In this document: positions 1-64,000 of the stretch, piece after piece
Layout: every line of letters starts with the position of its first letter
How positions within the stretch are numbered: position 1 is the first letter of the stretch
Assembly (NCBI GenBank): GCA_000091205.1
Contig: AP006493.2
Reading direction: 5' to 3' (one strand)
Length of the DNA: 64,000 nt
Source of the DNA: Cyanidioschyzon merolae
Taxonomy: Eukaryota
Notes under the pieces: model-generated
What the model saw: only the letters and a program-made list of their open reading frames with translations
The model's database searches: none
Told to the model about the DNA's origin: nothing
Translations under genes and position numbers: made by a program

Positions 1-746
1 CAGCATCCATGGCGATGCGGACCTGTTGCTGGTACCCAGCCGCTTCGATTGCCTGGCCCAACAACTTGAAGGCCTCGTGGGCGTCCTGGATATGCGGCGC
101 AAAACCGCCCTCATCGCCCACTGCCGTCGAGTCGATGCCATAGTGCTTCTTGATGATGGATTTGAGGTTCTGGTACACTTCTGAGCCCATGCGCATGGCC
201 TCTGCAAAGGAGTGCGCCCCCACGGGCATGATCATAAACTCTTGCATCGCGAGTCGGTTGCCAGCGTGCTCGCCGCCGTTGATTACGTTAAAGCTGGGCA
301 CAGGTAGTAGCATCGGCGGCTTCCCCGCCAGCTCATTAATATGTTTATACAGCGGTAACTGCTTCGCTGCAGCACCCGCGCGACTGACTGCCATCGAGAC
401 GCCCAGAATGGCGTTCGCTCCAAGCCGGCGTTTGAAGCCGCCCGGTGTCCCGTCGAGTGCGATCATGCGCTCGTCGATAGCTCGTTGTTCCGTGGGATCC
501 ATACCCTTCAACGCTTTTGCTATTTCTCCGTTCACATTAGCGATCGCTTTCGTTACGCCCTTCCCAAGGAAGCGAGACGGGTCACCGTCGCGAAGCTCGA
601 GCGCCTCGTGTTTGCCAGTGGAGGCCCCGGACGGCACAGCTGCTCGGAAAAGGCCGAGCTCTGTAGTGACGTCCACTTCGATTGTGGGATTGCCACGTGA
701 GTCAAAGATCTCTCGAGCACGCACAGACTGAATAGAAGAAGGCATT
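1..746 (-). CDS. ENO: Enolase (phosphopyruvate hydratase), 5' part; the gene continues off the left edge of the window. The ORF track does not list it because no stop codon falls inside the window.
   Basis: The reverse-strand translation starting at the ATG whose complement sits at 744-746 reads [26 protein letters not shown]...[15 protein letters not shown]...[12 protein letters not shown]...[24 protein letters not shown]...VGDEGGFAP, which are hallmark enolase motifs. The + strand ORF 150..731 is its antisense shadow. Confidence 0.9.
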
Positions 747-1133
747 TTAATCAGAGCACGTCAGGGTTTCCAGCGGTATACCAATGTACTTTGGAGAATG
801 GAAACTATACAGCGCATTGCGATCAGTTGCTGCCAGCATTCGATGGCTAGCGCGGCGTCGCAGCGCACGACGGCGATGGGCATCCAGAGGCGCAGCGCAC
901 TGCGCATCGATACCATCGACGGCAGTTGCGCGTATGCAGCTTGTGGTGCTTACGAAGCACGGCAAGCGATACGTTGTTTTCATAGCATGCGATGGATGGA
1001 TATCGCGAGATATCCTAAGGGGTTTGCGTGCTGCTCGTGACCAGAGAAAGACGCCTGCTTTTTCGTATGAGCTTCGATGCATCGCTGACTCCGGATAAGT
1101 TTTCCCTTCTGGGAATAGGTGCGTAACGGATAG

Positions 1134-1160
1134 ATGTATGTATGTATGTATGTATGTATG
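1134..1160. repeat. (GTAT)n tetranucleotide microsatellite, about 6.5 units
   Basis: The sequence tgtatgtatgtatgtatgtatgtatg is read directly; it lies between enolase and TAF10. Confidence 0.9.
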
Positions 1161-2173
1161 GACGGATGGATCCACTCGGCTGGCGACTGCTGAGCCTCGC
1201 TAGCCGGTTACGCTCGGCATGGCGTCGCTATTGAATGCGCTAGCTGCGGACGCTGTTGCGATCCCGAGCGTGCGGAGCTGCAGCGCCAGCGAGGCGCACA
1301 GTGCCGGCTCCGCAGATCGACGGGATTGCATCGGAAGCGACGCAGCATTCGTTTGCAGAAGCGCATGCGGTAGCTGTGAGTACGAGCAATGACCGCAAGA
1401 AGCAGCCAATCATGAGTGATGCCGAAGCTTCAGGCACATAGACGGCGTCGATGTCGTGGAGTCGAGCTGCGGATGCACACAGCAGCGAGTGCGTTGCCAG
1501 CATCGCACGCGTGCCATGTGTGCGTTGCGAGGGATCTGGGCACCACCGGGTCGCGAATGCGCAGGAGCAGCAACCGTGTCGCTCGCTCCGCTCCAGCGTC
1601 CTTGCGCACCTGCATCCGTGCAGCTTCATCGGTCAACCATATCGATCTAGTACGGTATCTCTCTGACCACCACCTGAAATGAACGGTGCCTGTCCAGTTG
1701 CGCTGCGCGTCAGGCGCATGCAAAGCCAGTGCATCTCGCGAAAACCTTGCATCCTCAAGCACTCAATGCCAACGCCGTGACACAGGCACGCAGGTGTCCC
1801 CAACTGCGCTGTGGATGCGCTCAGATGCCTCGGGCCGGAACGCATGGCCTCGACATGCACCGCACGCGCGGCACGCGTGAACACACGGCATGCGGGTGGA
1901 TGCGTCGCTGGGTGCCAAATGTCGCATTTTGCTTGCATGGAGGTATGAACAAATTGATCCCTAAGTGTATATAAAGTACCCTGATCGCTGCCGATCCTTG
2001 GAGCCGCTCGGACCTGCAGGGGCAAATCATCCCTAAATGTCCGAACAAGGATTCATCAAACCAGCGTGTTGCTGCCGTCCACGACAGACGCTCCAAATTC
2101 TTTCGTGCGCTTTCGCCTGTGGAATCCCTGTAACCTGACGCTGAAGGGTTCATCCAGCCTGCCGTTCAGGTTC

Positions 2174-2611
2174 ATGACAGACGCTGGCAGGTGTATCGAC
2201 AATGATGACCTGGGTGACTTTATAGCGTCGCTGGAAGACTATCAAACAGCGATCCCGGACCCGCTCGTCCAACACTTTCTCAACAAAGCCGGGTTCCAAA
2301 CGGACGATCCTCGCGTCATTCGACTGGTAGCGCTGGCTGCGCAAAAGTTCGTAGCAGATGTTGCACACGAGGCACTGACACAGCGCCGTATTCACCGCGA
2401 GTCGCAACACAAGGGCTCGAGCTCCACAGAGGATGACAAAGTTGTGCTCACCAAAGAGGACCTCAAGTGGGCGTTGCAGGAGTTTGGTATTCGACTGGCA
2501 CGAACAGAGTACTTTGCGGATAATGTGAGCACCACCACTACCACCACTGCCACTGCTAGTGGTACTGGCGGTGGCGGCACTGCTGCTGGCGGTGGTGCCA
2601 GTGGCAGCTGA
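2174..2611 (+). CDS. TAF10: TFIID subunit TAF10-like histone-fold protein. The start is placed at the internal Met; the open frame begins at 2066.
   Basis: DDLGDFIASLEDYQTAIPDPLVQHFLNKAGFQTDDPRVIRLVALAAQKFVADVAHEALTQ matches the conserved TAF10 histone-fold core (IPD...GF...D.R..RL..LA.QKF). The C-terminal tail is low-complexity poly-Thr/Gly encoded by an ACC/ACT/GGN repeat. Confidence 0.7.
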   Translation: MTDAGRCIDNDDLGDFIASLEDYQTAIPDPLVQHFLNKAGFQTDDPRVIRLVALAAQKFVADVAHEALTQRRIHRESQHKGSSSTEDDKVVLTKEDLKWALQEFGIRLARTEYFADNVSTTTTTTATASGTGGGGTAAGGGASGS

Positions 2612-2646
2612 GTCCAGCACACGTGTCGGTTGGTATGGTCGCGGAT

Positions 2647-5600
2647 TCAGTTGAGACGGGTCACCGGCACCAGTCCATGCAGTACATCCTGAATAAGCGT
2701 GATAAGACGCGCTACAAACGGACTGGTTCGCATGGTTTGAGCGGAACCCACGAAGACGAGCTTGCAGCGAGCGCGTGTCATGGCAACGTTCAGACGTCGC
2801 CAGTCGCGCAACACCTGACCAATACGTGCATTCGAGTTGCTGCGCACAAGCGAAACAAGGAGCACATCCTTATCCCGCCCTTGGAACTGATCTATGGTGC
2901 GGCACTCGGGCAGCGTGCCGGCATTGCGGATTCGCTGACCTTGGTGAAACTGATTCTGAATTAGACTAACCTGAGCGCGCAGCGGCGACGTAATGCCAAT
3001 ATGCTGCCGCTCGATGCCCATGTCATCCAGCGCCTCTACGATACGAACGATGATACTGGCTTCGAAATAGTTGCAAATGCTCTCCTGGCCGCAGCGAAAC
3101 TCGCGGGCCCGGTCCTGTGCGGCGTCCGTATTCAGGAAGAGTACCCGCTTTCGAGGATCCAGCACGTGCACCAACCAGTCCGGCGTCGGCGAGACATAGC
3201 GCAAGCCCTGTTGCCGATTGGTCAGGTGTTGCTCGGCGGTTGCTTGATCACCACACACCAAGCTACCATTGTAGACGAGAGCATTGCTCAAGAGCATGAT
3301 ATCAGCAGCCATGCGGTACTGCCGATGGAGTACGACCACTGCTTCTGGATGCGCTGCACACAAACGAGTAAAGAGCGACTCGTCTGCACCCTGGGCTTGC
3401 GCGAGCGGATCACGTGCCAAGGGCGGCAGTTGTTTGTCATCACCAACGAGCACAAAAGCTTTCTGAGCGAAACGGAGCGGCCCCAGAACGACAGGCTGTG
3501 CGATTTGTGAAGCCTCGTCCACGATCACGTAATCGAACTTGCGCCGGCGATAGAAGACCGGATGACTTGCACCCAAGCAGGTTGTAGCGACAATGGCTGC
3601 CTCTTCGAACCGGGCGCTGAAAGCGTCCAAAGACGGTAACAGCGGACTAGGCGCGGGCTCTGCGGACGTATCCGGCATCTGCTCTGTGCATAGCATATAT
3701 GGCCAGAGCTGTGGATCGACATGGGTGCGATTCCCGAGTCGCACGAACTTGTGGACATTGTGCTCGACAAGTCGACGGAGCACATTGTCTACAGCAGAGT
3801 GCGTGTGACTTGCCAGCAGAACGCTGCACCCTGCATCGACAAGCAGCGCAACGAGGCATGCCACCGTGGCGGTCTTACCGGTCCCGGGCATTCCCAGAAG
3901 GAGCACGTAATCCTGAGACCGCAAAACGCGCTCGATCGCTCTTTTTTGGTCTTCATTCAAGTCTGCGGCAAAGCGCTCCATGTGCAACAAAGCAGATGAT
4001 GACGGACACTGCGAATGTTCCGCACCAGGGGACAATGTAAAACGCGGTGCCTCAAGATCGATCACGAGACGTCGGAGTCGCTCCGCTTCGGGATAGAGGA
4101 GCGCCTCGAGGTTTCCGTACATGGTGCTGAAGCCCGCCGACAACTCCTCTCGATCTACACGCCAACGAACGGTGCTTGCTGGTATACATTCGACCAGGGG
4201 ATGACGCTGGAGCCACTTAGAGCAGTCTCGCTCGAGATCGATCTCGATTTCGCCAGTTAATGGTTGCACTTGCGCTACAAAACCACCAGCTATGGCGGTC
4301 TCCTGGCGAAGTGGGTCCCAGACGTCCGCCGAGGGCGCCGCGGAAACGTCACCGCCGTCGGGCAGGGCACGCGGTGGTCGCCTCCAGTACAACGAGACAA
4401 GCACATAATCGCCGGTGAGCAGATCCCATCGAGCGCCTTGCATCGCCTCGAGGTGGAGGTCGTCAGACTCGGGGCACTGGCGCCACGCGGGCGATGCAGT
4501 CGAACCGCCGCACTTGTCCGATGCGCTTTCCACGACGATACGGAAACGATGCCGATAACAGTCTACAAAGCGCCCAGTGCCTAGACCGTTGGTTTTTTCG
4601 ACCTGGACCAACTCGAGCTCGCCAACACAGCGTCCAAGTTGCGATCGTTCTGTCGGCGACAAGAGCCACACTTCCTCACGGTTGGCGACGGCGGCCTCTT
4701 CTTCGAGCCGCGTGATGGCGAGCCAGTGTCGATAGTAGGCAACATGCTGGTTGGAGAGTCCATCGGCCATTTCCCGGAAGACTGCTGGAATCGCACTCGA
4801 ATGTGCTTCTCCAGAATCGATCACTCGGTGGTAGAGCGCGCAAGCATCGCGAACATAACAGAACGAACAGAGATTCTCTTGATGCTGCAGAGGAGGCGGC
4901 AGATGCAGCCAACTGCGTCCAACCGCGTCCAGTGGGTCCTCCTGCTCTGCAGCACTCGCAGAAGCTCTTCGGAATCTCAAATAATGAGCGAGTTTGTTTC
5001 TCGTCATGAGGATACCTATAAGCTCCGCTCGTACCATGGGTATCAAATGAAGAGACATGGTAAGTTGGCCATGCTCCCGATGCGCGAGTCGACTGCCAGC
5101 TCCGCAGTTGGATCCTGTTTGGTTGTTTTGCAGGTACAGCAGTATCGTCGCCTGCACAGAGGTTCCGTAACGCTCACTCAACAATAGCGCATATAGAATG
5201 AGTTGAGCTCTGTGAGCGATTCCACTGAAACCCTCCTGGCGTCCGGTTTTCAATTCCAGGCAGGTAATCGGCAGCGTCTGACCCGAGCGATCACGATCCA
5301 GCAACTCAGCAGCGACGGTGACGTCGATGCTGCCCTTGAGGCCGAAAATGGGACTCCAGATGCTCTCTTCGATGTCATAGAGCTTCTGAATGCGCATACT
5401 GTCGACGCCGCTCAAGTTGCATTGTCCTCTGACCTGGAGATGCACCCCGTGCTGCTCGCAGCAAAGGTGCTGTACATGGAGCGCGAGATCGGGCACGCTT
5501 TCGCGCAGATAGGAGAGCAGCTCGTCTTCGGACTCACCGAGTGCGTACAGTTCCGCATAGTAGCGACGAACTAACTGACACAAGTCTTCTTCGGACACTG

Positions 5601-7329
5601 TTGGCTTCGTCTCAGCGGAATGAATGCAGCACCAGAGGAGCTGCTGAAAAAGCTGATGGAGCAACGTTCCCCGCAGCGCTGCGCGAGTTGTTCGTGGCTG
5701 ATGGATGCTGTAACGATTACGTTCGCCCAGGACGACCCTACGGAGGCACGAGAAGGCGTTCGCTACACTCGTTCCGCTCACAAGAACGTCTGGGTGGAGA
5801 ATGCAAAGATTCTCCTCGGCGCTCACGATGAACGGATGCCCTGGAACATCGTTTTGAGCAGCCGCTCCCGAACAGCGTGCTTGAAATGGAGCGTACTCGC
5901 CAGCTGCGGTACAGCGCACGAGCCGAATCGTATCGCCTTGTTGAACATTCAGTTCGGACCATGAATCCTGCAGGACGACAATAAAGGACGCTGAGGGATG
6001 CGTTCTTGGTTCGGGATCCGAAACTGACGTGCCAAAGTGATCGCCCGCCCCGCAGGGTCGCACCAAAAGCGTCTGACTCGGTTTGCCATTAGCAGCACAG
6101 CTACGATCCACCGAGACGACCGTCAATCGCGGACTTGCTGCTTCCCGTGGACCAACCTTGCTGCGTAGCTGCCCCGTGCTCTCTGTAGAGCGCTCAGTAT
6201 ATAACTGGAAAAGATCCAGCATCGCCTCATCCTCTACTTCTAGATTATATGCATGCGCAGCATCCAGCGTATCTATACAAGTCAAACGGGTTTCCGTCGG
6301 AGCGTTCACTCCAGGTTGATTGCCTTCGAGCAGCACCGTCACCGCTCGAGATGCGCGTTGTACAAGACGGCGCCGCACTTCCGTAAAGGGCGTTTTCGGC
6401 GATATTGTTGTTGCCACTGGTGTGTTTTCCAGACCCGAAGAACGACGCCGAGAACGTAGTCGACGCCAAATCTCGAACGTCTGACTGTCCGGGGAGAAGC
6501 CCTCAGCCGAGACCGGCGTACCGTCAGCGTTAGTGCCACGGCCTTGTCCCGAGACTTCGGGACATTCGGAGCTCGCACGCCGTCTGAGATTCTCATGTGG
6601 TGTCTTTTCGGTCTCCAGAGTTGTACGGGTCAGCGTGCGGGAACCAACGCCGGGAGACACGCGGCAAACACGTCGGGAGGCGCTGTTCCAGACGATGCAC
6701 TGGCTTGCTTGTTCAACGGATGCACCATCGTCCACTTCGTCCTGAGGATCCTGCTCGATCGGCAGCAAACTTCTCACGCGAGTGGCTGCCGGCGTCTTCA
6801 GTGGAAGCGCTTCCGGGTCTCCCGTGCAGCTTCCCTGAGTTGCAACGTCCGGCTGCTTGTTCAGGAGACCCTGTTCTTCACGCCCATCGTTGATGGCGTA
6901 TTCTTGCATAAACAATTTGCCTGGATACTTTGTCGCTTGAGTTTCAGGATCTTTTGGTTTGCACGATGTGGAGTCGTCGATCTCCGCCGTTCGTGAATAG
7001 CAGTGATTCCGAGGTTCACCGCAAGCGATCACTGCATCTTCCCGGGCGTTTCGCTCAGATGCTTTCTCAACAGTCTCACGGAGTTGCACTGTCCGTGACG
7101 TATCCGATCGTGGATCTGTGGAAAACTTTCGAGGGAACTCAATCCGTGTAGCGCTTGGGCGAGATGCAGCGCCCGCCTCTTCGATGCTGTGTCTTCTGCC
7201 GCCTACTGCGACTTTCTGGTGATCTCGTTGTAAACTGCGTCCGACTTGATAATCAACGGTACCGCTTGTATGATCAATGGATTCGGGTTCACGGGAACGT
7301 TTCCGTTGCCGCTGAATAAAGCGCTCCAT
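2647..7329 (-). CDS. DNA2: DNA replication ATP-dependent helicase/nuclease DNA2
   Basis: The 1560-aa ORF has a Cys-containing PD-(D/E)xK nuclease region (CCEQHGVHLQVRGQCNLSGVDS...). The C-terminal SF1 helicase shows Walker A LLGMPGTGKT, motif II YVIVDEASQ, and LNVAMTRARCKLVFVGS. Confidence 0.9.
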   Translation of the reverse strand: MERFIQRQRKRSREPESIDHTSGTVDYQVGRSLQRDHQKVAVGGRRHSIEEAGAASRPSATRIEFPRKFSTDPRSDTSRTVQLRETVEKASERNAREDAVIACGEPRNHCYSRTAEIDDSTSCKPKDPETQATKYPGKLFMQEYAINDGREEQGLLNKQPDVATQGSCTGDPEALPLKTPAATRVRSLLPIEQDPQDEVDDGASVEQASQCIVWNSASRRVCRVSPGVGSRTLTRTTLETEKTPHENLRRRASSECPEVSGQGRGTNADGTPVSAEGFSPDSQTFEIWRRLRSRRRSSGLENTPVATTISPKTPFTEVRRRLVQRASRAVTVLLEGNQPGVNAPTETRLTCIDTLDAAHAYNLEVEDEAMLDLFQLYTERSTESTGQLRSKVGPREAASPRLTVVSVDRSCAANGKPSQTLLVRPCGAGDHFGTSVSDPEPRTHPSASFIVVLQDSWSELNVQQGDTIRLVRCTAAGEYAPFQARCSGAAAQNDVPGHPFIVSAEENLCILHPDVLVSGTSVANAFSCLRRVVLGERNRYSIHQPRTTRAALRGTLLHQLFQQLLWCCIHSAETKPTVSEEDLCQLVRRYYAELYALGESEDELLSYLRESVPDLALHVQHLCCEQHGVHLQVRGQCNLSGVDSMRIQKLYDIEESIWSPIFGLKGSIDVTVAAELLDRDRSGQTLPITCLELKTGRQEGFSGIAHRAQLILYALLLSERYGTSVQATILLYLQNNQTGSNCGAGSRLAHREHGQLTMSLHLIPMVRAELIGILMTRNKLAHYLRFRRASASAAEQEDPLDAVGRSWLHLPPPLQHQENLCSFCYVRDACALYHRVIDSGEAHSSAIPAVFREMADGLSNQHVAYYRHWLAITRLEEEAAVANREEVWLLSPTERSQLGRCVGELELVQVEKTNGLGTGRFVDCYRHRFRIVVESASDKCGGSTASPAWRQCPESDDLHLEAMQGARWDLLTGDYVLVSLYWRRPPRALPDGGDVSAAPSADVWDPLRQETAIAGGFVAQVQPLTGEIEIDLERDCSKWLQRHPLVECIPASTVRWRVDREELSAGFSTMYGNLEALLYPEAERLRRLVIDLEAPRFTLSPGAEHSQCPSSSALLHMERFAADLNEDQKRAIERVLRSQDYVLLLGMPGTGKTATVACLVALLVDAGCSVLLASHTHSAVDNVLRRLVEHNVHKFVRLGNRTHVDPQLWPYMLCTEQMPDTSAEPAPSPLLPSLDAFSARFEEAAIVATTCLGASHPVFYRRRKFDYVIVDEASQIAQPVVLGPLRFAQKAFVLVGDDKQLPPLARDPLAQAQGADESLFTRLCAAHPEAVVVLHRQYRMAADIMLLSNALVYNGSLVCGDQATAEQHLTNRQQGLRYVSPTPDWLVHVLDPRKRVLFLNTDAAQDRAREFRCGQESICNYFEASIIVRIVEALDDMGIERQHIGITSPLRAQVSLIQNQFHQGQRIRNAGTLPECRTIDQFQGRDKDVLLVSLVRSNSNARIGQVLRDWRRLNVAMTRARCKLVFVGSAQTMRTSPFVARLITLIQDVLHGLVPVTRLN

Positions 7330-8339
7330 AGGCAGGCAGCGGTCTGAAGTGCCCGCTGCGAGGCGGGAACGACAGCTTCCCGCACATTGCCTCGTAGACG
7401 GGCAAGCATCGGCTGCATTCGCGTGGGCGATTCAAATCACCATATGCGAAAATGATGCAATTTCTAGTACAAGATTGCCTTTTCCTTCGGTGAGCGTTCG
7501 CTGCAGCTGCTGTACACAAAAATCACGTAGCCTGTCAGGAGTGCGGGTTACGCTTTTGCTGTACCATCGATGCACCTAGACGGACGCTCTTGGATGGACG
7601 AATACTGAGGGTATTGAAGCTGGAACTGAGACGCTTTTGATGATCTGCACATGTTCCACTATCTCGAGCGCAGACACCGCCCAAACAACATCGATGTATC
7701 AAAGCGAGAGGCGCTCATGTGGCTGATCAATCCTTTCTCCGATACCTCCTGAGCATTTTCCTGAGATGCAAGAACGATGTACTGGAGCGGGCTCAATGGG
7801 TGTCAACCAGCTGCACAACAGAAGCGAGAAGAGCAACGTTATCCTGGGTGCTTCAACGGACCACGAGCAAGGTACCGGAGTCGCTTCGGGCTAACGCGGG
7901 ATGTTCGGGCGACGGAGGCAAGGAGGTCCCTCGATCGTATCATTGACCGAAATGAATAGAGGTGCGCAGGCCGTGACAGAATATGATGCGGGATTTCTGA
8001 GCAGTCATCCGCCCGTTCCGAAACAACTCGGCGGGATGTGGCAGGGATCCTGGAACCGGCCTCGAACTCGGGCTCGTTTTTACCTCCTACTTCGGTTTCC
8101 ACCTCAACTTTGGAAACATTCTCGGTCGAAGTTTCGCACGACATCTAGAAGGATGTTCGCGGTTGCATTTGGAACAAGCGACTTACCCTCCTATATGTTT
8201 AGGGAGCGGATACGAAGCTGTTGAAAGAGTGGTTCGTGGATTACATACCCAGGTGTTGGGGGTAGCTTCACGCGTCCAACAGCGTAACCGTCGCTTTCGA
8301 ATCGATATCAACTGTTCTACTGCTGATACTAGTGGATGG

Positions 8340-9940
8340 TGCGCGTGAGTCGACGAAGCATCTCTGGAGTACCGCAGCGCTATTCTTATTCCCTTACGCG
8401 CTACGACTCGATAGGTTTCGCATCATGGAATATTTGCGGGATAGCCGCGGTGTTGAACGACGAGATATCGAATTACCAGTACAGTAATGAAGAACTGATA
8501 CAAGTCGAGGACGCTACATTAGCGAAAGAGACCCAACCAGATACGGAGAAGGAGGCACAGAAGCCTCATGATTCACCTAGAAGCAAAATAATCAGAGAAA
8601 GTAGCTCATGAAACAGCCCGAAGAAGAAGACCAGCAAGAAAAAACAGAAGAATAGAAAGAAGAACTCGCAATCGAGCTCATCACGAGTGATCCCCCGAAG
8701 GAGCACCCAAGCGGGAACTCAAGAAAGCTGTCACCAAACTCAGTTACCTACTCACAGCGCTGTAGATCCGACAAGCCGTGCATCCAAGTCTTTAGACCAT
8801 TTCGGACGCGTGTTTGTGGATGGGAATCAGAAGATTGGTAGAGAACTGGGACTGCTTGCACCAGAACGCAACAGTAGCAAACCGCAGTACCCGAAACGAC
8901 GTAAAAAAGCACAGATTGATGAATGCCATCAATTCGACAACGTCGTCACCCGCACCGCCATGCGATCCAAAGCCGGAGACAAGAAAGCAAGTGCAGCCCT
9001 ACCGGCGCTAACGGCGCAACATGAAGAAGCTATCAAAAGAAGCAAGAATCCCTGTAGGGAAGACAAACGAACGGATACAAGCCGCAGAGACGCATATCTG
9101 GCCAAATCTGTGCTAGAGAGCACCAACCAAGATGAGACCTGGCGCTACGTCCGAACAAGACCTCATCCACCAAATCAGTGCGTGTCCATCACACCAATCT
9201 ACCATAAAGGAGAGCTGAAGATAGAAAGTCCCTCAGTGAATGGGGCCTGGACGGACCATTACACAGAGCTGTGTGCGGACCTCTCTTGATACTGTCAAGA
9301 CCCAAACTAAGACAACTTGACTCGCTAGAGAGAAAGGACGACCCAATCTTTTGGCCCGAAATATGTGAGATTGTACGAAGCTCAAGCAACCACAAAACAC
9401 CTGGCATTGACGGTATCCCTGCGCAGTGGATCAAACTGGTGATCCCAAAAGACGGGACAACAGGGACACCATCGATACCAGATGAACCTGACACAGTCTT
9501 AGGCAAACACTTTCTGGAGTGCATCCAACGCATCTTCGAAGAAGCGTACATCCCAGAGGTACGGAACGCTGCCGAGGTCGTAACCATCATGAAACTGGAT
9601 CCTCAAACATACATGAACAACTACCGGCCTATTAGCCTCATCCCGTCAATCATGAAGCTACTTTGCGCTATCCTCACGAACCGGATCCAGAGGGACCTCC
9701 AGGAGCGCAAGTTCTTCGCCCCAGAACAGGCTGGATTTCTATGCTGCGAACCGGATGAGCGCACGGGTCCAGCGCTTCGTCCATCTACCCACTGGTGGAT
9801 ACCGAGCAAAAGCCCGCGTCGCGAACCGACAACGCATGACATACACCATCACGAAGGAGAGGGGCGGCCCCCAGGATTCATCCTGACTCCCAATATTCCC
9901 CAGCGCGTCGTGCGTCAAGGGCAAGTCGGCATACGCTGAC
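8340..9940 (+). mobile_element. Degenerate non-LTR retrotransposon (LINE) remnant: an APE-type endonuclease N-terminus plus a reverse-transcriptase N-terminal fragment, frameshifted and truncated
   Basis: ORF 8336..8611 contains FASWNICGI, an AP-endonuclease N-terminal motif typical of LINE EN. ORF 9271..9939 contains KTPGIDGIPAQWIKLV...NNYRPISLIPSIMKLLCAILTNRIQRDLQERKFFAPEQAGF, which is LINE RT domains 0/1. After that motif the frame breaks and there are no downstream RT motifs or poly-A tail. Confidence 0.6.
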
Positions 9941-10346
9941 TCGCTACCCACAAAGCGACGACGACACCGGACTCTACATTGCGTGAACATCGCCTCGAGC
10001 CGACGCCCTTTGTGATATAGCAAAGCCGTTCTGTCTCGGTGCTACATTCGCACCGGCGCTACGTGCGCTATCTCTGACGCTCGATAGAACATACGAAACG
10101 ACTAGTACATACGAGAAGAAGTACGCGGTATGGGACTCGGGCGTGGAACGATAGATGCTTCACCGAGCGCTGGTATCAAGCGCCTAGTCTCTGGGAACGC
10201 ATGCCTGCGCGAAAGCGTTTCGCCAAATTAAAAATCGGATTCCAGCACCTGAGCGGGTCCCGAGATGGAGGCTGCGCTGCAGCTCGAGTTTCTTGTCGCT
10301 TTTTGAGTAACGGAAACGAGTTTCACTTTTTTGACGTAGATGAGAA

Positions 10347-12920
10347 ATGCAAGAAACGTCCAGTGAAGACATCGGTGCCCTTGGAAAGCTACTGGAGAAC
10401 CCGAGCCCAGAGAGAGGCGGTGAAACAGGTGTCAGCGCTCTTGGGGCCAACGCGAAGCAGCACGTTTCCGTAGGCTCTACAGCGGAGTTTGACCGAGCGG
10501 GTACGAGCGCCAACAGTACACATGTATCGAAAGAAGAATCTTCAAGTCGAGTTTTAGGCGGATTTTTTGATATACACCAGAGAGAGCCACCACCCGTTTC
10601 GCGTTGGCCGTGGTCAGCGACACACGGGAGCGCAAGCGGTTCTCAGTCGACGTGCCCCGGCAGTGATGAAACCAAAAACGGGGGAGAAGTAGCGCGTGAC
10701 GCCAAAGAGGCCATGCAGTCGCGTACCTATACGTCTCTTGGTGGAGCTACTCGCGAGGTATTGCGTGGTTCTGGTTACGGGGCGCCTGTGAAGGACCCAC
10801 TGGCTCATGATGACAACGACAGAAGCAGCCAAGGCATTGGCTATGTAAGTAGCACGAAATGGAGAGGTTTATCAAATCAGGGTACACCTCTGTCAATGGA
10901 CTACGGTGCCAGGGAAACGAGCAGCGTGCAGCGCATCACGAGCGACCTCAAACACCTAGCATTGTCGGCACTGAATGGATCACCGCTTGGCTTTGCGGAT
11001 TCCCCGGAAGGCAACGCCATGTCCAGTATGGACGTGAGCGATCTGCTTTCAGTCTGCAAGCACGAGTCTTTCCAGCCGCGATCAATGGTCATCGAGCAGC
11101 AAGTCGCGCAAACGCCGCAGCGACGTGAGTCGGTGAGCTACCACATGGACCTCGCTGTGGATGAAAGCTCTGGTTTGCAACGTGACAGGTTCGTGCAGGC
11201 ACTGGGTTCGGGACACAGCACCGCACCGGGCAAGGAACTGGACCCTGTTGTGGTTCAAAGCTTCGGAGCGGAGCCAGGGACGCACGACGCCACCGAGCGA
11301 CTTGGGAAAGGCACTAGGTCCGAGCGCATTTCCACAGCTTTCGCAGAATCTTTGCCAATGCCCGCGTCTCGCCCAGAGACGGACACTCTCTTGCACCGGT
11401 ATGATCGTACTGATGAGAAGGCCGCCGATGCACGAGAATGGATCAGAGCAAACCGATCACCGATTACAGACCAGGGCTCGCTCTCAGTTTCTCAGTCTGT
11501 CTATCAGCATGGAAACATTCCCCGTGGTACGCGTTCAGAGGCGGCAGACGACGCTTTGAATGGGTCAGCAGCGACGCAACTGCGCAGCGATGCATTTCAC
11601 TCGAGTTCCCGTGTATGGGGATCTGCGCAACCCGAATATCCCGGTGTCGAGCAGCGTGTCCACGAGGTGGTCCATATATCCCGGCGACTTTCAGCGCTCG
11701 ACAAGACGCGCAGTACTTGGAGTGAAGAGACGTCCCGCGGTCCACGTGTGCCCGCCGGCGATCCCGATTCATTTCGTCAGGAGGCCGCGAGACTTGTTGA
11801 AAGAATTCGCCAGCTCGAAGGTGATTTACATCGTTCATCAAAGGAGCATCCGCGAGCAAATCCAGTGCGGGGCTCGGTCGCGCCTCCAGAGCGCCGCCGC
11901 TGCACCCCCGAAACGCTTCCCGTTGGAGCTATAGAGTCGAGAGCGCCTGATGTGCCAGCATCAAGTTCAGCGCATGTGGACGACGGTTTGGCCGTCGACC
12001 ACCGTAGCACCGGAGCAGAGCACGTCGCATCTGGTGGCGTCTTTCGGGAGACTGGAATCGGAGCCCGACGAGATCTTGATTCTACGGCACGTGAGCGTTT
12101 CCGAGAAACGCCTTCGCATGTACCTAATGCATTGCTCTCTGGGGAACGTCCACTGGACGAGCAGGGGCTGCTCGAAGCGCATGAGCTGCGGCGCTCACCG
12201 ACGCTGTCAACAGTAGATTCGACCCCAGTCAGCGTATCGCCGCTTCACACGCCGGTTGCGCGGCAAAGCTCCATAGAGCGCCGATCGCTAGCAGCCTCGG
12301 ACCATGCAAGTTGGTCGCAACCCGCACCTGACCACTCGGAACGGCACCATACACATGTTCAGACGAGTGGTCAAGAAGCTTTTAGCGAATTGCCACGAGC
12401 AACACTACGTCAACGGCTAGAAATCACCCTACGGCAACTTGGTGAACTGCAGGCTGTCGTAGACCAGCAGTTTGAAGTAATCGCTCGACTAGACGAAGAA
12501 AGGAGCGCCTTACAAGAGCGGCTCGCAGACACCACCGCGCCCTCAACGCCCATGCGTACGGCGAGTACGCAAACCGAATACTCCAAGCTCACAGCGTCAT
12601 CGGATGATGATGATGATGAACAACCACCAACAGCCGTGTACTGGCAACGCAAGTACGAGCAAGCCTGTCGCGAATACCGCTTCTATGCTTCCCAAAAATC
12701 ACAGGCGCTTCGTATTGCACAGCTCCGAAACGCGAAACTCGAACGCCTCGTCGAACGCCTCCAAAAGCAGCTTCACGAGGCCGAAGCCGACATCACCGTC
12801 GCCAGGGAACGCTTGACGAGGCTGCGACGAGAGCACCAGCGTTTGCGGACCTGGGTCCTGGAGAACGGCCTCACTTTGAGTCCCCTGCAAAAGCTAGAGC
12901 GTGAAAGCCCTAGTCCGTGA
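10347..12920 (+). CDS. Hypothetical low-complexity (Ser/Ala/Arg-rich) protein with a C-terminal coiled coil; the true start is uncertain
   Basis: This is an 857-aa uninterrupted ORF. Its C-terminus (RKYEQACREYRFYASQKSQALRIAQLRNAKLERLVERLQKQLHEAEADITVARERLTRLRREHQRLR) has heptad-like character. I recognise no catalytic motif. It contains a (GAT)n run encoding DDDDDE. Confidence 0.45.
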   Translation: MQETSSEDIGALGKLLENPSPERGGETGVSALGANAKQHVSVGSTAEFDRAGTSANSTHVSKEESSSRVLGGFFDIHQREPPPVSRWPWSATHGSASGSQSTCPGSDETKNGGEVARDAKEAMQSRTYTSLGGATREVLRGSGYGAPVKDPLAHDDNDRSSQGIGYVSSTKWRGLSNQGTPLSMDYGARETSSVQRITSDLKHLALSALNGSPLGFADSPEGNAMSSMDVSDLLSVCKHESFQPRSMVIEQQVAQTPQRRESVSYHMDLAVDESSGLQRDRFVQALGSGHSTAPGKELDPVVVQSFGAEPGTHDATERLGKGTRSERISTAFAESLPMPASRPETDTLLHRYDRTDEKAADAREWIRANRSPITDQGSLSVSQSVYQHGNIPRGTRSEAADDALNGSAATQLRSDAFHSSSRVWGSAQPEYPGVEQRVHEVVHISRRLSALDKTRSTWSEETSRGPRVPAGDPDSFRQEAARLVERIRQLEGDLHRSSKEHPRANPVRGSVAPPERRRCTPETLPVGAIESRAPDVPASSSAHVDDGLAVDHRSTGAEHVASGGVFRETGIGARRDLDSTARERFRETPSHVPNALLSGERPLDEQGLLEAHELRRSPTLSTVDSTPVSVSPLHTPVARQSSIERRSLAASDHASWSQPAPDHSERHHTHVQTSGQEAFSELPRATLRQRLEITLRQLGELQAVVDQQFEVIARLDEERSALQERLADTTAPSTPMRTASTQTEYSKLTASSDDDDDEQPPTAVYWQRKYEQACREYRFYASQKSQALRIAQLRNAKLERLVERLQKQLHEAEADITVARERLTRLRREHQRLRTWVLENGLTLSPLQKLERESPSP

Positions 12921-13885
12921 TCACCGAGCACACCTCCCGTCGTTGACAGTACCCGGACGCGGCCAGGTGCCGGCCGCAGCAACGAAGCCGCGTTCCGCAG
13001 CACTATGAGCGCAGTACAGCGCTCGCGATGGAGAACTGCCTCACCGTTTCATCCAGTATCGTAAATATCGCCGAGGGGAGTTTAAGCACCCCGGGGGCAC
13101 TCGAGCTCACTTGCCAACGCGCTCCGCTTCCAGTCGCCGGTCTCGCTCGTACAAGAGTCGATCCCAGCGATCCTGACCGACTCGTCGACGCTCACCGGTC
13201 GCAAGCCGGTGAAAAACACCTTGCAACAAACCCATGGACGCCACGGCAACGGTGACGATAACTAGAGAAGGCACGACTTCTGCCCACGCCATGCTTGCGA
13301 GTCGAATACGCCGTAACGTGCAGAGAGGCATCGGGCTCGCCTCGCCTCGCCTCGCTTTCATGGGTGGCGGCACACGCGTGAGCAATCGCGCACTCGTGCA
13401 AACACTCGCCGAATAGTCTTATTTCTGGACTTTATGGACAAGGATGCGGCGGGCGATGCGTCGATTGCGGAAGCGATCGACCGTTCTCGTGTATTGTTGA
13501 TGCCGGGGGCGCTGCTCGACACCTAGGTCCGTTCTTTGAACACGAATCCCAGGAGATTCTCGATGAAGCAATTGCTACTCGCTTCCAGGAGCGAATCCAG
13601 CATGCCACAAGATGCCTTCGCGTTCCACATCATATCCACCTCCAGTCATCCGCGCCCTCGGGGATTTGCGTCCGTTCACACACACACGATCCCTCCTATG
13701 CCTAGTACCTGGTGTGCGCGCCCTCTACGACGCTTTCCGCGCTTCTGCGGACGCAGTACCAATACAGAACAGCTTCCCGTACCTGGATTCATGTCCAAAC
13801 AAGAGATCATATGCGTTCCGTGCTGGAGCAACAGCAGCACGTGCCGTACACGCACACACGCACAGACGCACTAGTGCTGGGACAC

Positions 13886-14100
13886 GCACATTTTTTTAAC
13901 TGACAAGACGTATACTCAGGCCAGCGTTCTCCGTTATACGCTTTTTCTTTTGCACATTTTTTAACTGACAAGACGTATACTCAGGACAGCGTTCTCCGTT
14001 ATGCGCTTTTTCTTTTGCACATTTTTTTAATTGACAAGACGTATACTCAGGCCAGCGTTCTCCGTTATACGCTTTTTCTTTTCTTACTTTTGTTTTTCAG
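13886..14100 (+). repeat. Tandem triplication of an approximately 65-bp unit (gcacatttttttaactgacaagacgtatactcaggccagcgttctccgttatacgctttttcttttg), followed by a conserved pyrimidine-tract-CAG and TGCGCGTTGAAGTACCTCCATCC. It lies 270 bp upstream of TSG101.
   Basis: Three near-identical head-to-tail copies are read directly. The last copy plus its 3' extension is homologous to 57285-57392. Confidence 0.85.
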
Positions 14101-14373
14101 TGCGCGTTGAAGTACCTCCATCCATGGGACACGCACAGGCTGGCGCATCGCCCGCGCCAGCGCTCGCAGACACGCCGATCGCTCGCCACTCGACGGTGCA
14201 GATCGATGCCGCGGCACGCGCACAGCGCCATCCATGGAACGAACGCTGCGCACATTGCGCTAAGCAGCGCTGGTACAGGTGCGTCTCTCCGTGGTCGGCG
14301 AAACAGGTGCCCGCCAGGGACGGTGGCACTTAGACTTGCTGGGATCGATTAAGGGTGTATTTTGTAGCTACAT

Positions 14374-15513
14374 TTGGACTCGTCTGCACCGGAAGGGTGT
14401 CCAGGTAAACGGAAAAATATGCCAGGAGAAGCGACCTCTACAAGGCAACCTGGACGAGAGCTGCGAATGAATCACGTGAACAACTTGACAATGTACGAAC
14501 GCCGGAACTGGCCGCGGATAGTTCAGGACATTGAGGAAACGCTGCGTCAGTGTCCGTCTCTGCTTCCGGCTATCGCTGTGCGTCGCTTTGAGGACGGACG
14601 GGAACAGCGATTGGTGGTTTTGCGAGGGACGGTACCCATATTCTATCGTGGTGTCCAGTATAATATTCCGATGGACTTTTGGTTGCCGGCGGCGTATCCA
14701 GCAGAGCCACCTGTGCTCTATGTAGTTCCGACGAGGCACATGCAGATTGTGCCCATGCATCCGCACGTTGGTAGTACGGGTCGGGTGTACTTGCCTGGCC
14801 TAGTGACATGGAATGCGAGCGAAAGTCGCTTGCACTTTATTGTTGCGGAAGTGAGTTCAAACTTTAGTAGGCGTCCGCCGGTTTACTCCATTCATCCGCG
14901 CAACACGCATGCGACGCAACAGAGTCGTCCTGCGGGAACTGGCGAGGCAGCGACTCCTGGGCATGCTCCGACTGCTGCGACTGATGCAGCGACGGGGGCA
15001 ACACAGCATCCCGGCCGCACCGTCCTTCGTCAGCGAATACTCGAGCGAGCGCGACGGCGTTTCAGGGACGAATTCAGGCGAATAGCGGAGCTACAGCAAG
15101 CTTTAGAACAGGAGGTGGCAGCTGCGGCGCAACTTCACGACGACCAGGGAGCGATGAGAAGCACAACGCCCCCCGAAGATATGGCAATCATTCAGGAGCA
15201 TGCACGTGTATCCCAAGAGCTCCAGGCGGTTCGAGAAGAAGTCGAAGCGCAGGAGGAATGGATAGATGCTCACCGGGAATTAGAAAGCGACCCGGATCTC
15301 GAGACAATCCTTGCATCAACGGACGCTCACACCAATATGGTGACTGAGGCGCGAGCATCGGAACTCGCCATCCAAGATACACTGCAGCTTCTAGAAGATG
15401 CACTGCGCCGGGGGCAAATCGATATTGATAATTTTCTGCGACTCGTTCGGGAGCTTGCCTATCGACGCTTTTTCATCTGTCGTCATCTGCGAACGCTGGA
15501 TGGCAACACGTGA
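14374..15513 (+). CDS. TSG101: ESCRT-I subunit TSG101/Vps23 (UEV domain plus C-terminal steadiness box). Alternative starts are at 14419 and 14467.
   Basis: RGTVPIFYRGVQYNIPMDFWLPAAYPAEPPVLYVVPTRHMQIVPMHPHVGSTGRVYLPGLVTWNASESRLHFIVAEVSSNF matches the UEV domain. The C-terminal ALRRGQIDIDNFLRLVRELAYRRFFICRHLRTL matches the TSG101 steadiness box. Confidence 0.8.
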   Translation: MDSSAPEGCPGKRKNMPGEATSTRQPGRELRMNHVNNLTMYERRNWPRIVQDIEETLRQCPSLLPAIAVRRFEDGREQRLVVLRGTVPIFYRGVQYNIPMDFWLPAAYPAEPPVLYVVPTRHMQIVPMHPHVGSTGRVYLPGLVTWNASESRLHFIVAEVSSNFSRRPPVYSIHPRNTHATQQSRPAGTGEAATPGHAPTAATDAATGATQHPGRTVLRQRILERARRRFRDEFRRIAELQQALEQEVAAAAQLHDDQGAMRSTTPPEDMAIIQEHARVSQELQAVREEVEAQEEWIDAHRELESDPDLETILASTDAHTNMVTEARASELAIQDTLQLLEDALRRGQIDIDNFLRLVRELAYRRFFICRHLRTLDGNT

Positions 15514-15724
15514 TCCTCGTCGGTATCGGAGGCTGCACTGGAAACAGGTGGCTAGCCCCATCGATGCAGATCGCAACTTGCAGCGGTTCTTGTCGGGGAG
15601 AGTGTTCGCTCGGTGCAGGTGCCCCGATCAATGCACACCGCCAGTCACCCGGACGAAGGCCTGATACCACGACATGTATCCATGGTGCATCGCATTTGTA
15701 CCTGACGTGGACCGTCCTGCCGCC

Positions 15725-15852
15725 GTGGCGACATGAAAAGCATAACGGAGAAGGATGTCGTGCATGAACATCGCTGCAGCGGGTGACGATGTATCTATGG
15801 CAACATGAAAAGCATAACGGAGAAGGATGTCGTGCATGAACATCGCTGCAGC
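15725..15852. repeat. Tandem duplication with an approximately 72-bp period, 2 copies
   Basis: ggc(g/a)acatgaaaagcataacggagaaggatgtcgtgcatgaacatcgctgcagcgg occurs twice. It produces the duplicated MFMHDILLRYAFHVA in a spurious minus-strand ORF. Confidence 0.8.
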
Positions 15853-16850
15853 GGATAACGATTCGTTTGGCGCTCTGGGAAAGAGATCTCGCTCGCCGGT
15901 CGTTCGGGTTCAGAGAATGGACGGTACCCTCGTTCAGGGTCTTCCGTCCGATGCAAGTCGCTTCTGTGGCATCTTGTCGAAGCGCACTCGCAGCGTACCC
16001 GACGGAGGCGTCATTGGTCAACGGCAACAATGCGCACCACGCATTCGAGAACGTCAATGCATCGGGGTCCCGTACCAGCAGTATCTCAGCGCCGCAGACT
16101 GCCTGGGTACACTTTGTCGCTCCAGTGCCATGGATCTGCAGCACAATGACATTATCCGAGAGACAGGGCCGCTTCGTCTGCCTATCAAGGATCTGGATGC
16201 TGCCGTTTTCATGGTGAACACGATCGCATATTGTGATCTGTCACCGAAGCGGTAGTAGAGTCCAACGCCTCCAGCGCATGTTCGCCTGTGTGCGAGGTAA
16301 GCATCTCGATGCTGAGGACGCCACATATTGCGCTGGTGGTTATCATGCTTATGCATTGATGCACAGTAAACATTCTCTCTGTGAACTCGTGTACAATGAT
16401 GCGGTGATTGGCGTTTCCCCCATCTATCGAGTTAGTTAGCTGCACTGCGCTGTCCAGTGCACCACCATCCTCTCGGATCAACGCTTAGAGTCGTCTTTCG
16501 AAGGACACCGCTGCTCGCCCAACGGTCGGTTTTCAAGTCAACTTGCACAGAGTATTCACTTTAAACTGTTTGCATCAACCAGAGATGACGTTATGGGTAG
16601 CGCGCGACCGTGCCAATGCAACAGCAAGCGTCACCAGCGATGTGGCCTGCGCACCACTGCGTCCACAGAAGAGACGCAATCAACTGGTTTCGAAACGATC
16701 CAAACCGACTCGGTGCTGGAACGCATCGTCTTTACTTTGATCTGGATACCCCGACGACGAGAACGTATGTCTGTGCAGCATGGTACAGTGTTCGCCTACA
16801 ATTTCAAACCAGACGGTACAGTGAATGCTAGAGAATGATCGGACACCAGG

Positions 16851-17618
16851 AGTGTTTAAAAATAACGCAGAAGACTCGTTCTTGGTGTGTATGGACGGCT
16901 ATCCAGCATCTCTGGATCCCTCAGCCGCACCCTGCAAGTGCACTGCTTCAGGTGAGCAAGCCGTGGCCTCTCTCTCTGTCTCTCTGCTGGCCACTGAGCG
17001 ATTCCCCATCACAAGTCCGCAGCGATTCAGCATATCACGCCCGTACACGGCACTAAAGTACTCACTGAACGATTCGTTCGATGCATAACCGTTGCACGAT
17101 TTGGAATCAAACGACCCATTTCCGAATGTTGATCGAGGTGTTCTGATATCGGTGCAGAAACTGCCTGCGTGTATGGACGGTGGCGAGAATCACACGATAT
17201 CACGCCGATTCCTGTCGTTTTCCTCGTTATCCAGCGTTCGTTCACCTTACTCTACACCATCCCGTGCATTCAGCTCTATTTCACACGTTCATTCACTACC
17301 TACTTCAACGTGCACTTGTACTCATTCTGCGTCCATGTCGTCCTGAACACATCTACGCCCGTAAAGCAGCGTCGATACCAGCACTCTATGTGTGCCGAGG
17401 TCGAGGGCGCACGAGTGCAGCATTTGCGCACCACGGCGTGTCCAGCGTCATAGGATACCACCGGCAGACGACGCGATGTATCAGTCATTTCTTTTTGCGG
17501 CTCATTGAACAAGCTGGAGAGTCCCCAGCGCACGCTCATGGAAGCCTGCACAAAGTCGTCCGCTTGGTCCATATGGACGTTCATAGATACGCTCAGTGAA
17601 CGAGGCTCAGAACAAAGC
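16851..17618 (+). repeat. Copy A of a 768-bp dispersed repeat (solo-LTR-like, with TGTT...AACA termini). It is inverted relative to copy B at 42181-42945.
   Basis: It is the reverse complement of 42181-42945 at about 98% identity, shown by identical 139-aa, 94-aa, 84-aa and 87-aa ORF translations on opposite strands. I located the homology boundaries by direct comparison of the flanks. Confidence 0.9.
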
Positions 17619-20217
17619 ATGCGGCTCTGCTGGGCACTTTCCTGAGCGTGTCAAAATTGGTCCGAGCGCCATCATTCCCTTTTGTTGGTATGCTTCGTCG
17701 CGTCCATGATGTCTAGCGTTCGATAACCATGCCCCGGAAAAGTTGGGGAGCTTCACTTGCTTTCCGTTCAGGTTTTTGGCTCCATCCTCTCAGCTTCCAT
17801 GTGCAGAAACAGCTGCATTGTTCGCCAACCCATGATCTAGGCTCACCACGAAGTTTTGCTCTTCACATACTTGAGCATTGAACATGCATCTCGTCGCTCG
17901 ATGCAGACCAAGGTTTCAAAATAAGACATGCAGATTGACATTCCGTCGGTCTCCATTGTTCCTGAAAATTTATTTTTATTTCTTTCCTGTACATTAGAAA
18001 GCTTGAGCGAGCTCAACGGATACATTACGCAAAGCTTTTCGAATGCCTCCGGGTTGCTCGCGGTGACCAGCTTCTTCTTCACCTTCTCCGGTCCGTTGTG
18101 TGATGCAGTAGACGTGGTAACCATACATTATATCTATTTCCTATCATTCGGATTCAGATGAAGTGGGTAGACGGCGACACTGAATCTCGCCTCTTCTATT
18201 TATTTATTTACTATTTCTCATGTATCTTTTAGGCAGCTTTTCCGTACCGAGGCCGCCCACTGCGCGAATTGAAGGTTCCCGTTCCCTCCTGCGCACGAGC
18301 ACAAGAGCAGAAGAGCGAAAGCTCACTTCAGGGATGGTGGAGGTAGTAGAGGATGATTCGTCGATGAAAGCTGTCATAGATGCGAAGACTCATCCATCGA
18401 TACGTGAGCGTCGACAGGGCATTTCGCAACAGCGAAGAAGCCTCCCACAGGATTCATCCAGGGAGAATAGACTGGGATGAAGAGCAGCTCTATGCAAATT
18501 TCACTTGGTTATTCGTTAACCGCTTTTGAGTGATGGAGAGCGACATTATCCAAGAGCATGACAGAGGAGTGTGGGAAGAACAAGCCACGAAATGTGCTTC
18601 GACACCGAATGGAGGGTAGAACGATCCTGTCCGTTTGACGATTTGTAGGCGACCCCACATCAGCGTCGCATCTTAAATGGATATTGTCGGAATGTTCCAT
18701 TTTCTGTTCAAAAGAACCGGTACTTTATCCAGCTTCGGGTACCCGTGTACAGGTCCAATCTTTCTCCCGAATCAAGTTTCATCGAATGAGACGAATATCC
18801 GTCCCTATTGTAAGAAGAGATCGCGTTTTCGTGCAAAATCGATCGTTTGTTTTTCTTTTGCGAGCGACGCTTCCGTACAAAAGCGAGCTATCTTATTTTT
18901 CCATCAGTATCTCTTCATAAGCGTTCGTAGCGTCGGTGCGGAAAAGTTCAAATTCTGTGGCGTTGTTGGCAGTATTTCTTGGAGAACCTATTGAGTGGAA
19001 TGGATTGAATAACAGATGATGGTGTAGATGGAATTTCGTTAGTCCTGGTATGGACGCGCCCTATTCAGGATGAGGACTGCGAGAAGGAAAGCTCATCCAC
19101 ATACTGACTAACTGTAAAATGCCTGGTACCTATTAGGCCGTGTTCCGTAAGCTAGCAATAATATCATAACGTCTGTAAGCGAGTGTTCTCCAGCCTACTG
19201 GATAGATTCCAGTTTTCGAATACCTTCGAGAGAAACAAACAAAACATTCATTGCATGTTGCTCCATGTGTTTGAGAATTCACTGCACTGGGTACAGCGCA
19301 GATTGCGTTGTATGAGGAGCTCAGGAAACACAGTCGTATTCGAATTATGACTCGGAAACCGGCGTCTACCCCAGACCGGAAACGCCTTTCGCACGTGATC
19401 GAGACAGAGCTCCAAGCCAGTGCGCGTTCACTGGAAAGCCTGCTCCTCTTCCGCTTCCTTCGCTCCATGGAATCGTGCTCCCGTCAGCGCGAATACGCGT
19501 CCATCACGAGACTGTTACTCGCGACCCGGGTACCTAAAACGGCAACGTTTTGCACAACGGCCAGAAGGTTTTACGTCCAATACAAAACATGTACTGTTGC
19601 GGACCCGCAAGCTCCATCGCTGCTCTTTCGTTCATACTAGATTATCGGCACAGAGAAACCGCGGCAACCGGCATCCAAGCAATCTCCAAAACAATCGCGG
19701 ACCATGATCGTCTGCGGAGTGTGTCTAGAATCACATTCCTTTTGTGCAAGCCGGACTGCTTCGGTCATGATTTGTCAGTTGATCAATCGAATGATCTATC
19801 TGCTGTTTATCCTACTCGTTGCCCGTTTTGCAACGCTAATTGCACACTCACGTGACCAGAGCGGGAAAGCGGAACCAAATACCACTCCCATGACCCCAGA
19901 AGGCGACGCAAACGCTCGAACGCAATGCAACATACACAACTCTGCAACTTGTGAGACATACTCTACAGCGTCGCCTGCAGGAGTTGAAGAATACTCGATG
20001 TAGAGTGTAAAGGGTGCAGTTTGGTTCAAACCTGTTGACTGCACGCGCAAGGCAAATATCCCAGAGGCGATGGAGCGCAGTTTGCAGCTTCTTGGACGGT
20101 TTGCACTGCACAGAACGTGCAGTGTCCGCCAAGCAGGTTCAACAACGAAAACAAGCAACACCGCGAACTACTGACGAACGCTGCTGAAGCAAGCAAGTGT
20201 CGCCAAAGCAGTCAGAC

Positions 20218-20562
20218 TCAAGCGTCCATGGCAGCCGGCTGGTCACTACGCGTGAAGCCGTTCTGCGCCAACTCCGCTGCAAGCTTTGCAGCAAAGTCCT
20301 CGTCCTGATCGATCATTTCCCAGTCATCTTGCCATTCGAGTTCATCCTCTTCAACAGCAGCTAGATCTGGTTCCCAGTTGTGAAGTTCAAACTCATCAAA
20401 GTCGTCATCTTCTTCAAAAAAGTCCAAATCGTCCTCGAGTCGATCCGCCCTCTTTTGCTCGCCTTCCACCGCAGCAGGAGACCGCTTTCCCTGTTCTCCC
20501 CCTTGTCTCGCGCTCTGTGCGGCTTGCCCGTTGGTGTGGGTATTGTTCGGTTCCTCAGGCAT
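20218..20562 (-). CDS. SEM1: 26S proteasome complex subunit DSS1/Sem1; the start is placed at the internal Met of a longer ORF
   Basis: FEEDDDFDEFELHNWEPDLAAVEEDELEWQDDWEMIDQDEDFAAKLAAELAQNGF aligns with the DSS1 signature (EEDDEFEEF...W....W.DNWDDD..EDDF..QLR.ELEKHG). Confidence 0.65.
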   Translation of the reverse strand: MPEEPNNTHTNGQAAQSARQGGEQGKRSPAAVEGEQKRADRLEDDLDFFEEDDDFDEFELHNWEPDLAAVEEDELEWQDDWEMIDQDEDFAAKLAAELAQNGFTRSDQPAAMDA

Positions 20563-21754
20563 GAGGTTCTTTGGTTCACTAGTCACGACAGCAGTCGTAG
20601 CTACGTACTGGTGCAGCGCGCACAACAATGGTCGCGCCATGCTTACAGCGATACGCACTCCAGCTCTTGAACGTGTTTCACCGCTTCGACTCGTGTGATG
20701 CTCAGTGTTCGGCTCGTGTCCGTGATGGTGCAACAGCTAGACAACAAGGAGCAAGAAAATAACGCACGAGTGATTGTCCTGTGCTGAAACTGAGAAGTCT
20801 ATGGCTTCGGAAGCAATGCGCATGAGCGGCTTTGGAAACTGTTTTTCGGAGCGCAAGCACCTGGGGCCAGGTTGACTAGCAATGCAAGCGCCAGGGTTAC
20901 ATACCGTTGCTTGAACTGTATTGAGCTAGGGATGAAAAGGTAAACTGTGCTCTCGTCCTCTAGTTCTGGAGACCGTTTAGCAGGGAGCGCGGCAGGCCAG
21001 GTGGCAAGCGCCGCTCCTCACATCCGTACAGCGAGTCAGTTTGTTTTAGTGAACCTGCTTCGCTCCGCTCGGAAAGCTGCTCAGAGCGAACGAGCCTTGT
21101 ACTGGATTACACTGGAATATTTGCGTTTTCTCCTTGTTCCAAGGAGGTTCACAAGGCTACCACGCGAATAACTCGGATACCGTGAACCTGCACTGACTGG
21201 TTTCACTCTTGATGAGCCACGGATACCGAGGTTACGCCGGACTGAACACCCTCTTGGAGTACGAGAGAGATACTTGGAAAGCATCTGAGCGGACGTTTGA
21301 CTGAGCCTGCTACCGGTACACCACAGATGTCCATGACTGTGGGCCCGGAACAAGCGCGTATCCCGTGAACGAAAGCGTCATCGTAGCGCCTCGGCACGAC
21401 GATGAACTCCGATCAACATGGATACCCACATTGTGCTGAATCCGAGCCGACAATCTCTATAAACCCGGCACTTGGAAAGTGTTCGAGGATGCCATTCAAT
21501 ATAAACTTTTGGAATACGCTTGCTACCGATCGTCATGAACTAGATATTGCATGTCGTGTCGTATACGGCGGTACGCGAAGGACTGTTTGCTGGGGCAGCT
21601 CTCTAAATGAGACCAATGCTCGGTATCTTTAAACATTACGCGAATTTCTCTTGTGCATCATTCCCCAGGAAAGCCAGCAACATAGACGGGGACAGCGTAC
21701 TCCTCGCAGCAGCGCGCTCCCTGCGAGACTGTTCATGCTGCCGCCACCCCGCTG

Positions 21755-24700
21755 GTGTCGCTACAGCTTCCTGTGTGTAGCCATGCTGTACGAACATATC
21801 TGCTCTGTCTACCATTCAGCGTGTGCATCATACGTGCAACAGTTTTTCTCATTGGTCCTGGGCAACGACGCAAGCAAAAGCAAAGCGTACTGCCTTCATG
21901 CATTAAGCGCGATACTCTGAGCCTCGTCGTTACGCAAGTACTAGCGTCGCGCAGGGACGCTCACGGTTTGACCCTCGCCACTGCCTTCGCGGACGCTGAG
22001 CGAATCGTCAGTTCGGAAGTGCTCGTCTGCTTGTTCGCGAGCTTGAGCGTTGCACACAAGTCACCGGCTTCGATGCCTGAGCCAGTGGACGATGCGCTCC
22101 GCAGGCGACTGCTACAGCCCGAAAGCCTGCGCGTTGAAGGTCTCTCGAGAACGCAGGACGCCCAACTGAGTGACTCGCTGAACGATGATGAAGAGATAGC
22201 AGTGCGCTTTACCGGGCAATCGGGCTCACCCCAGGCTCAGAGTGGAAATCTGAACCGAGCGTCTGCCCCTTTCTTAGGATACTTTGCTGAGGTGTCCTCA
22301 GCGACACCACGGCAGGCACAGCATGTGCAGTGGAAAGCAGCACGTCGTCGACTTGTTTGCATTTTGTTGGTTCTGGTCCCCGTTATCGTCATGATCGGCA
22401 TCGTTGCAAGCCTCCGTCAATACATAACCGAGCACGGTACGGAGAGTCTCGTTCGAAAGCGCCTATCGCACTGGGGTATTGCCGCAACTGTACCTCTTTA
22501 TAGCGAGAAGCGCTGGCGACGTGTATGGAATGCAACGCTCACTTACACAGGACAGCGAGGCTTCTTTGGCGTCTACATCGGAAGCGGTGCCTCCAACAGT
22601 ACCCTGAACAAAGTATGGCTTGAAGTACCGATCTCCGAACTCGAGCAGCCGTTCGTCATCGATAGTCTGATTACCCGCGGCGATGCTGAGGCATTCATGC
22701 TTCATGCTCCCTCTAACCGTGCACAAGAGAACTGGTTTGCCTTGCGTTTAGGGAAACCACGTCCATCATGGGCAGTTGATCTGTATCGACCCCAGCTCGG
22801 GGTGCGCATTCAGCATAACGACTCTGAGCTGGCTGCGTCCTATGCGGCAGGCACATGGACCGGATGGAGCAAGATCCTGCGGATCGTGGCGGTGACGTAC
22901 CAGGATGCGCTGTCCGTGAACAAAACAGCGTCGTTTGAAAATGTAACAGACGAAACGAAAAACCTTCGCTTGATCCTGGACGTCACTCCCTGGGTCAGTG
23001 ACGGATTCGCGGTGCTCTCGGAAGATGCACCCGCAAAGCTCACCGCGCAGACGAGCTCGCCCGCGAAAGCGCCCTGGTCTTATCGGGTCATTGCAGCGAA
23101 AGCGTATCCAGGTAATGTCGAGATCCGAGTGGAGGCTATGTTTCCACAGAAAGAGGCTGCCAGCGGCTGGAACCCTTCGGGTGTCTCTGCAGCAGAGATC
23201 TCCTTCCAGCTGGTGCGGCTCCCATCGGATTCGCTTCCACTCAGACTCGCAGACGAGCGAATCGGCTACTTTACGACGTCGTTTCTGTTGTTGGATCACG
23301 ACGAGGGAATCCACGAACGCATCGATGTCATCAATCGTCGACGCTTACCCACCGTATTCTATATCGATCCGACAGTTCCGAGTCGCTGGAGACTTTGTCT
23401 CAAACGTGGCGTGGAGAACTGGAACCTCGCCTTTGCTCAGGCCGGTTGGAATAAATCTGCGGCTAGGGTAGAGCCAGCGATTCGAGCCGTCCTCCCCGAG
23501 GACAGCGACTGGCCCTCGGACTACGATATCGGTGATATTCGTTTCAGCACCATCAGCTGGTCGCCTTCACTTAACAGTGTCTTCGCGCTAGGACCGAGCA
23601 ATATCGATCCACGTACTGGGGAAATTCTCAACTCGAATATTATCTTTACGCACGGATGGATTCGCAGTCTGATGCGACAATACACAAATCTGGTCGCTGC
23701 GCAGCAGCGCTTGACTGCACCGAACGACAGCAGTCGTCTCAGTGGACAACGTCGGAGTAGCGAAGCCTATCCCATGGCGAGCGTCTCCACCGTGCGCGAG
23801 TCGCCAGCGCTGCGTCGTGTTCAGCTCGTGGATGCTGCGCGCCTGGATACAGCAGCGTTTGCGATACTCGAGGTTATGGCACTGGTGTCGGATGTCGGCG
23901 ATGTACCCGAGAGATTCATCTGCGATGCGCTCATCGATACCACGATGCATGAGGTTGGTCATGCACTCGGCTTGCGGCATAACTTTAGGGCGAGCGCGAA
24001 CGTACGCTGGCAGGATCTGAGCGATCCCGAGTACGTTGAACGCAACGGGATCAGCTCATCGGTGATGGATTACCTTCCGATTTTGATTTTTGCCGATAGT
24101 CAGAAGCAAACGCGCTATTTTCAGCACGTTATTGGAGCATACGATATCTTGGCTATTCGATATGGATATGGAGGGAGCGAGCGCCCCACGCAGCTGTTGG
24201 AGCAGTTGCATTCCAGCAGTCTGTCACTGCGCCAAGCAGTCGACGAAGCATTGACGGAGCACCGTGTGGAGCTCGCACCGCTTGCCGAGCAGGCCGTGGA
24301 GGCAGGTCTCCATTTTGGTACCGACGAAGATGACCCCAGTCCGAATGGTGTGGATGTCTATGTTTCGCAGTGGGATCTCTCCGACGATCCGCTCGCGTAT
24401 CATGAAAACGTTCGACTGGTTGTTGGGCGAGCGCTGTCGAGTCTGCGCGCCCTTGTGCATGAGCGCGACCTTTCATGGAGCGATTACTCTGAACTTGTCC
24501 GGTACGCGCTCTTCTTTGGGAGTCGCAGTGCGCTCTATGCAACCAAGTTTCTCGGGAGCATTGAGCTACGTCGGGGTCACCCCGCGGATATTGCCCCAGG
24601 CAGAGCAGCTCGCACCGTCCAGGTGCCGCGCAAACCCGTCGATACGGAGACGATGCAGCGGGCACTTGGACTCTTGCGGCGCCTGCTGTCGCCACTGGAC

Positions 24701-25300
24701 CACGAGGCGATCCTGGGTGGTGGCTACCCAACGTGGGCTCTGGACCTTGTCGAGCCTGCTGGCAAGTGTGACGGTGTGGTTACTCACTGTCTGGGTACGA
24801 GACCGGTTTCGGCTCTGACGCTGCTGCAGCAGACGCGAAGTCAGGTACTCAGTTTGGCCCTGCATCCACAACGACTCGTCTGGTTGCAAGAGAACGCTTT
24901 ATGGGGGACAGCGTCTACGCTTCCACTGCATACATATCTGGAGTTATTGACGAACATGTTTTTCGATCCGAAGAATGTAGAAACGAGTCCAGAAAAATTC
25001 CCTCTGGTGCGGGACGCCCAAGTGGACTATGTGCTTGCGCTCCGAACCTCGTTTCTGAATATGAGCACGACGTCAAAGGGCCAAGGTGCAGTCTCCGCTG
25101 TTGCGTATGAGCTTCGTCGAATTCACTGTTTGGTGCGTAGAATGCTAGAGGCACCGGCGCCTGCTGCAGAAAACACCTCCAGCGACACGATGCATCGAGC
25201 GCACCTTCTCGGTCTCAGCGCACTTCTCGGTGACAAGTTTCCGCCGCTGGACTCACCCAGTCTGTACGGGATGCTCACTGTACCGTGTCCGACTAGTTGA
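21755..25300 (+). CDS. Membrane-anchored zinc metalloprotease of bacterial metzincin type (HEVGHALGLRHNF). It has one predicted TM helix (LVCILLVLVPVIVMIGIVASL); the true start may be the downstream Met (MPEPVDD...).
   Basis: The 1181-aa ORF has an extended zinc-binding motif TTMHEVGHALGLRHNF (HExxHxxGxxH) in a large C-terminal domain. This resembles bacterial DUF4953/DUF5117-type metzincins more than eukaryotic ADAM, MMP or astacin families. Confidence 0.75.
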   Translation: MSLQLPVCSHAVRTYLLCLPFSVCIIRATVFLIGPGQRRKQKQSVLPSCIKRDTLSLVVTQVLASRRDAHGLTLATAFADAERIVSSEVLVCLFASLSVAHKSPASMPEPVDDALRRRLLQPESLRVEGLSRTQDAQLSDSLNDDEEIAVRFTGQSGSPQAQSGNLNRASAPFLGYFAEVSSATPRQAQHVQWKAARRRLVCILLVLVPVIVMIGIVASLRQYITEHGTESLVRKRLSHWGIAATVPLYSEKRWRRVWNATLTYTGQRGFFGVYIGSGASNSTLNKVWLEVPISELEQPFVIDSLITRGDAEAFMLHAPSNRAQENWFALRLGKPRPSWAVDLYRPQLGVRIQHNDSELAASYAAGTWTGWSKILRIVAVTYQDALSVNKTASFENVTDETKNLRLILDVTPWVSDGFAVLSEDAPAKLTAQTSSPAKAPWSYRVIAAKAYPGNVEIRVEAMFPQKEAASGWNPSGVSAAEISFQLVRLPSDSLPLRLADERIGYFTTSFLLLDHDEGIHERIDVINRRRLPTVFYIDPTVPSRWRLCLKRGVENWNLAFAQAGWNKSAARVEPAIRAVLPEDSDWPSDYDIGDIRFSTISWSPSLNSVFALGPSNIDPRTGEILNSNIIFTHGWIRSLMRQYTNLVAAQQRLTAPNDSSRLSGQRRSSEAYPMASVSTVRESPALRRVQLVDAARLDTAAFAILEVMALVSDVGDVPERFICDALIDTTMHEVGHALGLRHNFRASANVRWQDLSDPEYVERNGISSSVMDYLPILIFADSQKQTRYFQHVIGAYDILAIRYGYGGSERPTQLLEQLHSSSLSLRQAVDEALTEHRVELAPLAEQAVEAGLHFGTDEDDPSPNGVDVYVSQWDLSDDPLAYHENVRLVVGRALSSLRALVHERDLSWSDYSELVRYALFFGSRSALYATKFLGSIELRRGHPADIAPGRAARTVQVPRKPVDTETMQRALGLLRRLLSPLDHEAILGGGYPTWALDLVEPAGKCDGVVTHCLGTRPVSALTLLQQTRSQVLSLALHPQRLVWLQENALWGTASTLPLHTYLELLTNMFFDPKNVETSPEKFPLVRDAQVDYVLALRTSFLNMSTTSKGQGAVSAVAYELRRIHCLVRRMLEAPAPAAENTSSDTMHRAHLLGLSALLGDKFPPLDSPSLYGMLTVPCPTS

Positions 25301-26410
25301 GGTCGCGTTCGCGGGTGCATACGAGAACATCCTGAAGTTGATGTCCGGGTGGAGTGTTCGCGATACCGTCGATGTCATAGATGTTATCGGGTTTGTGTCG
25401 ACGCCAAGCAAGTCCTGGACTTGTCAGCGTTACACGGTTTTAGGGGACGGGTGAAACAGTGGGCGCGGCACTGGTACTCTAGTTGCACAACTTGTTTGGA
25501 TCCGGGGAACGTGTCGCAAGAGGTTCACGTTGTGGGTGGTATCCTTCTGAACTCTAGCGATTGCCCGCCTGTGTGTACATCAAAAGTGCAGTACAGCAGC
25601 CTTGAGTGCCGGGGTCTCGAAGGGTCCGTCTACTCGTCAGCGCTTGCGTCTGTTCCACTGAAGCGGTCTGCTCTAGTTGATACAGCAGTCGCGTCAAGGC
25701 TCGTTCCCTCTAGCTCTGGTAGACCGCTGCTGTCTGCATAAGTATTTCGCTGGTGCCATGTGTCGCGTTTCGCAGTCTTCCTCTCCGACTCTACTGACAT
25801 GCACCTGTCGGCGGTGAGGCAGCGTCTTCTCAGCACCCGTTTGAATGGCTCCATATCAGATAAGCATACTGATTCCAGAGTGTTTTCCTCTACGATCACC
25901 AATGGACTTGTTCGGAGAAACCCTCATGGCGAATCTCGTCTTGGTACAATGCGCGCCGTACTTGCCACCGCTGTGACCTCCTAATAATCCGTGACGTTGA
26001 AGAAACACCCTAATGCGACCTCTCGGCGTCCTGAAGGTGTCTTCCAGTAGCTCGTGTGATGATTAGCGTCGCAGCGAATGCTCGAATGTCGAGTAGGCGC
26101 TGCGTTTTGACGTCACGTGGATGCCTCGTACCTTCACTAGCTCAAGCAGTGCAGACCGGTGAGCCGCTGGTGTGTTCGCTACCTTCTGGATGCCAAAGAC
26201 TAGGTTGCTGCGACAGTGAACTTCAAAGATGATGGTGAAAGCGACACGTTCAGGGGATCGTTGTCGCATTTGTGTGCGAGAGGAATCATTCGCAGCAGCT
26301 TTACAGCGAATCCGCTGGCAAGGAGACTGCACCCGTATATAGAAACGATTGGAACAGATTCGACGCACAGACTCGCGAAACTGGAATTTAAAAAGCAGGA
26401 TATTTTACTC

Positions 26411-26715
26411 TTGCTCTGATAAGACTGTAAATGGAACGGAATCCGCCGTCTACAGCAACGTGCGTAGCAACACAAGCTACCCATTATCACGTAGTTAGAA
26501 GATAAGCGGGATACGCTATTCTTGCACTGCTACGACCGTAAATGGAACGGAATCCGCCGTCTACAGCAACGTGCGTAGCAACACAAAAGCTACCCAGTGT
26601 CACGTAGTCACCAGATAAGCGGGATACGCTATTCTTGCACTGCTACGAGTGTAAATGGAACGGAATCCGCCGTCTACAGCAACGTACGTAGCAACACCAG
26701 CAACCCAGTATCATG
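26411..26715. repeat. Minisatellite with an approximately 112-bp unit in about 2.7 tandem copies
   Basis: The unit tgtaaatggaacggaatccgccgtctacagcaacgtgcgtagcaacacaa(a)gctaccca...cacgtag...agataagcgggatacgctattcttgcactgctacga is repeated head-to-tail. It sits between the convergent metalloprotease and enoyl-CoA hydratase genes. Confidence 0.85.
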
Positions 26716-26984
26716 GAGATAACAGCAACCATGCAAACGTACGCAACGGATCCCCCGAAACGCTTACATGAGTGCCAGGGTTGCGAGGCGTGGTTTTCCC
26801 AAACATTCATACGCGCAGCGGCCGGACACATGTACATCCAGCGCTCATCTGTGCAACTCGGGAACGCACACACATATCAACGACGTCACGACTGCAGAAC
26901 AAAAGCGGTACTGTCCGTGAACCAAAGGCAGCATCGGTCTCTGCGCCCGACGGATTCCTTGCCTGGTGGCGATGCCTGCTCCCA

Positions 26985-27938
26985 TCATGCGTTGGTCCAT
27001 TTCGGCTCGCGCTTGTCCAAGAAGGCCGTCATGCCCTCCTTCTGGTCCTGGGTTGCAAACGTCGACTGGAAGAGTGCGCGCTCATACAGGACTCCGCTCC
27101 TCAGTGGCATTTCATAAGCGGCATTGACCGCAGCTTTCGCCATTTGTACGATCGGCTGCGACAACGAGGCAATTTTTGTGGCGGTATCCAAGGCCGCCGT
27201 CAGGAGCTTGTCCTCGGGGTGCACAGCGGCAACGAGCCCCCAGGCTTCCGCCTCGCGCGATGATATACGTCTCCCTGAGAGAATCATCTCCATCGCTCTG
27301 GCCTTTCCTATAGCTCGCACAAGTCGTTGCGTGCCGCCCCAGCCAGGGATTGTGCCGATCTGCACTTCGGGAAGACCGAACTGAGCATCCTCCGCAGCAT
27401 ACACGATATCGCAAGCGAGTGCAAGTTCGCAGCCCCCGCCCAACGCATACCCGCGCACCGCCGCAATGGTCGGTGAGCGCAGCGCGAAGAACAAGTCCAT
27501 GAAGGAACCCGCGTCACGTCGGCGCGCTTGAGAAAAGCTCCTATTCGCCATCTCCTTGATATCCGCTCCGGCAGCGAAGGCCCGGTCAGTTCCCGTTAAC
27601 ACAATAGCGCCTATGGTTGAGTCACGATCGTACCGTTGAAGTGCGTCCAACAGCTCTGCCGTCGTCTCATCATTGAGCGCGTTCAAAGCCGCTGGTCGAT
27701 GAATCGCCACAAGGCCAACGTTACCCCGAACCTCTACCTGCAAGTTGCTGTAGTCACCGGGAGCGGCGGAGAAGCACCGGCACTGACGTGAAGCTCTCGC
27801 CGTACAACCCCCCACGACTGGACTGCTTGACAGCAGCAGCAGCCGCTGCAATAACAACCTGCTCTTGCCTGTGACGAAAGAGCGCATAGACCAAGGCTCC
27901 CAGCGCTGCACCCAGGTTCCTAGTGCACACCGTTCCAC
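26985..27938 (-). CDS. Enoyl-CoA hydratase (crotonase family), probably mitochondrial
   Basis: Crotonase motifs are present: AFAAGADIKEM, IAAVRGYALGGGCELALACDIVYAAEDAQFGLPEVQIGTIPGWGGTQRL. The N-terminus is Arg/Ser-rich and presequence-like. Confidence 0.9.
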   Translation of the reverse strand: MERCALGTWVQRWEPWSMRSFVTGKSRLLLQRLLLLSSSPVVGGCTARASRQCRCFSAAPGDYSNLQVEVRGNVGLVAIHRPAALNALNDETTAELLDALQRYDRDSTIGAIVLTGTDRAFAAGADIKEMANRSFSQARRRDAGSFMDLFFALRSPTIAAVRGYALGGGCELALACDIVYAAEDAQFGLPEVQIGTIPGWGGTQRLVRAIGKARAMEMILSGRRISSREAEAWGLVAAVHPEDKLLTAALDTATKIASLSQPIVQMAKAAVNAAYEMPLRSGVLYERALFQSTFATQDQKEGMTAFLDKREPKWTNA

Positions 27939-28242
27939 CAGACGTCGTGCACAGGGCTAGTCGCGTACCCTGCGCACTCGGGAGCGGAAGCCTCGGAACG
28001 GAATGGTATGGAGTAGGCTGGAATGGGCTCGGCATTCCGCTGGATCGCGTTATCGATGCGACACCTCGACACAATCCGCTCTGCCTCGAGTACCGCAAGG
28101 AGACACAGTTGCGTTGGCATAACACGGGTATAGCGTCTTTTGGGGACGCTCAGGCGATGGACAGCTCCGAGGCACCAGTAGAGGGCGTTGAACTGGGTTT
28201 TCTGGAGTCGTCGCTGGGTAGGAGTTTGGAGTGTGGCGCTAG

Positions 28243-29280
28243 ATGAACGCTGGCACATTCGCTGACGAGCTAAGCGCTCTGGAGCTGGTCTACGGAAGCG
28301 AGTCGGTGGAGTTCTCCGCAGAAACGAGGACGTTGCGGGTGCACTTGCCGAGCAGCTCGAGTCCTTTTGGGTTAACGCTTACTTGTCACGTGCCAGATGG
28401 ATATCCTGAAAAGGTTTCTCTCTCCTGTTCTGACTTGCGTCTAACAGCAGACTGGCTCCCAGCACCCAAACTGGAGTCGATGTTGCGATCCGTGTGCGCA
28501 GACCTTGACCTTCATGGTAGTCGTAGAGCAGATGCACTTGAACAGCAAGCTGGGGTCATCTGTTCGATAGCCTCTGTGCTCTATGAATCGCGTCAAAGCG
28601 TGCTTCACGATGAGCAGTTGCAGTGTACTCAGCACTGGGACACCAGCACCCAGGGCGTCGTTTCGGATCCGGGGTATACGGAAAGCGCACCACTTGACAG
28701 GCCACAGTCGGAGTCGCCGGAGCGGAACAAGCCTGAAAACAGGCAGAAAAGGACATCAAGCAACGTCCCAGCGTCCGAGTTGGTCACTGGAATAACCGCT
28801 TCCATACCTGATTCGCAGCGTGCAACCGCCTGTGAGCAGGACGTTACATCTCCGGGCCCGAGCGAGGTCGTACGACTTGTGTCGTCGGAACCAATCACGG
28901 AACGCAAGTCGACATTTCAGGGCCACGCCGCTCGGATCATGTCGAGCTCCGCTGCAGTGCTGTGTCTACAATCGCTGCGACAGCACCGCAAAGGCCGACA
29001 AGCAACGCACCTGAGCTGGGCATTTCGGATCATGGGCGACGACCAGCACATTCACGAAGACTACTGCGACGATGGTGAGCAGCGAGCCGGCCGGGTCGTT
29101 TTGGAGCTGTTGCGGAGTATGAACCAGCATAATATCTTTATCTGCGTCTGTCGCTGGTTTGGCGGGGTTTTGCTCCACGAGCGGCGCTTCCACTGCATTC
29201 AGTTGGCAGCGAAACGAGCAGCGTTGGCGTTGCTAGAAACAGAGAGAGCAGCACCATCTCTAGTAGCGAGCCGGCAGTGA
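28243..29280 (+). CDS. IMPACT: IMPACT/Yih1 family protein (RWD domain plus Impact_N/UPF0029 domain)
   Basis: The C-terminal KSTFQGHAARIM...ATHLSWAFRI...DDGEQRAGRVVLELLRSMNQHNIFICVCRWFGGVLLHERRFHCIQLAAKRA is colinear with the IMPACT C-domain (DRKSKFQAH...SRWYGGILLGPDRFKHI). The N-terminus is RWD-like. Confidence 0.85.
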   Translation: MNAGTFADELSALELVYGSESVEFSAETRTLRVHLPSSSSPFGLTLTCHVPDGYPEKVSLSCSDLRLTADWLPAPKLESMLRSVCADLDLHGSRRADALEQQAGVICSIASVLYESRQSVLHDEQLQCTQHWDTSTQGVVSDPGYTESAPLDRPQSESPERNKPENRQKRTSSNVPASELVTGITASIPDSQRATACEQDVTSPGPSEVVRLVSSEPITERKSTFQGHAARIMSSSAAVLCLQSLRQHRKGRQATHLSWAFRIMGDDQHIHEDYCDDGEQRAGRVVLELLRSMNQHNIFICVCRWFGGVLLHERRFHCIQLAAKRAALALLETERAAPSLVASRQ

Positions 29281-31054
29281 TTCAGAAAGCTGAGCACTGC
29301 TGCACAGCGTGGATGAGGAAATCCTCGTGTACCTGGATGCTTAGTATCGAGCTCCAGAGGCGCAATGAATCCAACGAGTGCGATGGATTCTGCCCCTAGC
29401 GGCTGCTGTCTGGGCTTCGCCTGGGTAGAACTGCGAGCAACTGGCAGCCTACAGGTGTACTTGGATGCATGCGAAGAACCCGTTGAAAGGTTTACTCGCT
29501 GCTCGGCACGCCGAGGATCAAGCACGGTCGACAAATAGAAGGATCATTTCACGCATCGTACCGCAACCCGAACAAGCGTTGCCACCCTCGACTAGTCCGG
29601 ATCACAGAAGGAAGCACTCCAAGATGTCAACGTCGGGCCGCGTCAACAAGGTCCACATCGAGCGGGACCATACCTTCAGGTGTCTGCAGTCTCTCCCAGT
29701 AATCAACGCGGTGCCCGCAGCTGCTCCACATACAGGTCTATAAAGTTGCGCGCACCACTGCATAAGACGTATTGCCTCGACGAGTTGATGGATGCGATCC
29801 AAACAGGGCCCGCTTTCGGGGCGATAACCTCGCGCTGAACGCGGTTCAGGGCAAGATGCACTGTATGCTGGCCGAAGACGCAACCTCCAAGCGTCAGTGA
29901 AGGGATCGCTAGCGAACGGCCCCCGTGCGTCAGGGCCTCGGCGTCGTCCGTACGATCCTTGGTATGAACGGGGTATGCGTCCGTCGAATCCCGCTGTTTC
30001 GCAAGGGGAAACACAGTGCAGCGGCGCCCTAGCCAAGCGAATATCGCGCTGTCGGCGCTAACCGCTACAGATTACCGCCGCGGTTTCAGCGGCAGAAAGA
30101 AAACGGCCAGTTCCATCACAGAAGCTCCCAAGCGCTCACGCACACATCTGCAGGTTGCATGAGAAACTTGTCCTGCTTGTTCATGTGTTGCTCATCGAGT
30201 GACCGATCCTCGTTTCTACTCACCTGAGCCACAGATGGCGCCGGTTCACTTCCAAGGAACGAGGTTTCAGGATTCAAAGTTTCTCGATTCGAAAATGAAT
30301 ACTTGCTGATCGCGTTGGAAGCTAATGTCGCTTAAGAAGAACAAGGGATCAAGCACCGGGCGTACCCGCAGCCCAGGGCAAAAGAATTCCGGCGGCCAGC
30401 ACTCTGCGAGTCGTAGCCGGAATCCGTCCTCTACTCGAAGCTGGTGTATGATCAAGACCCTAAGAGAGCACCTCGACTTGCTCCAAAACGACCAACGCCA
30501 CTGGGCGGATCGTAGGCCGCAGACGGCTAAGCGGTCTGCAACACGTCGCTGCTCTCTGTGCAGAGGCACCTGGGCTATGTTGCGGCGTTCCAGAACCCTT
30601 TCAACATTCTAAGACCCGGTGACGGCGTTTGATACGCTGATAAGAAACCACTTTGCACGGTTTTAATCACAGTCCTACACAGAATCTTATGCAAATCTAG
30701 GTGGATCTAGGCTACAAGTTCGCCATGGGACGTGTTCGGTACAGTAGCCGAGCAGCAGTGCAGCGCCCGTATCGCTCCATGATCATTATCGCTTGGCTGC
30801 GTTGCGAAGCGCTGGGCGGGTTTGCTAGACCCTCGAGTGCCCGGATTTCCACGGGTTTCCACCATCGCTTGGAATCTTATATTCATAACTGCGCTAACTC
30901 GATGAATACTAAGGCGAGGAAGGTTCAAGGGAACCGTCATCCAAGGAACACTGGTGAATTCGTCTTCTCAGGAGGGCGTGGCGTTGACGAGCGTTTCTGT
31001 AGACGCGCGTTTGCCGAGCCTTGTGCCACAGAGGTGGTTCCAAGCTCACCTAGT

Positions 31055-32338
31055 ATGCTCGCTTGGACGGCGTCGCCTTCGCCTTTTCGCCGATGCACGT
31101 TGAATGCTGCTTCCATATCGCCTCGGAGAAGCGCTTTCGCGAGGTGCCCGCTCAGACCCCTCGGTCGAAAGGCGTTGCGAGCGCGCTTGCACGCGAGCTT
31201 AGAGCCACCGCGAGACACTGCAGCCACCAGTTCCCATGAATTCACACATCACGTGACTGAGAAGGCCAAAGATTGGAGCGGCTCTGGAACTTGGCTGCAA
31301 AGCTACATCGAGCAGGGTCCGCTGGCGGCGGCGATTCCCCCGCAGTATGCGCCAAGTCGCTCGCTCTCGCGCTGGCAGGCATGGGGCTCGTACCTATTTA
31401 AAGAACTCGGCTTGGACGGGACCCTTGAGCGCGATCAAAATCGCATTTTTCGTTTCTATTTACCTGTTTTTGCCTGGTCCCTACATGTTGTCAACCGACT
31501 GCAACGAGACGAGAGACGGAAGCAGCACGGCGTCATTATCGGACTGCAATGCCCTCAAGGAGGCGGAAAGACCACACTGACAGCTGCACTCCAGAAATTA
31601 TTCGATCTCGAGCAACGTCGGTGTGTATCTCTCAGCATCGATGATTTTTATCTAACTCGTCGCGAGCAGGAGGCACTAGCCAGAGCGTTTCCCGAGAATC
31701 CGCTGCTGGGCTCAAGAGGCAACCCGGGGACGCACGATATCTCGCTTGCGCTGCAGGTTTTGAACGAGGTGGTAGCTGCACCGTATCCAGGGGAACATGC
31801 AGAGGTTGCGGTGCCGCGTTACGACAAGTCCGCCTTTCAAGGACTGGGCGATCGTGCTCCGCCAGAGCAGTGGCCCCTTGTGAGCCGGCCTGTTGATGTC
31901 GTCTTCCTGGAGGGCTGGTGCCTCGGATTCCGACCGCTGGCGCTACACGAGCGACCTGCTACAATGGACCCGATTACCTTGCGTCATTTGATGCAAGTCG
32001 ATCGATTCCTCGCGGAAGACTTTAGTCGGCTCTACCCGCTCTTGGATGCATTTATTGTCATTGCATTGGATGGTCCGAAATTAAGTGAATCCTTACGGAT
32101 TGTGTACCAGTGGCGCCTCGAGGCTGAACAGCAGATGCGGGCTGCAGGGCGACCAGCCATGACCGATGAGCAGGTCTACGCGTTTGTCGATAAGTTTATG
32201 CCAGCGTACAAGGCGTATTTAGGTGATTTGTATGGCGGCCCGCCTCTTACTGGAAACTTGTCGCGGGAATTGCGCGTTGGTATCGATGAAACCCGCTCGC
32301 CAACTCGACTGAACCCGCACTCGGAGCTCGTTCCTTGA
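31055..32338 (+). CDS. GLYK: D-glycerate 3-kinase (plant/algal GLYK type), with a predicted plastid transit peptide. The open frame begins at 30701.
   Basis: GLQCPQGGGKTTL (P-loop)...SLSIDDFYLTRREQEALARAFPENPLLGSRGNPGTHDISLALQVL...VPRYDKSAFQGLGDRAP...VVFLEGWCLGFRP is colinear with plant GLYK. The Met at 31055 is followed by a Ser/Arg/Ala/Pro-rich stretch (MLAWTASPSPFRRCTLNAASISPRRSAFARCPLRPLGRKALRARL). Confidence 0.8.
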   Translation: MLAWTASPSPFRRCTLNAASISPRRSAFARCPLRPLGRKALRARLHASLEPPRDTAATSSHEFTHHVTEKAKDWSGSGTWLQSYIEQGPLAAAIPPQYAPSRSLSRWQAWGSYLFKELGLDGTLERDQNRIFRFYLPVFAWSLHVVNRLQRDERRKQHGVIIGLQCPQGGGKTTLTAALQKLFDLEQRRCVSLSIDDFYLTRREQEALARAFPENPLLGSRGNPGTHDISLALQVLNEVVAAPYPGEHAEVAVPRYDKSAFQGLGDRAPPEQWPLVSRPVDVVFLEGWCLGFRPLALHERPATMDPITLRHLMQVDRFLAEDFSRLYPLLDAFIVIALDGPKLSESLRIVYQWRLEAEQQMRAAGRPAMTDEQVYAFVDKFMPAYKAYLGDLYGGPPLTGNLSRELRVGIDETRSPTRLNPHSELVP

Positions 32339-34810
32339 GGCACGACGTATAGAGTGCTCCAAGCTGCAGATGAGCGCCTGTGCGTAGCGCAAGTCCATGC
32401 GCTCTGAAGTACAGCCAATGACGATTGCTTCGCGGAGTCGAAGACTGCTTTGCATGCAGACTGCCGAGGTGTCAGCAGGGATGCAGAGGCACAACTCGAG
32501 TCATCCAGAGAATCTTCACAATGGTATGTGATGGATCTCAGTGCGGGTGCTTTGCTCGTGGGTCCGGGGACTCGCGTTGCGATTCGAATCCGGGTGTTTC
32601 CTGTGACCATAGCCTTCTAGGCTTGAATAGCTTTCACAATTTGTTGCTAGTGCATAGCGGCTATGGAATACGTGCGCATTCGCGGACGCTCTAAACAGGA
32701 TATCTTGGGGGCTGTTTTGCCTGTGAGCTTGAAATCCGTGATCGCCTGTTCCACGAGAGAAACACAGACGACGGAGTTCTCTTCCAAAGGTGTATGAATG
32801 TCCACACTGGCTGTTGCCACAACAGGCACGGTCTTGGCAGCTCGTGCTACAGCCTCTGCTTCCTACAGCATCTTCGCTTCAGTCACGAGTTCGATTTGCG
32901 TGGATAACATGCCTCATCGCTATGCGCGGCGTCAAGCTGGACGGGAAATTCTGCTGCCTCCACGACTAGGCGTGGAAACTGCGATCCTGAATCTGGTCAA
33001 ATCAGTGCTAAAAAAAGGTTAGTAATCTGGTCCAAGGAACTGAAGCAGGTCGCGGGGACGCCACCGTTTTGATGAGCGTACGCTGGCGACCAGTTGCAAG
33101 CGACTGGCAGGTCCAGGCACTACAGCTGGCCGCTGCTCGAAGAATACGCCCATCGACCGGGGCGCGTCTCACGACACTGAGACAGTTGCTGGTAGCGACA
33201 TAACCGGTTCCGTCTCGAATGGCCAACATAGGGAGCACACTGCCAGAGTAAGCCCCATTGTGTTCACGAGTCGCCGTCCATGAAGGACGGTCGCTCTCGC
33301 TCGTTCCATTGCTGATTCAGTGCAGGCTGCCGCTGCCAAACATGGGGCGCAAGCACCCCAACGCGGCAGCAGGTTCCAGCGCTGCACCATCGACAAGCGA
33401 CGTTCACTGTCGCGCAGCACTCCCGCTCTTATTGGGGTTCTGTGGTTGCAGTCCCGCGAGCAGAAGTGTGCGCGACCTGAAACGCCCAGCTTTGCTTACC
33501 ACCGACACTCTCTGACCTACTGTCCGGGGACTTTCACCCAGAGCCAAACGGCTGGCATCGAATCAGGGCGCACCTGTTCGCACCGAGCCTGGTTTAGGGG
33601 CTAATCCAGGACCCTCCCGTAAACCGTACGTAGCGCTCTGATAACGAGGAACGCTTAGCAGAGTCTTCCCCGAGTTGATCCGTTGCGTCCGGAGCAATTC
33701 CAGTTTACTTACGTTCTGTTGGGCGCGAAAAAAGCAACATTAGCTTATTGAGTGTGTGCTGGCGTCGGTAGCCAATGTTCTCGTGGTGAATACGTCCACG
33801 GACAAGGCGACTGCCACGGGCTGGTTGCGGATCCGCGTAGACTTTCCTTTGGGAAAAGGATCGTTTAAACGACACAGAGGTCCTTCACCCAAAAAAAAGC
33901 CCCGCTCGGCAGATCGCACAACATGCCGCAGCGTTTCTTCTAATTCCGTCAACTAACCACGTCCGAAGCCTCATTGGTGAATACGAGTCAGCTCGAACAA
34001 GACGGCACCGAGTTGTCGGAGCCGCGCCGAGGCGCGTCAAGACGGCGGCGTCACAAAGATTACAGATTGAAACTAAACCATATGATATAAATAGAGTCAA
34101 TATATCCATTCCCACATAACCGCTTTGCTGCGCTGAGCATCCTATAGAGTCCGAGGAGAATGCTCTGGTGTCGTCGACACCGCAGTGGGCGAGGCCAGAG
34201 CGCTGCCTCCGGAACTATCGAGCATGCTTGGAGATAACATCCGCACGAGGCCGTCCTGAACGGTGATGCTTTGAGCTCGAGTTTGTCATGGTGTGGTGAA
34301 ACGCCCCTGAACGAGTGCGACGTCCACAGACGCCCGCCGCACGCACAGGGTACAGACGGTATCGAGAAGGCGCCCTCACTCCGTACCGCAACTGCCCCAG
34401 TGCACCCAATAAAGTCGCAACACACGTAGCCTACGTTCGTTATCCAGAAACTGAGTCGATCCATCTTACAGCGACGCCCGTGTGTGTCGCGGGTCTGCAG
34501 CTTCTGCGTCACGGAAGCGTCTCTAGTGATGCAGGGGTCGCCTTAGCTGGCTGTCGGCAGTCGAGATGAGTTCAAGACTGCACCCGGTGCATCGTAGGCA
34601 GGGTCCAGCAGCGCGCACCCACGCTACGTCCCATTAATACAGTTTTATCTATCTCTATGCTGATTTACTGTTCGCTCGTGGCGAATCGCCCAAGGCGCCA
34701 TTTTAGCCGTATTCATTATTTTTGAATTGCCGTGCTGCTTCCAGGAACGCTGGTTGCAACGAAACAGGCGTAGCGGTGTCTTCTCCTGCGCTCTCTTTCT
34801 CTCTCTCTCG

Positions 34811-37800
34811 ATGCAGCCTGTTTGGGAGACGTCCAAGGAGAACGTACAGCCCATAAAGCCAGGTAGGTCCTTGCGGAGGCTTGAAGCCGCACTAGGCGCT
34901 GCCGCTTCGGAGCAGCGAGCGCCAGAGGGTCTCGATGCTCGGGTACCCGGCCACGATCTGGACGGCGTTCACGTTCATCTCGGACGTGATTTCCCGAGTA
35001 CACGCTCGAAAGTAGAAGATTCCTTATCAGCAAAAGTGAAAAGGCAAGCAAAGGCTATCTCGGGAGGCTTGAACGAAGGCAGCAATACAACTGATAGAGA
35101 GCAACGTGCACCACTAACCGCGACTGTGGAAAAAGGAGGCGTTGCTCATGCGCGTTCGCCAGGAACGCAGCGCTGCACTAGCTCGGCTGGAAGCGATTTA
35201 GAAACGACGATCGAATGGTGGGAGCAGCGAACGTCGAGAGCCGTGGAAGAATCACCTGCTGACCCGCTAGCAATCTGGATCGCGTACATCAGATGGCGGC
35301 AGGAGGCTTTTCCGAGCGAGGGTCCTCGATCACAGCTCGCTACTGTGATGGAAACAGCTTTAAGAAAATTTGGTCCAGCCACCAGCGACCCTTATCTTGA
35401 GCAGTATATCGAGCAATACCGAAACGATTCACGATACGTTCGTCTCTGGGTGCAGTACGCCGATTTGTGTCCGGATCCAACCGAGATTTTTCTCTACATG
35501 CGAGCACAAAACATTGGGCAGTGTTTGGCTCTTTTTTACGAGGCTTTCGCTTCGGTCCTGGAAGCGAAACATCAGTTCGCTATGGCGGACCGCTGCTATG
35601 CAGAAGGGATTGAACGCGGAGCCGCCCCTTTGGACCGTTTACATCGACGCCATGAGGAGTTTCAAGCGCGAATGATGAGGCGCCTAGAGCGTCAGCGACG
35701 AGCACAACAACATGCGGGACCCCTGCGGCATGGTGATTCTGACGCAGGGGGAACCGTTCCAGTTCGACATACCTTAAGAGGCGGGCAGCAGCCAACAGGA
35801 TTGGGTGGAAATACTGCGCAGAGTACGGATATTCCACGCAGCGCGCTTTCATCGCTTCGTGAGCCAGATGCTTCTACCCGGGGCGGTCAGCCATACAGTC
35901 GTCGAAGCGCAAGTGCGGAAGCGCATGCGAACACCTCCGCCTGGAACGAGACGCAAGGCCTCCGTCGACACGACTCACAGACTGGGGCGTGGGAGCCTCG
36001 AGGATCCCACGTGAACGCAGCCTCGATGAGCGAACGACCAGGGCGGTCCTTTGTCGTTCATGCTGACAGCTCCCAGCTCACAGAGCAGTCGACGAGTGCT
36101 GCGTCAGCGCAGCTGCCAGAGCGACCCGGTGAGAGCGGCATGCCCACCGATGGGCTGCGCTTTCCTTCCGTCGCTGCTGGAAAACGAGAGAACCAGGGGC
36201 GCATCCAGCCATGGAACGGTGTGCATCTCATTCAAGACAATGAGGCTCGCTTTCAGCACCAACGTGCGATGAATGCAGCGCTCGTGCCTCATGATCAGCG
36301 ACGCACACTTGCATTCACAGTTTATGTCGATGAAGACGAGGAGGAGCAGGAGGAGCAGGAGGAGCAGCAACAGCTACATACCGCATCAGATGCTCGTTCC
36401 CTGCCGCACACCTTCGACGTGGCGGCACCGTCTACAGATCCAACTAGATCTGCTGAGCGTCGCTCATCCTCGGGAAGAAGCAGCACCGGGATGAAACACG
36501 CGTCGGAGCGCGCTGAGCACACAGAGAGCCCGTTCGTCTCCGGAAGTAGCCGCTCCGGCGCACAGCTCCATACGCCTTTGCGGACTGAGAATCTTGCCAC
36601 GAGCAGGCACGTTGTCGCTCGAAGCGATTCGGTACAAGAGCCTGAATGCTCTGTTGCGCTACGAAACACGCCGATTTCCAGCCAACCAGGTGCCCAGCGT
36701 ACCGGAGAGACTCGTGCAATGTCGTTGTCACCGCCATTCTCGCCGTCACCGTCACCACCGTCTTCATCAGCAAGTTCTGGCCAGCGCCTCAATTCCGAAC
36801 AACTCCAAGTATGCTCACCTACGCTGCACACGCGACAAGCAATGGCTGATATCGAATCGATGTTCAACGAACCCTTGCATTTTGAGTTCGAGGAGACCCG
36901 CGTGCTCCGCGAAATGACAAAGAGTGATCCTGCAAAAGCGACCCCGACAGCCGGAGCTTGGCAACAAGTCAACGACAGTTTGCGCTCGCCGCTTATTGTG
37001 GAGGCCGATGAAAATACACCCTGTCTTGCCACGTCGGCTCCCACACGAGAAGCTGAAGCGCGTGTCCACGGCAGTTCGGGTGCCCAAAGTCGAATGCTAG
37101 ACTCAAGCTTCGATGCAGATGCGAGCGACTCCGACAAGGAAAACTGCCTCGATAGTGCCCGGAAAACAGAGTCAAGATCGCAGCGTCCCGTTTACCCGAG
37201 AAGCTCTCTTGCTACTGGTGGTGTGTTGGTGGAAAGGTGTCTGCCTTCACCAACAGATGCTGATTTTATCGACGTTGAAGAAGACTTTACTGTCGACAAT
37301 GAGCGCGCCTGGGAGACGGCAGACCCGAAGCGCAGCGTCCTCGAGAGCACCGCAGAAGCAGTTGCTGCAGTTGAGCAAGCGCTCGTACCTGCGATGCAGT
37401 TCCAGTGCTCCCTGGCTACACGCCCTTCGCCTGGTATGCGACGTGAAGTGGCGGAATCAGCAGCCTGTTCGCTTCACGCAGAGACCATGCGGGGCGCCAA
37501 GAGCAGCGAAGAGCGACCCCAATGCTTCCCGACATCAGATGCTCTGGATAATGACAATGCGTCTTGTCGACAGGAGCTTTCGATACCAGATAACCGATCG
37601 TTTGAGGCTGCACCAAAGTCGCCCTCGTCGATGCGTCCGAAGGAAGCCTTGGTTATAGGGCAATGTTTGCTGGACGCGGATACCGCGCCACACCGCTCTG
37701 TGCTGCCTCCAGGACATGGCCAGTCGCCACAAGCGGCGCGTTTGGAGGACCCCGCCACGGAAACCGCTGCGCAAGGCGCGTCACATTCACCAGACGTGTT

Positions 37801-39491
37801 GCAGCGTTCGCCTGCCTCGACGCACCAGCAGCTCGATGCCCAAAACCGAGAACAAGTCGCCCGCAGCCGTACGGGCAGTCCAGGTGCCCTGCTGACAAGC
37901 ACGACCGCGCCCGCAAGCCCTGCTGCTGAGAGTATGCCCTTGCCGGACTCTCGCTCGCCAGAGCAGCATATGGCAGCTTTACAACCACCAACACCACCGT
38001 TACCATCAACATCGTCATCATTATCGTGCAGCGCGATGCACCAGTTGTTCCAGCCTGTGCTCCGCACGCCCGAACGAGAGGCCTTTTTGTGCGAAATGGA
38101 AGAGAGTACGTCTTCGAATGCATCTCTCATGAACCCCGCTGATCTTTGTAATGCCCATGTACAGAGCGATGCTTGGTACCTGGATCTGACGACAGATTCA
38201 CCTCTGGGGACTGCGGCGACATCCAAGGAGACGTGCAACGCAACATGTGCGAGCCACGGGAAGGGTACGCAGAGCCAGGAGCGCTCGCCTGGGTCGCCAT
38301 CCAGTGACTGTATACCGTTTCTTGCGAAAGACATGACCGTCGCCCTTCTCGACGGGATTGGCAGCATGCCTTCTGGAAGCCAAGCAGTGCCCCAACCTCC
38401 TGCACGCGCTCAAGTGGAGTCGTCCAACGCCGACGCCACTGGAGCACTGGATAACATGTCCGCTGAATCCCTGCAAGCCGATGCTGCGGTCAATGGTACT
38501 GCTACTGCTACTGGTACTGGTACCAGCGATACCGTCAACGAAGACAACACCGCCAACACGACGCCGTCAAGCAGAGAGCGTGCGGCCTCTGCATCCCTCT
38601 GTGAGGATGAGACAGCGTCTAGCGCTGCTGCGTCCGCACGCAGCGACTCGGAAGCGGATGCTGCACAGGCGGCATATTCGACGGATACCTTGAGAAGCGC
38701 TGCTCAAACACATGAAGTACCGCTCAGGCACCCGCTGTGGGCTCTTGCCGGTACCGACCAGCTGCTCTGTTCGGCACCCCTGAGCCCTATTCCCGAAGGG
38801 CATGAGGAAGCGTCCTCGACGTTGTCGTCGTCGCTGAGCTCGCCGTGCCAGCATGCAGCTGCTGTCCAAGAAGGGACTGCAAGCTGTGCTGCCTCCCCGG
38901 GATTGTCCCCGCTCGCCGCTCGCTCGTCGACAGGGTCCGCCTGCTCTGCCCAGAGCACCGCTAGGCAGCGGCAAGCAAACGGTACTATATGGGGTACGCC
39001 CAAGGCCGCTTCTGGGAACTGGACCAGCAACACAGAGTCACCTAGCGTAGACGCCCTTCACGAGCAGCACAGCGATACCCTCGTCTTGCGTCCTTTCGCT
39101 TTGACGTTCAGGGAGCAGGAAGAAGCGTGGCTCTCTGAACATTTACAGCGAACGAAGCCTTGCGACCAGTTCGTGCTCGCGAATACGCTCGAACTGGAAG
39201 AGCATACTTCGTGTAATGTGCGGATAACGAAACCCCAAAGCCGCAGCGAATGCTGGTACGTTCGGAGCGTCTTGAGCGTCTCAAACGACTGCACTCAAGG
39301 ACACATGCAGAGCAGCTCCGCTGGCAAGTCGTCGCCCGCTGTCTATTATCTAGTCGAGCGTATCCTTGGCACCAATGAAGAAGACACCAAACGTCGAAGA
39401 CGCCGCATCTCGCTGCCGGCTTGTTCTGAAAAGTCCACGAGGTCTGCAGCGCGTACCGCACTGGAACGTGTGTTCTTCGAGTGTGGTCCGC

Positions 39492-39524
<33 letters not shown>

Positions 39525-40675
39525 CCTCGCTGCTGTTTCAGCCAATGCGCAGGGCAAAAGCAACCAACCGTATGCTACTTGTGCTCAAGGAACAGCCCAT
39601 AGGCGCAGCGCGCTGGGAATGTGTGGTGTTACAGCGGCTCCACGAGGCCTCTGCAGCGTCAGACGGATGCTGCGAGGACCCGATCCTCACTCGTTTGCCA
39701 CGGGTAGAGACGCTTTATGAAGCACCGGATACGCAGAGCGCCTACACCATTCTGGGGCAAGTACCGCCCTGGGGCACGCTGGGCGATCTCCTCGACCTCG
39801 TACGAACCCCAGGATACGTGGAGCGACCCCATCCACATGACGTCGCGATGACTGGACCTCTCGACAACAACAACAACAACAACAACAACAGCTTTTACGA
39901 CTACAACTACAACTATCGCCACGGAGGCCTTGATCCAGCTTTTGTCGCATTTGTTGCCTCTGAGCTGCTCCAGTTGCTCCTTTTCGTGCACCGTCAGTTG
40001 ATTATGCACTGGCATATCCGACCCGAAAGTTTATGGCTGGTTCCTGGCGATAGCGCTCTCGCGCCGCGTATTCTACTCTCTGACTGGCAACACGCTTTGG
40101 ATCTGCGAGTGCTCACGCTCTTACAGCGAGGCCCGGAAGCAGAAGCGCTTGCCGCTGAAGCCAAGTGTCGCGGTGGCTGGGTGCCCAGGGCTTTTCGCTG
40201 CTTGGCGATGGAGCAACCACAGCAGCCGTGGGCGTTTGATGTGGACCTGGCTGCGGTTGGCTCTACGTTGTGGCAGCTGTTGGGGCACCAGGGGCCGCCA
40301 GCCCGGCTCGCTCCCATGAATCAGACTGATCTAGTGCGCTACCTCGAAAGCAGGAGCTGCAATGAACTGCCCCCATCGGATGGTGTCACCGCCTGGATTG
40401 AGCCTGTTGTTGGGGCTTTGGCTGGCTGCCCGTCACGAAGCTCCTCTGAGAGCGTATCCCTCTGCAGCTTGATTCAGGAAAGGTTCATTGAGCCGGTCTG
40501 TTCCGCTCACTGGAAACGCATCTGTGAGCGAGCACGCAGCTACGCCTGGTTGCTCATGGCGGTGCGACAAGAGCGCACTCCCAAGCGCTCGGATGACGCT
40601 GTCGTCGAGCGTCAACGTACAGCGCGGGCAACGTTGAGCGCTGCTCCTTCCCGATACCGGCGAACGAGCGTATAA
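34811..40675 (+). CDS. Mad3/BUBR1-like (MadBub) spindle-checkpoint protein, with an N-terminal KEN box, the Mad3/BUB1 homology region and a degenerate C-terminal kinase-like domain. The open frame begins at 34727.
   Basis: The N-terminus MQPVWETSKENVQPIKPGR matches the BUBR1/Mad3 KEN-box context (EWELSKENVQPLRQGR). LAIWIAYIRW...YRNDSRYVRLWVQYADLC...EIFLYMRAQNIGQCLALFYEAFASVLE...ADRCYAEGIERGAAP is the Mad3-BUB1 region I TPR. A second KEN is at SDKENCLD. The C-terminal region resembles a kinase fold but lacks HRD/DFG (LIMHWHIRPESLW). Internal (AGC)n and (AAC)n encode poly-Ser and poly-Asn. Confidence 0.85.
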
Positions 40676-41140
40676 GCGCTAACCTTGTCGCCGGGGCGTA
40701 CTGCGCTGCCTGACGGCGTCTAGGAAACCTCTACGAGCTGCTCCCAGCGACAGCAACAGCAGCACCAGAAGCAGCAAAAAGTTCACCGAACGCTTCGTGT
40801 ACCTGTCACTGCGCCTGTACTTGGACGTGCGTGATCGGGTCGGGAAACCGTGTGAGAAGCGAGCCAACCGCTAACGCTAAAGTAGCCGCTGCCCTATTTC
40901 TGTTTCCCGCTATCCACCGGTACCACGCTTTGTACAGCGTTCGACGCTCACCGGTCTCATTCGACGCGGCGGAGTGCGCGTTTCCTTTCGAGTAACGAGC
41001 ATGGTGCTGTCGTTGGGATACAGGCTGGATGTATGCAGCGAACCCGAACAAAGCGTGTCTCCTGTTGACGCTGATCTCGTTGCTGTTGCATTCGCCAACT
41101 CGATACAAAGAAATATGTTCTGAAGGCTCACTTGGTATCC

Positions 41141-41173
<33 letters not shown>

Positions 41174-42180
41174 ATTGCACGTTTCCAACGGCTTCCTGCA
41201 CACTCCGCATCAAGGCCATGGGCGATGACCCGTACGAGCATATGCTTCGAATCATGAGAGCATAGGGTGCAGCGCTCCAGCTGTGGTACCTGGAATAGCA
41301 AGCGAATTGGCGCTCGCTCATTCCCTCTGGTGATGCGGAATGGATGTACTCGTCGAGAACGCGACGCGAGTCGTTTATCATATGATCAGAGCGGTGAACC
41401 CTGGCATAGCGGTTCCCGTACGCAATTTTTGTCTTCGTTTGTTTCTGTCGCAGGTATTCCATAAAAGGATGGTATCCTGGATGATGGAGAAACGTCGCGG
41501 ACGGGTTTTGTGGCGTCACTGGTCGCTTGTAGAAAATAACTTTTCTTTTCAAGTTCAGGCATTGTAGGGTCAGCAGGCGGATGAAGTTCATGACGCGTAT
41601 TTCGAATGCCGAACGTCATGGACGCAAAACAGACCTTACCAAACGCTCTGTATGCGACGCTGTCAATCGATTACTCTCGACAAGTGATCTAAAAAATAGG
41701 ACCATGGACGGCACATGCTATGACGTGTCCGTCGTGCTGGTACCAGCAATGACGAAGACACAAGGATGGATAGAGAACCAAGCAACTACGCTTGTACGCG
41801 ATACCGCCGCAAGTCCATATAAAGCGTTCAAGCGGGGAGAATGACAACTTGAGACCCAGCGGGGATTCAGTTGCGTGAACGTCGACGACGCACCGTTGGG
41901 ATTGGGTCGTTCGACATACCTCATGCTTCGCTGGGGCACGTTTCGTTGCTTCTTCTTCTTCTTCATATTCTTTTGTCTTGATCGAAGCCAACGTCGCTTT
42001 ATGCAACGCAAATGTGGTCAAGTGCATGCAGCTGATATGAGTCTTGAGCAAATCTTCGTTTCAGAGTACTTTTTCCCTGGTTCAGTGCCGTCGGAGGTGT
42101 GCTTTTGGATATCGAACGCCAGTTTTGCGCTTACGAATGCACAAACGAGTCGTGCGGGATCGTCTCCAGTGATGAGCTGG

Positions 42181-42945
42181 TTTGTTCTGAGCCTCGTTCA
42201 CTGAGCGTATCTATGAACGTCCATATGGACCAAGCGGACGACTTTGTGCAGGCTTCCATGAGCGTGCGCTGGGGACTCTCCAGCTTGTTCAATGAGCCGC
42301 AAAAAGAAATGACTGATACATCGCGTCGTCTGCCGGTGGTATCCTATGACGCTGGACACGCCGTGGTGCGCAAATGCTGCACTCGTGCGCCCTCGACCTC
42401 GGCACACATAGAGTGCTGGTATCGACGCTGCTTTACGAGCGTAGATGTGTTCAGGACGACATGGACGCAGAATGAGTACAAGTGCACGTTGAAGTAGGTA
42501 GTGAATGAACGTGTGAAATAGAGCTGAATGCACGGGATGGTGTAGAGTAAGGTGAACGAACGCTGGATAACGAGGAAAACGACAGGAATCGGCGTGATAT
42601 CGTGTGATTCTCGCCACCGTCCATACATGCAGGCAGTTTCTGCACCGATATCAGAACACCTCGATCAACATTCGCAAATGGGTCGTTTGCTTCCAAATAG
42701 TGCAACGGTTATGCATCGAACGAATCGTTCAGTGAGTACTTTAGTGCCGTGTACGGGCGTGATATGCTGAATCGCTGCGGATTTGTGATGGGGAATCGCT
42801 CAGTGTCCAGCAGAGAGACAGAGAGAGAGGCCACGGCTTGCTCGCCTGAAGCGGTGCACTTGCAGGGTGCGGCTGAGGGATCCAGAGATGCTGGATAGCC
42901 GTCCATACACACCAAGAACGAGTCTTCTGCGTTATTTTTAAACAC
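42181..42945 (-). repeat. Copy B of the 768-bp dispersed repeat, in inverted orientation relative to copy A
   Basis: See copy A. The reverse complement shares TGTTTAAAAATAACGCAGAAG...CGCTCAGTGAACGAGGCTCAGAACA with 16851-17618. It lies immediately downstream of the stop (42969) of the 987-aa minus-strand gene. Confidence 0.9.
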
Positions 42946-42968
42946 TGATGATGATCTAGTATTTGACA

Positions 42969-45932
42969 TTACAGTGTGTACCCGACAAGCGGTGATGAAC
43001 ACGGTGCCGATTCCCGTCGTACCGGTGAGGATAACGGTGACGATGGTAAACGCTCGAGTCCGGGTTCATCTTCAAAGCGGACGTGACGGGAAGTTTTCTT
43101 CGCTGAGAGGTCACGAACGGTATCGTCTTGGTCATGAGGGCTGTCAGTCAGGGTCCAGGCGTCGTTACTCGGGAAACGCCGTCGACTGCAGACCGCAGGA
43201 CTCGGTGTCGCGGGTGAGGTTTTCAGAATCGATACTGGTTCACGAGCTTGTAGTCGACGCAGACGAGCCGCCAATGGAGGTGCCACTGCACGGAGGCACT
43301 TGTGGACGTTTTCGGGGTCCAGACGATACAAGTAGTGGATGAGCTCGGGCGCGTGCTCGGAGGCCGCCACTGCGTACCAAGGCAGGAGCGCTATCGCGCG
43401 GGGCACGGGTACCCAGTGCCGATACTGCTGCAACCTATGGGCAAGTAAGGTGCCGGGAACGTTCTGATACATCGCTGGAGGGAGCTGCAGTGACGAGGCT
43501 GGGTCCTGAAACACCAGAGCAAAGCAGGTATCGAGTTGCTGGTGGTGCACCGCTATCGACCGCTGCTGCTGCTGCTGCTGTTCGGATTCGTTGGTGGCGT
43601 TGCTCATCGTAACGCGACGAGCTGCCAGTTGGGCAAGGTGTTGCAACAGCGCGGTGTGCTCAACTGGTGTGAGCACCTCAAAGCAACTCCAAAAGTCCGG
43701 CAGCGCAAGTGCGAGAGCATCCAGCCAGGGAGGCCACGAGCCGCGGCGTTGAGCAACCAGCCACAGAAGCAAGAGCGCCGGACTCTGGCGCTTATCGCCA
43801 TGACCTGGTACCACAACGCTAAGACAGGGTGACGCAAGCAGGGTCCAGTCGATCGGGTAGCGCGTGAACGTCTCGGTGAGTTGATCGAGCAGCGTGCCAA
43901 TGGACTTTTCGCACTGCCGTGAGCATTCGTTCAAAGCGCCGAAGAGGGTGGTAAAGCTGCGCTGCACCAGCAGAGAGCGGCTGGGATCTAGTGGCCGCTC
44001 ATCGCCAGCTTGGTGCAATGCGAGAACAAGTAGTTCGCCAAAGCGCCTGTAAGTGAGGTCGCGAGCCCCAACGCTCAACCATTCCCGAGCGATGAGTTGA
44101 CGATCCGCTCGCTGACGCGTCGCGATACTTGGAACAACCATGGCATGGGCGTCGAAAAGCTCATCTACTAACGAGTCCGCTTGGTCAGGCTGACACGCTG
44201 TCCTCGTAGCATGTGCGAACTCGCTAGCCGCTAGCCGCGTTTGGCTCCAATCCCGATGCAAAGCAGCCAACAGAAGCGCCTCGCGCACCTGCTCAGTCGC
44301 GAACAGATGCTCGAGCACACTACTAAACACAATATTGCGCTGATCGGGATTGTCCACGTCAATGCCGACGTCGTCATCGTCGTCGTCGTCGAAGTCTGCC
44401 AAGGCCTCGAAGATGCGCGCTGTCGCTGAACGAATCGAAATATCCGTATATCGCAGGTAGCGATAGCAGAAAAAGGCTAACATGTCTATCAAAGCCTGAC
44501 GCACTTGCTTCCGCTCAGATGGAGTATGTCCCTCGGTGAGTATAAGTTCCGTTCGCGGGACGTGCCGCAGCGTCATCCGGATTGGCTGCAGGAGGACGCG
44601 TATCCAGGATCGTTCTTGTTCATGCTTGGGCAGGCGCTGATCGAGCACAACCCCGATCAAGGCGTGCCATGCTCTCAGGACGGCGGCATGGACTGACGGC
44701 CTCGCGTCCGCTAGTGCTCTTTCGTACAAGTTCAGCAGCCTGCGTGCAATACCAGGCGTACCCAAGCCGCGTCGACCCAGGAGTCGAACAAGGTTCGCCC
44801 AGAACTCTATAGCTACGAGACGCTCTCGTTCTGACTCGAACTTGGGATGAAACGCCGCACGCATTGCGTCGAGAAGTGGACCGTTGTCTGCAGCGAGCTG
44901 GTCCGCGAGCCAGCGCTGCAGTTCGTCGGCCGCTTCACAGTGGCTAATGACTGCCAGAACCCAAGTGCGCACTTGCAAGTTAGGGTGAACGTAAAGCGGA
45001 AGCACAGCACGCGCAATTTCAGCGCTCCATGGAGGCGGCTGTTTCTCAATCGTGCAGGTCAAGGCGCATAAGATCGCTTGAACGGCTGCAGATGTGCTCG
45101 ACTTGGCGTCAGCGTCGCCGTTACCAGCACTTGTGCTGCATTCCGATGCACCGCTACTGAGCAGCTCGCGAGTCATCCATTCACTCTGGAGCTCTGCGAA
45201 ACGCCCACGCTCGAACTGGTTGTCTCTCGAGACGCGTGTCTGCTCTGACTTTTCGATCGGCGACGAGAGCGCTGTTTTCGAGCTGCCGCTCGCGACGCTG
45301 CACTTTGCACGCGTCAGAAGGACAGTTTCTGTCCGAGAATCGCGCACCACAATAGACCACGAGCAACTGGAGGTTGCATCCGTTTCAGGCTGTGGCACTG
45401 TGCGCTCGATACCGTCTCGAGAATAGGTAACGAACGCTGGTGCGAGTCGGTGACGTTTCGCTTGCTGCGCAGACGTGACTTTCATCGCTTGCGTTGTTCT
45501 GGGAATATCTCGGCTAAAGCTTCGATATCTATCGCCCGTATCGTCCGAGATGTATTCGTCGATTAGGTTCGGTTCACACATAGGCTGTGAAAGGGTTGCG
45601 ATGTTTAGTTCCTTAAGCGCGTTAGCGCTTTCGCATATTAGAAGACGTCCAGTTCCGGGGCGAGGCGCTACAAGCAGCGATCCAGCCCGAAGAGCGAGAG
45701 GCGCCAGCGAGGCATCCTGGCAAGTTTTGGCGCGAAAACGCATGATGCACCCGAGTCCGTTTCGCATTCGCTGTTCCGGGCGCACAGCGTCGTCGTCAAT
45801 GCCGCGCGGTGCGTAGGCAATCGGCACGAGGGCTGCATGCTGCTGATCTTCAATGTACAATATAGGATAGATTTGGAAGGCTTTGGAGCGCATCGGATAC
45901 CATGCGCGTACGATGGAATCTTCGGGCGCCAC
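42969..45932 (-). CDS. Hypothetical large protein (987 aa), Leu/Ala-rich and probably helical-repeat, containing a poly-Asp stretch; function unrecognised
   Basis: This is a long uninterrupted ORF with coding-like composition. I recognise no diagnostic motif. It is divergently arranged with the RSH gene, 262 bp apart. Confidence 0.55.
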   Translation of the reverse strand: MAPEDSIVRAWYPMRSKAFQIYPILYIEDQQHAALVPIAYAPRGIDDDAVRPEQRMRNGLGCIMRFRAKTCQDASLAPLALRAGSLLVAPRPGTGRLLICESANALKELNIATLSQPMCEPNLIDEYISDDTGDRYRSFSRDIPRTTQAMKVTSAQQAKRHRLAPAFVTYSRDGIERTVPQPETDATSSCSWSIVVRDSRTETVLLTRAKCSVASGSSKTALSSPIEKSEQTRVSRDNQFERGRFAELQSEWMTRELLSSGASECSTSAGNGDADAKSSTSAAVQAILCALTCTIEKQPPPWSAEIARAVLPLYVHPNLQVRTWVLAVISHCEAADELQRWLADQLAADNGPLLDAMRAAFHPKFESERERLVAIEFWANLVRLLGRRGLGTPGIARRLLNLYERALADARPSVHAAVLRAWHALIGVVLDQRLPKHEQERSWIRVLLQPIRMTLRHVPRTELILTEGHTPSERKQVRQALIDMLAFFCYRYLRYTDISIRSATARIFEALADFDDDDDDDVGIDVDNPDQRNIVFSSVLEHLFATEQVREALLLAALHRDWSQTRLAASEFAHATRTACQPDQADSLVDELFDAHAMVVPSIATRQRADRQLIAREWLSVGARDLTYRRFGELLVLALHQAGDERPLDPSRSLLVQRSFTTLFGALNECSRQCEKSIGTLLDQLTETFTRYPIDWTLLASPCLSVVVPGHGDKRQSPALLLLWLVAQRRGSWPPWLDALALALPDFWSCFEVLTPVEHTALLQHLAQLAARRVTMSNATNESEQQQQQQRSIAVHHQQLDTCFALVFQDPASSLQLPPAMYQNVPGTLLAHRLQQYRHWVPVPRAIALLPWYAVAASEHAPELIHYLYRLDPENVHKCLRAVAPPLAARLRRLQAREPVSILKTSPATPSPAVCSRRRFPSNDAWTLTDSPHDQDDTVRDLSAKKTSRHVRFEDEPGLERLPSSPLSSPVRRESAPCSSPLVGYTL

Positions 45933-46193
45933 GCACGCGGAGGCCGAGCGTGCGTGACGCTCCTGGGGGTGATGCGATGAACAGGAATTTTCTGGACAAG
46001 ACGCCCTTTGTGAACGGAGCGGCTGCGGGCGCGACGCTCGCGATCACATGCGTCGATGAGCTATATTTTCTATAGACGGTCTCTGTGCTCGCAATGCTGT
46101 GAAGGGTGACTGGATTCTCTGGTTTGCGTAATACTCGGATATAACAAGAATCGACAGCTTGGTCTCGGATACGCTTGTAGAAACGTAGCGCAG

Positions 46194-47639
46194 ATGCGCT
46201 TGTATGACGTAGGCTGGGCGTTTGCTGCACCGGTCGGTCACATTAGCTTGCGTTCCAAGTCGGGGTCGAGGTGTGCGCTCCCGAACCGGGGACGTGAACC
46301 TTTGCGACCGCGGGTGTATGAAGCGTTGGGTTCGGCGAAGACCGCGAGACACTGTGTCTGTGCGCGGTTACCGGCACCAGCAGTACCGGCTATTCAACAC
46401 ACGTCCAGAGAGTCGAACGCGAGCTCTTACGCTGTCGTCGACGTGCTCTGGCCCGTGCTGCAGCGAGCGTGCACGCACATTGAGTCGAAGGATTCGCTGG
46501 AGCGCATCTTCCAAGCACTTCGACTATGTGCTGAGTTACCCGGTGAAGAGTCCATGATCAGTGTTCGCAATGCGGCTTTTCTTGCGCGTCTCGGAGTCGA
46601 CGCTGATACGATCTGTGCAGCGCTCGTGGATGCGCTTCCGCGAACCCTGCTGCGTTACCCGCCCTTGGATGGCGCTGTTCGGGCGATTGTCGAAGACCTT
46701 GATGCACTACGTGCCATCGAACAATCTGCCTTAGTGGATATCGGCGATCTTGATGAGCAGAACGCACGACGTCTTCGCGAGTACATTTTGATAGCTTTGC
46801 GCGATGCACGCGCGGTACTGGCACGCTTGACGCAAGTGCTGCAAGACTTGCAACAGAAGGTCGAGTCCGAATCACCGGCGTATGACCAGCAGGCGCTAGC
46901 ACTGCTCGTGCTACAGGTCCACGTTCCGCTGGCGTACGCGCTGGGCCTGGGCGCTGTCATGTGGCCTCTGGAAGATCTCAGTTTCCGGATTTTGTTCCCG
47001 TTATCGTATCGGGCGTGCGAGTCGTGGCACGCGCATATCTGGGAGCAAGCAGACCAGCTTATTCAAGAAGCGTGCGCCACGCTCCTGGCATCGTTGCAGA
47101 ATGATCCGGAGCTGCGGCGATATCGCTACGAAATAACCGGCCGCGCAAAAAACCTCTTCTCTACGTTCAAAAAGATGCTTCGTAGCGGGAAGCGGCGTGA
47201 GGATATTCTCGACATTGTGGCTTTACGCATCGTCATCGACGGCATCGATGAATCCACTGACCAACATGAAGTATGTATGAAGGTTTACAAGCACGTCATC
47301 AAGGTATGGCCGGAGTTGCCGGGACGATTTAAGAATTATTGTGACCAGCCCAAGGCGAACGGCTATCGATCGCTGCATACCACGCTCAGGCATCCGCAAG
47401 GCCTGCCCCTGGAAGTGCAGATACGATCACGAGAAATGCATGTAGATGCCGAGTTTGGCCTAGCTTCGCACAGGCTTTACAAAGGCCTGATCACCGCGAA
47501 TGCGTCTAAGATTCGTGAATTCAGCAGCTTTGCAGAGACGGTTCGTCTCGAGAATACGCATGTGCTGACAGACGCTTGTTCTTTCCAGATCGACGCCGCT
47601 GGTGAGCACCTCCATATGGCGAATGCAGAGGTGCAGTGA
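46194..47639 (+). CDS. RSH: RelA/SpoT homolog (RSH): (p)ppGpp synthetase domain with a degenerate HD hydrolase-like N-terminal region
   Basis: Synthetase motifs are present: [11 protein letters not shown]...[50 protein letters not shown]. The upstream region is colinear with the HD domain ([22 protein letters not shown] resembles [54 protein letters not shown] resembles [24 protein letters not shown]) but lacks the His-Asp metal ligands. Confidence 0.85.
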   Translation: [481 protein letters not shown]

Positions 47640-47644
47640 CGGTC

Positions 47645-47662
47645 TGTGTGTGTGTGTGTGTT
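47645..47662. repeat. (TG)n dinucleotide microsatellite
   Basis: tgtgtgtgtgtgtgtgtg sits immediately after the RSH stop codon. Confidence 0.9.
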
Positions 47663-48879
47663 CCTCGGTAGCGATATCGGAGCTATGCGTATGAGGCAGG
47701 CTCCATCGATCGAGCCGTATAATCAATGGTTACAGGATCGCGAACCATAACGTGCTGGAGCTCAGGAACGTACCGATCGACCAGTACGCTGGTCTAACGA
47801 TCACGGCTTCCATAAACGCTCTGGTCGTACCGCGCTTTCTATACGGGCAGATCTATAGATCGATGGATGGATGATTTGGACTAGATGCGTAGAAAAAGTT
47901 GGCATCTTGATGACGAGCTGCTCAGGCTTCATCCATCAAGGTGCCTCGGTTCATGGTGCTTTCTATGCCGAATGATACGGTGAGTAGGCATGCTTCTAGG
48001 TCCAATTATTCCGGGACAACTTCGATTGTAATCTGGTCCGGCCCCAGAGCCGATGTGCAGCTACAAGAGGGTTCAGTTGGCTGCGAACCTGCTGGCCAGG
48101 TCGCAGCCGAACCCTGGTACCAGAACGGTACCGCGTCGACGTACAGGAGGAGCACCTCTGCCAGCAAATAGGTCGCGGCAGTAGCAGCAGTGCTCGTGAA
48201 CAGTGACTAGCCTTGAAGCGTATACCGACGCAGTTGACACTGCATAACTGCTGCGTTTGCACTGTGAGGACATGACATAGCACACTGGTATGGTAGCGCG
48301 CGATGGATGTACACACGCTGCTGCAGGTTTGCGCCTGGACGGTTGACCTCAAGTCTTTCACCTTAATGGTGTTCAAGTCCGAAGCACGTGTCATGAAATA
48401 CTTTTTCGCGGTTTACAACCGAAAGGCATAAACAGTTGCGTTTATATTGAAGAATAAAATATCCAAGGGAACCGTATGAACTTTGAAGTCCGGTGTCGCG
48501 GGCAGTCTGACGAAGAACCGGATAGAATCCTCGCTTCGCCGACGATTGAGCGAAGAAGGAGAAGCGGCTGTAATCGCACACAGGGCACGAGTTCGAGCAC
48601 TCCTTGCACTGATGCATTCCACCAGCGACAATCACCGCATGAAGTTCATGAACCGAGACTTTAACGCAGCTATGCATGTCAGACAATGAGCGGTGCTGAA
48701 GACGAAACCCGAGGAGATGTGATGATCTAAGTTTGCGGGGCAACTTCGCAGGCTCGAAGTGTACGGGAAGAAGTTGAAACGAGTAGTGGGTGGACAGTCA
48801 GAAACGGTCGCAAGGCATCTGCGCCTTGTTCTACATAGACACCCCATGGTCGTAGAATGCTCTTGATTTCTCTGATTAT

Positions 48880-51800
48880 TTAGGTCTGAAATGCGGCAAG
48901 CTTAAAGTCTCGCGCTACCGGACGTCGAAGGCGTCGAACCAGGCCTGGATCCCGATACGTCTGACTTGTTGCAAAAAGGGCCTTTTCGGCGCTCTCCAGT
49001 GCGTATATAAGCTGCGGAAAGAGCTGGCTTTCGTCACGAATTTTGGCCGCAGACTCCTCCGCAGTGGGCTCGGTTGCGGCAGTCAGCAGATCGTAGGCAG
49101 CGGTGGCGAGCCCTTGACTAGCTACAAAAGTCATTCGCTTCCATGCGGGGCGACAAAGCGCGATACGTTTCTGGTGCACGGCCCGCGCCACCCGCATCAG
49201 CGACTGAAACCCGAGCGTCTGCGTCCGTGCACAGGTTCGGATGAAGGTCCACGGAGCGACCGCGACAACGGGTACAAGTGTTCGCTCCGATTCTATGAGC
49301 TCGGGAGCACTGACGCGGGCCAGGTTAGTGGTCCCGTCTCCGCAGGCGGTCGTGGTCACTAAGCTGAGGGCGCACGCCCAGTCCGCCCAGATGCGAAGGA
49401 TGTGCTGCGAAACTTGGGTAGCGTTTGCCGTCGACTCGCTGTACTGATAGCCGCGCTCCACAAGCCAGTTCCATTCCTGCAGCCATGACTGCAGCTGAAG
49501 AGTAAACAGTCGAAGTACGTTCCAGTCCAGAACGGTGGAGGACGCCCAGGTTTGCAGGATGTCCATAGCGATCGAGCACAGGTGCTGCTCCGGGTACCAT
49601 GATGTCGGTACCAGCGAGTCCGCAAGTGAGGCGTGAAACAAGAGCCGGATATCGCTGCCACCAGCGGGTAAGCATTGCCGAATCGCTGGATGAAGCGGTA
49701 CTTTTCGCGAGCTGTCAAGGCATTCGCGAATGCGGCGCCAAAGCGCAGTATCCCAGCGCGTTTGCCCGGATTCTGGAACAGGCGCGGCTTGTGCTTGCGG
49801 CCCCAGGGCTCCCAGCAGGGCAGCGCTCGCCACACAAAGCGACCAGGAGTGGGAGCGTAGGCTCCGAAGCAGCGCAGCAACTGCATGCTGACGTTGCTCT
49901 GCGAGGAGAATGCCGCTTCCTCGGGTCGGCGCAGAGACGAATCCTTGCCGCTTCTCCGCGAGGAACGGGAGATGCTCGGCTGAGCTGCGTCGTATTTTGC
50001 CTAAAAGAAGGATGGCGAGCAGGTACGCAGTATCGGCCTCGGTACCGGAGAGCGGCAGAGCGACCACTTGAAGAAGCGTGGGTACCAGGCGCCCTTGCGT
50101 CGTCATGGTTGCGGGGAACGACGACACGAGCAGCAGTCTCCGTAGAGCGATTTCAAGGAGCTTGAATATTTCTTGAAAAGCTCTGCCAGTCCTCAGCGTC
50201 TCCGTGAGTAAAGCGAGAAACTTTTCCAATGCTGTGGCAGGTATGGTAGTGTTCGTAGACGAGACGCCCAACGAGCGTCCGACGCCCGAATCATTATCGG
50301 AAGTTTGCTTCCGTTTTTCCTTCGAGGACGTCGAGGTTGTCTTGTGTTGTGCTTCCGTCTTGTCGTGTTTCGCATTCATGCTTGTCGACGCGTGGCAGCC
50401 ACCACGCTGCCATATGGCATACGGATCACCGAGACGCTCCATGGCTCGCTGATGCAAACGCAGCAGGGGTGCTATCACCGTTCGGAAGCGGGACCAGTCC
50501 GTGCATTCGGTGAGGCGCTGTACGCCGGCGCTCTTCGGAACAGACGCGATTGCTGGTGCCGACTCGTTCTCTCCATGGATGTCTGCGTGTCGGTAAGGTT
50601 GCTGACACCGCCCAGCGGGCGTTGGCCGCTCTCGCCGAGACGCCAGCTCGGTGACGCCTAAATCGAGGTCGTCATTACGGATGGCAGCGCCACCAGGATG
50701 AGCGACCTGGAACGCTCCGAGATGATCAAGATTGGGGCTTGGACTTACGGGCACTCCAGGTGAATGATTTTGCGACTCGTGACTCCCAGTTGGTGAGGCT
50801 CCAATCACTTCACCTGCAGCGGCTGCATCGTCTGCGCCTGCCGATGTTGAGGCTGCTCGGTGGCGGCGCTGCGCGACAGTGCCCGGTGTCGAGTCCGGCG
50901 ATAAGTCCGGGATCTCGGCGACGTGAAGGATCGGCCACATGACGATGGCGGTTTCAATGGTCTGCAGCAGCCGAGTTAGGACGCCGCGATCGGTCTCGTC
51001 GAGAGGCTGGTCCCCAACATCTGCCGGTATATCGAGGTGGCTAAGGTCCATGTAGCTCAGTCGGGCAACAAAATCGTCGAAGCCTTCCATATCGTGTCCA
51101 AGCGCGAGTAGGCAAAGCAAACTCGCCGCATCGTCGTCGATCCAGTGCGAGCCTGGCCTCAAGGGAGACTCGATCTCTGGCGCAGAGGGCTTCCATGTTG
51201 CGGTGAAAAATGTTCGATAAAAATGGGTTCGCAAGATGCCAACGACGGCCGGCGCCAAGCCGTTTCCTTCTACTTCCTCTATGATGGTTTCGTACCAGAC
51301 GCGCCGCATTTGCGCTGAGCCCTGTTGCAGAATTCGCAACGAAAGGAGCATGAAATCGGGGAGCAGTTGACCGAGGGACACCAATTCCGAACGTTTGTGC
51401 GATCCAGAGCAGAAATTCGGTTGCCTGGGTTGTTCTTGCGTTCCCAGAAAAGCTACCATGGAAGCTAGTGCACGCGCAACAGGAATCTGGCCCACGCTTG
51501 ATGCTTGGAACAGCAGTTTGCGGCACTGGTAGATGGCGGTTTCGGCCAGATCCGGGAGGTATCGCATGAGCTTGCGCAAGAATGGCACTGTCTCCGGACG
51601 GACGACGTATTCCTTGAGCAATTGACGGCTGCGCTCCGAAAGAAAAGCCTGTGGTTGTGTCGCCGTCGCACCGAGAAGCAAACGTTGCCAGGACATGAGC
51701 GGAAGCCGCCGCGAAGGCGCTACGGCTATTCTCTCCAAAATCCGGGCGGCTACATCTGTCCGAAGCGGGGCTTTTTTCAAGGCGTCGCTGGGAAACAGCG

Positions 51801-52995
51801 CCAAGTCTGAGTCTGGCCATACAACGTTCGCATCCAAGCAGGCGCTCATGAGGTCCAAAATGGTTTCCAAAAGTTCCGGTTTGCTGCACGCTATGATCAT
51901 GCAGGCTTGTGTCGGTGAACGCGGGCGTTCCATGTTGGGGAAAGCAAAGATTGTTCGCTCGGTTCGGATCAAATCCTCCAGGTATTCCGTAATCTTTCGC
52001 AATAACAAATGTGTACAGGTTGCATGGAACGATGGCATGCTCGCGACGAGTAGAAAAAGCACAGCCCCGGCCTCTCGATGCCAGATGGGATGCGGATATT
52101 GTATTCCACGCGCGATACGCAAAAGTGCTTTGGCGTAAGCTGTATCTCGCCGAAAGGCTAGCTCGAGCACAGATTGTGGAATGTCGAGTCGGTCGCGAGC
52201 CAGAAGGCTAGAAAGCGCCTCTTCAAGCAGAACGCGACGTGTTCCGGAGAGCATGAGCAGCGGCAGCCATGCCGCAATCAGTGGCGGTGGTAGACGGCGT
52301 GTTTCTCGCATCCTTAGAAGGGCTCGTTCGGCGGTGGCAGCTTTGAGCTGCTTCGAAGCCGGTGACTCGCGAACGACGACGAGCCATTCGTCAATCGGCA
52401 GCGGCCAGCATTCCTGGAAGCTCGACTCTGTGGCCTGAACAAGCCAAGCTGTAACGACATGCTCGGGGGGAGGCCAGGAGTCCCAGTGGAGCTCGTCCTT
52501 GGGTTCGCCGCGATTTGCCGGCGTCGGCTCGACGAGCTCACCCGCTGAGGGCTGAATCTCGTCGCTCTCGGGCTCTTCGAAAGCTGCAGCGTTTCCGTGA
52601 ACGCTTACTGCCTCGGAGTCCAGAGCAGCCCCAATATTAACTCGTCTACGTTTGGGCGCGCGCTTGGAATGGAGCCCACGCGAGACGGGTGCCTTTATTG
52701 ACTCCTTGCGATCTGGAAACTCGCAGTAACCCATTTCGAGCAACGCTGTCCAAAGGAGACGCCTCAAAACTGTCACGAAAAGGTGCAGACGGGATCCCGC
52801 CAGAGGCCTTTCAACGCAAACCTCACAGAGACGCTTCAGCAAAAATGCACGCTCAGCGGGAGAGGCTTCGTCAACGGCAGTCTCCAAGTCGCTGGTTCCC
52901 GCGTCATCGTGCGACTCGATGTTTTCAAAACGCGTTTGCTGGAGAAACGAATGGAAACTATCCCAGAGTAACGACGTCATGAATGACGCTGACAA
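48880..52995 (-). CDS. Hypothetical very large protein (1371 aa), Leu-rich alpha-helical character; function unrecognised
   Basis: This is a 4.1-kb uninterrupted ORF with coding-like composition, and the antisense frames are fragmented. I recognise no motif. Confidence 0.55.
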   Translation of the reverse strand: MSASFMTSLLWDSFHSFLQQTRFENIESHDDAGTSDLETAVDEASPAERAFLLKRLCEVCVERPLAGSRLHLFVTVLRRLLWTALLEMGYCEFPDRKESIKAPVSRGLHSKRAPKRRRVNIGAALDSEAVSVHGNAAAFEEPESDEIQPSAGELVEPTPANRGEPKDELHWDSWPPPEHVVTAWLVQATESSFQECWPLPIDEWLVVVRESPASKQLKAATAERALLRMRETRRLPPPLIAAWLPLLMLSGTRRVLLEEALSSLLARDRLDIPQSVLELAFRRDTAYAKALLRIARGIQYPHPIWHREAGAVLFLLVASMPSFHATCTHLLLRKITEYLEDLIRTERTIFAFPNMERPRSPTQACMIIACSKPELLETILDLMSACLDANVVWPDSDLALFPSDALKKAPLRTDVAARILERIAVAPSRRLPLMSWQRLLLGATATQPQAFLSERSRQLLKEYVVRPETVPFLRKLMRYLPDLAETAIYQCRKLLFQASSVGQIPVARALASMVAFLGTQEQPRQPNFCSGSHKRSELVSLGQLLPDFMLLSLRILQQGSAQMRRVWYETIIEEVEGNGLAPAVVGILRTHFYRTFFTATWKPSAPEIESPLRPGSHWIDDDAASLLCLLALGHDMEGFDDFVARLSYMDLSHLDIPADVGDQPLDETDRGVLTRLLQTIETAIVMWPILHVAEIPDLSPDSTPGTVAQRRHRAASTSAGADDAAAAGEVIGASPTGSHESQNHSPGVPVSPSPNLDHLGAFQVAHPGGAAIRNDDLDLGVTELASRRERPTPAGRCQQPYRHADIHGENESAPAIASVPKSAGVQRLTECTDWSRFRTVIAPLLRLHQRAMERLGDPYAIWQRGGCHASTSMNAKHDKTEAQHKTTSTSSKEKRKQTSDNDSGVGRSLGVSSTNTTIPATALEKFLALLTETLRTGRAFQEIFKLLEIALRRLLLVSSFPATMTTQGRLVPTLLQVVALPLSGTEADTAYLLAILLLGKIRRSSAEHLPFLAEKRQGFVSAPTRGSGILLAEQRQHAVAALLRSLRSHSWSLCVASAALLGALGPQAQAAPVPESGQTRWDTALWRRIRECLDSSRKVPLHPAIRQCLPAGGSDIRLLFHASLADSLVPTSWYPEQHLCSIAMDILQTWASSTVLDWNVLRLFTLQLQSWLQEWNWLVERGYQYSESTANATQVSQHILRIWADWACALSLVTTTACGDGTTNLARVSAPELIESERTLVPVVAVAPWTFIRTCARTQTLGFQSLMRVARAVHQKRIALCRPAWKRMTFVASQGLATAAYDLLTAATEPTAEESAAKIRDESQLFPQLIYALESAEKALFATSQTYRDPGLVRRLRRPVARDFKLAAFQT

Positions 52996-54333
52996 GGCGT
53001 TTTTTCAGCAGACGTTTGTATTCCGCAGGAGATGGGAATAAGTCGTAAAGAGAAGCAACGCTGAAAGAACACGAAACGACAACGTCCGTACGTTGCTCAG
53101 CGTGTCTCAACGCGCACGCATGAACGGACACGCTCGCAAGCACGCACGCATGAACGGACACGTCGCGCTCCTCTGCGTGCCGATGTGCATCCGAGAGATA
53201 CCCCGCGCTATGCGACGGCACGCATGCGCACTCCGCGTTGTTCGCGCTGCGCTGCTGTAGATGGCGATCTCGGATCTTGGACAACGCGTCGCAAACGCGA
53301 TTCCCGCCAGCCGTATTCAAGTGCCGATCCGCGCACGCCCGACGTTCCGACCGGATGCTGAAAATAGTGCGGAAGCGTTTGCACCGATACCTGAGACTCT
53401 CTATCATCAGATTGATATTTGCATTCTTGTTCCGAGACGGTAGTGTACATACCCCACAGATGAGAGACTCGGCGTGGCGTTCATGTATTCCAGGAACCTT
53501 GTGAGAGGCATTCATCCCGAATCACGGGAAATCGCGCGCTTATCGTGTCTATCCGCAGCACCGGTGAGGGCCAGGGATGCTCGGCGAGCGTCATGTCCGA
53601 CGCGGACCTGTAACGAAATCGCCGAATCTGTGGATTTCCGGTCCAAAAGTCACCTTTGCACAACGCCGTGTCTGCGAACGCGTATGCTATACGGCCTGCA
53701 TACAGACTGTACAAAAGCTGGCAGCAAGAGCGACGACGGACGTCGAACAATAGACGTAAATGCGCTTCGCGGCACCTTGTAAACATAAGTTTGAAAGTGC
53801 ACCTCTCCGGGAAACGTTTCATCGAAATGATCCAGGTCGCGCTCATGAGGAACGCTAGCGATGATGGACGCACGAACATGACTACGAAATTCCAAAAAAC
53901 ATCGCCACGAGAGACACCAACACGTCCTTGCTACAGGGTTCCGTTAAGCGTTCTCGACTCGGTGATGAGAGCGCGCGCATGCATCTGGCCATCCAGGCCT
54001 GTCTTCTGACTTATCTAACGCCCCATGGATGCCGAGCTGGAGCAGCTGTCCAAAGGTGTTGGTTTCGTCGCGATTAGCTGATCACTTCACTGGTGGCGCC
54101 CTCTGCGTGCGGCCTCGTTCGCGGGTATCCTCTGATTTTGCAGACGCCTCCATGGACTACGTCTTGTCTTGCGTGCGACATGGATGGGCGAGTCTGCTCG
54201 ATGGAGCAAGAATCAGCACGCAGGAGGCGCAACCGGTGCACGAATGTAGGCAACGCACGACTGGCTATGCATCCCACCGGCACAAACAGGTACCGAACTC
54301 TAAGGAAAAAGCTTTCCGCCGCTGTTTAGGTGA

Positions 54334-56646
54334 TTACTTCTTTGATGAGCGCGAGCCACCGAATTTCTCCAGTAGCTCTTTCTCAATATTTGGCGGTACT
54401 GGTTCGTATTTCTCGAAGAACATGGTGTAATTCGCTCGACCTTTGCTCATACTGCGCAGGGCCGAAACGTACTGAAACATTTCTGATAGTGGCACGAGCG
54501 CCTTGACGACTTTCAGGGCTCCACGATCCCCGATTTCATTGATCAAACCTCGTCGCGAGTTGATATCGCCCACGACATTGCTCAGGTACTCTTCGGGGGT
54601 TGTCACCTCTAGGCGCATGATGGGCTCCATGATGCGCGGTTTGCAACGGGGAATCCCCTCTCGAAACGCAGCGCGGGTGGCAATTTCGAACGCGAGAACC
54701 GAAGAATCAACCTCGTGGTACGCGCCATCGATCAGTCGAGCTTTCAGTCCCAAAAGTGGAGCACCAATGAGCACGCCTGACGACATTTCGGATTCAAGTG
54801 CCTTGGTTATGCCGACGAAATACTCTTTCGGCACCGAGCCGCCCTTGATCTCAGAAACGAAAACGAAGTCTTCACCGCTGGCTGCCTCCTCCGGTGAGAG
54901 AGGTTCGAAAATAATCTTCACGCGAGCAAACTGACCGCTCCCGCCAGACTGCTTCTTGTGCGTGTAGTCGATCTCGCCTCTGGTTGTGATACACTCACGA
55001 TAGGCGACCTGCGGGGCACCTACCTTGCAGTCTACCTTGAATTCCCGTTTCATGCGGTCCACAATGATTTCCAAGTGGAGTTCACCCATGCCCGAAATAA
55101 TGGTTTGTCCGGTCTCCTCGTCTCGCTTGAAGCGGAAGGACGGGTCCTCGGAGGCGAGCTTCGCGAGCGCGACGCCCATCTTCTCGTTATCGGCCTTGCT
55201 GGATGCCTCTACGGCAACAGAAATGACTGGTTCTGGGAAGACCATGCGCTCCAAAACAACCGGGTTGTCGACATCGCAAAGCGTGTCACCAGTAGTGGTG
55301 TCTTTCAGCCCTGCAATGGCCACGATGTCTCCTGATCGCGCAGTTTCAATGTCCTTGCGCTCATCGGCGTGCATTTGGAGCAGCCGCCCGATTCTTTCCT
55401 TAATGTTCTTGGTTGGATTCAGTACTGTATCGCCCTTGCGAATGACACCCGAGTACACCCGGCAAAAGGTCAGCGTTCCCACAAAGGGATCAGTTAGGAC
55501 CTTGAAGGCTAAAGCCGAGAATGGCTCGCGATCACTAGTTGCTCGATATATCTCCTTCTCACCGTCAACGGAGACACCTCGCACGTGCTCTACATCAAGC
55601 GGTGACGGCAGATACTCGACAACAGCGTCAAGCAAGGTCTGCACTCCCTTGTTCTTGAATGCGGATCCGCACAATACAGGCACAAACTGGATTTTGCAGG
55701 TGCCGTTGCGAATAAGTGCGCGCAACTCGTCTACACCGAATTCCTGCCCTTCGAGATACTTCTCCAACGCTTTTTCATCGGACTCCGCAACGGCTTCAAT
55801 CAACTTCTCGCGCCATTCTTGAGCTTGCGCTTTAAGAGAATCCCGGATTGGTCGGCGTTCGTACTTGGATCCGAATTCATCGCCCAGCCACACGACTTCC
55901 TCCATGTTCACAAGGTCTATGACACCCTCAAAGTTCGACTCTGAACCGATCGGCAACTGAATCACCGCGGGTACCGCATTTAGCTGCTTGCGAATCTCGT
56001 CCACGCACCGGAAGAAGTCGGCACCCACGCGATCCATCTTGTTGATGAAGCAAATACGCGGTACTCGATAGCGATCAGCCTGCCGCCAAACAGTTTCCGA
56101 CTGGGGTTCGACGCCGGACACCGCATCAAACACAGCGATAGCACCGTCAAGCACGCGCATAGAGCGCTCCACTTCAATAGTAAAGTCCACGTGCCCTGGT
56201 GTGTCAATTATGTTAATTTGGTGATTGCGCCAGAAGCAGGTCGTTGCTGCAGAAGTTATGGTGATACCGCGTTCCCTCTCCTGCTCCATATAGTCCATCA
56301 CCGCGGTTCCTTCGTGAACCTCACCAATTTTGTGCGTTATTCCCGTGTACAACAGAATTCGCTCCGTCGTCGTCGTCTTCCCAGCGTCAATGTGCGCTGC
56401 GATACCAATGTTGCGCACAGTCTCCAGGGGGACAACACGACCAGCAACTTCTTCTTCTGTTGCGACAGCCATGCGAGTACTGCGCGCGCCACAGCGAACG
56501 GCGGGCCTTGGGAGCCAGCGCCGCATCGACGGGGTGAACGACGCCGTACGGCTCGCTACGAGTTGCGGTACACTGAAGCGTGCAGGCCTCCGACAGTCTC
56601 CCCTCGCTGCGACATTAGTTATGCTTGGTGCAGCGAAAATGAACAT
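54334..56646 (-). CDS. Bacterial/plastid-type translation elongation factor G (nuclear-encoded, organelle-targeted) with an N-terminal targeting extension
   Basis: [53 protein letters not shown]...[28 protein letters not shown]...ICFINKMDR is near-identical in pattern to bacterial FusA ([25 protein letters not shown]...) and unlike mitochondrial EF-G1. An Arg/Ser-rich presequence of about 60 aa precedes the G domain. Confidence 0.95.
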
Positions 56647-59478
<2,832 letters not shown>

Positions 59479-62400
59479 ATGCCCTTTTAGCGTTGTGGGG
59501 GCAGAAGGAACCACTCTGTGTAGCTGTACAAGCTTCTGGAGTTTTCTCGCGTGAAGCTTGTCTCTCGTAATACCTCGCTATCCTCAAGAATATATGTGGA
59601 GTTTGCGTACTCGACAAAAGCTTTTCGTTCCGCTTAAGCCTTGCTCTGTTTCTTTACATCTTACGTCTTACTTTAAGATCGAGTGCCTGACAGGCTATGC
59701 GGCGTCATTGGAGCTTTTCGAATTTCCTGAAAACACATCCATGAATCAAAAGCGATACACTCAGACCACACGCACGGCTGGCTATGCCAAGGGCCCACGA
59801 AAGCGCACCAGGGCGGGCGTGGTTTTCTCGTGGTACCGCGAACCGTGCGACTGCGAACGCGTGCACGTCCTGGGTTTTCCAGCTCCACAGGTTCGCCGAA
59901 CGCTTGCTACGCAGAGGTGCCGAGCACCGACGCGAACAGACTGCTGGTGCTGTGCTCCTGATACGTGCTGTTGAGATGGAGGCGGAGCACATACGTTCTA
60001 CACAGTGCAGTGAATTCTAGAATAGATGTACTGGCACAATTTTCGTTCTTGTTTACTTTTCTCGTACATGTTCAATAAAATGAATGTATCCTGCGACATG
60101 AAAAGAGGATGCCAAAAGACTTTGTTGTCAATGGTAACTTGTGAAAACGACCTTACTTGTACAAGACAGTGATGCTACCGTCAGAAAATACGTGAACCGC
60201 GCTTCTTGTAGTCCTTATCCAGAGCATCGTGTAATCAAACCAGAAGTTATCACACTTTTCAAGCGCAAGATTGTCGTCCCGGTAATGCATTCCAATCCGT
60301 ACGTTCTCTCCGAAATTCTAGCAAAGAAGTGAGAGGATGGAAAGATTCTGTATCCATGGCACGAATCGATATGAAGAGACATGTATGGACGAAGAGAAAG
60401 GCGCGCTTCTCGGGGAAAGCGTCATGCGTTGAACAACACACACTAGATTCCGTATTGAAACGCGAACGCTAATTTCTGCGGGGACGGATATTCTTCTCAT
60501 TCGATAAGCGTGCAGTCTGGAAACAATGTAGTCCTGAATATGTGTCCAAAACGATTGGCAAACTGCTGTTTCTACAACAGAAAGAAGCAGAATGACAACG
60601 ACACTAGCCATAGCGGCGATGCTGTTGTGTGGTCGCCTGCATATCGCCAACCGGACGGGATCGTCCAACACCTCATCCTTCGTCAAAGCACCTCGTAGCT
60701 TCCATGTCCCACGTTATTCTGCCCTAGCCTACGACAACGTCGCTGTGCATAAGTAGAAAGCTGTCAACAAGTACGCAACTGAGATTTGCGATGAGCTGCT
60801 GTTCGTACCAGACTACACTTTTCATTTCAATCCAATCGGAAGCAACTCCTTCGCTGTCTCACATCATTTTTAGGCTCATAGAACAACATGCGTGTCGTTC
60901 GTAGGTCTGAAACCGCTCTTCGACGGGTAATGCTCTCTCTGCAGCAGCTCTCAAGTGCTTTGTTGCTTCTCTCTTCGTGCATGAGATGGAGCGGAAAAGC
61001 GCGTTCCTGTCCACTGACGTGCTCGCTACGGGGAAGGTGACGAAAAAGTGCTCGAGGAAGAGATAATACATACGTAGAACAGGCGAGCTTCGGCCCCAAG
61101 TCCATCCAATTCGTCTAAATCCCGAAGGAAAAACAGATTTAGATCATGGCAACCACGGAAATGTCACCCCGTATAGCACAGGAGAAGGTGAAGAAATCAT
61201 CGGACAAAGAAGAGAATGAGCTGCTCCCAAAGGTGCAACCAAGAAGGACAACAAGAAAAGACTGTCGGATCGGAAAGATATCTACGGATCCGTCCTGAAG
61301 CCGTCGTAATAAACGACGTTCATGGTGAGGATCTTCCAAAACGAGTGATGCGGGGCGCCATTCGGGATCGTGAGGCTTTGTACACGAAGCGGGCTCGCAT
61401 AACCTCTCTCAGGTTGCGGCGTCTCGTTGAAAAACTGTTTTTCGGAGGTCTGGACTCAGGCCTGCCAGCTGTCCGAATTCCTCTCGAATTCTCCTGTTGA
61501 ACCATCGTGCGCCAACTGATGCTCTGAACAGTTGATGCAAAACCGTCTTATCGCAGGATCCATGATATGCACACATGCTTCCGAGAATAGCTTGACGCGT
61601 CTCCGCGACATGCAGGTGGTCGCCTCATCACCAGCGCCCGTGGTAGAAAGCATCAGAGCAATCCAGAAATCATGTGTTGGTAAATTTAGAGCTCTTCATG
61701 GGTTGCAGCCTGTGGACGTTGCACTAGTGATAGCCGCATTATGCTGGCCCAGAAAAGCAGCGCAGAATGGAAACGTTTCATGCGGCATCGACAGATGCAA
61801 ATGAGTAGCTGGTGGTTTCGGAAGCGTTCGAGTTCGCAACGAGCATGAAAGATATGCGGCACGGAGAGCAGGAGTCGCTTCAGATCGACCAAACTCATCG
61901 TACTGCTCTTGGGTAAGTACCGACAACGGTTGCATCCAAAGGATGTTCGGAACTTGATGCCGAATTTCCTAGCATCATGCGCCTCTTCGTGTTTTCGAGC
62001 AGCGCGCTCCGGAGCAGACCAGATTGTATCGACGGTAAGCGAGCGCCCTCAGCTTCTCAAGCCGCTTTTCCTTATGGTCTGCACATGTCGCATCAGAGAT
62101 CACAATATCAAAGTAGACACTTCTATACGCTACTGCGCTGTAAAGCCTCTAGAGTAAGCTGCAGCTTTTCTCTGCAAGAAACCATGAAGCATTCGAACAG
62201 GTTTGCGAATAGCACTGACGATATCCATTCACGGTTTCTCGTTTACACAGGGAAAATAGGAGGCACATAATAGGGATGATGGAGAACGACGGCATCTATA
62301 TTTGTACGCGCTTTGTGAAAACTAGGCCTGAGTCAAACACAGGGACTCGCATTTAACCTTTCAAAGCACATGAAAAAGCGAAAGACGCTGCCGTGGGCGT

Positions 62401-62533
62401 GCATCCAGTGTTGAAAACCGACATCGCCGGTGCCGTGTCTCAAACTCAGGAGGAGGGAGCCAATGATCCGAATGGAAAGCATTCGAAGCTCGTGAACGTT
62501 TCCAAGAATCCATAACATCGAGATGCGGGTATC

Positions 62534-63196
62534 ATGCACGGCAGGAGACATGTCAACAAGTCCAGTGAGCGTGTCACGAGGTGTCCTGTGCTCGGAACAC
62601 CATATCGTGCAGTGCGGAATGCTTTGTGCGGTTCAGTCAGAGCGCACCTGATCGTCTACGAGGCTTATGCGGATGAACGTTGGCAGTGGTACACGAGATG
62701 GTGCTATGGATGTCGAAGGTTTCGGTTATTTGATGGCAACGAGCGAGCACTCGCAAAGCTGTTCGACGAGTTGGAAAGCGACACGGCCGATAGTACGCGT
62801 CGTATGGTGGTAGTCCGTGGCGCTGGGCGTTTACTAGTACGCAACTGCGGCACTCCTGCAACTTCGACGAGTCCGTGCAACGAGTGCAGGAATCGGATCC
62901 CTAGAGTGCTTATCGATACGTCCGGAAGGATGGATATGCACCATGAGCGCGGGTGCACGCTGAAACTGGTAAAGGAGAAGAAGCGTGTGAAACAGAGACC
63001 GCCGGATGAGAGGGTGCGCTGTAGCTTGATCGACCGTCATTCGAAGAAGCAGCCGACTTTGAGACACTTCCTATGGTGCGATGCTACCGGCGACAATACA
63101 AGCAAGCGCTTTCTTCGTCGAATCGTGAACGCCTTGATCAGTAGGCGGGACAGCGTTTTGCCTCTGGAGCGTCCACCAAGTTTATGTTTAGCGTGA
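62534..63196 (+). CDS. Possible Cys-rich small protein (220 aa); function unknown; weak call
   Basis: It is the only ORF longer than 200 aa in the AT-richer 3' part of the window and has several C-x-x-C-like pairs (CGTPATSTSPCNEC). No homology is recognised, so it could be a non-coding ORF. Confidence 0.25.
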   Translation: MHGRRHVNKSSERVTRCPVLGTPYRAVRNALCGSVRAHLIVYEAYADERWQWYTRWCYGCRRFRLFDGNERALAKLFDELESDTADSTRRMVVVRGAGRLLVRNCGTPATSTSPCNECRNRIPRVLIDTSGRMDMHHERGCTLKLVKEKKRVKQRPPDERVRCSLIDRHSKKQPTLRHFLWCDATGDNTSKRFLRRIVNALISRRDSVLPLERPPSLCLA

Positions 63197-64000
63197 TTGA
63201 GAGAGCATTTTTTGGTACTCGGTGTAAGCATTGTACTGACGCGCTGAAGACGCACGATGCAACAAAATCTGTGGCCAAGACAGAGAAGATTGCGTACTCG
63301 CACGGAGCGAGGCACTGGTGCGGTACGGTTCAGATGGCCAGCGAGACTAGGGCTCCTCATACATACACATTGATAGATTTTCGGTGCTCTTAGTGAATCA
63401 TAACGGTGTTCCATCATTCGATATACCAGAGAATATTTGCAAAAGTCGATGTGCGTCATAAAATGCATGTCGTGACAGGTTCCCCAGACTATCAGCCTTG
63501 CGTTGCTTCGCTCGCAACAGCCTCGATGTAGACGATTTGGCTGGTTGTTCACCTACATGGTTTCGCTTCACCCAACTTAGAATACAACGGAACAGGCCCC
63601 GCACCAAGGGCGTACACGGTAAAGTTTGGAGCTTTTACCCTTGACATGGACACAAATAGGTCAGGGGAATTTTTCTGCGACTGCTTCCTCTAACTTTCCA
63701 CGGTCTCAGACATCAAATACGCCGGCCTCCTTTCGCGCTCCAGCTCCGCTGTCAGCACCTGCAGATTGTTGCAGTCACTGGTAATGCTCTAGTTTCGCAG
63801 CTGCCGGGTGTTCTGCACGGATTTCATGTATGAGCGGAAGTTGCGATCTGCGCTTCGTTTGCCATTTTCATCTTCGTTAGATAAAGACTCAGTGCGCCCT
63901 ATAAATGCGGTGACACGTGGACTTGGCAAGGTGTTCCCTGATGTCCAGTGTACCACCTTCCCCGAGAGCCGCCTTGTGGCACGAAGAAGCTCGCTCCATC

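Follow-up and report, generated by a model that had tools for sequence, protein, structure and literature searches.

We find that two related non-coding segments upstream of TSG101 (locus 1) and of the phytoene desaturase gene, PDS (locus 2), in Cyanidioschyzon merolae are, almost certainly, independent 5′-truncated insertions of a C. merolae non-LTR (LINE) retrotransposon family, corresponding to its 3′-terminal 104 bp and 210 bp, respectively. The family is ~4.27 kb long, has one long reverse transcriptase (RT)-encoding ORF and ends in a short A-tail. No function is needed to account for either insert. Both lie in what we refer to as the window, the whole 64,000-nucleotide stretch of DNA that was analysed, which exact matches of four encoded proteins (Table 1) assign to the 852,849-bp chromosome 11 of C. 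merolae 10D.

Two related segments in divergent intergenic spacers

A first-pass annotation of the window had described a conserved ~105-bp element on the + strand at 14017–14125 and 57285–57392. The similarity itself was confirmed. When the window was compared with itself by blastn, 14015–14122 aligned to 57283–57389 at 81% over 112 columns (E 3e-19), which is far beyond chance and higher than the 70–75% identity originally given. Both loci also carry the T-rich tract ending in ttttcag and the 22-bp block that had been pointed out; the ...TTTTCAG tract and TGCRCGKTGAAGTA block fall at 14097–14114 and 57366–57383. The orientation needs to be reversed, since the biologically meaningful strand of both copies is the minus strand. 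At the PDS locus, repeat-derived sequence extends to 57499, past the end coordinate first assigned to it.

The proposed amplification of the TSG101 copy into three tandem units of ~65 bp was likewise borne out. TRF reports a tandem array at 13886–14082 with a period of 65, 3.0 copies and 94% matches (65/66-bp unit), and a repeat search of the window places three 66-nt copies at 13886, 13951 and 14017. The last array copy continues into ...CTTACTTTTGTTTTTCAGTGCGCGTTGAAGTACCTCCATCCA. A third, more diverged relative is found on the opposite strand at about 10077–10234. Within it, 10082–10172 aligns to 57367–57458, downstream of the portion that locus 2 has in common with locus 1.

The small MWFE gene sits between CMK134C and TSG101 (Table 1) and, because it is encoded on the minus strand, the region upstream of TSG101 is a divergent spacer. 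Both inserts are inside spacers of this kind, MWFE(-)/TSG101(+) and EF-G(-)/PDS(+), and both are antisense to TSG101 and PDS. The TSG101 start had been placed at 14374, which is a TTG supplied by the ORF lister, upstream of the first in-frame ATG. Distances of 270–380 bp to the start codons, as given in the first-pass annotation, hold (~294 nt to the TSG101 ATG and ~359 nt to the PDS ATG), although the TSG101 start coordinate used there does not.

The window also contains two tandem duplications outside these loci and an RNase MRP RNA gene (Table 1). A 2025 preprint describes the C. merolae RNase MRP RNA as encoded within an intron. An RNA gene was considered as an identity for the two segments and rejected: across the window, Rfam at gathering thresholds recovered no family other than RNase MRP, and ARAGORN found no tRNA.

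Table 1. Coordinates of genes, LINE-derived sequences, target-site duplications and other repeats, in window numbering unless a contig is named
Feature	Position	Strand	Remarks
Degenerate LINE copy, internally deleted	7888–10234	+	consensus aligns to 7888–10172 in four colinear blocks
CMK134C	10347–12920		exact protein match
MWFE (NDUFA1, complex I), small gene	~13107–13290	-	PF15879 in metagenome contigs; ORF MAWAEVVPSL...
Locus 1 target-site duplication, left	13878–13889		TGGGACACGCAC, 12 nt (13 counting the adjoining A)
Locus 1, 5′-truncated LINE 3′ end	13890–14124	-	consensus 4175–4274, 85%
Locus 1 target-site duplication, right	14125–14136		TGGGACACGCAC, perfect direct repeat
TSG101/Vps23	first ATG 14419	+	UEV and Vps23_core domains
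Tandem duplication	15726–15862		~72-bp spacing, two repeats, 95%
~3-kb interspersed repeat	16844–19298		
Tandem duplication	26393–26725		~111-bp unit, three repeats, 85–89%
RNase MRP RNA gene	33236–33666	-	Rfam RF00030, 81.5 bits, E 5e-21
~3-kb interspersed repeat	41387–42953		
RelA/SpoT-like protein	46194–47639		exact protein match
Chloroplast EF-G	54334–56646	-	exact protein match
Locus 2 target-site duplication, left	57277–57289		AGCTGCTTGCAAT, perfect 13 nt (15/16 if extended)
Locus 2, 5′-truncated LINE 3′ end, 210 bp	57290–57499	-	consensus 4094–4274, 88.4% over 181 nt, E 2e-51
Locus 2 target-site duplication, right	57500–57512		AGCTGCTTGCAAT
Phytoene desaturase (PDS)	57751–59478	+	exact protein match
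~3-kb interspersed repeat	59994–63140		opposite orientation
Loci with RT-linked tail	L021, L023, L025, L034, L036, L039, L041, L043, L044, L045, L047		metagenome contigs

The segments match the 3′ end of an RT-encoding LINE family

The third relative leads directly to the parent family. No long ORF is present in the 3-kb interval 7330–10346, although an ORF within it, at 9271–9939 (+), reads ...KTPGIDGIPAQW...NYRPISLIPSIMKLLCAILTNRI..., the N-terminal motifs of a non-LTR reverse transcriptase. This ORF has a weak Pfam RVT_1 match (E 0.06), is 70% identical to a protein named "retroelement, alive [C. merolae 10D]" and has many metagenome-fragment homologues with RVT_1. Since the third relative lies directly 3′ of the ORF and on the same strand, the "element" upstream of TSG101 and PDS appeared to be a LINE tail read backwards.

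One RT homologue of this ORF (P0085) is encoded on a 161-kb C. merolae-type contig, L006. Window positions 9746–10037 align to 2475–2773 of this contig, the sequences of locus 2 and locus 3 (the third relative) are found just beyond, at 2837–2877, and a second tail copy is located at 8877–9162. A five-way alignment of the copies has ~200–330 columns common to all of them, and similarity ends after an A-run (TCAATTAAAAAAA, GAATGAAAAAAA, CAAATTAAAAA, ATCGAAAAAAAAA and GTCGGAAAAA).

A metagenome search for loci encoding RT relatives yielded 34 C. merolae-type LINE loci (L019–L052, 259 kb). In at least nine RT-encoding copies (11 loci are named in Table 1) the element sequence is present on the RT strand, ~1.65 kb past the RT match. 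These RT-linked tails are 77–88% identical to locus 2 over ~175–190 nt and 74–86% identical to locus 1 (82–86% in L021, L023, L039 and others). The length of the family was determined from the coverage of L041 by other copies (8593–12857), which has sharp common ends. Copy-to-copy homology stops at L041 12854–12859, in ...GTCAGTGAAAAA or ...ATCAATGAAAAAAAA, and is followed by unrelated flanks. The family 3′ ends read ...CGGAGAACGCTGGCCTAAGTAAACGTTTTGTCAGTGAAAAA, with at least five distinct flanks beyond them, and in L039, L025, L041 and L045 the ends consist of A5–A9, where similarity stops.

We built a majority consensus from 19 copies (4287 nt), which is rough and has two patched frameshifts. 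After patching, its ORF of ~1094 aa matches Pfam RVT_1 with an E-value of 1.3e-29, and an FADD motif is visible in the RT. The best PDB match is human LINE-1 ORF2p (E 8.5e-21), followed by R2 proteins. Neither an APE-type nor a REL-type endonuclease domain was recognised by Pfam or PDB comparison in this rough, frameshift-patched consensus, a result that concerns the clade of the parent element and leaves the derivation of the stubs unaffected. Within the window, the consensus matches 7888–10172(+), 14114–14021(-) plus the two extra tandem units, and 57462–57288(-), and nothing else.

The first of these matches is a degenerate copy from which 1.64 kb of internal sequence (consensus ~2090–3732), and with it most of the RT domain, has been deleted. 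The N-terminal RT ORF remnant at 9271–9939 is part of this copy, whose 3′ tail (about 10077–10234, ending AAATTAAAAA) is the third relative described above. It occupies most of the ORF-less 3-kb gap upstream of CMK134C. A target-site duplication was looked for around 7888–10234 and none was found.

More diverged solo LINE tails were also seen in the metagenome contigs, at L041 7913–8223, L021 7549–7715 (-), L039 7955–8088 (-) and L006 8877–9170. They apparently represent an older subfamily without the internal A-rich stretch. Some of them adjoin full-length copies, and two in L039 are arranged tail-to-tail, which suggests nested or clustered insertions.

Both stubs carry the marks of insertion

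Read in LINE orientation, the locus 1 insert begins TGGATGGAGGTACTTCAACGCGCACTG... and ends ...GTCAGTTAAAAAAA(T). Tandem amplification has since lengthened it from ~104 bp to 235 bp. The locus 2 insert ends ...GTGAATGAAAAAAA, with the junction ...GAATGAAAAAAA|ATTGCAAGCAGCT, and its 5′-most 12–40 nt match L047 2504–2532 at 93%. The tract and block that first drew attention to the two loci are accounted for by this orientation: reading the LINE 3′ UTR, ...GATGGATACYTCACCGYGCACTG-AAAAA..AAAAGTAAGAAAAGAAAAA..., as its reverse complement gives both "T-tract + CAG" and TGCRCGKTGAAGTA.

Each insert is bounded by a target-site duplication (Table 1). Both duplications sit exactly at the homology boundaries and adjoin the A-run, which is A7 at both loci. 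Among 200,000 random window intervals of these lengths, 195 had a flanking repeat of at least 12 nt (~0.1% per interval). At locus 1, LINE homology extends all the way to the 5′ target-site duplication, and at locus 2 no more than ~11 nt separate the two. In L022, a solo tail truncated at another point is flanked by a 21-bp target-site duplication (ATCGGTGAAACGCCTCCGTGG). In consensus positions, the 5′ ends are at ~4168 (locus 1), ~4015 (locus 2) and ~4186 (L022), compared to 1–21 for full-length copies.

The two stubs are 85% (locus 1) and 88.4% (locus 2) identical to the consensus and 81% identical to each other. This relationship is star-like and, with each stub nearer to the consensus than the two are to one another, it fits independent copies of a master sequence. 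Pairwise similarity between the loci stops near 14124 because the shorter copy is truncated there.

We searched the metagenome for the corresponding empty sites. For locus 2, the exact 28-nt pre-insertion junction had no metagenome matches, the strains sampled being ~99.3% identical. For locus 1, no empty site was found among the TSG101-locus contigs, as every contig that reaches the site carries the insert.

The anatomy of the stubs is the classical one of insertions made by target-primed reverse transcription. Under such a mechanism, reverse transcription of the element RNA would have begun at its 3′ end, primed at a nicked target site, with the nicking step assumed from the family type. Early arrest of synthesis would leave a 5′-truncated, "dead-on-arrival" copy, and repair of staggered target cuts would produce the 12–13-bp target-site duplications. 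At the TSG101 locus, a 66-bp segment would then have been tandemly duplicated after insertion, by slippage or unequal exchange.

The array upstream of TSG101 varies in copy number

The array unit joins GCAC, the four bases with which the left target-site duplication ends, to the last 62 nt of the LINE tail. Because the unit includes 4 bp of flank, the duplication arose at the TSG101 locus after the insertion.

Alleles were compared among contigs that encode exactly the TSG101 protein of the window. The 3-unit allele, in which insert and target-site duplications together span 259 bp, is present in the reference and in L009–L011. A 2-unit allele of 192–193 bp is present in L013 and L014, and a 1-unit allele of 128 bp, with a 104-bp insert, in L012. 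Several contigs break inside the array, and short-read assembly could collapse 65-bp repeat copies; however, the 2-unit alleles carry unit-specific variants, which speaks against collapse. Judged from these assemblies, the array is probably a minisatellite with one to three copies among natural strains. Two other public contigs have ends that look like assembly artefacts or chimeras. Positions 1–25 of L017 are Illumina adapter-like sequence at a contig end, and positions 1–100 of L018 depart abruptly from the other TSG101-upstream contigs ~145 nt before the ATG.

Alternative explanations

The segments had originally been read as a possible promoter or initiator module, as the 3′ end of a 5′-UTR intron or as a small non-autonomous transposon. 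A shared cis-regulatory module upstream of TSG101 and PDS (a promoter, an initiator or a cluster of transcription factor sites), or LINE tails secondarily co-opted as one, is in our estimation very unlikely. The position of the copies would suit such a module, as both lie in divergent spacers with a + strand ATG 250–360 nt downstream, and their AT-rich tracts could exclude nucleosomes in a genome of 55% GC. In addition, the 13-nt core GYGCNCGNTGAAR occurs six times in the window compared to an expectation of 0.37, although the pattern was chosen post hoc and its occurrences come from only two repeat families. However, the same sequence ends RT-bearing LINEs that do not precede genes, the target-site duplications and A-tail mark both copies as insertions, and the inserts are antisense to the genes. 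The number of repeats upstream of TSG101 varies from one to three among strains. In Cyanidiococcus yangmingshanensis (L003) and a second relative (L004, L005), the orthologous EF-G/PDS spacers also lack the sequence, which is a weak test as these spacers are unalignable; the near-identical strains L001 and L002 (99.3–99.4% identical) are uninformative on conservation. The promoter reading is therefore not supported by our data, and nothing points to later regulatory co-option of the LINE tails. The specific possibility that the tails were co-opted, with the T-rich tract acting as a nucleosome-free or initiator region in both divergent promoters and the 65-bp array tuning TSG101 or MWFE expression among hot-spring strains, strikes us as quite unlikely. 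The core pattern had no matches in viral contigs, and in the literature we found neither a promoter motif nor the LINE stubs described.

We regard a conserved 5′-UTR intron as exceedingly improbable. The + strand order of T-rich tract, CAG and conserved block does resemble a polypyrimidine tract and acceptor, but there is no GTAAGT-like donor within ~700 nt upstream at either locus, and only 39 introns are annotated genome-wide in C. merolae (bioRxiv 10.1101/2025.12.01.691491). The tract is fully explained as the reverse complement of the A-rich 3′ UTR of the LINE (CTG-AAAAA...), and the supposed acceptor falls inside an insertion bounded by target-site duplications. Of the readings first offered, the small transposon came closest: a transposon origin is upheld, and the search for target-site duplications that had been recommended found them (12, 13 and 21 nt). 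A distinct small non-autonomous element, either a MITE or a SINE that has borrowed a LINE tail, is nevertheless highly improbable. Such an element would fit the short length of the copies (104–210 bp), their dispersal, their target-site duplications and their A-rich end. However, the same search detected no terminal inverted repeats (3–9 of 30 positions match between the ends, with no inverted pairs), and there is no tRNA or Rfam match at either locus and thus no tRNA, 5S or 7SL head. LINE homology continues up to or near the 5′ target-site duplication, which leaves no room for a foreign "head", and the 5′ ends differ between copies, as listed above.

A general promoter element defined by the 13–18-nt motif was also considered and rejected, as its other sites lie in a different, ~3-kb interspersed repeat. 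The 18-mer CAAGTGCACGTTGAAGTA is found at 17301–17318(-) and 42479–42496(+), with a variant, GTGCACGCTGAAA, at 62953–62965 (+), and within the 3-kb repeat it resembles the LINE-tail block GTGCRCGKTGAAGTA. As the 3-kb repeats that carry the 18-mer are otherwise dissimilar to the LINE consensus, we treat the match as probably coincidental. The repeat is represented in the window by three copies or fragments that are 58–64% mutually identical (Table 1). They include an inverted pair of 769–776 bp, 16844–17619 and 42178–42953, that is 98.7% identical. Pfam searches of ORFs in the 3-kb repeat returned nothing significant. It is probably the 253-copy interspersed element of Nozaki et al. 2007, and probably corresponds to the CMe-1A (Fanzor1) and TE-N2_CMe elements of Bao & Jurka 2013.

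Relation to known elements

Neither the LINE stubs as a type of sequence nor their parent family is new. The census of Nozaki et al. 2007 (PMC1955436) for the finished genome comprises 26 non-LTR-like class I elements, of which three have intact RT ORFs. The sequences described here belong to the same parent family, the RT remnant being 70% identical to its "retroelement, alive" proteins and the tails 85–88% identical to the consensus of RT-bearing copies; unlike the elements in that census, loci 1 and 2 are RT-less 3′ stubs, which a search based on RT would miss. In the literature, these individual copies, with their target-site duplications and the 65-bp repeat of variable copy number, appear to be undescribed.

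Truncated insertions of mammalian L1 are similar in their variable 5′ truncation, common A-run at the 3′ end, 12–21-bp duplications and star-like relationship, and the best solved match of the RT is human L1 ORF2p. The C. merolae elements differ from L1 in their very short A-tails (5–9 nt), and no APE-type endonuclease is recognised in the rough consensus. The stubs share with SINEs and MITEs their short length, dispersal, lack of coding sequence and flanking target-site duplications, but they have no Pol III-type head or inverted termini, and their length is set by where reverse transcription stopped. With a 65/66-bp unit present in one to three copies among strains, the array resembles the minisatellites (VNTRs) of retroelement tails. 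In contrast to those, its unit spans the junction between element and flank, and the array is therefore specific to the TSG101 locus rather than a property of the family.

The similarity, which resembled a regulatory or splicing signal common to two genes of a model alga, is transposon debris, and the value of the result is mainly as a correction. C. merolae has been described as nearly transposon-free, with 26 RT-related elements. RT-less LINE stubs add to that count, and they can be mistaken for promoter motifs in motif discovery. As far as mechanism can be read from anatomy, the perfect target-site duplications point to classical target-primed insertion by the LINE family. The 65-bp repeat upstream of TSG101 provides a copy-number-variable marker among environmental C. 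merolae strains.

Follow-up and report, generated by a model that had tools for sequence, protein, structure and literature searches.

The window, a 64,000-nucleotide stretch of Cyanidioschyzon merolae contig AP006493.2, contains a long reading frame with a zinc-protease motif of bacterial type. The locus raises the question of whether this frame is a genuine nuclear gene of the alga and, if so, whether it was acquired horizontally from bacteria or belongs to a eukaryotic branch of a mostly bacterial family. A sequence-only reading had put forward both of the latter possibilities.

Coding sequence and genomic setting

The frame is open on the plus strand from 21755 to 25300, a total of 1181 codons when counted from a GTG, and the closest stop codon upstream in this frame lies at 21683. 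With the base counts at hand, stops would make up about 4% of random codons, which gives a probability of about 2e-21 for a random open stretch of 1181 codons. No ATG occurs in the first 106 codons. At 22073 the first ATG appears, and the Cyanidiococcus orthologue, annotated as beginning MSSALSREPIDAALRRRLLEP..., aligns at its N-terminus with the peptide encoded from this point (MPEPVDDALRRRLLQP...). On both grounds, translation most likely starts at this ATG and yields a protein of 1075 rather than 1181 amino acids; the preceding part of the frame probably lies outside the protein. The continuous 3.5-kb frame of the sequence-only reading therefore stands, but its 1181-residue length probably does not.

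21755..22072, plus strand: open in-frame stretch of 106 codons without ATG, probable 5' UTR (first ATG, upstream stop, alignment with the Cyanidiococcus N-terminus)
22073..25300, plus strand: most likely CDS of a DUF5117/DUF4953 metzincin, 1075 amino acids plus stop codon (Pfam, open reading frame, homologue identity)

Neighbouring genes in the window encode Dna2, Vps23/UEV, DSS1, enoyl-CoA hydratase (ECH), Impact, Mad3/BUB1 and RSH, together with the RNase MRP RNA. The protease gene itself is single-copy. Its GC3 (0.591) falls within that of its neighbours (0.53-0.65), its RSCU correlation with the rest (0.80) is inside the range of the neighbours, and GC and GC3 run on unbroken between the gene and its flanks; in codon usage and GC3 it is indistinguishable from the flanking genes. 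The order DSS1–protease–ECH–Impact–ORF–MRP–BUB1 is collinear with Cyanidiococcus, two metagenomic Cyanidiales contigs are collinear with the window, and Cyanidium retains the DSS1–protease–ECH core. Full-length identity to the Cyanidiococcus orthologue, CCYA10G2789, is 56%, as compared to 43-84% for the neighbouring genes. A Logan-assembled strain encodes a protein that is 99% identical. Comparison with this strain revealed 17 SNPs in 4,953 bp, and the 4 synonymous and 7 non-synonymous codon changes within the CDS are too few for a test of selection.

These results demonstrate that the window is a eukaryotic nuclear locus and that the protease is an intact nuclear gene, as had been proposed from its surroundings. 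Bacterial contamination or a mis-assembled segment would be suggested solely by the bacterial-type Pfam domains. It is contradicted by the compositional continuity, by the flanking genes, DSS1 on one side and ECH/Impact/BUB1 on the other, whose order three independent relatives share, and by the independent Logan assembly, which is 99.66% identical and spans the gene and both flanks. On synteny and the independent assembly, this explanation was rejected as practically impossible.

Family membership, catalytic site and topology

A Pfam scan matched DUF4953 (PF16313) with 162 bits (cutoff 24.2; E 2.7e-47) over profile positions 5-313 of 316, and DUF5117 (PF17148), placed N-terminal to it, with 47.5 bits (cutoff 27; E 2.4e-12). 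The family that had been guessed from the letters alone is thus confirmed. DUF5118 (PF17162) gave no Pfam match in the protease even at E<=1 and is also missing from most eukaryote-clade matches. The arrangement differs from the typical bacterial layout of DUF5117–DUF5118–DUF4953 behind a cleavable signal peptide, and the hydrophobic segment begins only at residue 94. The protein had also been described as unlike ADAM, MMP, astacin and leishmanolysin proteases, and the Pfam results agree. Matrixin/MMP (PF00413; 14.6 bits, cutoff 24) and, among the reprolysin/ADAM models (PF13582/PF13688), Reprolysin_3 (15.1 bits, cutoff 22.4) stayed below threshold at E of about 0.03, each covering about 20 residues of the zinc helix, and neither astacin nor leishmanolysin (M8) matched at E<=1. 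The NCBIfam serralysin model NF035945 scored 15 bits against a cutoff of 500.

22073..22351, plus strand: N-terminal tail, aa 1-93, predicted cytoplasmic and disordered, acidic or of low complexity (AF2 pLDDT; motif shared with homologue)
22352..22414, plus strand: single predicted TM signal-anchor, aa 94-114, LVCILLVLVPVIVMIGIVASL (hydropathy; AF2 helix)
22475..23392, plus strand: β-rich ectodomain, aa 135-440, holding the DUF5117 match; aa 385-440 (about 55 residues) are shared with the start of the catalytic domain
22970-23347, plus strand: Pfam DUF5117 match (PF17148), aa 300-425 (aa 406-531 in the 1181-codon numbering)
23225..24217, plus strand: metzincin catalytic domain, approximately aa 385-715
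23906..24973, plus strand: Pfam DUF4953 ('Met-zincin'/EcxA zinc-binding domain) match (PF16313), aa 612-967
23948..23986, plus strand: zinc-binding motif HEVGHALGLRHNF, aa 626-638 (sequence; alignments; PDB profile match)
24059..24073, plus strand: Met-turn SVMDY, aa 663-667 (invariant residues in alignment)
24227..25231, plus strand: all-helical C-terminal domain, aa 719-1053, carrying the C899/C906 pair

Both the zinc motif and the Met-turn are intact, and at the level of sequence the catalytic centre is complete. HEVGHALGLRH at aa 626-636 conforms to the metzincin consensus HExxHxxGxxH, and the H, E, G, H, G, R, H, N and F of the motif are invariant in alignments of 28 and 63 homologues. 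By this correspondence H626, H630 and H636 would be the zinc ligands and E627 the general base. In the Met-turn, S663, M665 and Y667 are invariant among the 28 homologues, and S-[VI]-M-[DE]-Y is found in 183 of the 185 sequences examined; M665 is predicted to lie beneath the zinc site, with Y667 at the place of the 'tyrosine switch' residue of astacins and serralysins. The protein has the metzincin catalytic fold, and a profile search of PDB sequences matched the zinc helix of EcxA. Upstream in the catalytic domain are the conserved motifs RLADERIGYF, YIDPTVP..W and GPS..DPRTGEIL, and an insert at aa 552-590 is variable and disordered. Since the catalytic residues are complete, the protein is most likely an active zinc endopeptidase.

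Membrane topology was assessed from sequence features and the AF2 model. The segment LVCILLVLVPVIVMIGIVA, with a KD of 3.29, is the sole 19-residue window in the whole protein with KD above 1.6, and AF2 places a long helix across aa 94-133. WKAARRR directly precedes the TM segment, giving a charge of +4 on its N-terminal side, which predicts an N-in/C-out (type II) orientation. All nine N-x-S/T sequons lie C-terminal to the helix and none falls within the tail. The tail contains a short conserved motif, PxDxALRRRLLxP, and AF2 pLDDT is below 50 over aa 1-96. A pair of cysteines, GKC899DGVVTHC906LG, also lies C-terminal to the TM and is present in eukaryote-clade sequences only. The protease is therefore predicted to be a type II, single-TM protein, and the anchor proposed by the sequence-only reading fits this pattern. 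The TM anchor is not universal in the eukaryote clade: 41 of 82 complete sequences have an internal TM, as compared to 3 of 72 bacterial ones, and signal-peptide-like N-termini are seen in 25 of the 82 and in 54 of the 72. The tail and TM layout is kept in Cyanidiales, other red algae, Cyanophora, oomycetes and others.

Bacterial proteins with PF16313 and PF17148 (NCBI 'zinc-dependent metalloprotease') are the closest known system. They carry the same two domains in the same order, HEVGHxLGLRHNF and S-V-M-D-Y are identical, and their length is similar (about 900-1000 aa). They differ in that a signal-peptide-like start is usual and DUF5118 frequent, whereas the C. merolae protein has a 93-residue, presumably cytoplasmic, tail and a signal-anchor. 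In UniProt/InterPro, PF16313 is named 'EcxA zinc-binding domain', yet EcxA (of the E. coli/Citrobacter EcxAB/CfxAB AB5 toxin; PDB 4L63/4L6T) is only 17% identical and has only the catalytic fold in common with the protease. EcxA is a 266-residue chain, whereas the protease is four times larger, carries a predicted membrane anchor and has extra β and helical domains. The EcxA metzincin A subunit assembles with a cholera-like B pentamer (PMC11610972); no cholera-toxin-like B subunit lies beside the protease, its neighbours being DSS1 and enoyl-CoA hydratase. Serralysins and astacins are metzincins with the S-x-M-x-Y Met-turn and a Tyr zinc ligand or 'tyrosine switch', but the residue after the third His is Pro in serralysins and Glu in astacins as compared to Asn here, and the accessory domains differ. 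ADAMs and MT-MMPs have a C-terminal TM (type I) or a GPI anchor, together with a cysteine-switch pro-domain. The protease belongs to another family than these or leishmanolysin GP63, is predicted to be type II and has no recognisable pro-domain. Whole-chain Foldseek against the PDB gave nothing significant, phmmer against PDB sequences gave no match, and the β-rich N-terminal domain had no close solved relative or informative structural neighbour.

Phylogeny and origin

The family is mostly bacterial, with 3256 matches at E<=1e-3 in a representative library and 588 bacterial genome loci. Among eukaryotes, homologues extend beyond Cyanidiophyceae to further red algae, one glaucophyte and seven or more additional groups. 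Unrooted neighbour-joining trees of 187 and 293 homologues, built on saturated distances (1.2-1.6 substitutions per site), separated eukaryotes from bacteria with bootstrap support of 100/100 and 98-99/100, respectively, and placed the protease on the eukaryotic side. Within it, Cyanidiales were supported at 100/100 and red algae at 68/100. Many clade members carry no taxon name, and those that are named are all eukaryotes: Cyanophora, Porphyridium, Rhodosorus, Purpureofilum, Compsopogon, Pyropia, Emiliania, Nannochloropsis, Heterosigma, Pylaiella, Scytosiphon, Vitrella, Togula, Effrenium, Pythium, Phytophthora, Stygamoeba and Batrachochytrium. These represent red algae, a glaucophyte, a haptophyte, ochrophytes, dinoflagellates, a chromerid, oomycetes, an amoebozoan and a chytrid. 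Identity to the protease is 44-62% in Cyanidiales, 38-44% over matched stretches in other red algae and Cyanophora, and 25-32% in bacteria. The best-scoring bacterial matches come from Bipolaricaulota, Gemmatimonadota, Planctomycetota and Cyanobacteria rather than from the Bacteroidetes and myxobacteria named by the sequence-only reading.

The protease was thus inherited vertically within Cyanidiophyceae and red algae, in a eukaryote-only clade of a mostly bacterial family. The 'rarely described eukaryotic branch' of the sequence-only reading is borne out, and horizontal acquisition as an event in this genome or lineage is contradicted by the syntenic Cyanidiophyceae orthologues, the single eukaryote clade and the normal composition. 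A recent or lineage-specific transfer from bacteria into C. merolae or Cyanidiales might be expected from a family that is overwhelmingly bacterial, in a group where about 1% of genes are reported to be HGT-derived (PMC6629376; PMC13353863). However, the gene is neither nested among bacteria, nor absent from related eukaryotes, nor atypical in composition. Its nearest relatives are eukaryotes in rough species-tree order (Cyanidiales, then other red algae and Cyanophora, then bacteria), the clade is supported at 98-100/100, synteny is kept across three Cyanidiophyceae genera and codon usage is like that of the neighbours. In addition, the main text of PMC6629376 names no zinc metalloprotease among its HGT candidates, and the main text of a paper on red-algal adaptation mentions none. 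Recent transfer is extremely improbable and was rejected on the eukaryote-only clade, synteny and codon usage.

Endosymbiotic gene transfer from the cyanobacterial ancestor of plastids would account for why red algae, glaucophytes and lineages whose plastids are of red origin have the gene, and the distribution is enriched in Archaeplastida and such lineages; many Nostocales and other cyanobacteria have homologues that are among the best named bacterial matches. It is nevertheless quite unlikely. The cyanobacterial sequences form their own clade (98/100) inside the bacterial side rather than next to the eukaryotes, and on average they lie farther from the eukaryote clade (mean distance 1.71) than do Bipolaricaulota-type (1.58) and Gemmatimonadota-type (1.54) sequences. 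An amoebozoan, a chytrid and oomycetes are also in the clade, and an acidic N-terminus followed by a TM helix would be unlike a transit peptide. Bipolaricaulota-type sequences, one of which has a clearly prokaryotic gene context, adjoin the eukaryote branch with 43/100 support. A very old bacterial origin of the whole eukaryotic clade is plausible; the clade probably derives from one very old transfer from bacteria to eukaryotes, a direction and age that we infer, and no donor is claimed.

Proposed function and place of the family

The best overall explanation, to which a probability of about 0.75 was assigned, is that the gene encodes a type II membrane-anchored DUF5117/DUF4953 zinc protease, vertically inherited within an old eukaryote-only clade. 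The disordered cytoplasmic tail and the one signal-anchor helix would tether to the membrane a large extracytoplasmic portion made up of the β-rich DUF5117 domain, the metzincin catalytic domain and the helical domain. Catalysis would proceed via a zinc-activated water, by analogy to other metzincins, and the enzyme may cleave proteins or peptides that face the lumen or the exterior at a membrane of the secretory or endolysosomal system. The habitats of Cyanidiophyceae have a pH of approximately 1-3. Because His-bound zinc would be lost there, an internal lumen (ER, Golgi or vacuole) appears a more likely site than the cell surface. A vacuolar 'metallopeptidase', CMP249C, is reportedly part of the C. 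merolae polyphosphate-vacuole proteome, and was not used as evidence here.

The hydrophobic segment might instead be no permanent anchor: the ectodomain could be freed, through its own activity or that of a second protease, and then work as a soluble enzyme that is secreted or vacuolar. Shedding or processing is common among metzincins, and the signal-peptide-like starts of most bacterial and about a third of eukaryotic homologues point the same way. However, the helix lies 93 residues from the N-terminus and so is not a classical cleaved signal peptide, and the conservation of the tail and TM layout also makes release unlikely. A pseudo-protease, or a non-proteolytic role such as binding or scaffolding, would be consistent with the large flanking domains, to which no function has been assigned, and with the absence from the searchable literature of any published assay or biochemical characterisation of a DUF4953 family member from any organism. 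Full-text searches with DUF4953, DUF5117, PF16313 and PF17148 returned nothing relevant, and 'EcxA' returned AB5 toxin papers only. Dead enzymes usually lose catalytic residues, whereas HExxHxxGxxH, Met-turn and Tyr are intact here and conserved across hundreds of homologues, and this role is very unlikely.

The C. merolae protein, read here as a membrane-anchored protease, is an unexceptional member of a known family, inherited vertically within an unstudied eukaryotic branch, its function being deduced. The domain family is already in Pfam, eukaryotic members stand in UniProt under automatic names, and nothing is overturned. More tentatively, and with the odds somewhat against it, the eukaryotic DUF5117/DUF4953 proteins may constitute an unrecognised ancient, mostly type II metzincin family, derived from one bacterial acquisition before Archaeplastida (or earlier) and kept for conserved endomembrane or vacuolar processing. 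If true, this would add a further eukaryotic metzincin lineage beside ADAMs, MMPs, astacins and leishmanolysin. The well-separated eukaryotic clade with its recurrent type II anchor is well suited to tracing the timing and the route by which a secreted bacterial protease turned into a eukaryotic membrane protease. With more than 3,000 representative clusters the family is a large one, yet it is apparently uncharacterised in bacteria and eukaryotes alike. Even the minimal Cyanidioschyzon genome, which with about 4,800 genes ranks among the smallest of any free-living eukaryote, has retained it. Because Cyanidioschyzon is genetically tractable and carries one copy of the gene, it provides a practical way into the function of the whole family.

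The protease reading frame and its family

The protease is encoded by an open frame at 21755-25300 (+), 1181 codons long, which includes TTMHEVGHALGLRHNFRAS in the ORF listing of the window. Stops make up approximately 4% of random codons at the window's base composition, and an open run of this length is therefore improbable by chance (~2e-21). The nearest in-frame stop upstream lies at 21683 and the first ATG at 22073; the peptide beginning there, MPEPVDDALRRRLLQP, aligns with the annotated N-terminus REPIDAALRRRLLEP of the Cyanidiococcus orthologue. Because of this alignment, and because none of the 106 codons ahead of 22073 is an ATG, the protein is most likely 1075 aa long with its start at 22073. 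The open frame and zinc motif described in the sequence-only reading are thus present, with the start corrected to this ATG. At the corresponding locus of strain SRR29605862, 17 SNPs were found over 4,953 bp (window 21266-26218). Of the codon changes in the protease CDS, 7 alter the amino acid and 4 are silent; the invariant residues are all spared. The gene caller placed the start in this strain 84 residues upstream of ATG 22073, in an ATG-free stretch, giving 1159 aa.

Pfam models were matched well above their cutoffs, both for DUF4953 (PF16313; E 2.7e-47, 162 bits, cutoff 24.2) and for DUF5117 (PF17148; E 2.4e-12, 47.5 bits, cutoff 27). These scores bear out the family guessed in the sequence-only reading. 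The protease is a bona fide DUF5117 and DUF4953 member of the metzincin clan. The matrixin and reprolysin models gave sub-threshold Pfam matches confined to the ~20-residue zinc helix, astacin and leishmanolysin had no match in the Pfam scan, and no NCBIfam model fitted (serralysin: 15 bits, cutoff 500). Identity as an MMP, ADAM, astacin, serralysin or leishmanolysin was rejected on these scores. The catalytic fold is all that the protease shares with EcxA, an AB5-toxin subunit whose activity is little understood (PMC11610972). Bacterial family members often carry DUF5118, whereas the protease does not. A search of 8 million full-text papers returned none that mentions DUF4953 or DUF5117.

Genomic setting of the protease gene

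The neighboring ORFs include Dna2 helicase-nuclease, Vps23/UEV (ESCRT-I), enoyl-CoA hydratase (ECH), Impact/UPF0029, Mad3/BUB1, EF-G and an amine-oxidase/PDS-like protein, together with the following features.

Further features of the window
10347-12920 (+), 857-aa ORF, no Pfam match at E<=1e-5
20218-20733 (-), DSS1/SEM1-like ORF, Pfam 26.8 bits, below the 32.2 cutoff
30701-32338 (+), 545-aa ORF, no Pfam match at E<=1e-5
33236-33666 (-), RNase MRP RNA gene, Rfam RF00030 at 81.5 bits over the full model
42969-45932 (-), 987-aa ORF, no Pfam match at E<=1e-5
46194-47639 (+), RelA/SpoT homologue with HD_4 and RelA_SpoT domains, a nuclear-encoded (p)ppGpp enzyme of bacterial type
48880-52995 (-), 1371-aa ORF, no Pfam match at E<=1e-5

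The ORFs named around the protease are typical of a eukaryotic nuclear genome. Nuclear RelA/SpoT homologues are known in plants and algae. Over its acidic C-terminal core the DSS1/SEM1-like ORF shares 56% identity with the syntenic Cyanidiococcus DSS1, and the ORF as listed (171 aa, TTG start) is probably much longer than the true protein. The 545-aa ORF has a syntenic Cyanidiococcus counterpart at 72% identity, which marks it as a real conserved gene. The RNase MRP RNA gene is placed between this ORF and BUB1, and its interval is kept in Cyanidiococcus (20459-20710 of the locus matches window 33377-33547).

The window and a chromosome-scale Cyanidiococcus contig are collinear over DSS1(−)–protease(+)–ECH(−)–Impact(+)–ORF(+)–[RNase MRP]–BUB1(+). 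The DSS1-to-BUB1 order was also seen on two metagenomic contigs, and Cyanidium retains DSS1–protease–ECH. The top protein match is a Logan-assembled sequence (99% identity), and homologues were found in a hot-spring metagenome Cyanidiales contig (62%), Cyanidiococcus yangmingshanensis (56%) and Cyanidium caldarium (44%). The 56% identity to Cyanidiococcus sits inside the range of the neighbors (43-84%).

The sequence-only reading held the gene to be native to the nucleus and proposed a comparison of its codon usage and GC3 with the flanking genes. GC is ~0.55 along the window, with no break at the protease gene. Its GC3 of 0.591 falls within the 0.53-0.65 of its neighbors, and its RSCU correlates with theirs when pooled at r = 0.80, inside their own range of 0.35-0.88. 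A separate assembly from a 99.66%-identical strain covers the gene and both flanks. Continuous GC and typical codon usage, together with eukaryotic neighbors, conserved synteny and this independent assembly, exclude bacterial contamination, and native nuclear status is upheld. The window belongs to a Cyanidioschyzon-like alga of the Cyanidiophyceae.

A stretch at 15500-20200 (~4.7 kb) is ORF-poor, which is unusual in this compact genome, and its GC falls to 0.45-0.50. It lies exactly where the window stops being syntenic with Cyanidiococcus, Cyanidium and the metagenomic contigs: upstream of DSS1, the relatives carry M16 peptidase and CpeT, whereas the window carries Vps23. The stretch may be the scar of a rearrangement, or an AT-richer region resembling a centromere. 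At 15726-15862, shortly past the end of the Vps23 gene, is a 65-nt direct repeat with 72-nt spacing and 95% identity.

Predicted anatomy, active site and compartment

The AlphaFold2 model, built from an input alignment of 28 sequences (pTM 0.77, mean pLDDT 72), predicts a metzincin fold.

Parts of the 1075-aa product (AlphaFold2 model, except the hydropathy segment)
aa 1-93, disordered N-tail
aa 94-133, long helix
aa 94-114, sole hydrophobic segment (KD hydropathy 3.29)
aa ~385-715, catalytic domain
aa 552-590, variable disordered insert in the catalytic domain
aa 719-1053, all-helical domain

At sequence level the metzincin active site is complete. The zinc motif H626-E627-x-x-H630-x-x-G633-x-x-H636-N-F is intact and invariant among aligned homologues. 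The Met-turn S663-V-M665-D-Y667 is likewise complete, with S663, M665 and Y667 invariant among aligned homologues and the pattern S-[VI]-M-[DE]-Y present in 183 of 185. Y667 lies two residues past the Met, at the position where established metzincin structures place the zinc-ligand or 'tyrosine-switch' residue of astacins and serralysins. The protease would act as a zinc endopeptidase that uses zinc-bound water activated by the Glu. The β and helical domains may serve to gate substrates or to present them.

The motif WKAARRR directly precedes the hydrophobic segment, so the positive-inside rule predicts an N-in signal anchor. All nine N-x-S/T sequons (9/9) are C-terminal to the TM helix, and the type II, single-TM topology put forward earlier fits this arrangement. 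An internal N-terminal TM was found in 41/82 complete eukaryotic proteins versus 3/72 complete bacterial ones, and 54/72 complete bacterial family proteins have signal-peptide-like N-termini. A Cys pair, C899/C906, occurs in 29/104 eukaryote-clade sequences versus 0/76 bacterial sequences. The predicted type II anchor leaves most of the protein on the non-cytosolic side, and would hold the catalytic domain in the secretory or endolysosomal lumen or at the cell exterior. Histidine ligands do not keep their zinc at the pH of about 1-3 in which Cyanidiophyceae live. For this reason an internal site (ER, Golgi or vacuole) is somewhat more likely in this alga than the plasma membrane. More speculatively, PxDxALRRRLLxP, a motif conserved in the cytoplasmic tail, could direct sorting.

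Distribution of homologues and origin of the gene

HMMER was run exhaustively against 1.84 billion cluster representatives and returned 3256 homologues at E<=1e-3. The best named matches beyond Cyanidiales are the glaucophyte Cyanophora paradoxa and the red algae Porphyridium, Rhodosorus, Purpureofilum, Compsopogon and Pyropia. Other named homologues come from a haptophyte (Emiliania), ochrophytes (Nannochloropsis, Heterosigma, Pylaiella, Scytosiphon), a chromerid (Vitrella), dinoflagellates (Togula, Effrenium), oomycetes (Pythium, Phytophthora), Amoebozoa (Stygamoeba) and a chytrid (Batrachochytrium salamandrivorans); none of the named homologues is from green plants or animals. Bacterial genomes held 588 confirmed loci. 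The top bacterial matches, from Bipolaricaulota/Acetothermia, Gemmatimonadota, Planctomycetota, many Cyanobacteria, Betaproteobacteria and Poribacteria, all share just 25-32% identity with the protease.

Neighbor-joining trees (Kimura-corrected distances, 100 bootstraps) were built on a ~760-aa core around the zinc motif; they are unrooted, their distances are saturated, and many members of the eukaryotic clade bear no taxon name. In the 187-sequence tree, 109 sequences including all named eukaryotes were split from 78 including all named bacteria in 100/100 replicates, with Cyanidiales supported at 100/100 and red algae at 68/100. The split persisted with 293 sequences (116 versus 177, 98-99/100 replicates), and the brown-algal and dinoflagellate proteins added there fell on the eukaryotic side. 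The eukaryotic stem adjoins, with support of only 43/100, a small Bipolaricaulota-type group, one member of which has a clearly prokaryotic gene neighborhood.

The sequence-only reading offered either a horizontal acquisition or a rarely described eukaryotic branch. An acquisition specific to this genome or lineage is not supported, in view of the eukaryote-only clade, the synteny and the typical codon usage; a zinc metalloprotease is also not listed in the main text of the Cyanidiales HGT study (PMC6629376). The branch alternative agrees with the split, the protease falling on its eukaryotic side. A cyanobacterial (plastid) origin is not supported, since the cyanobacteria form a clade (98/100) deep within the bacterial side of the 187-sequence tree. 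We read the gene as an orthologue passed down vertically within one clade made up of eukaryotes only. Given how widely the family occurs in bacteria, one very old bacterial transfer would be the simplest origin of that clade. The protease is thus an added member of a known family without functional characterisation, and an ordinary gene for red algae. The literature searched holds no description of this eukaryote-wide clade of DUF5117/DUF4953 metzincins, most of them type II-anchored, and the clade is open to experiment in Cyanidioschyzon.

Two oomycete gene models carry unrelated N-terminal domains: an amino-acid permease in Pythium brassicae (P0010) and an AAA/KTI12-like kinase in Phytophthora kernoviae (P0014), for which DUF5117 is absent from the precomputed Pfam list. 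Both fusions are probably gene-model artefacts and not real architectures. Two paralogues, P0036 and P0037, fall beside Cyanophora in the tree, and their N-termini are signal-peptide-like, not type II. For each, the longest Logan contig that carries it is 7,832 bp, so the two may sit in tandem on a single contig and could represent a tandem duplication in a glaucophyte-like organism.
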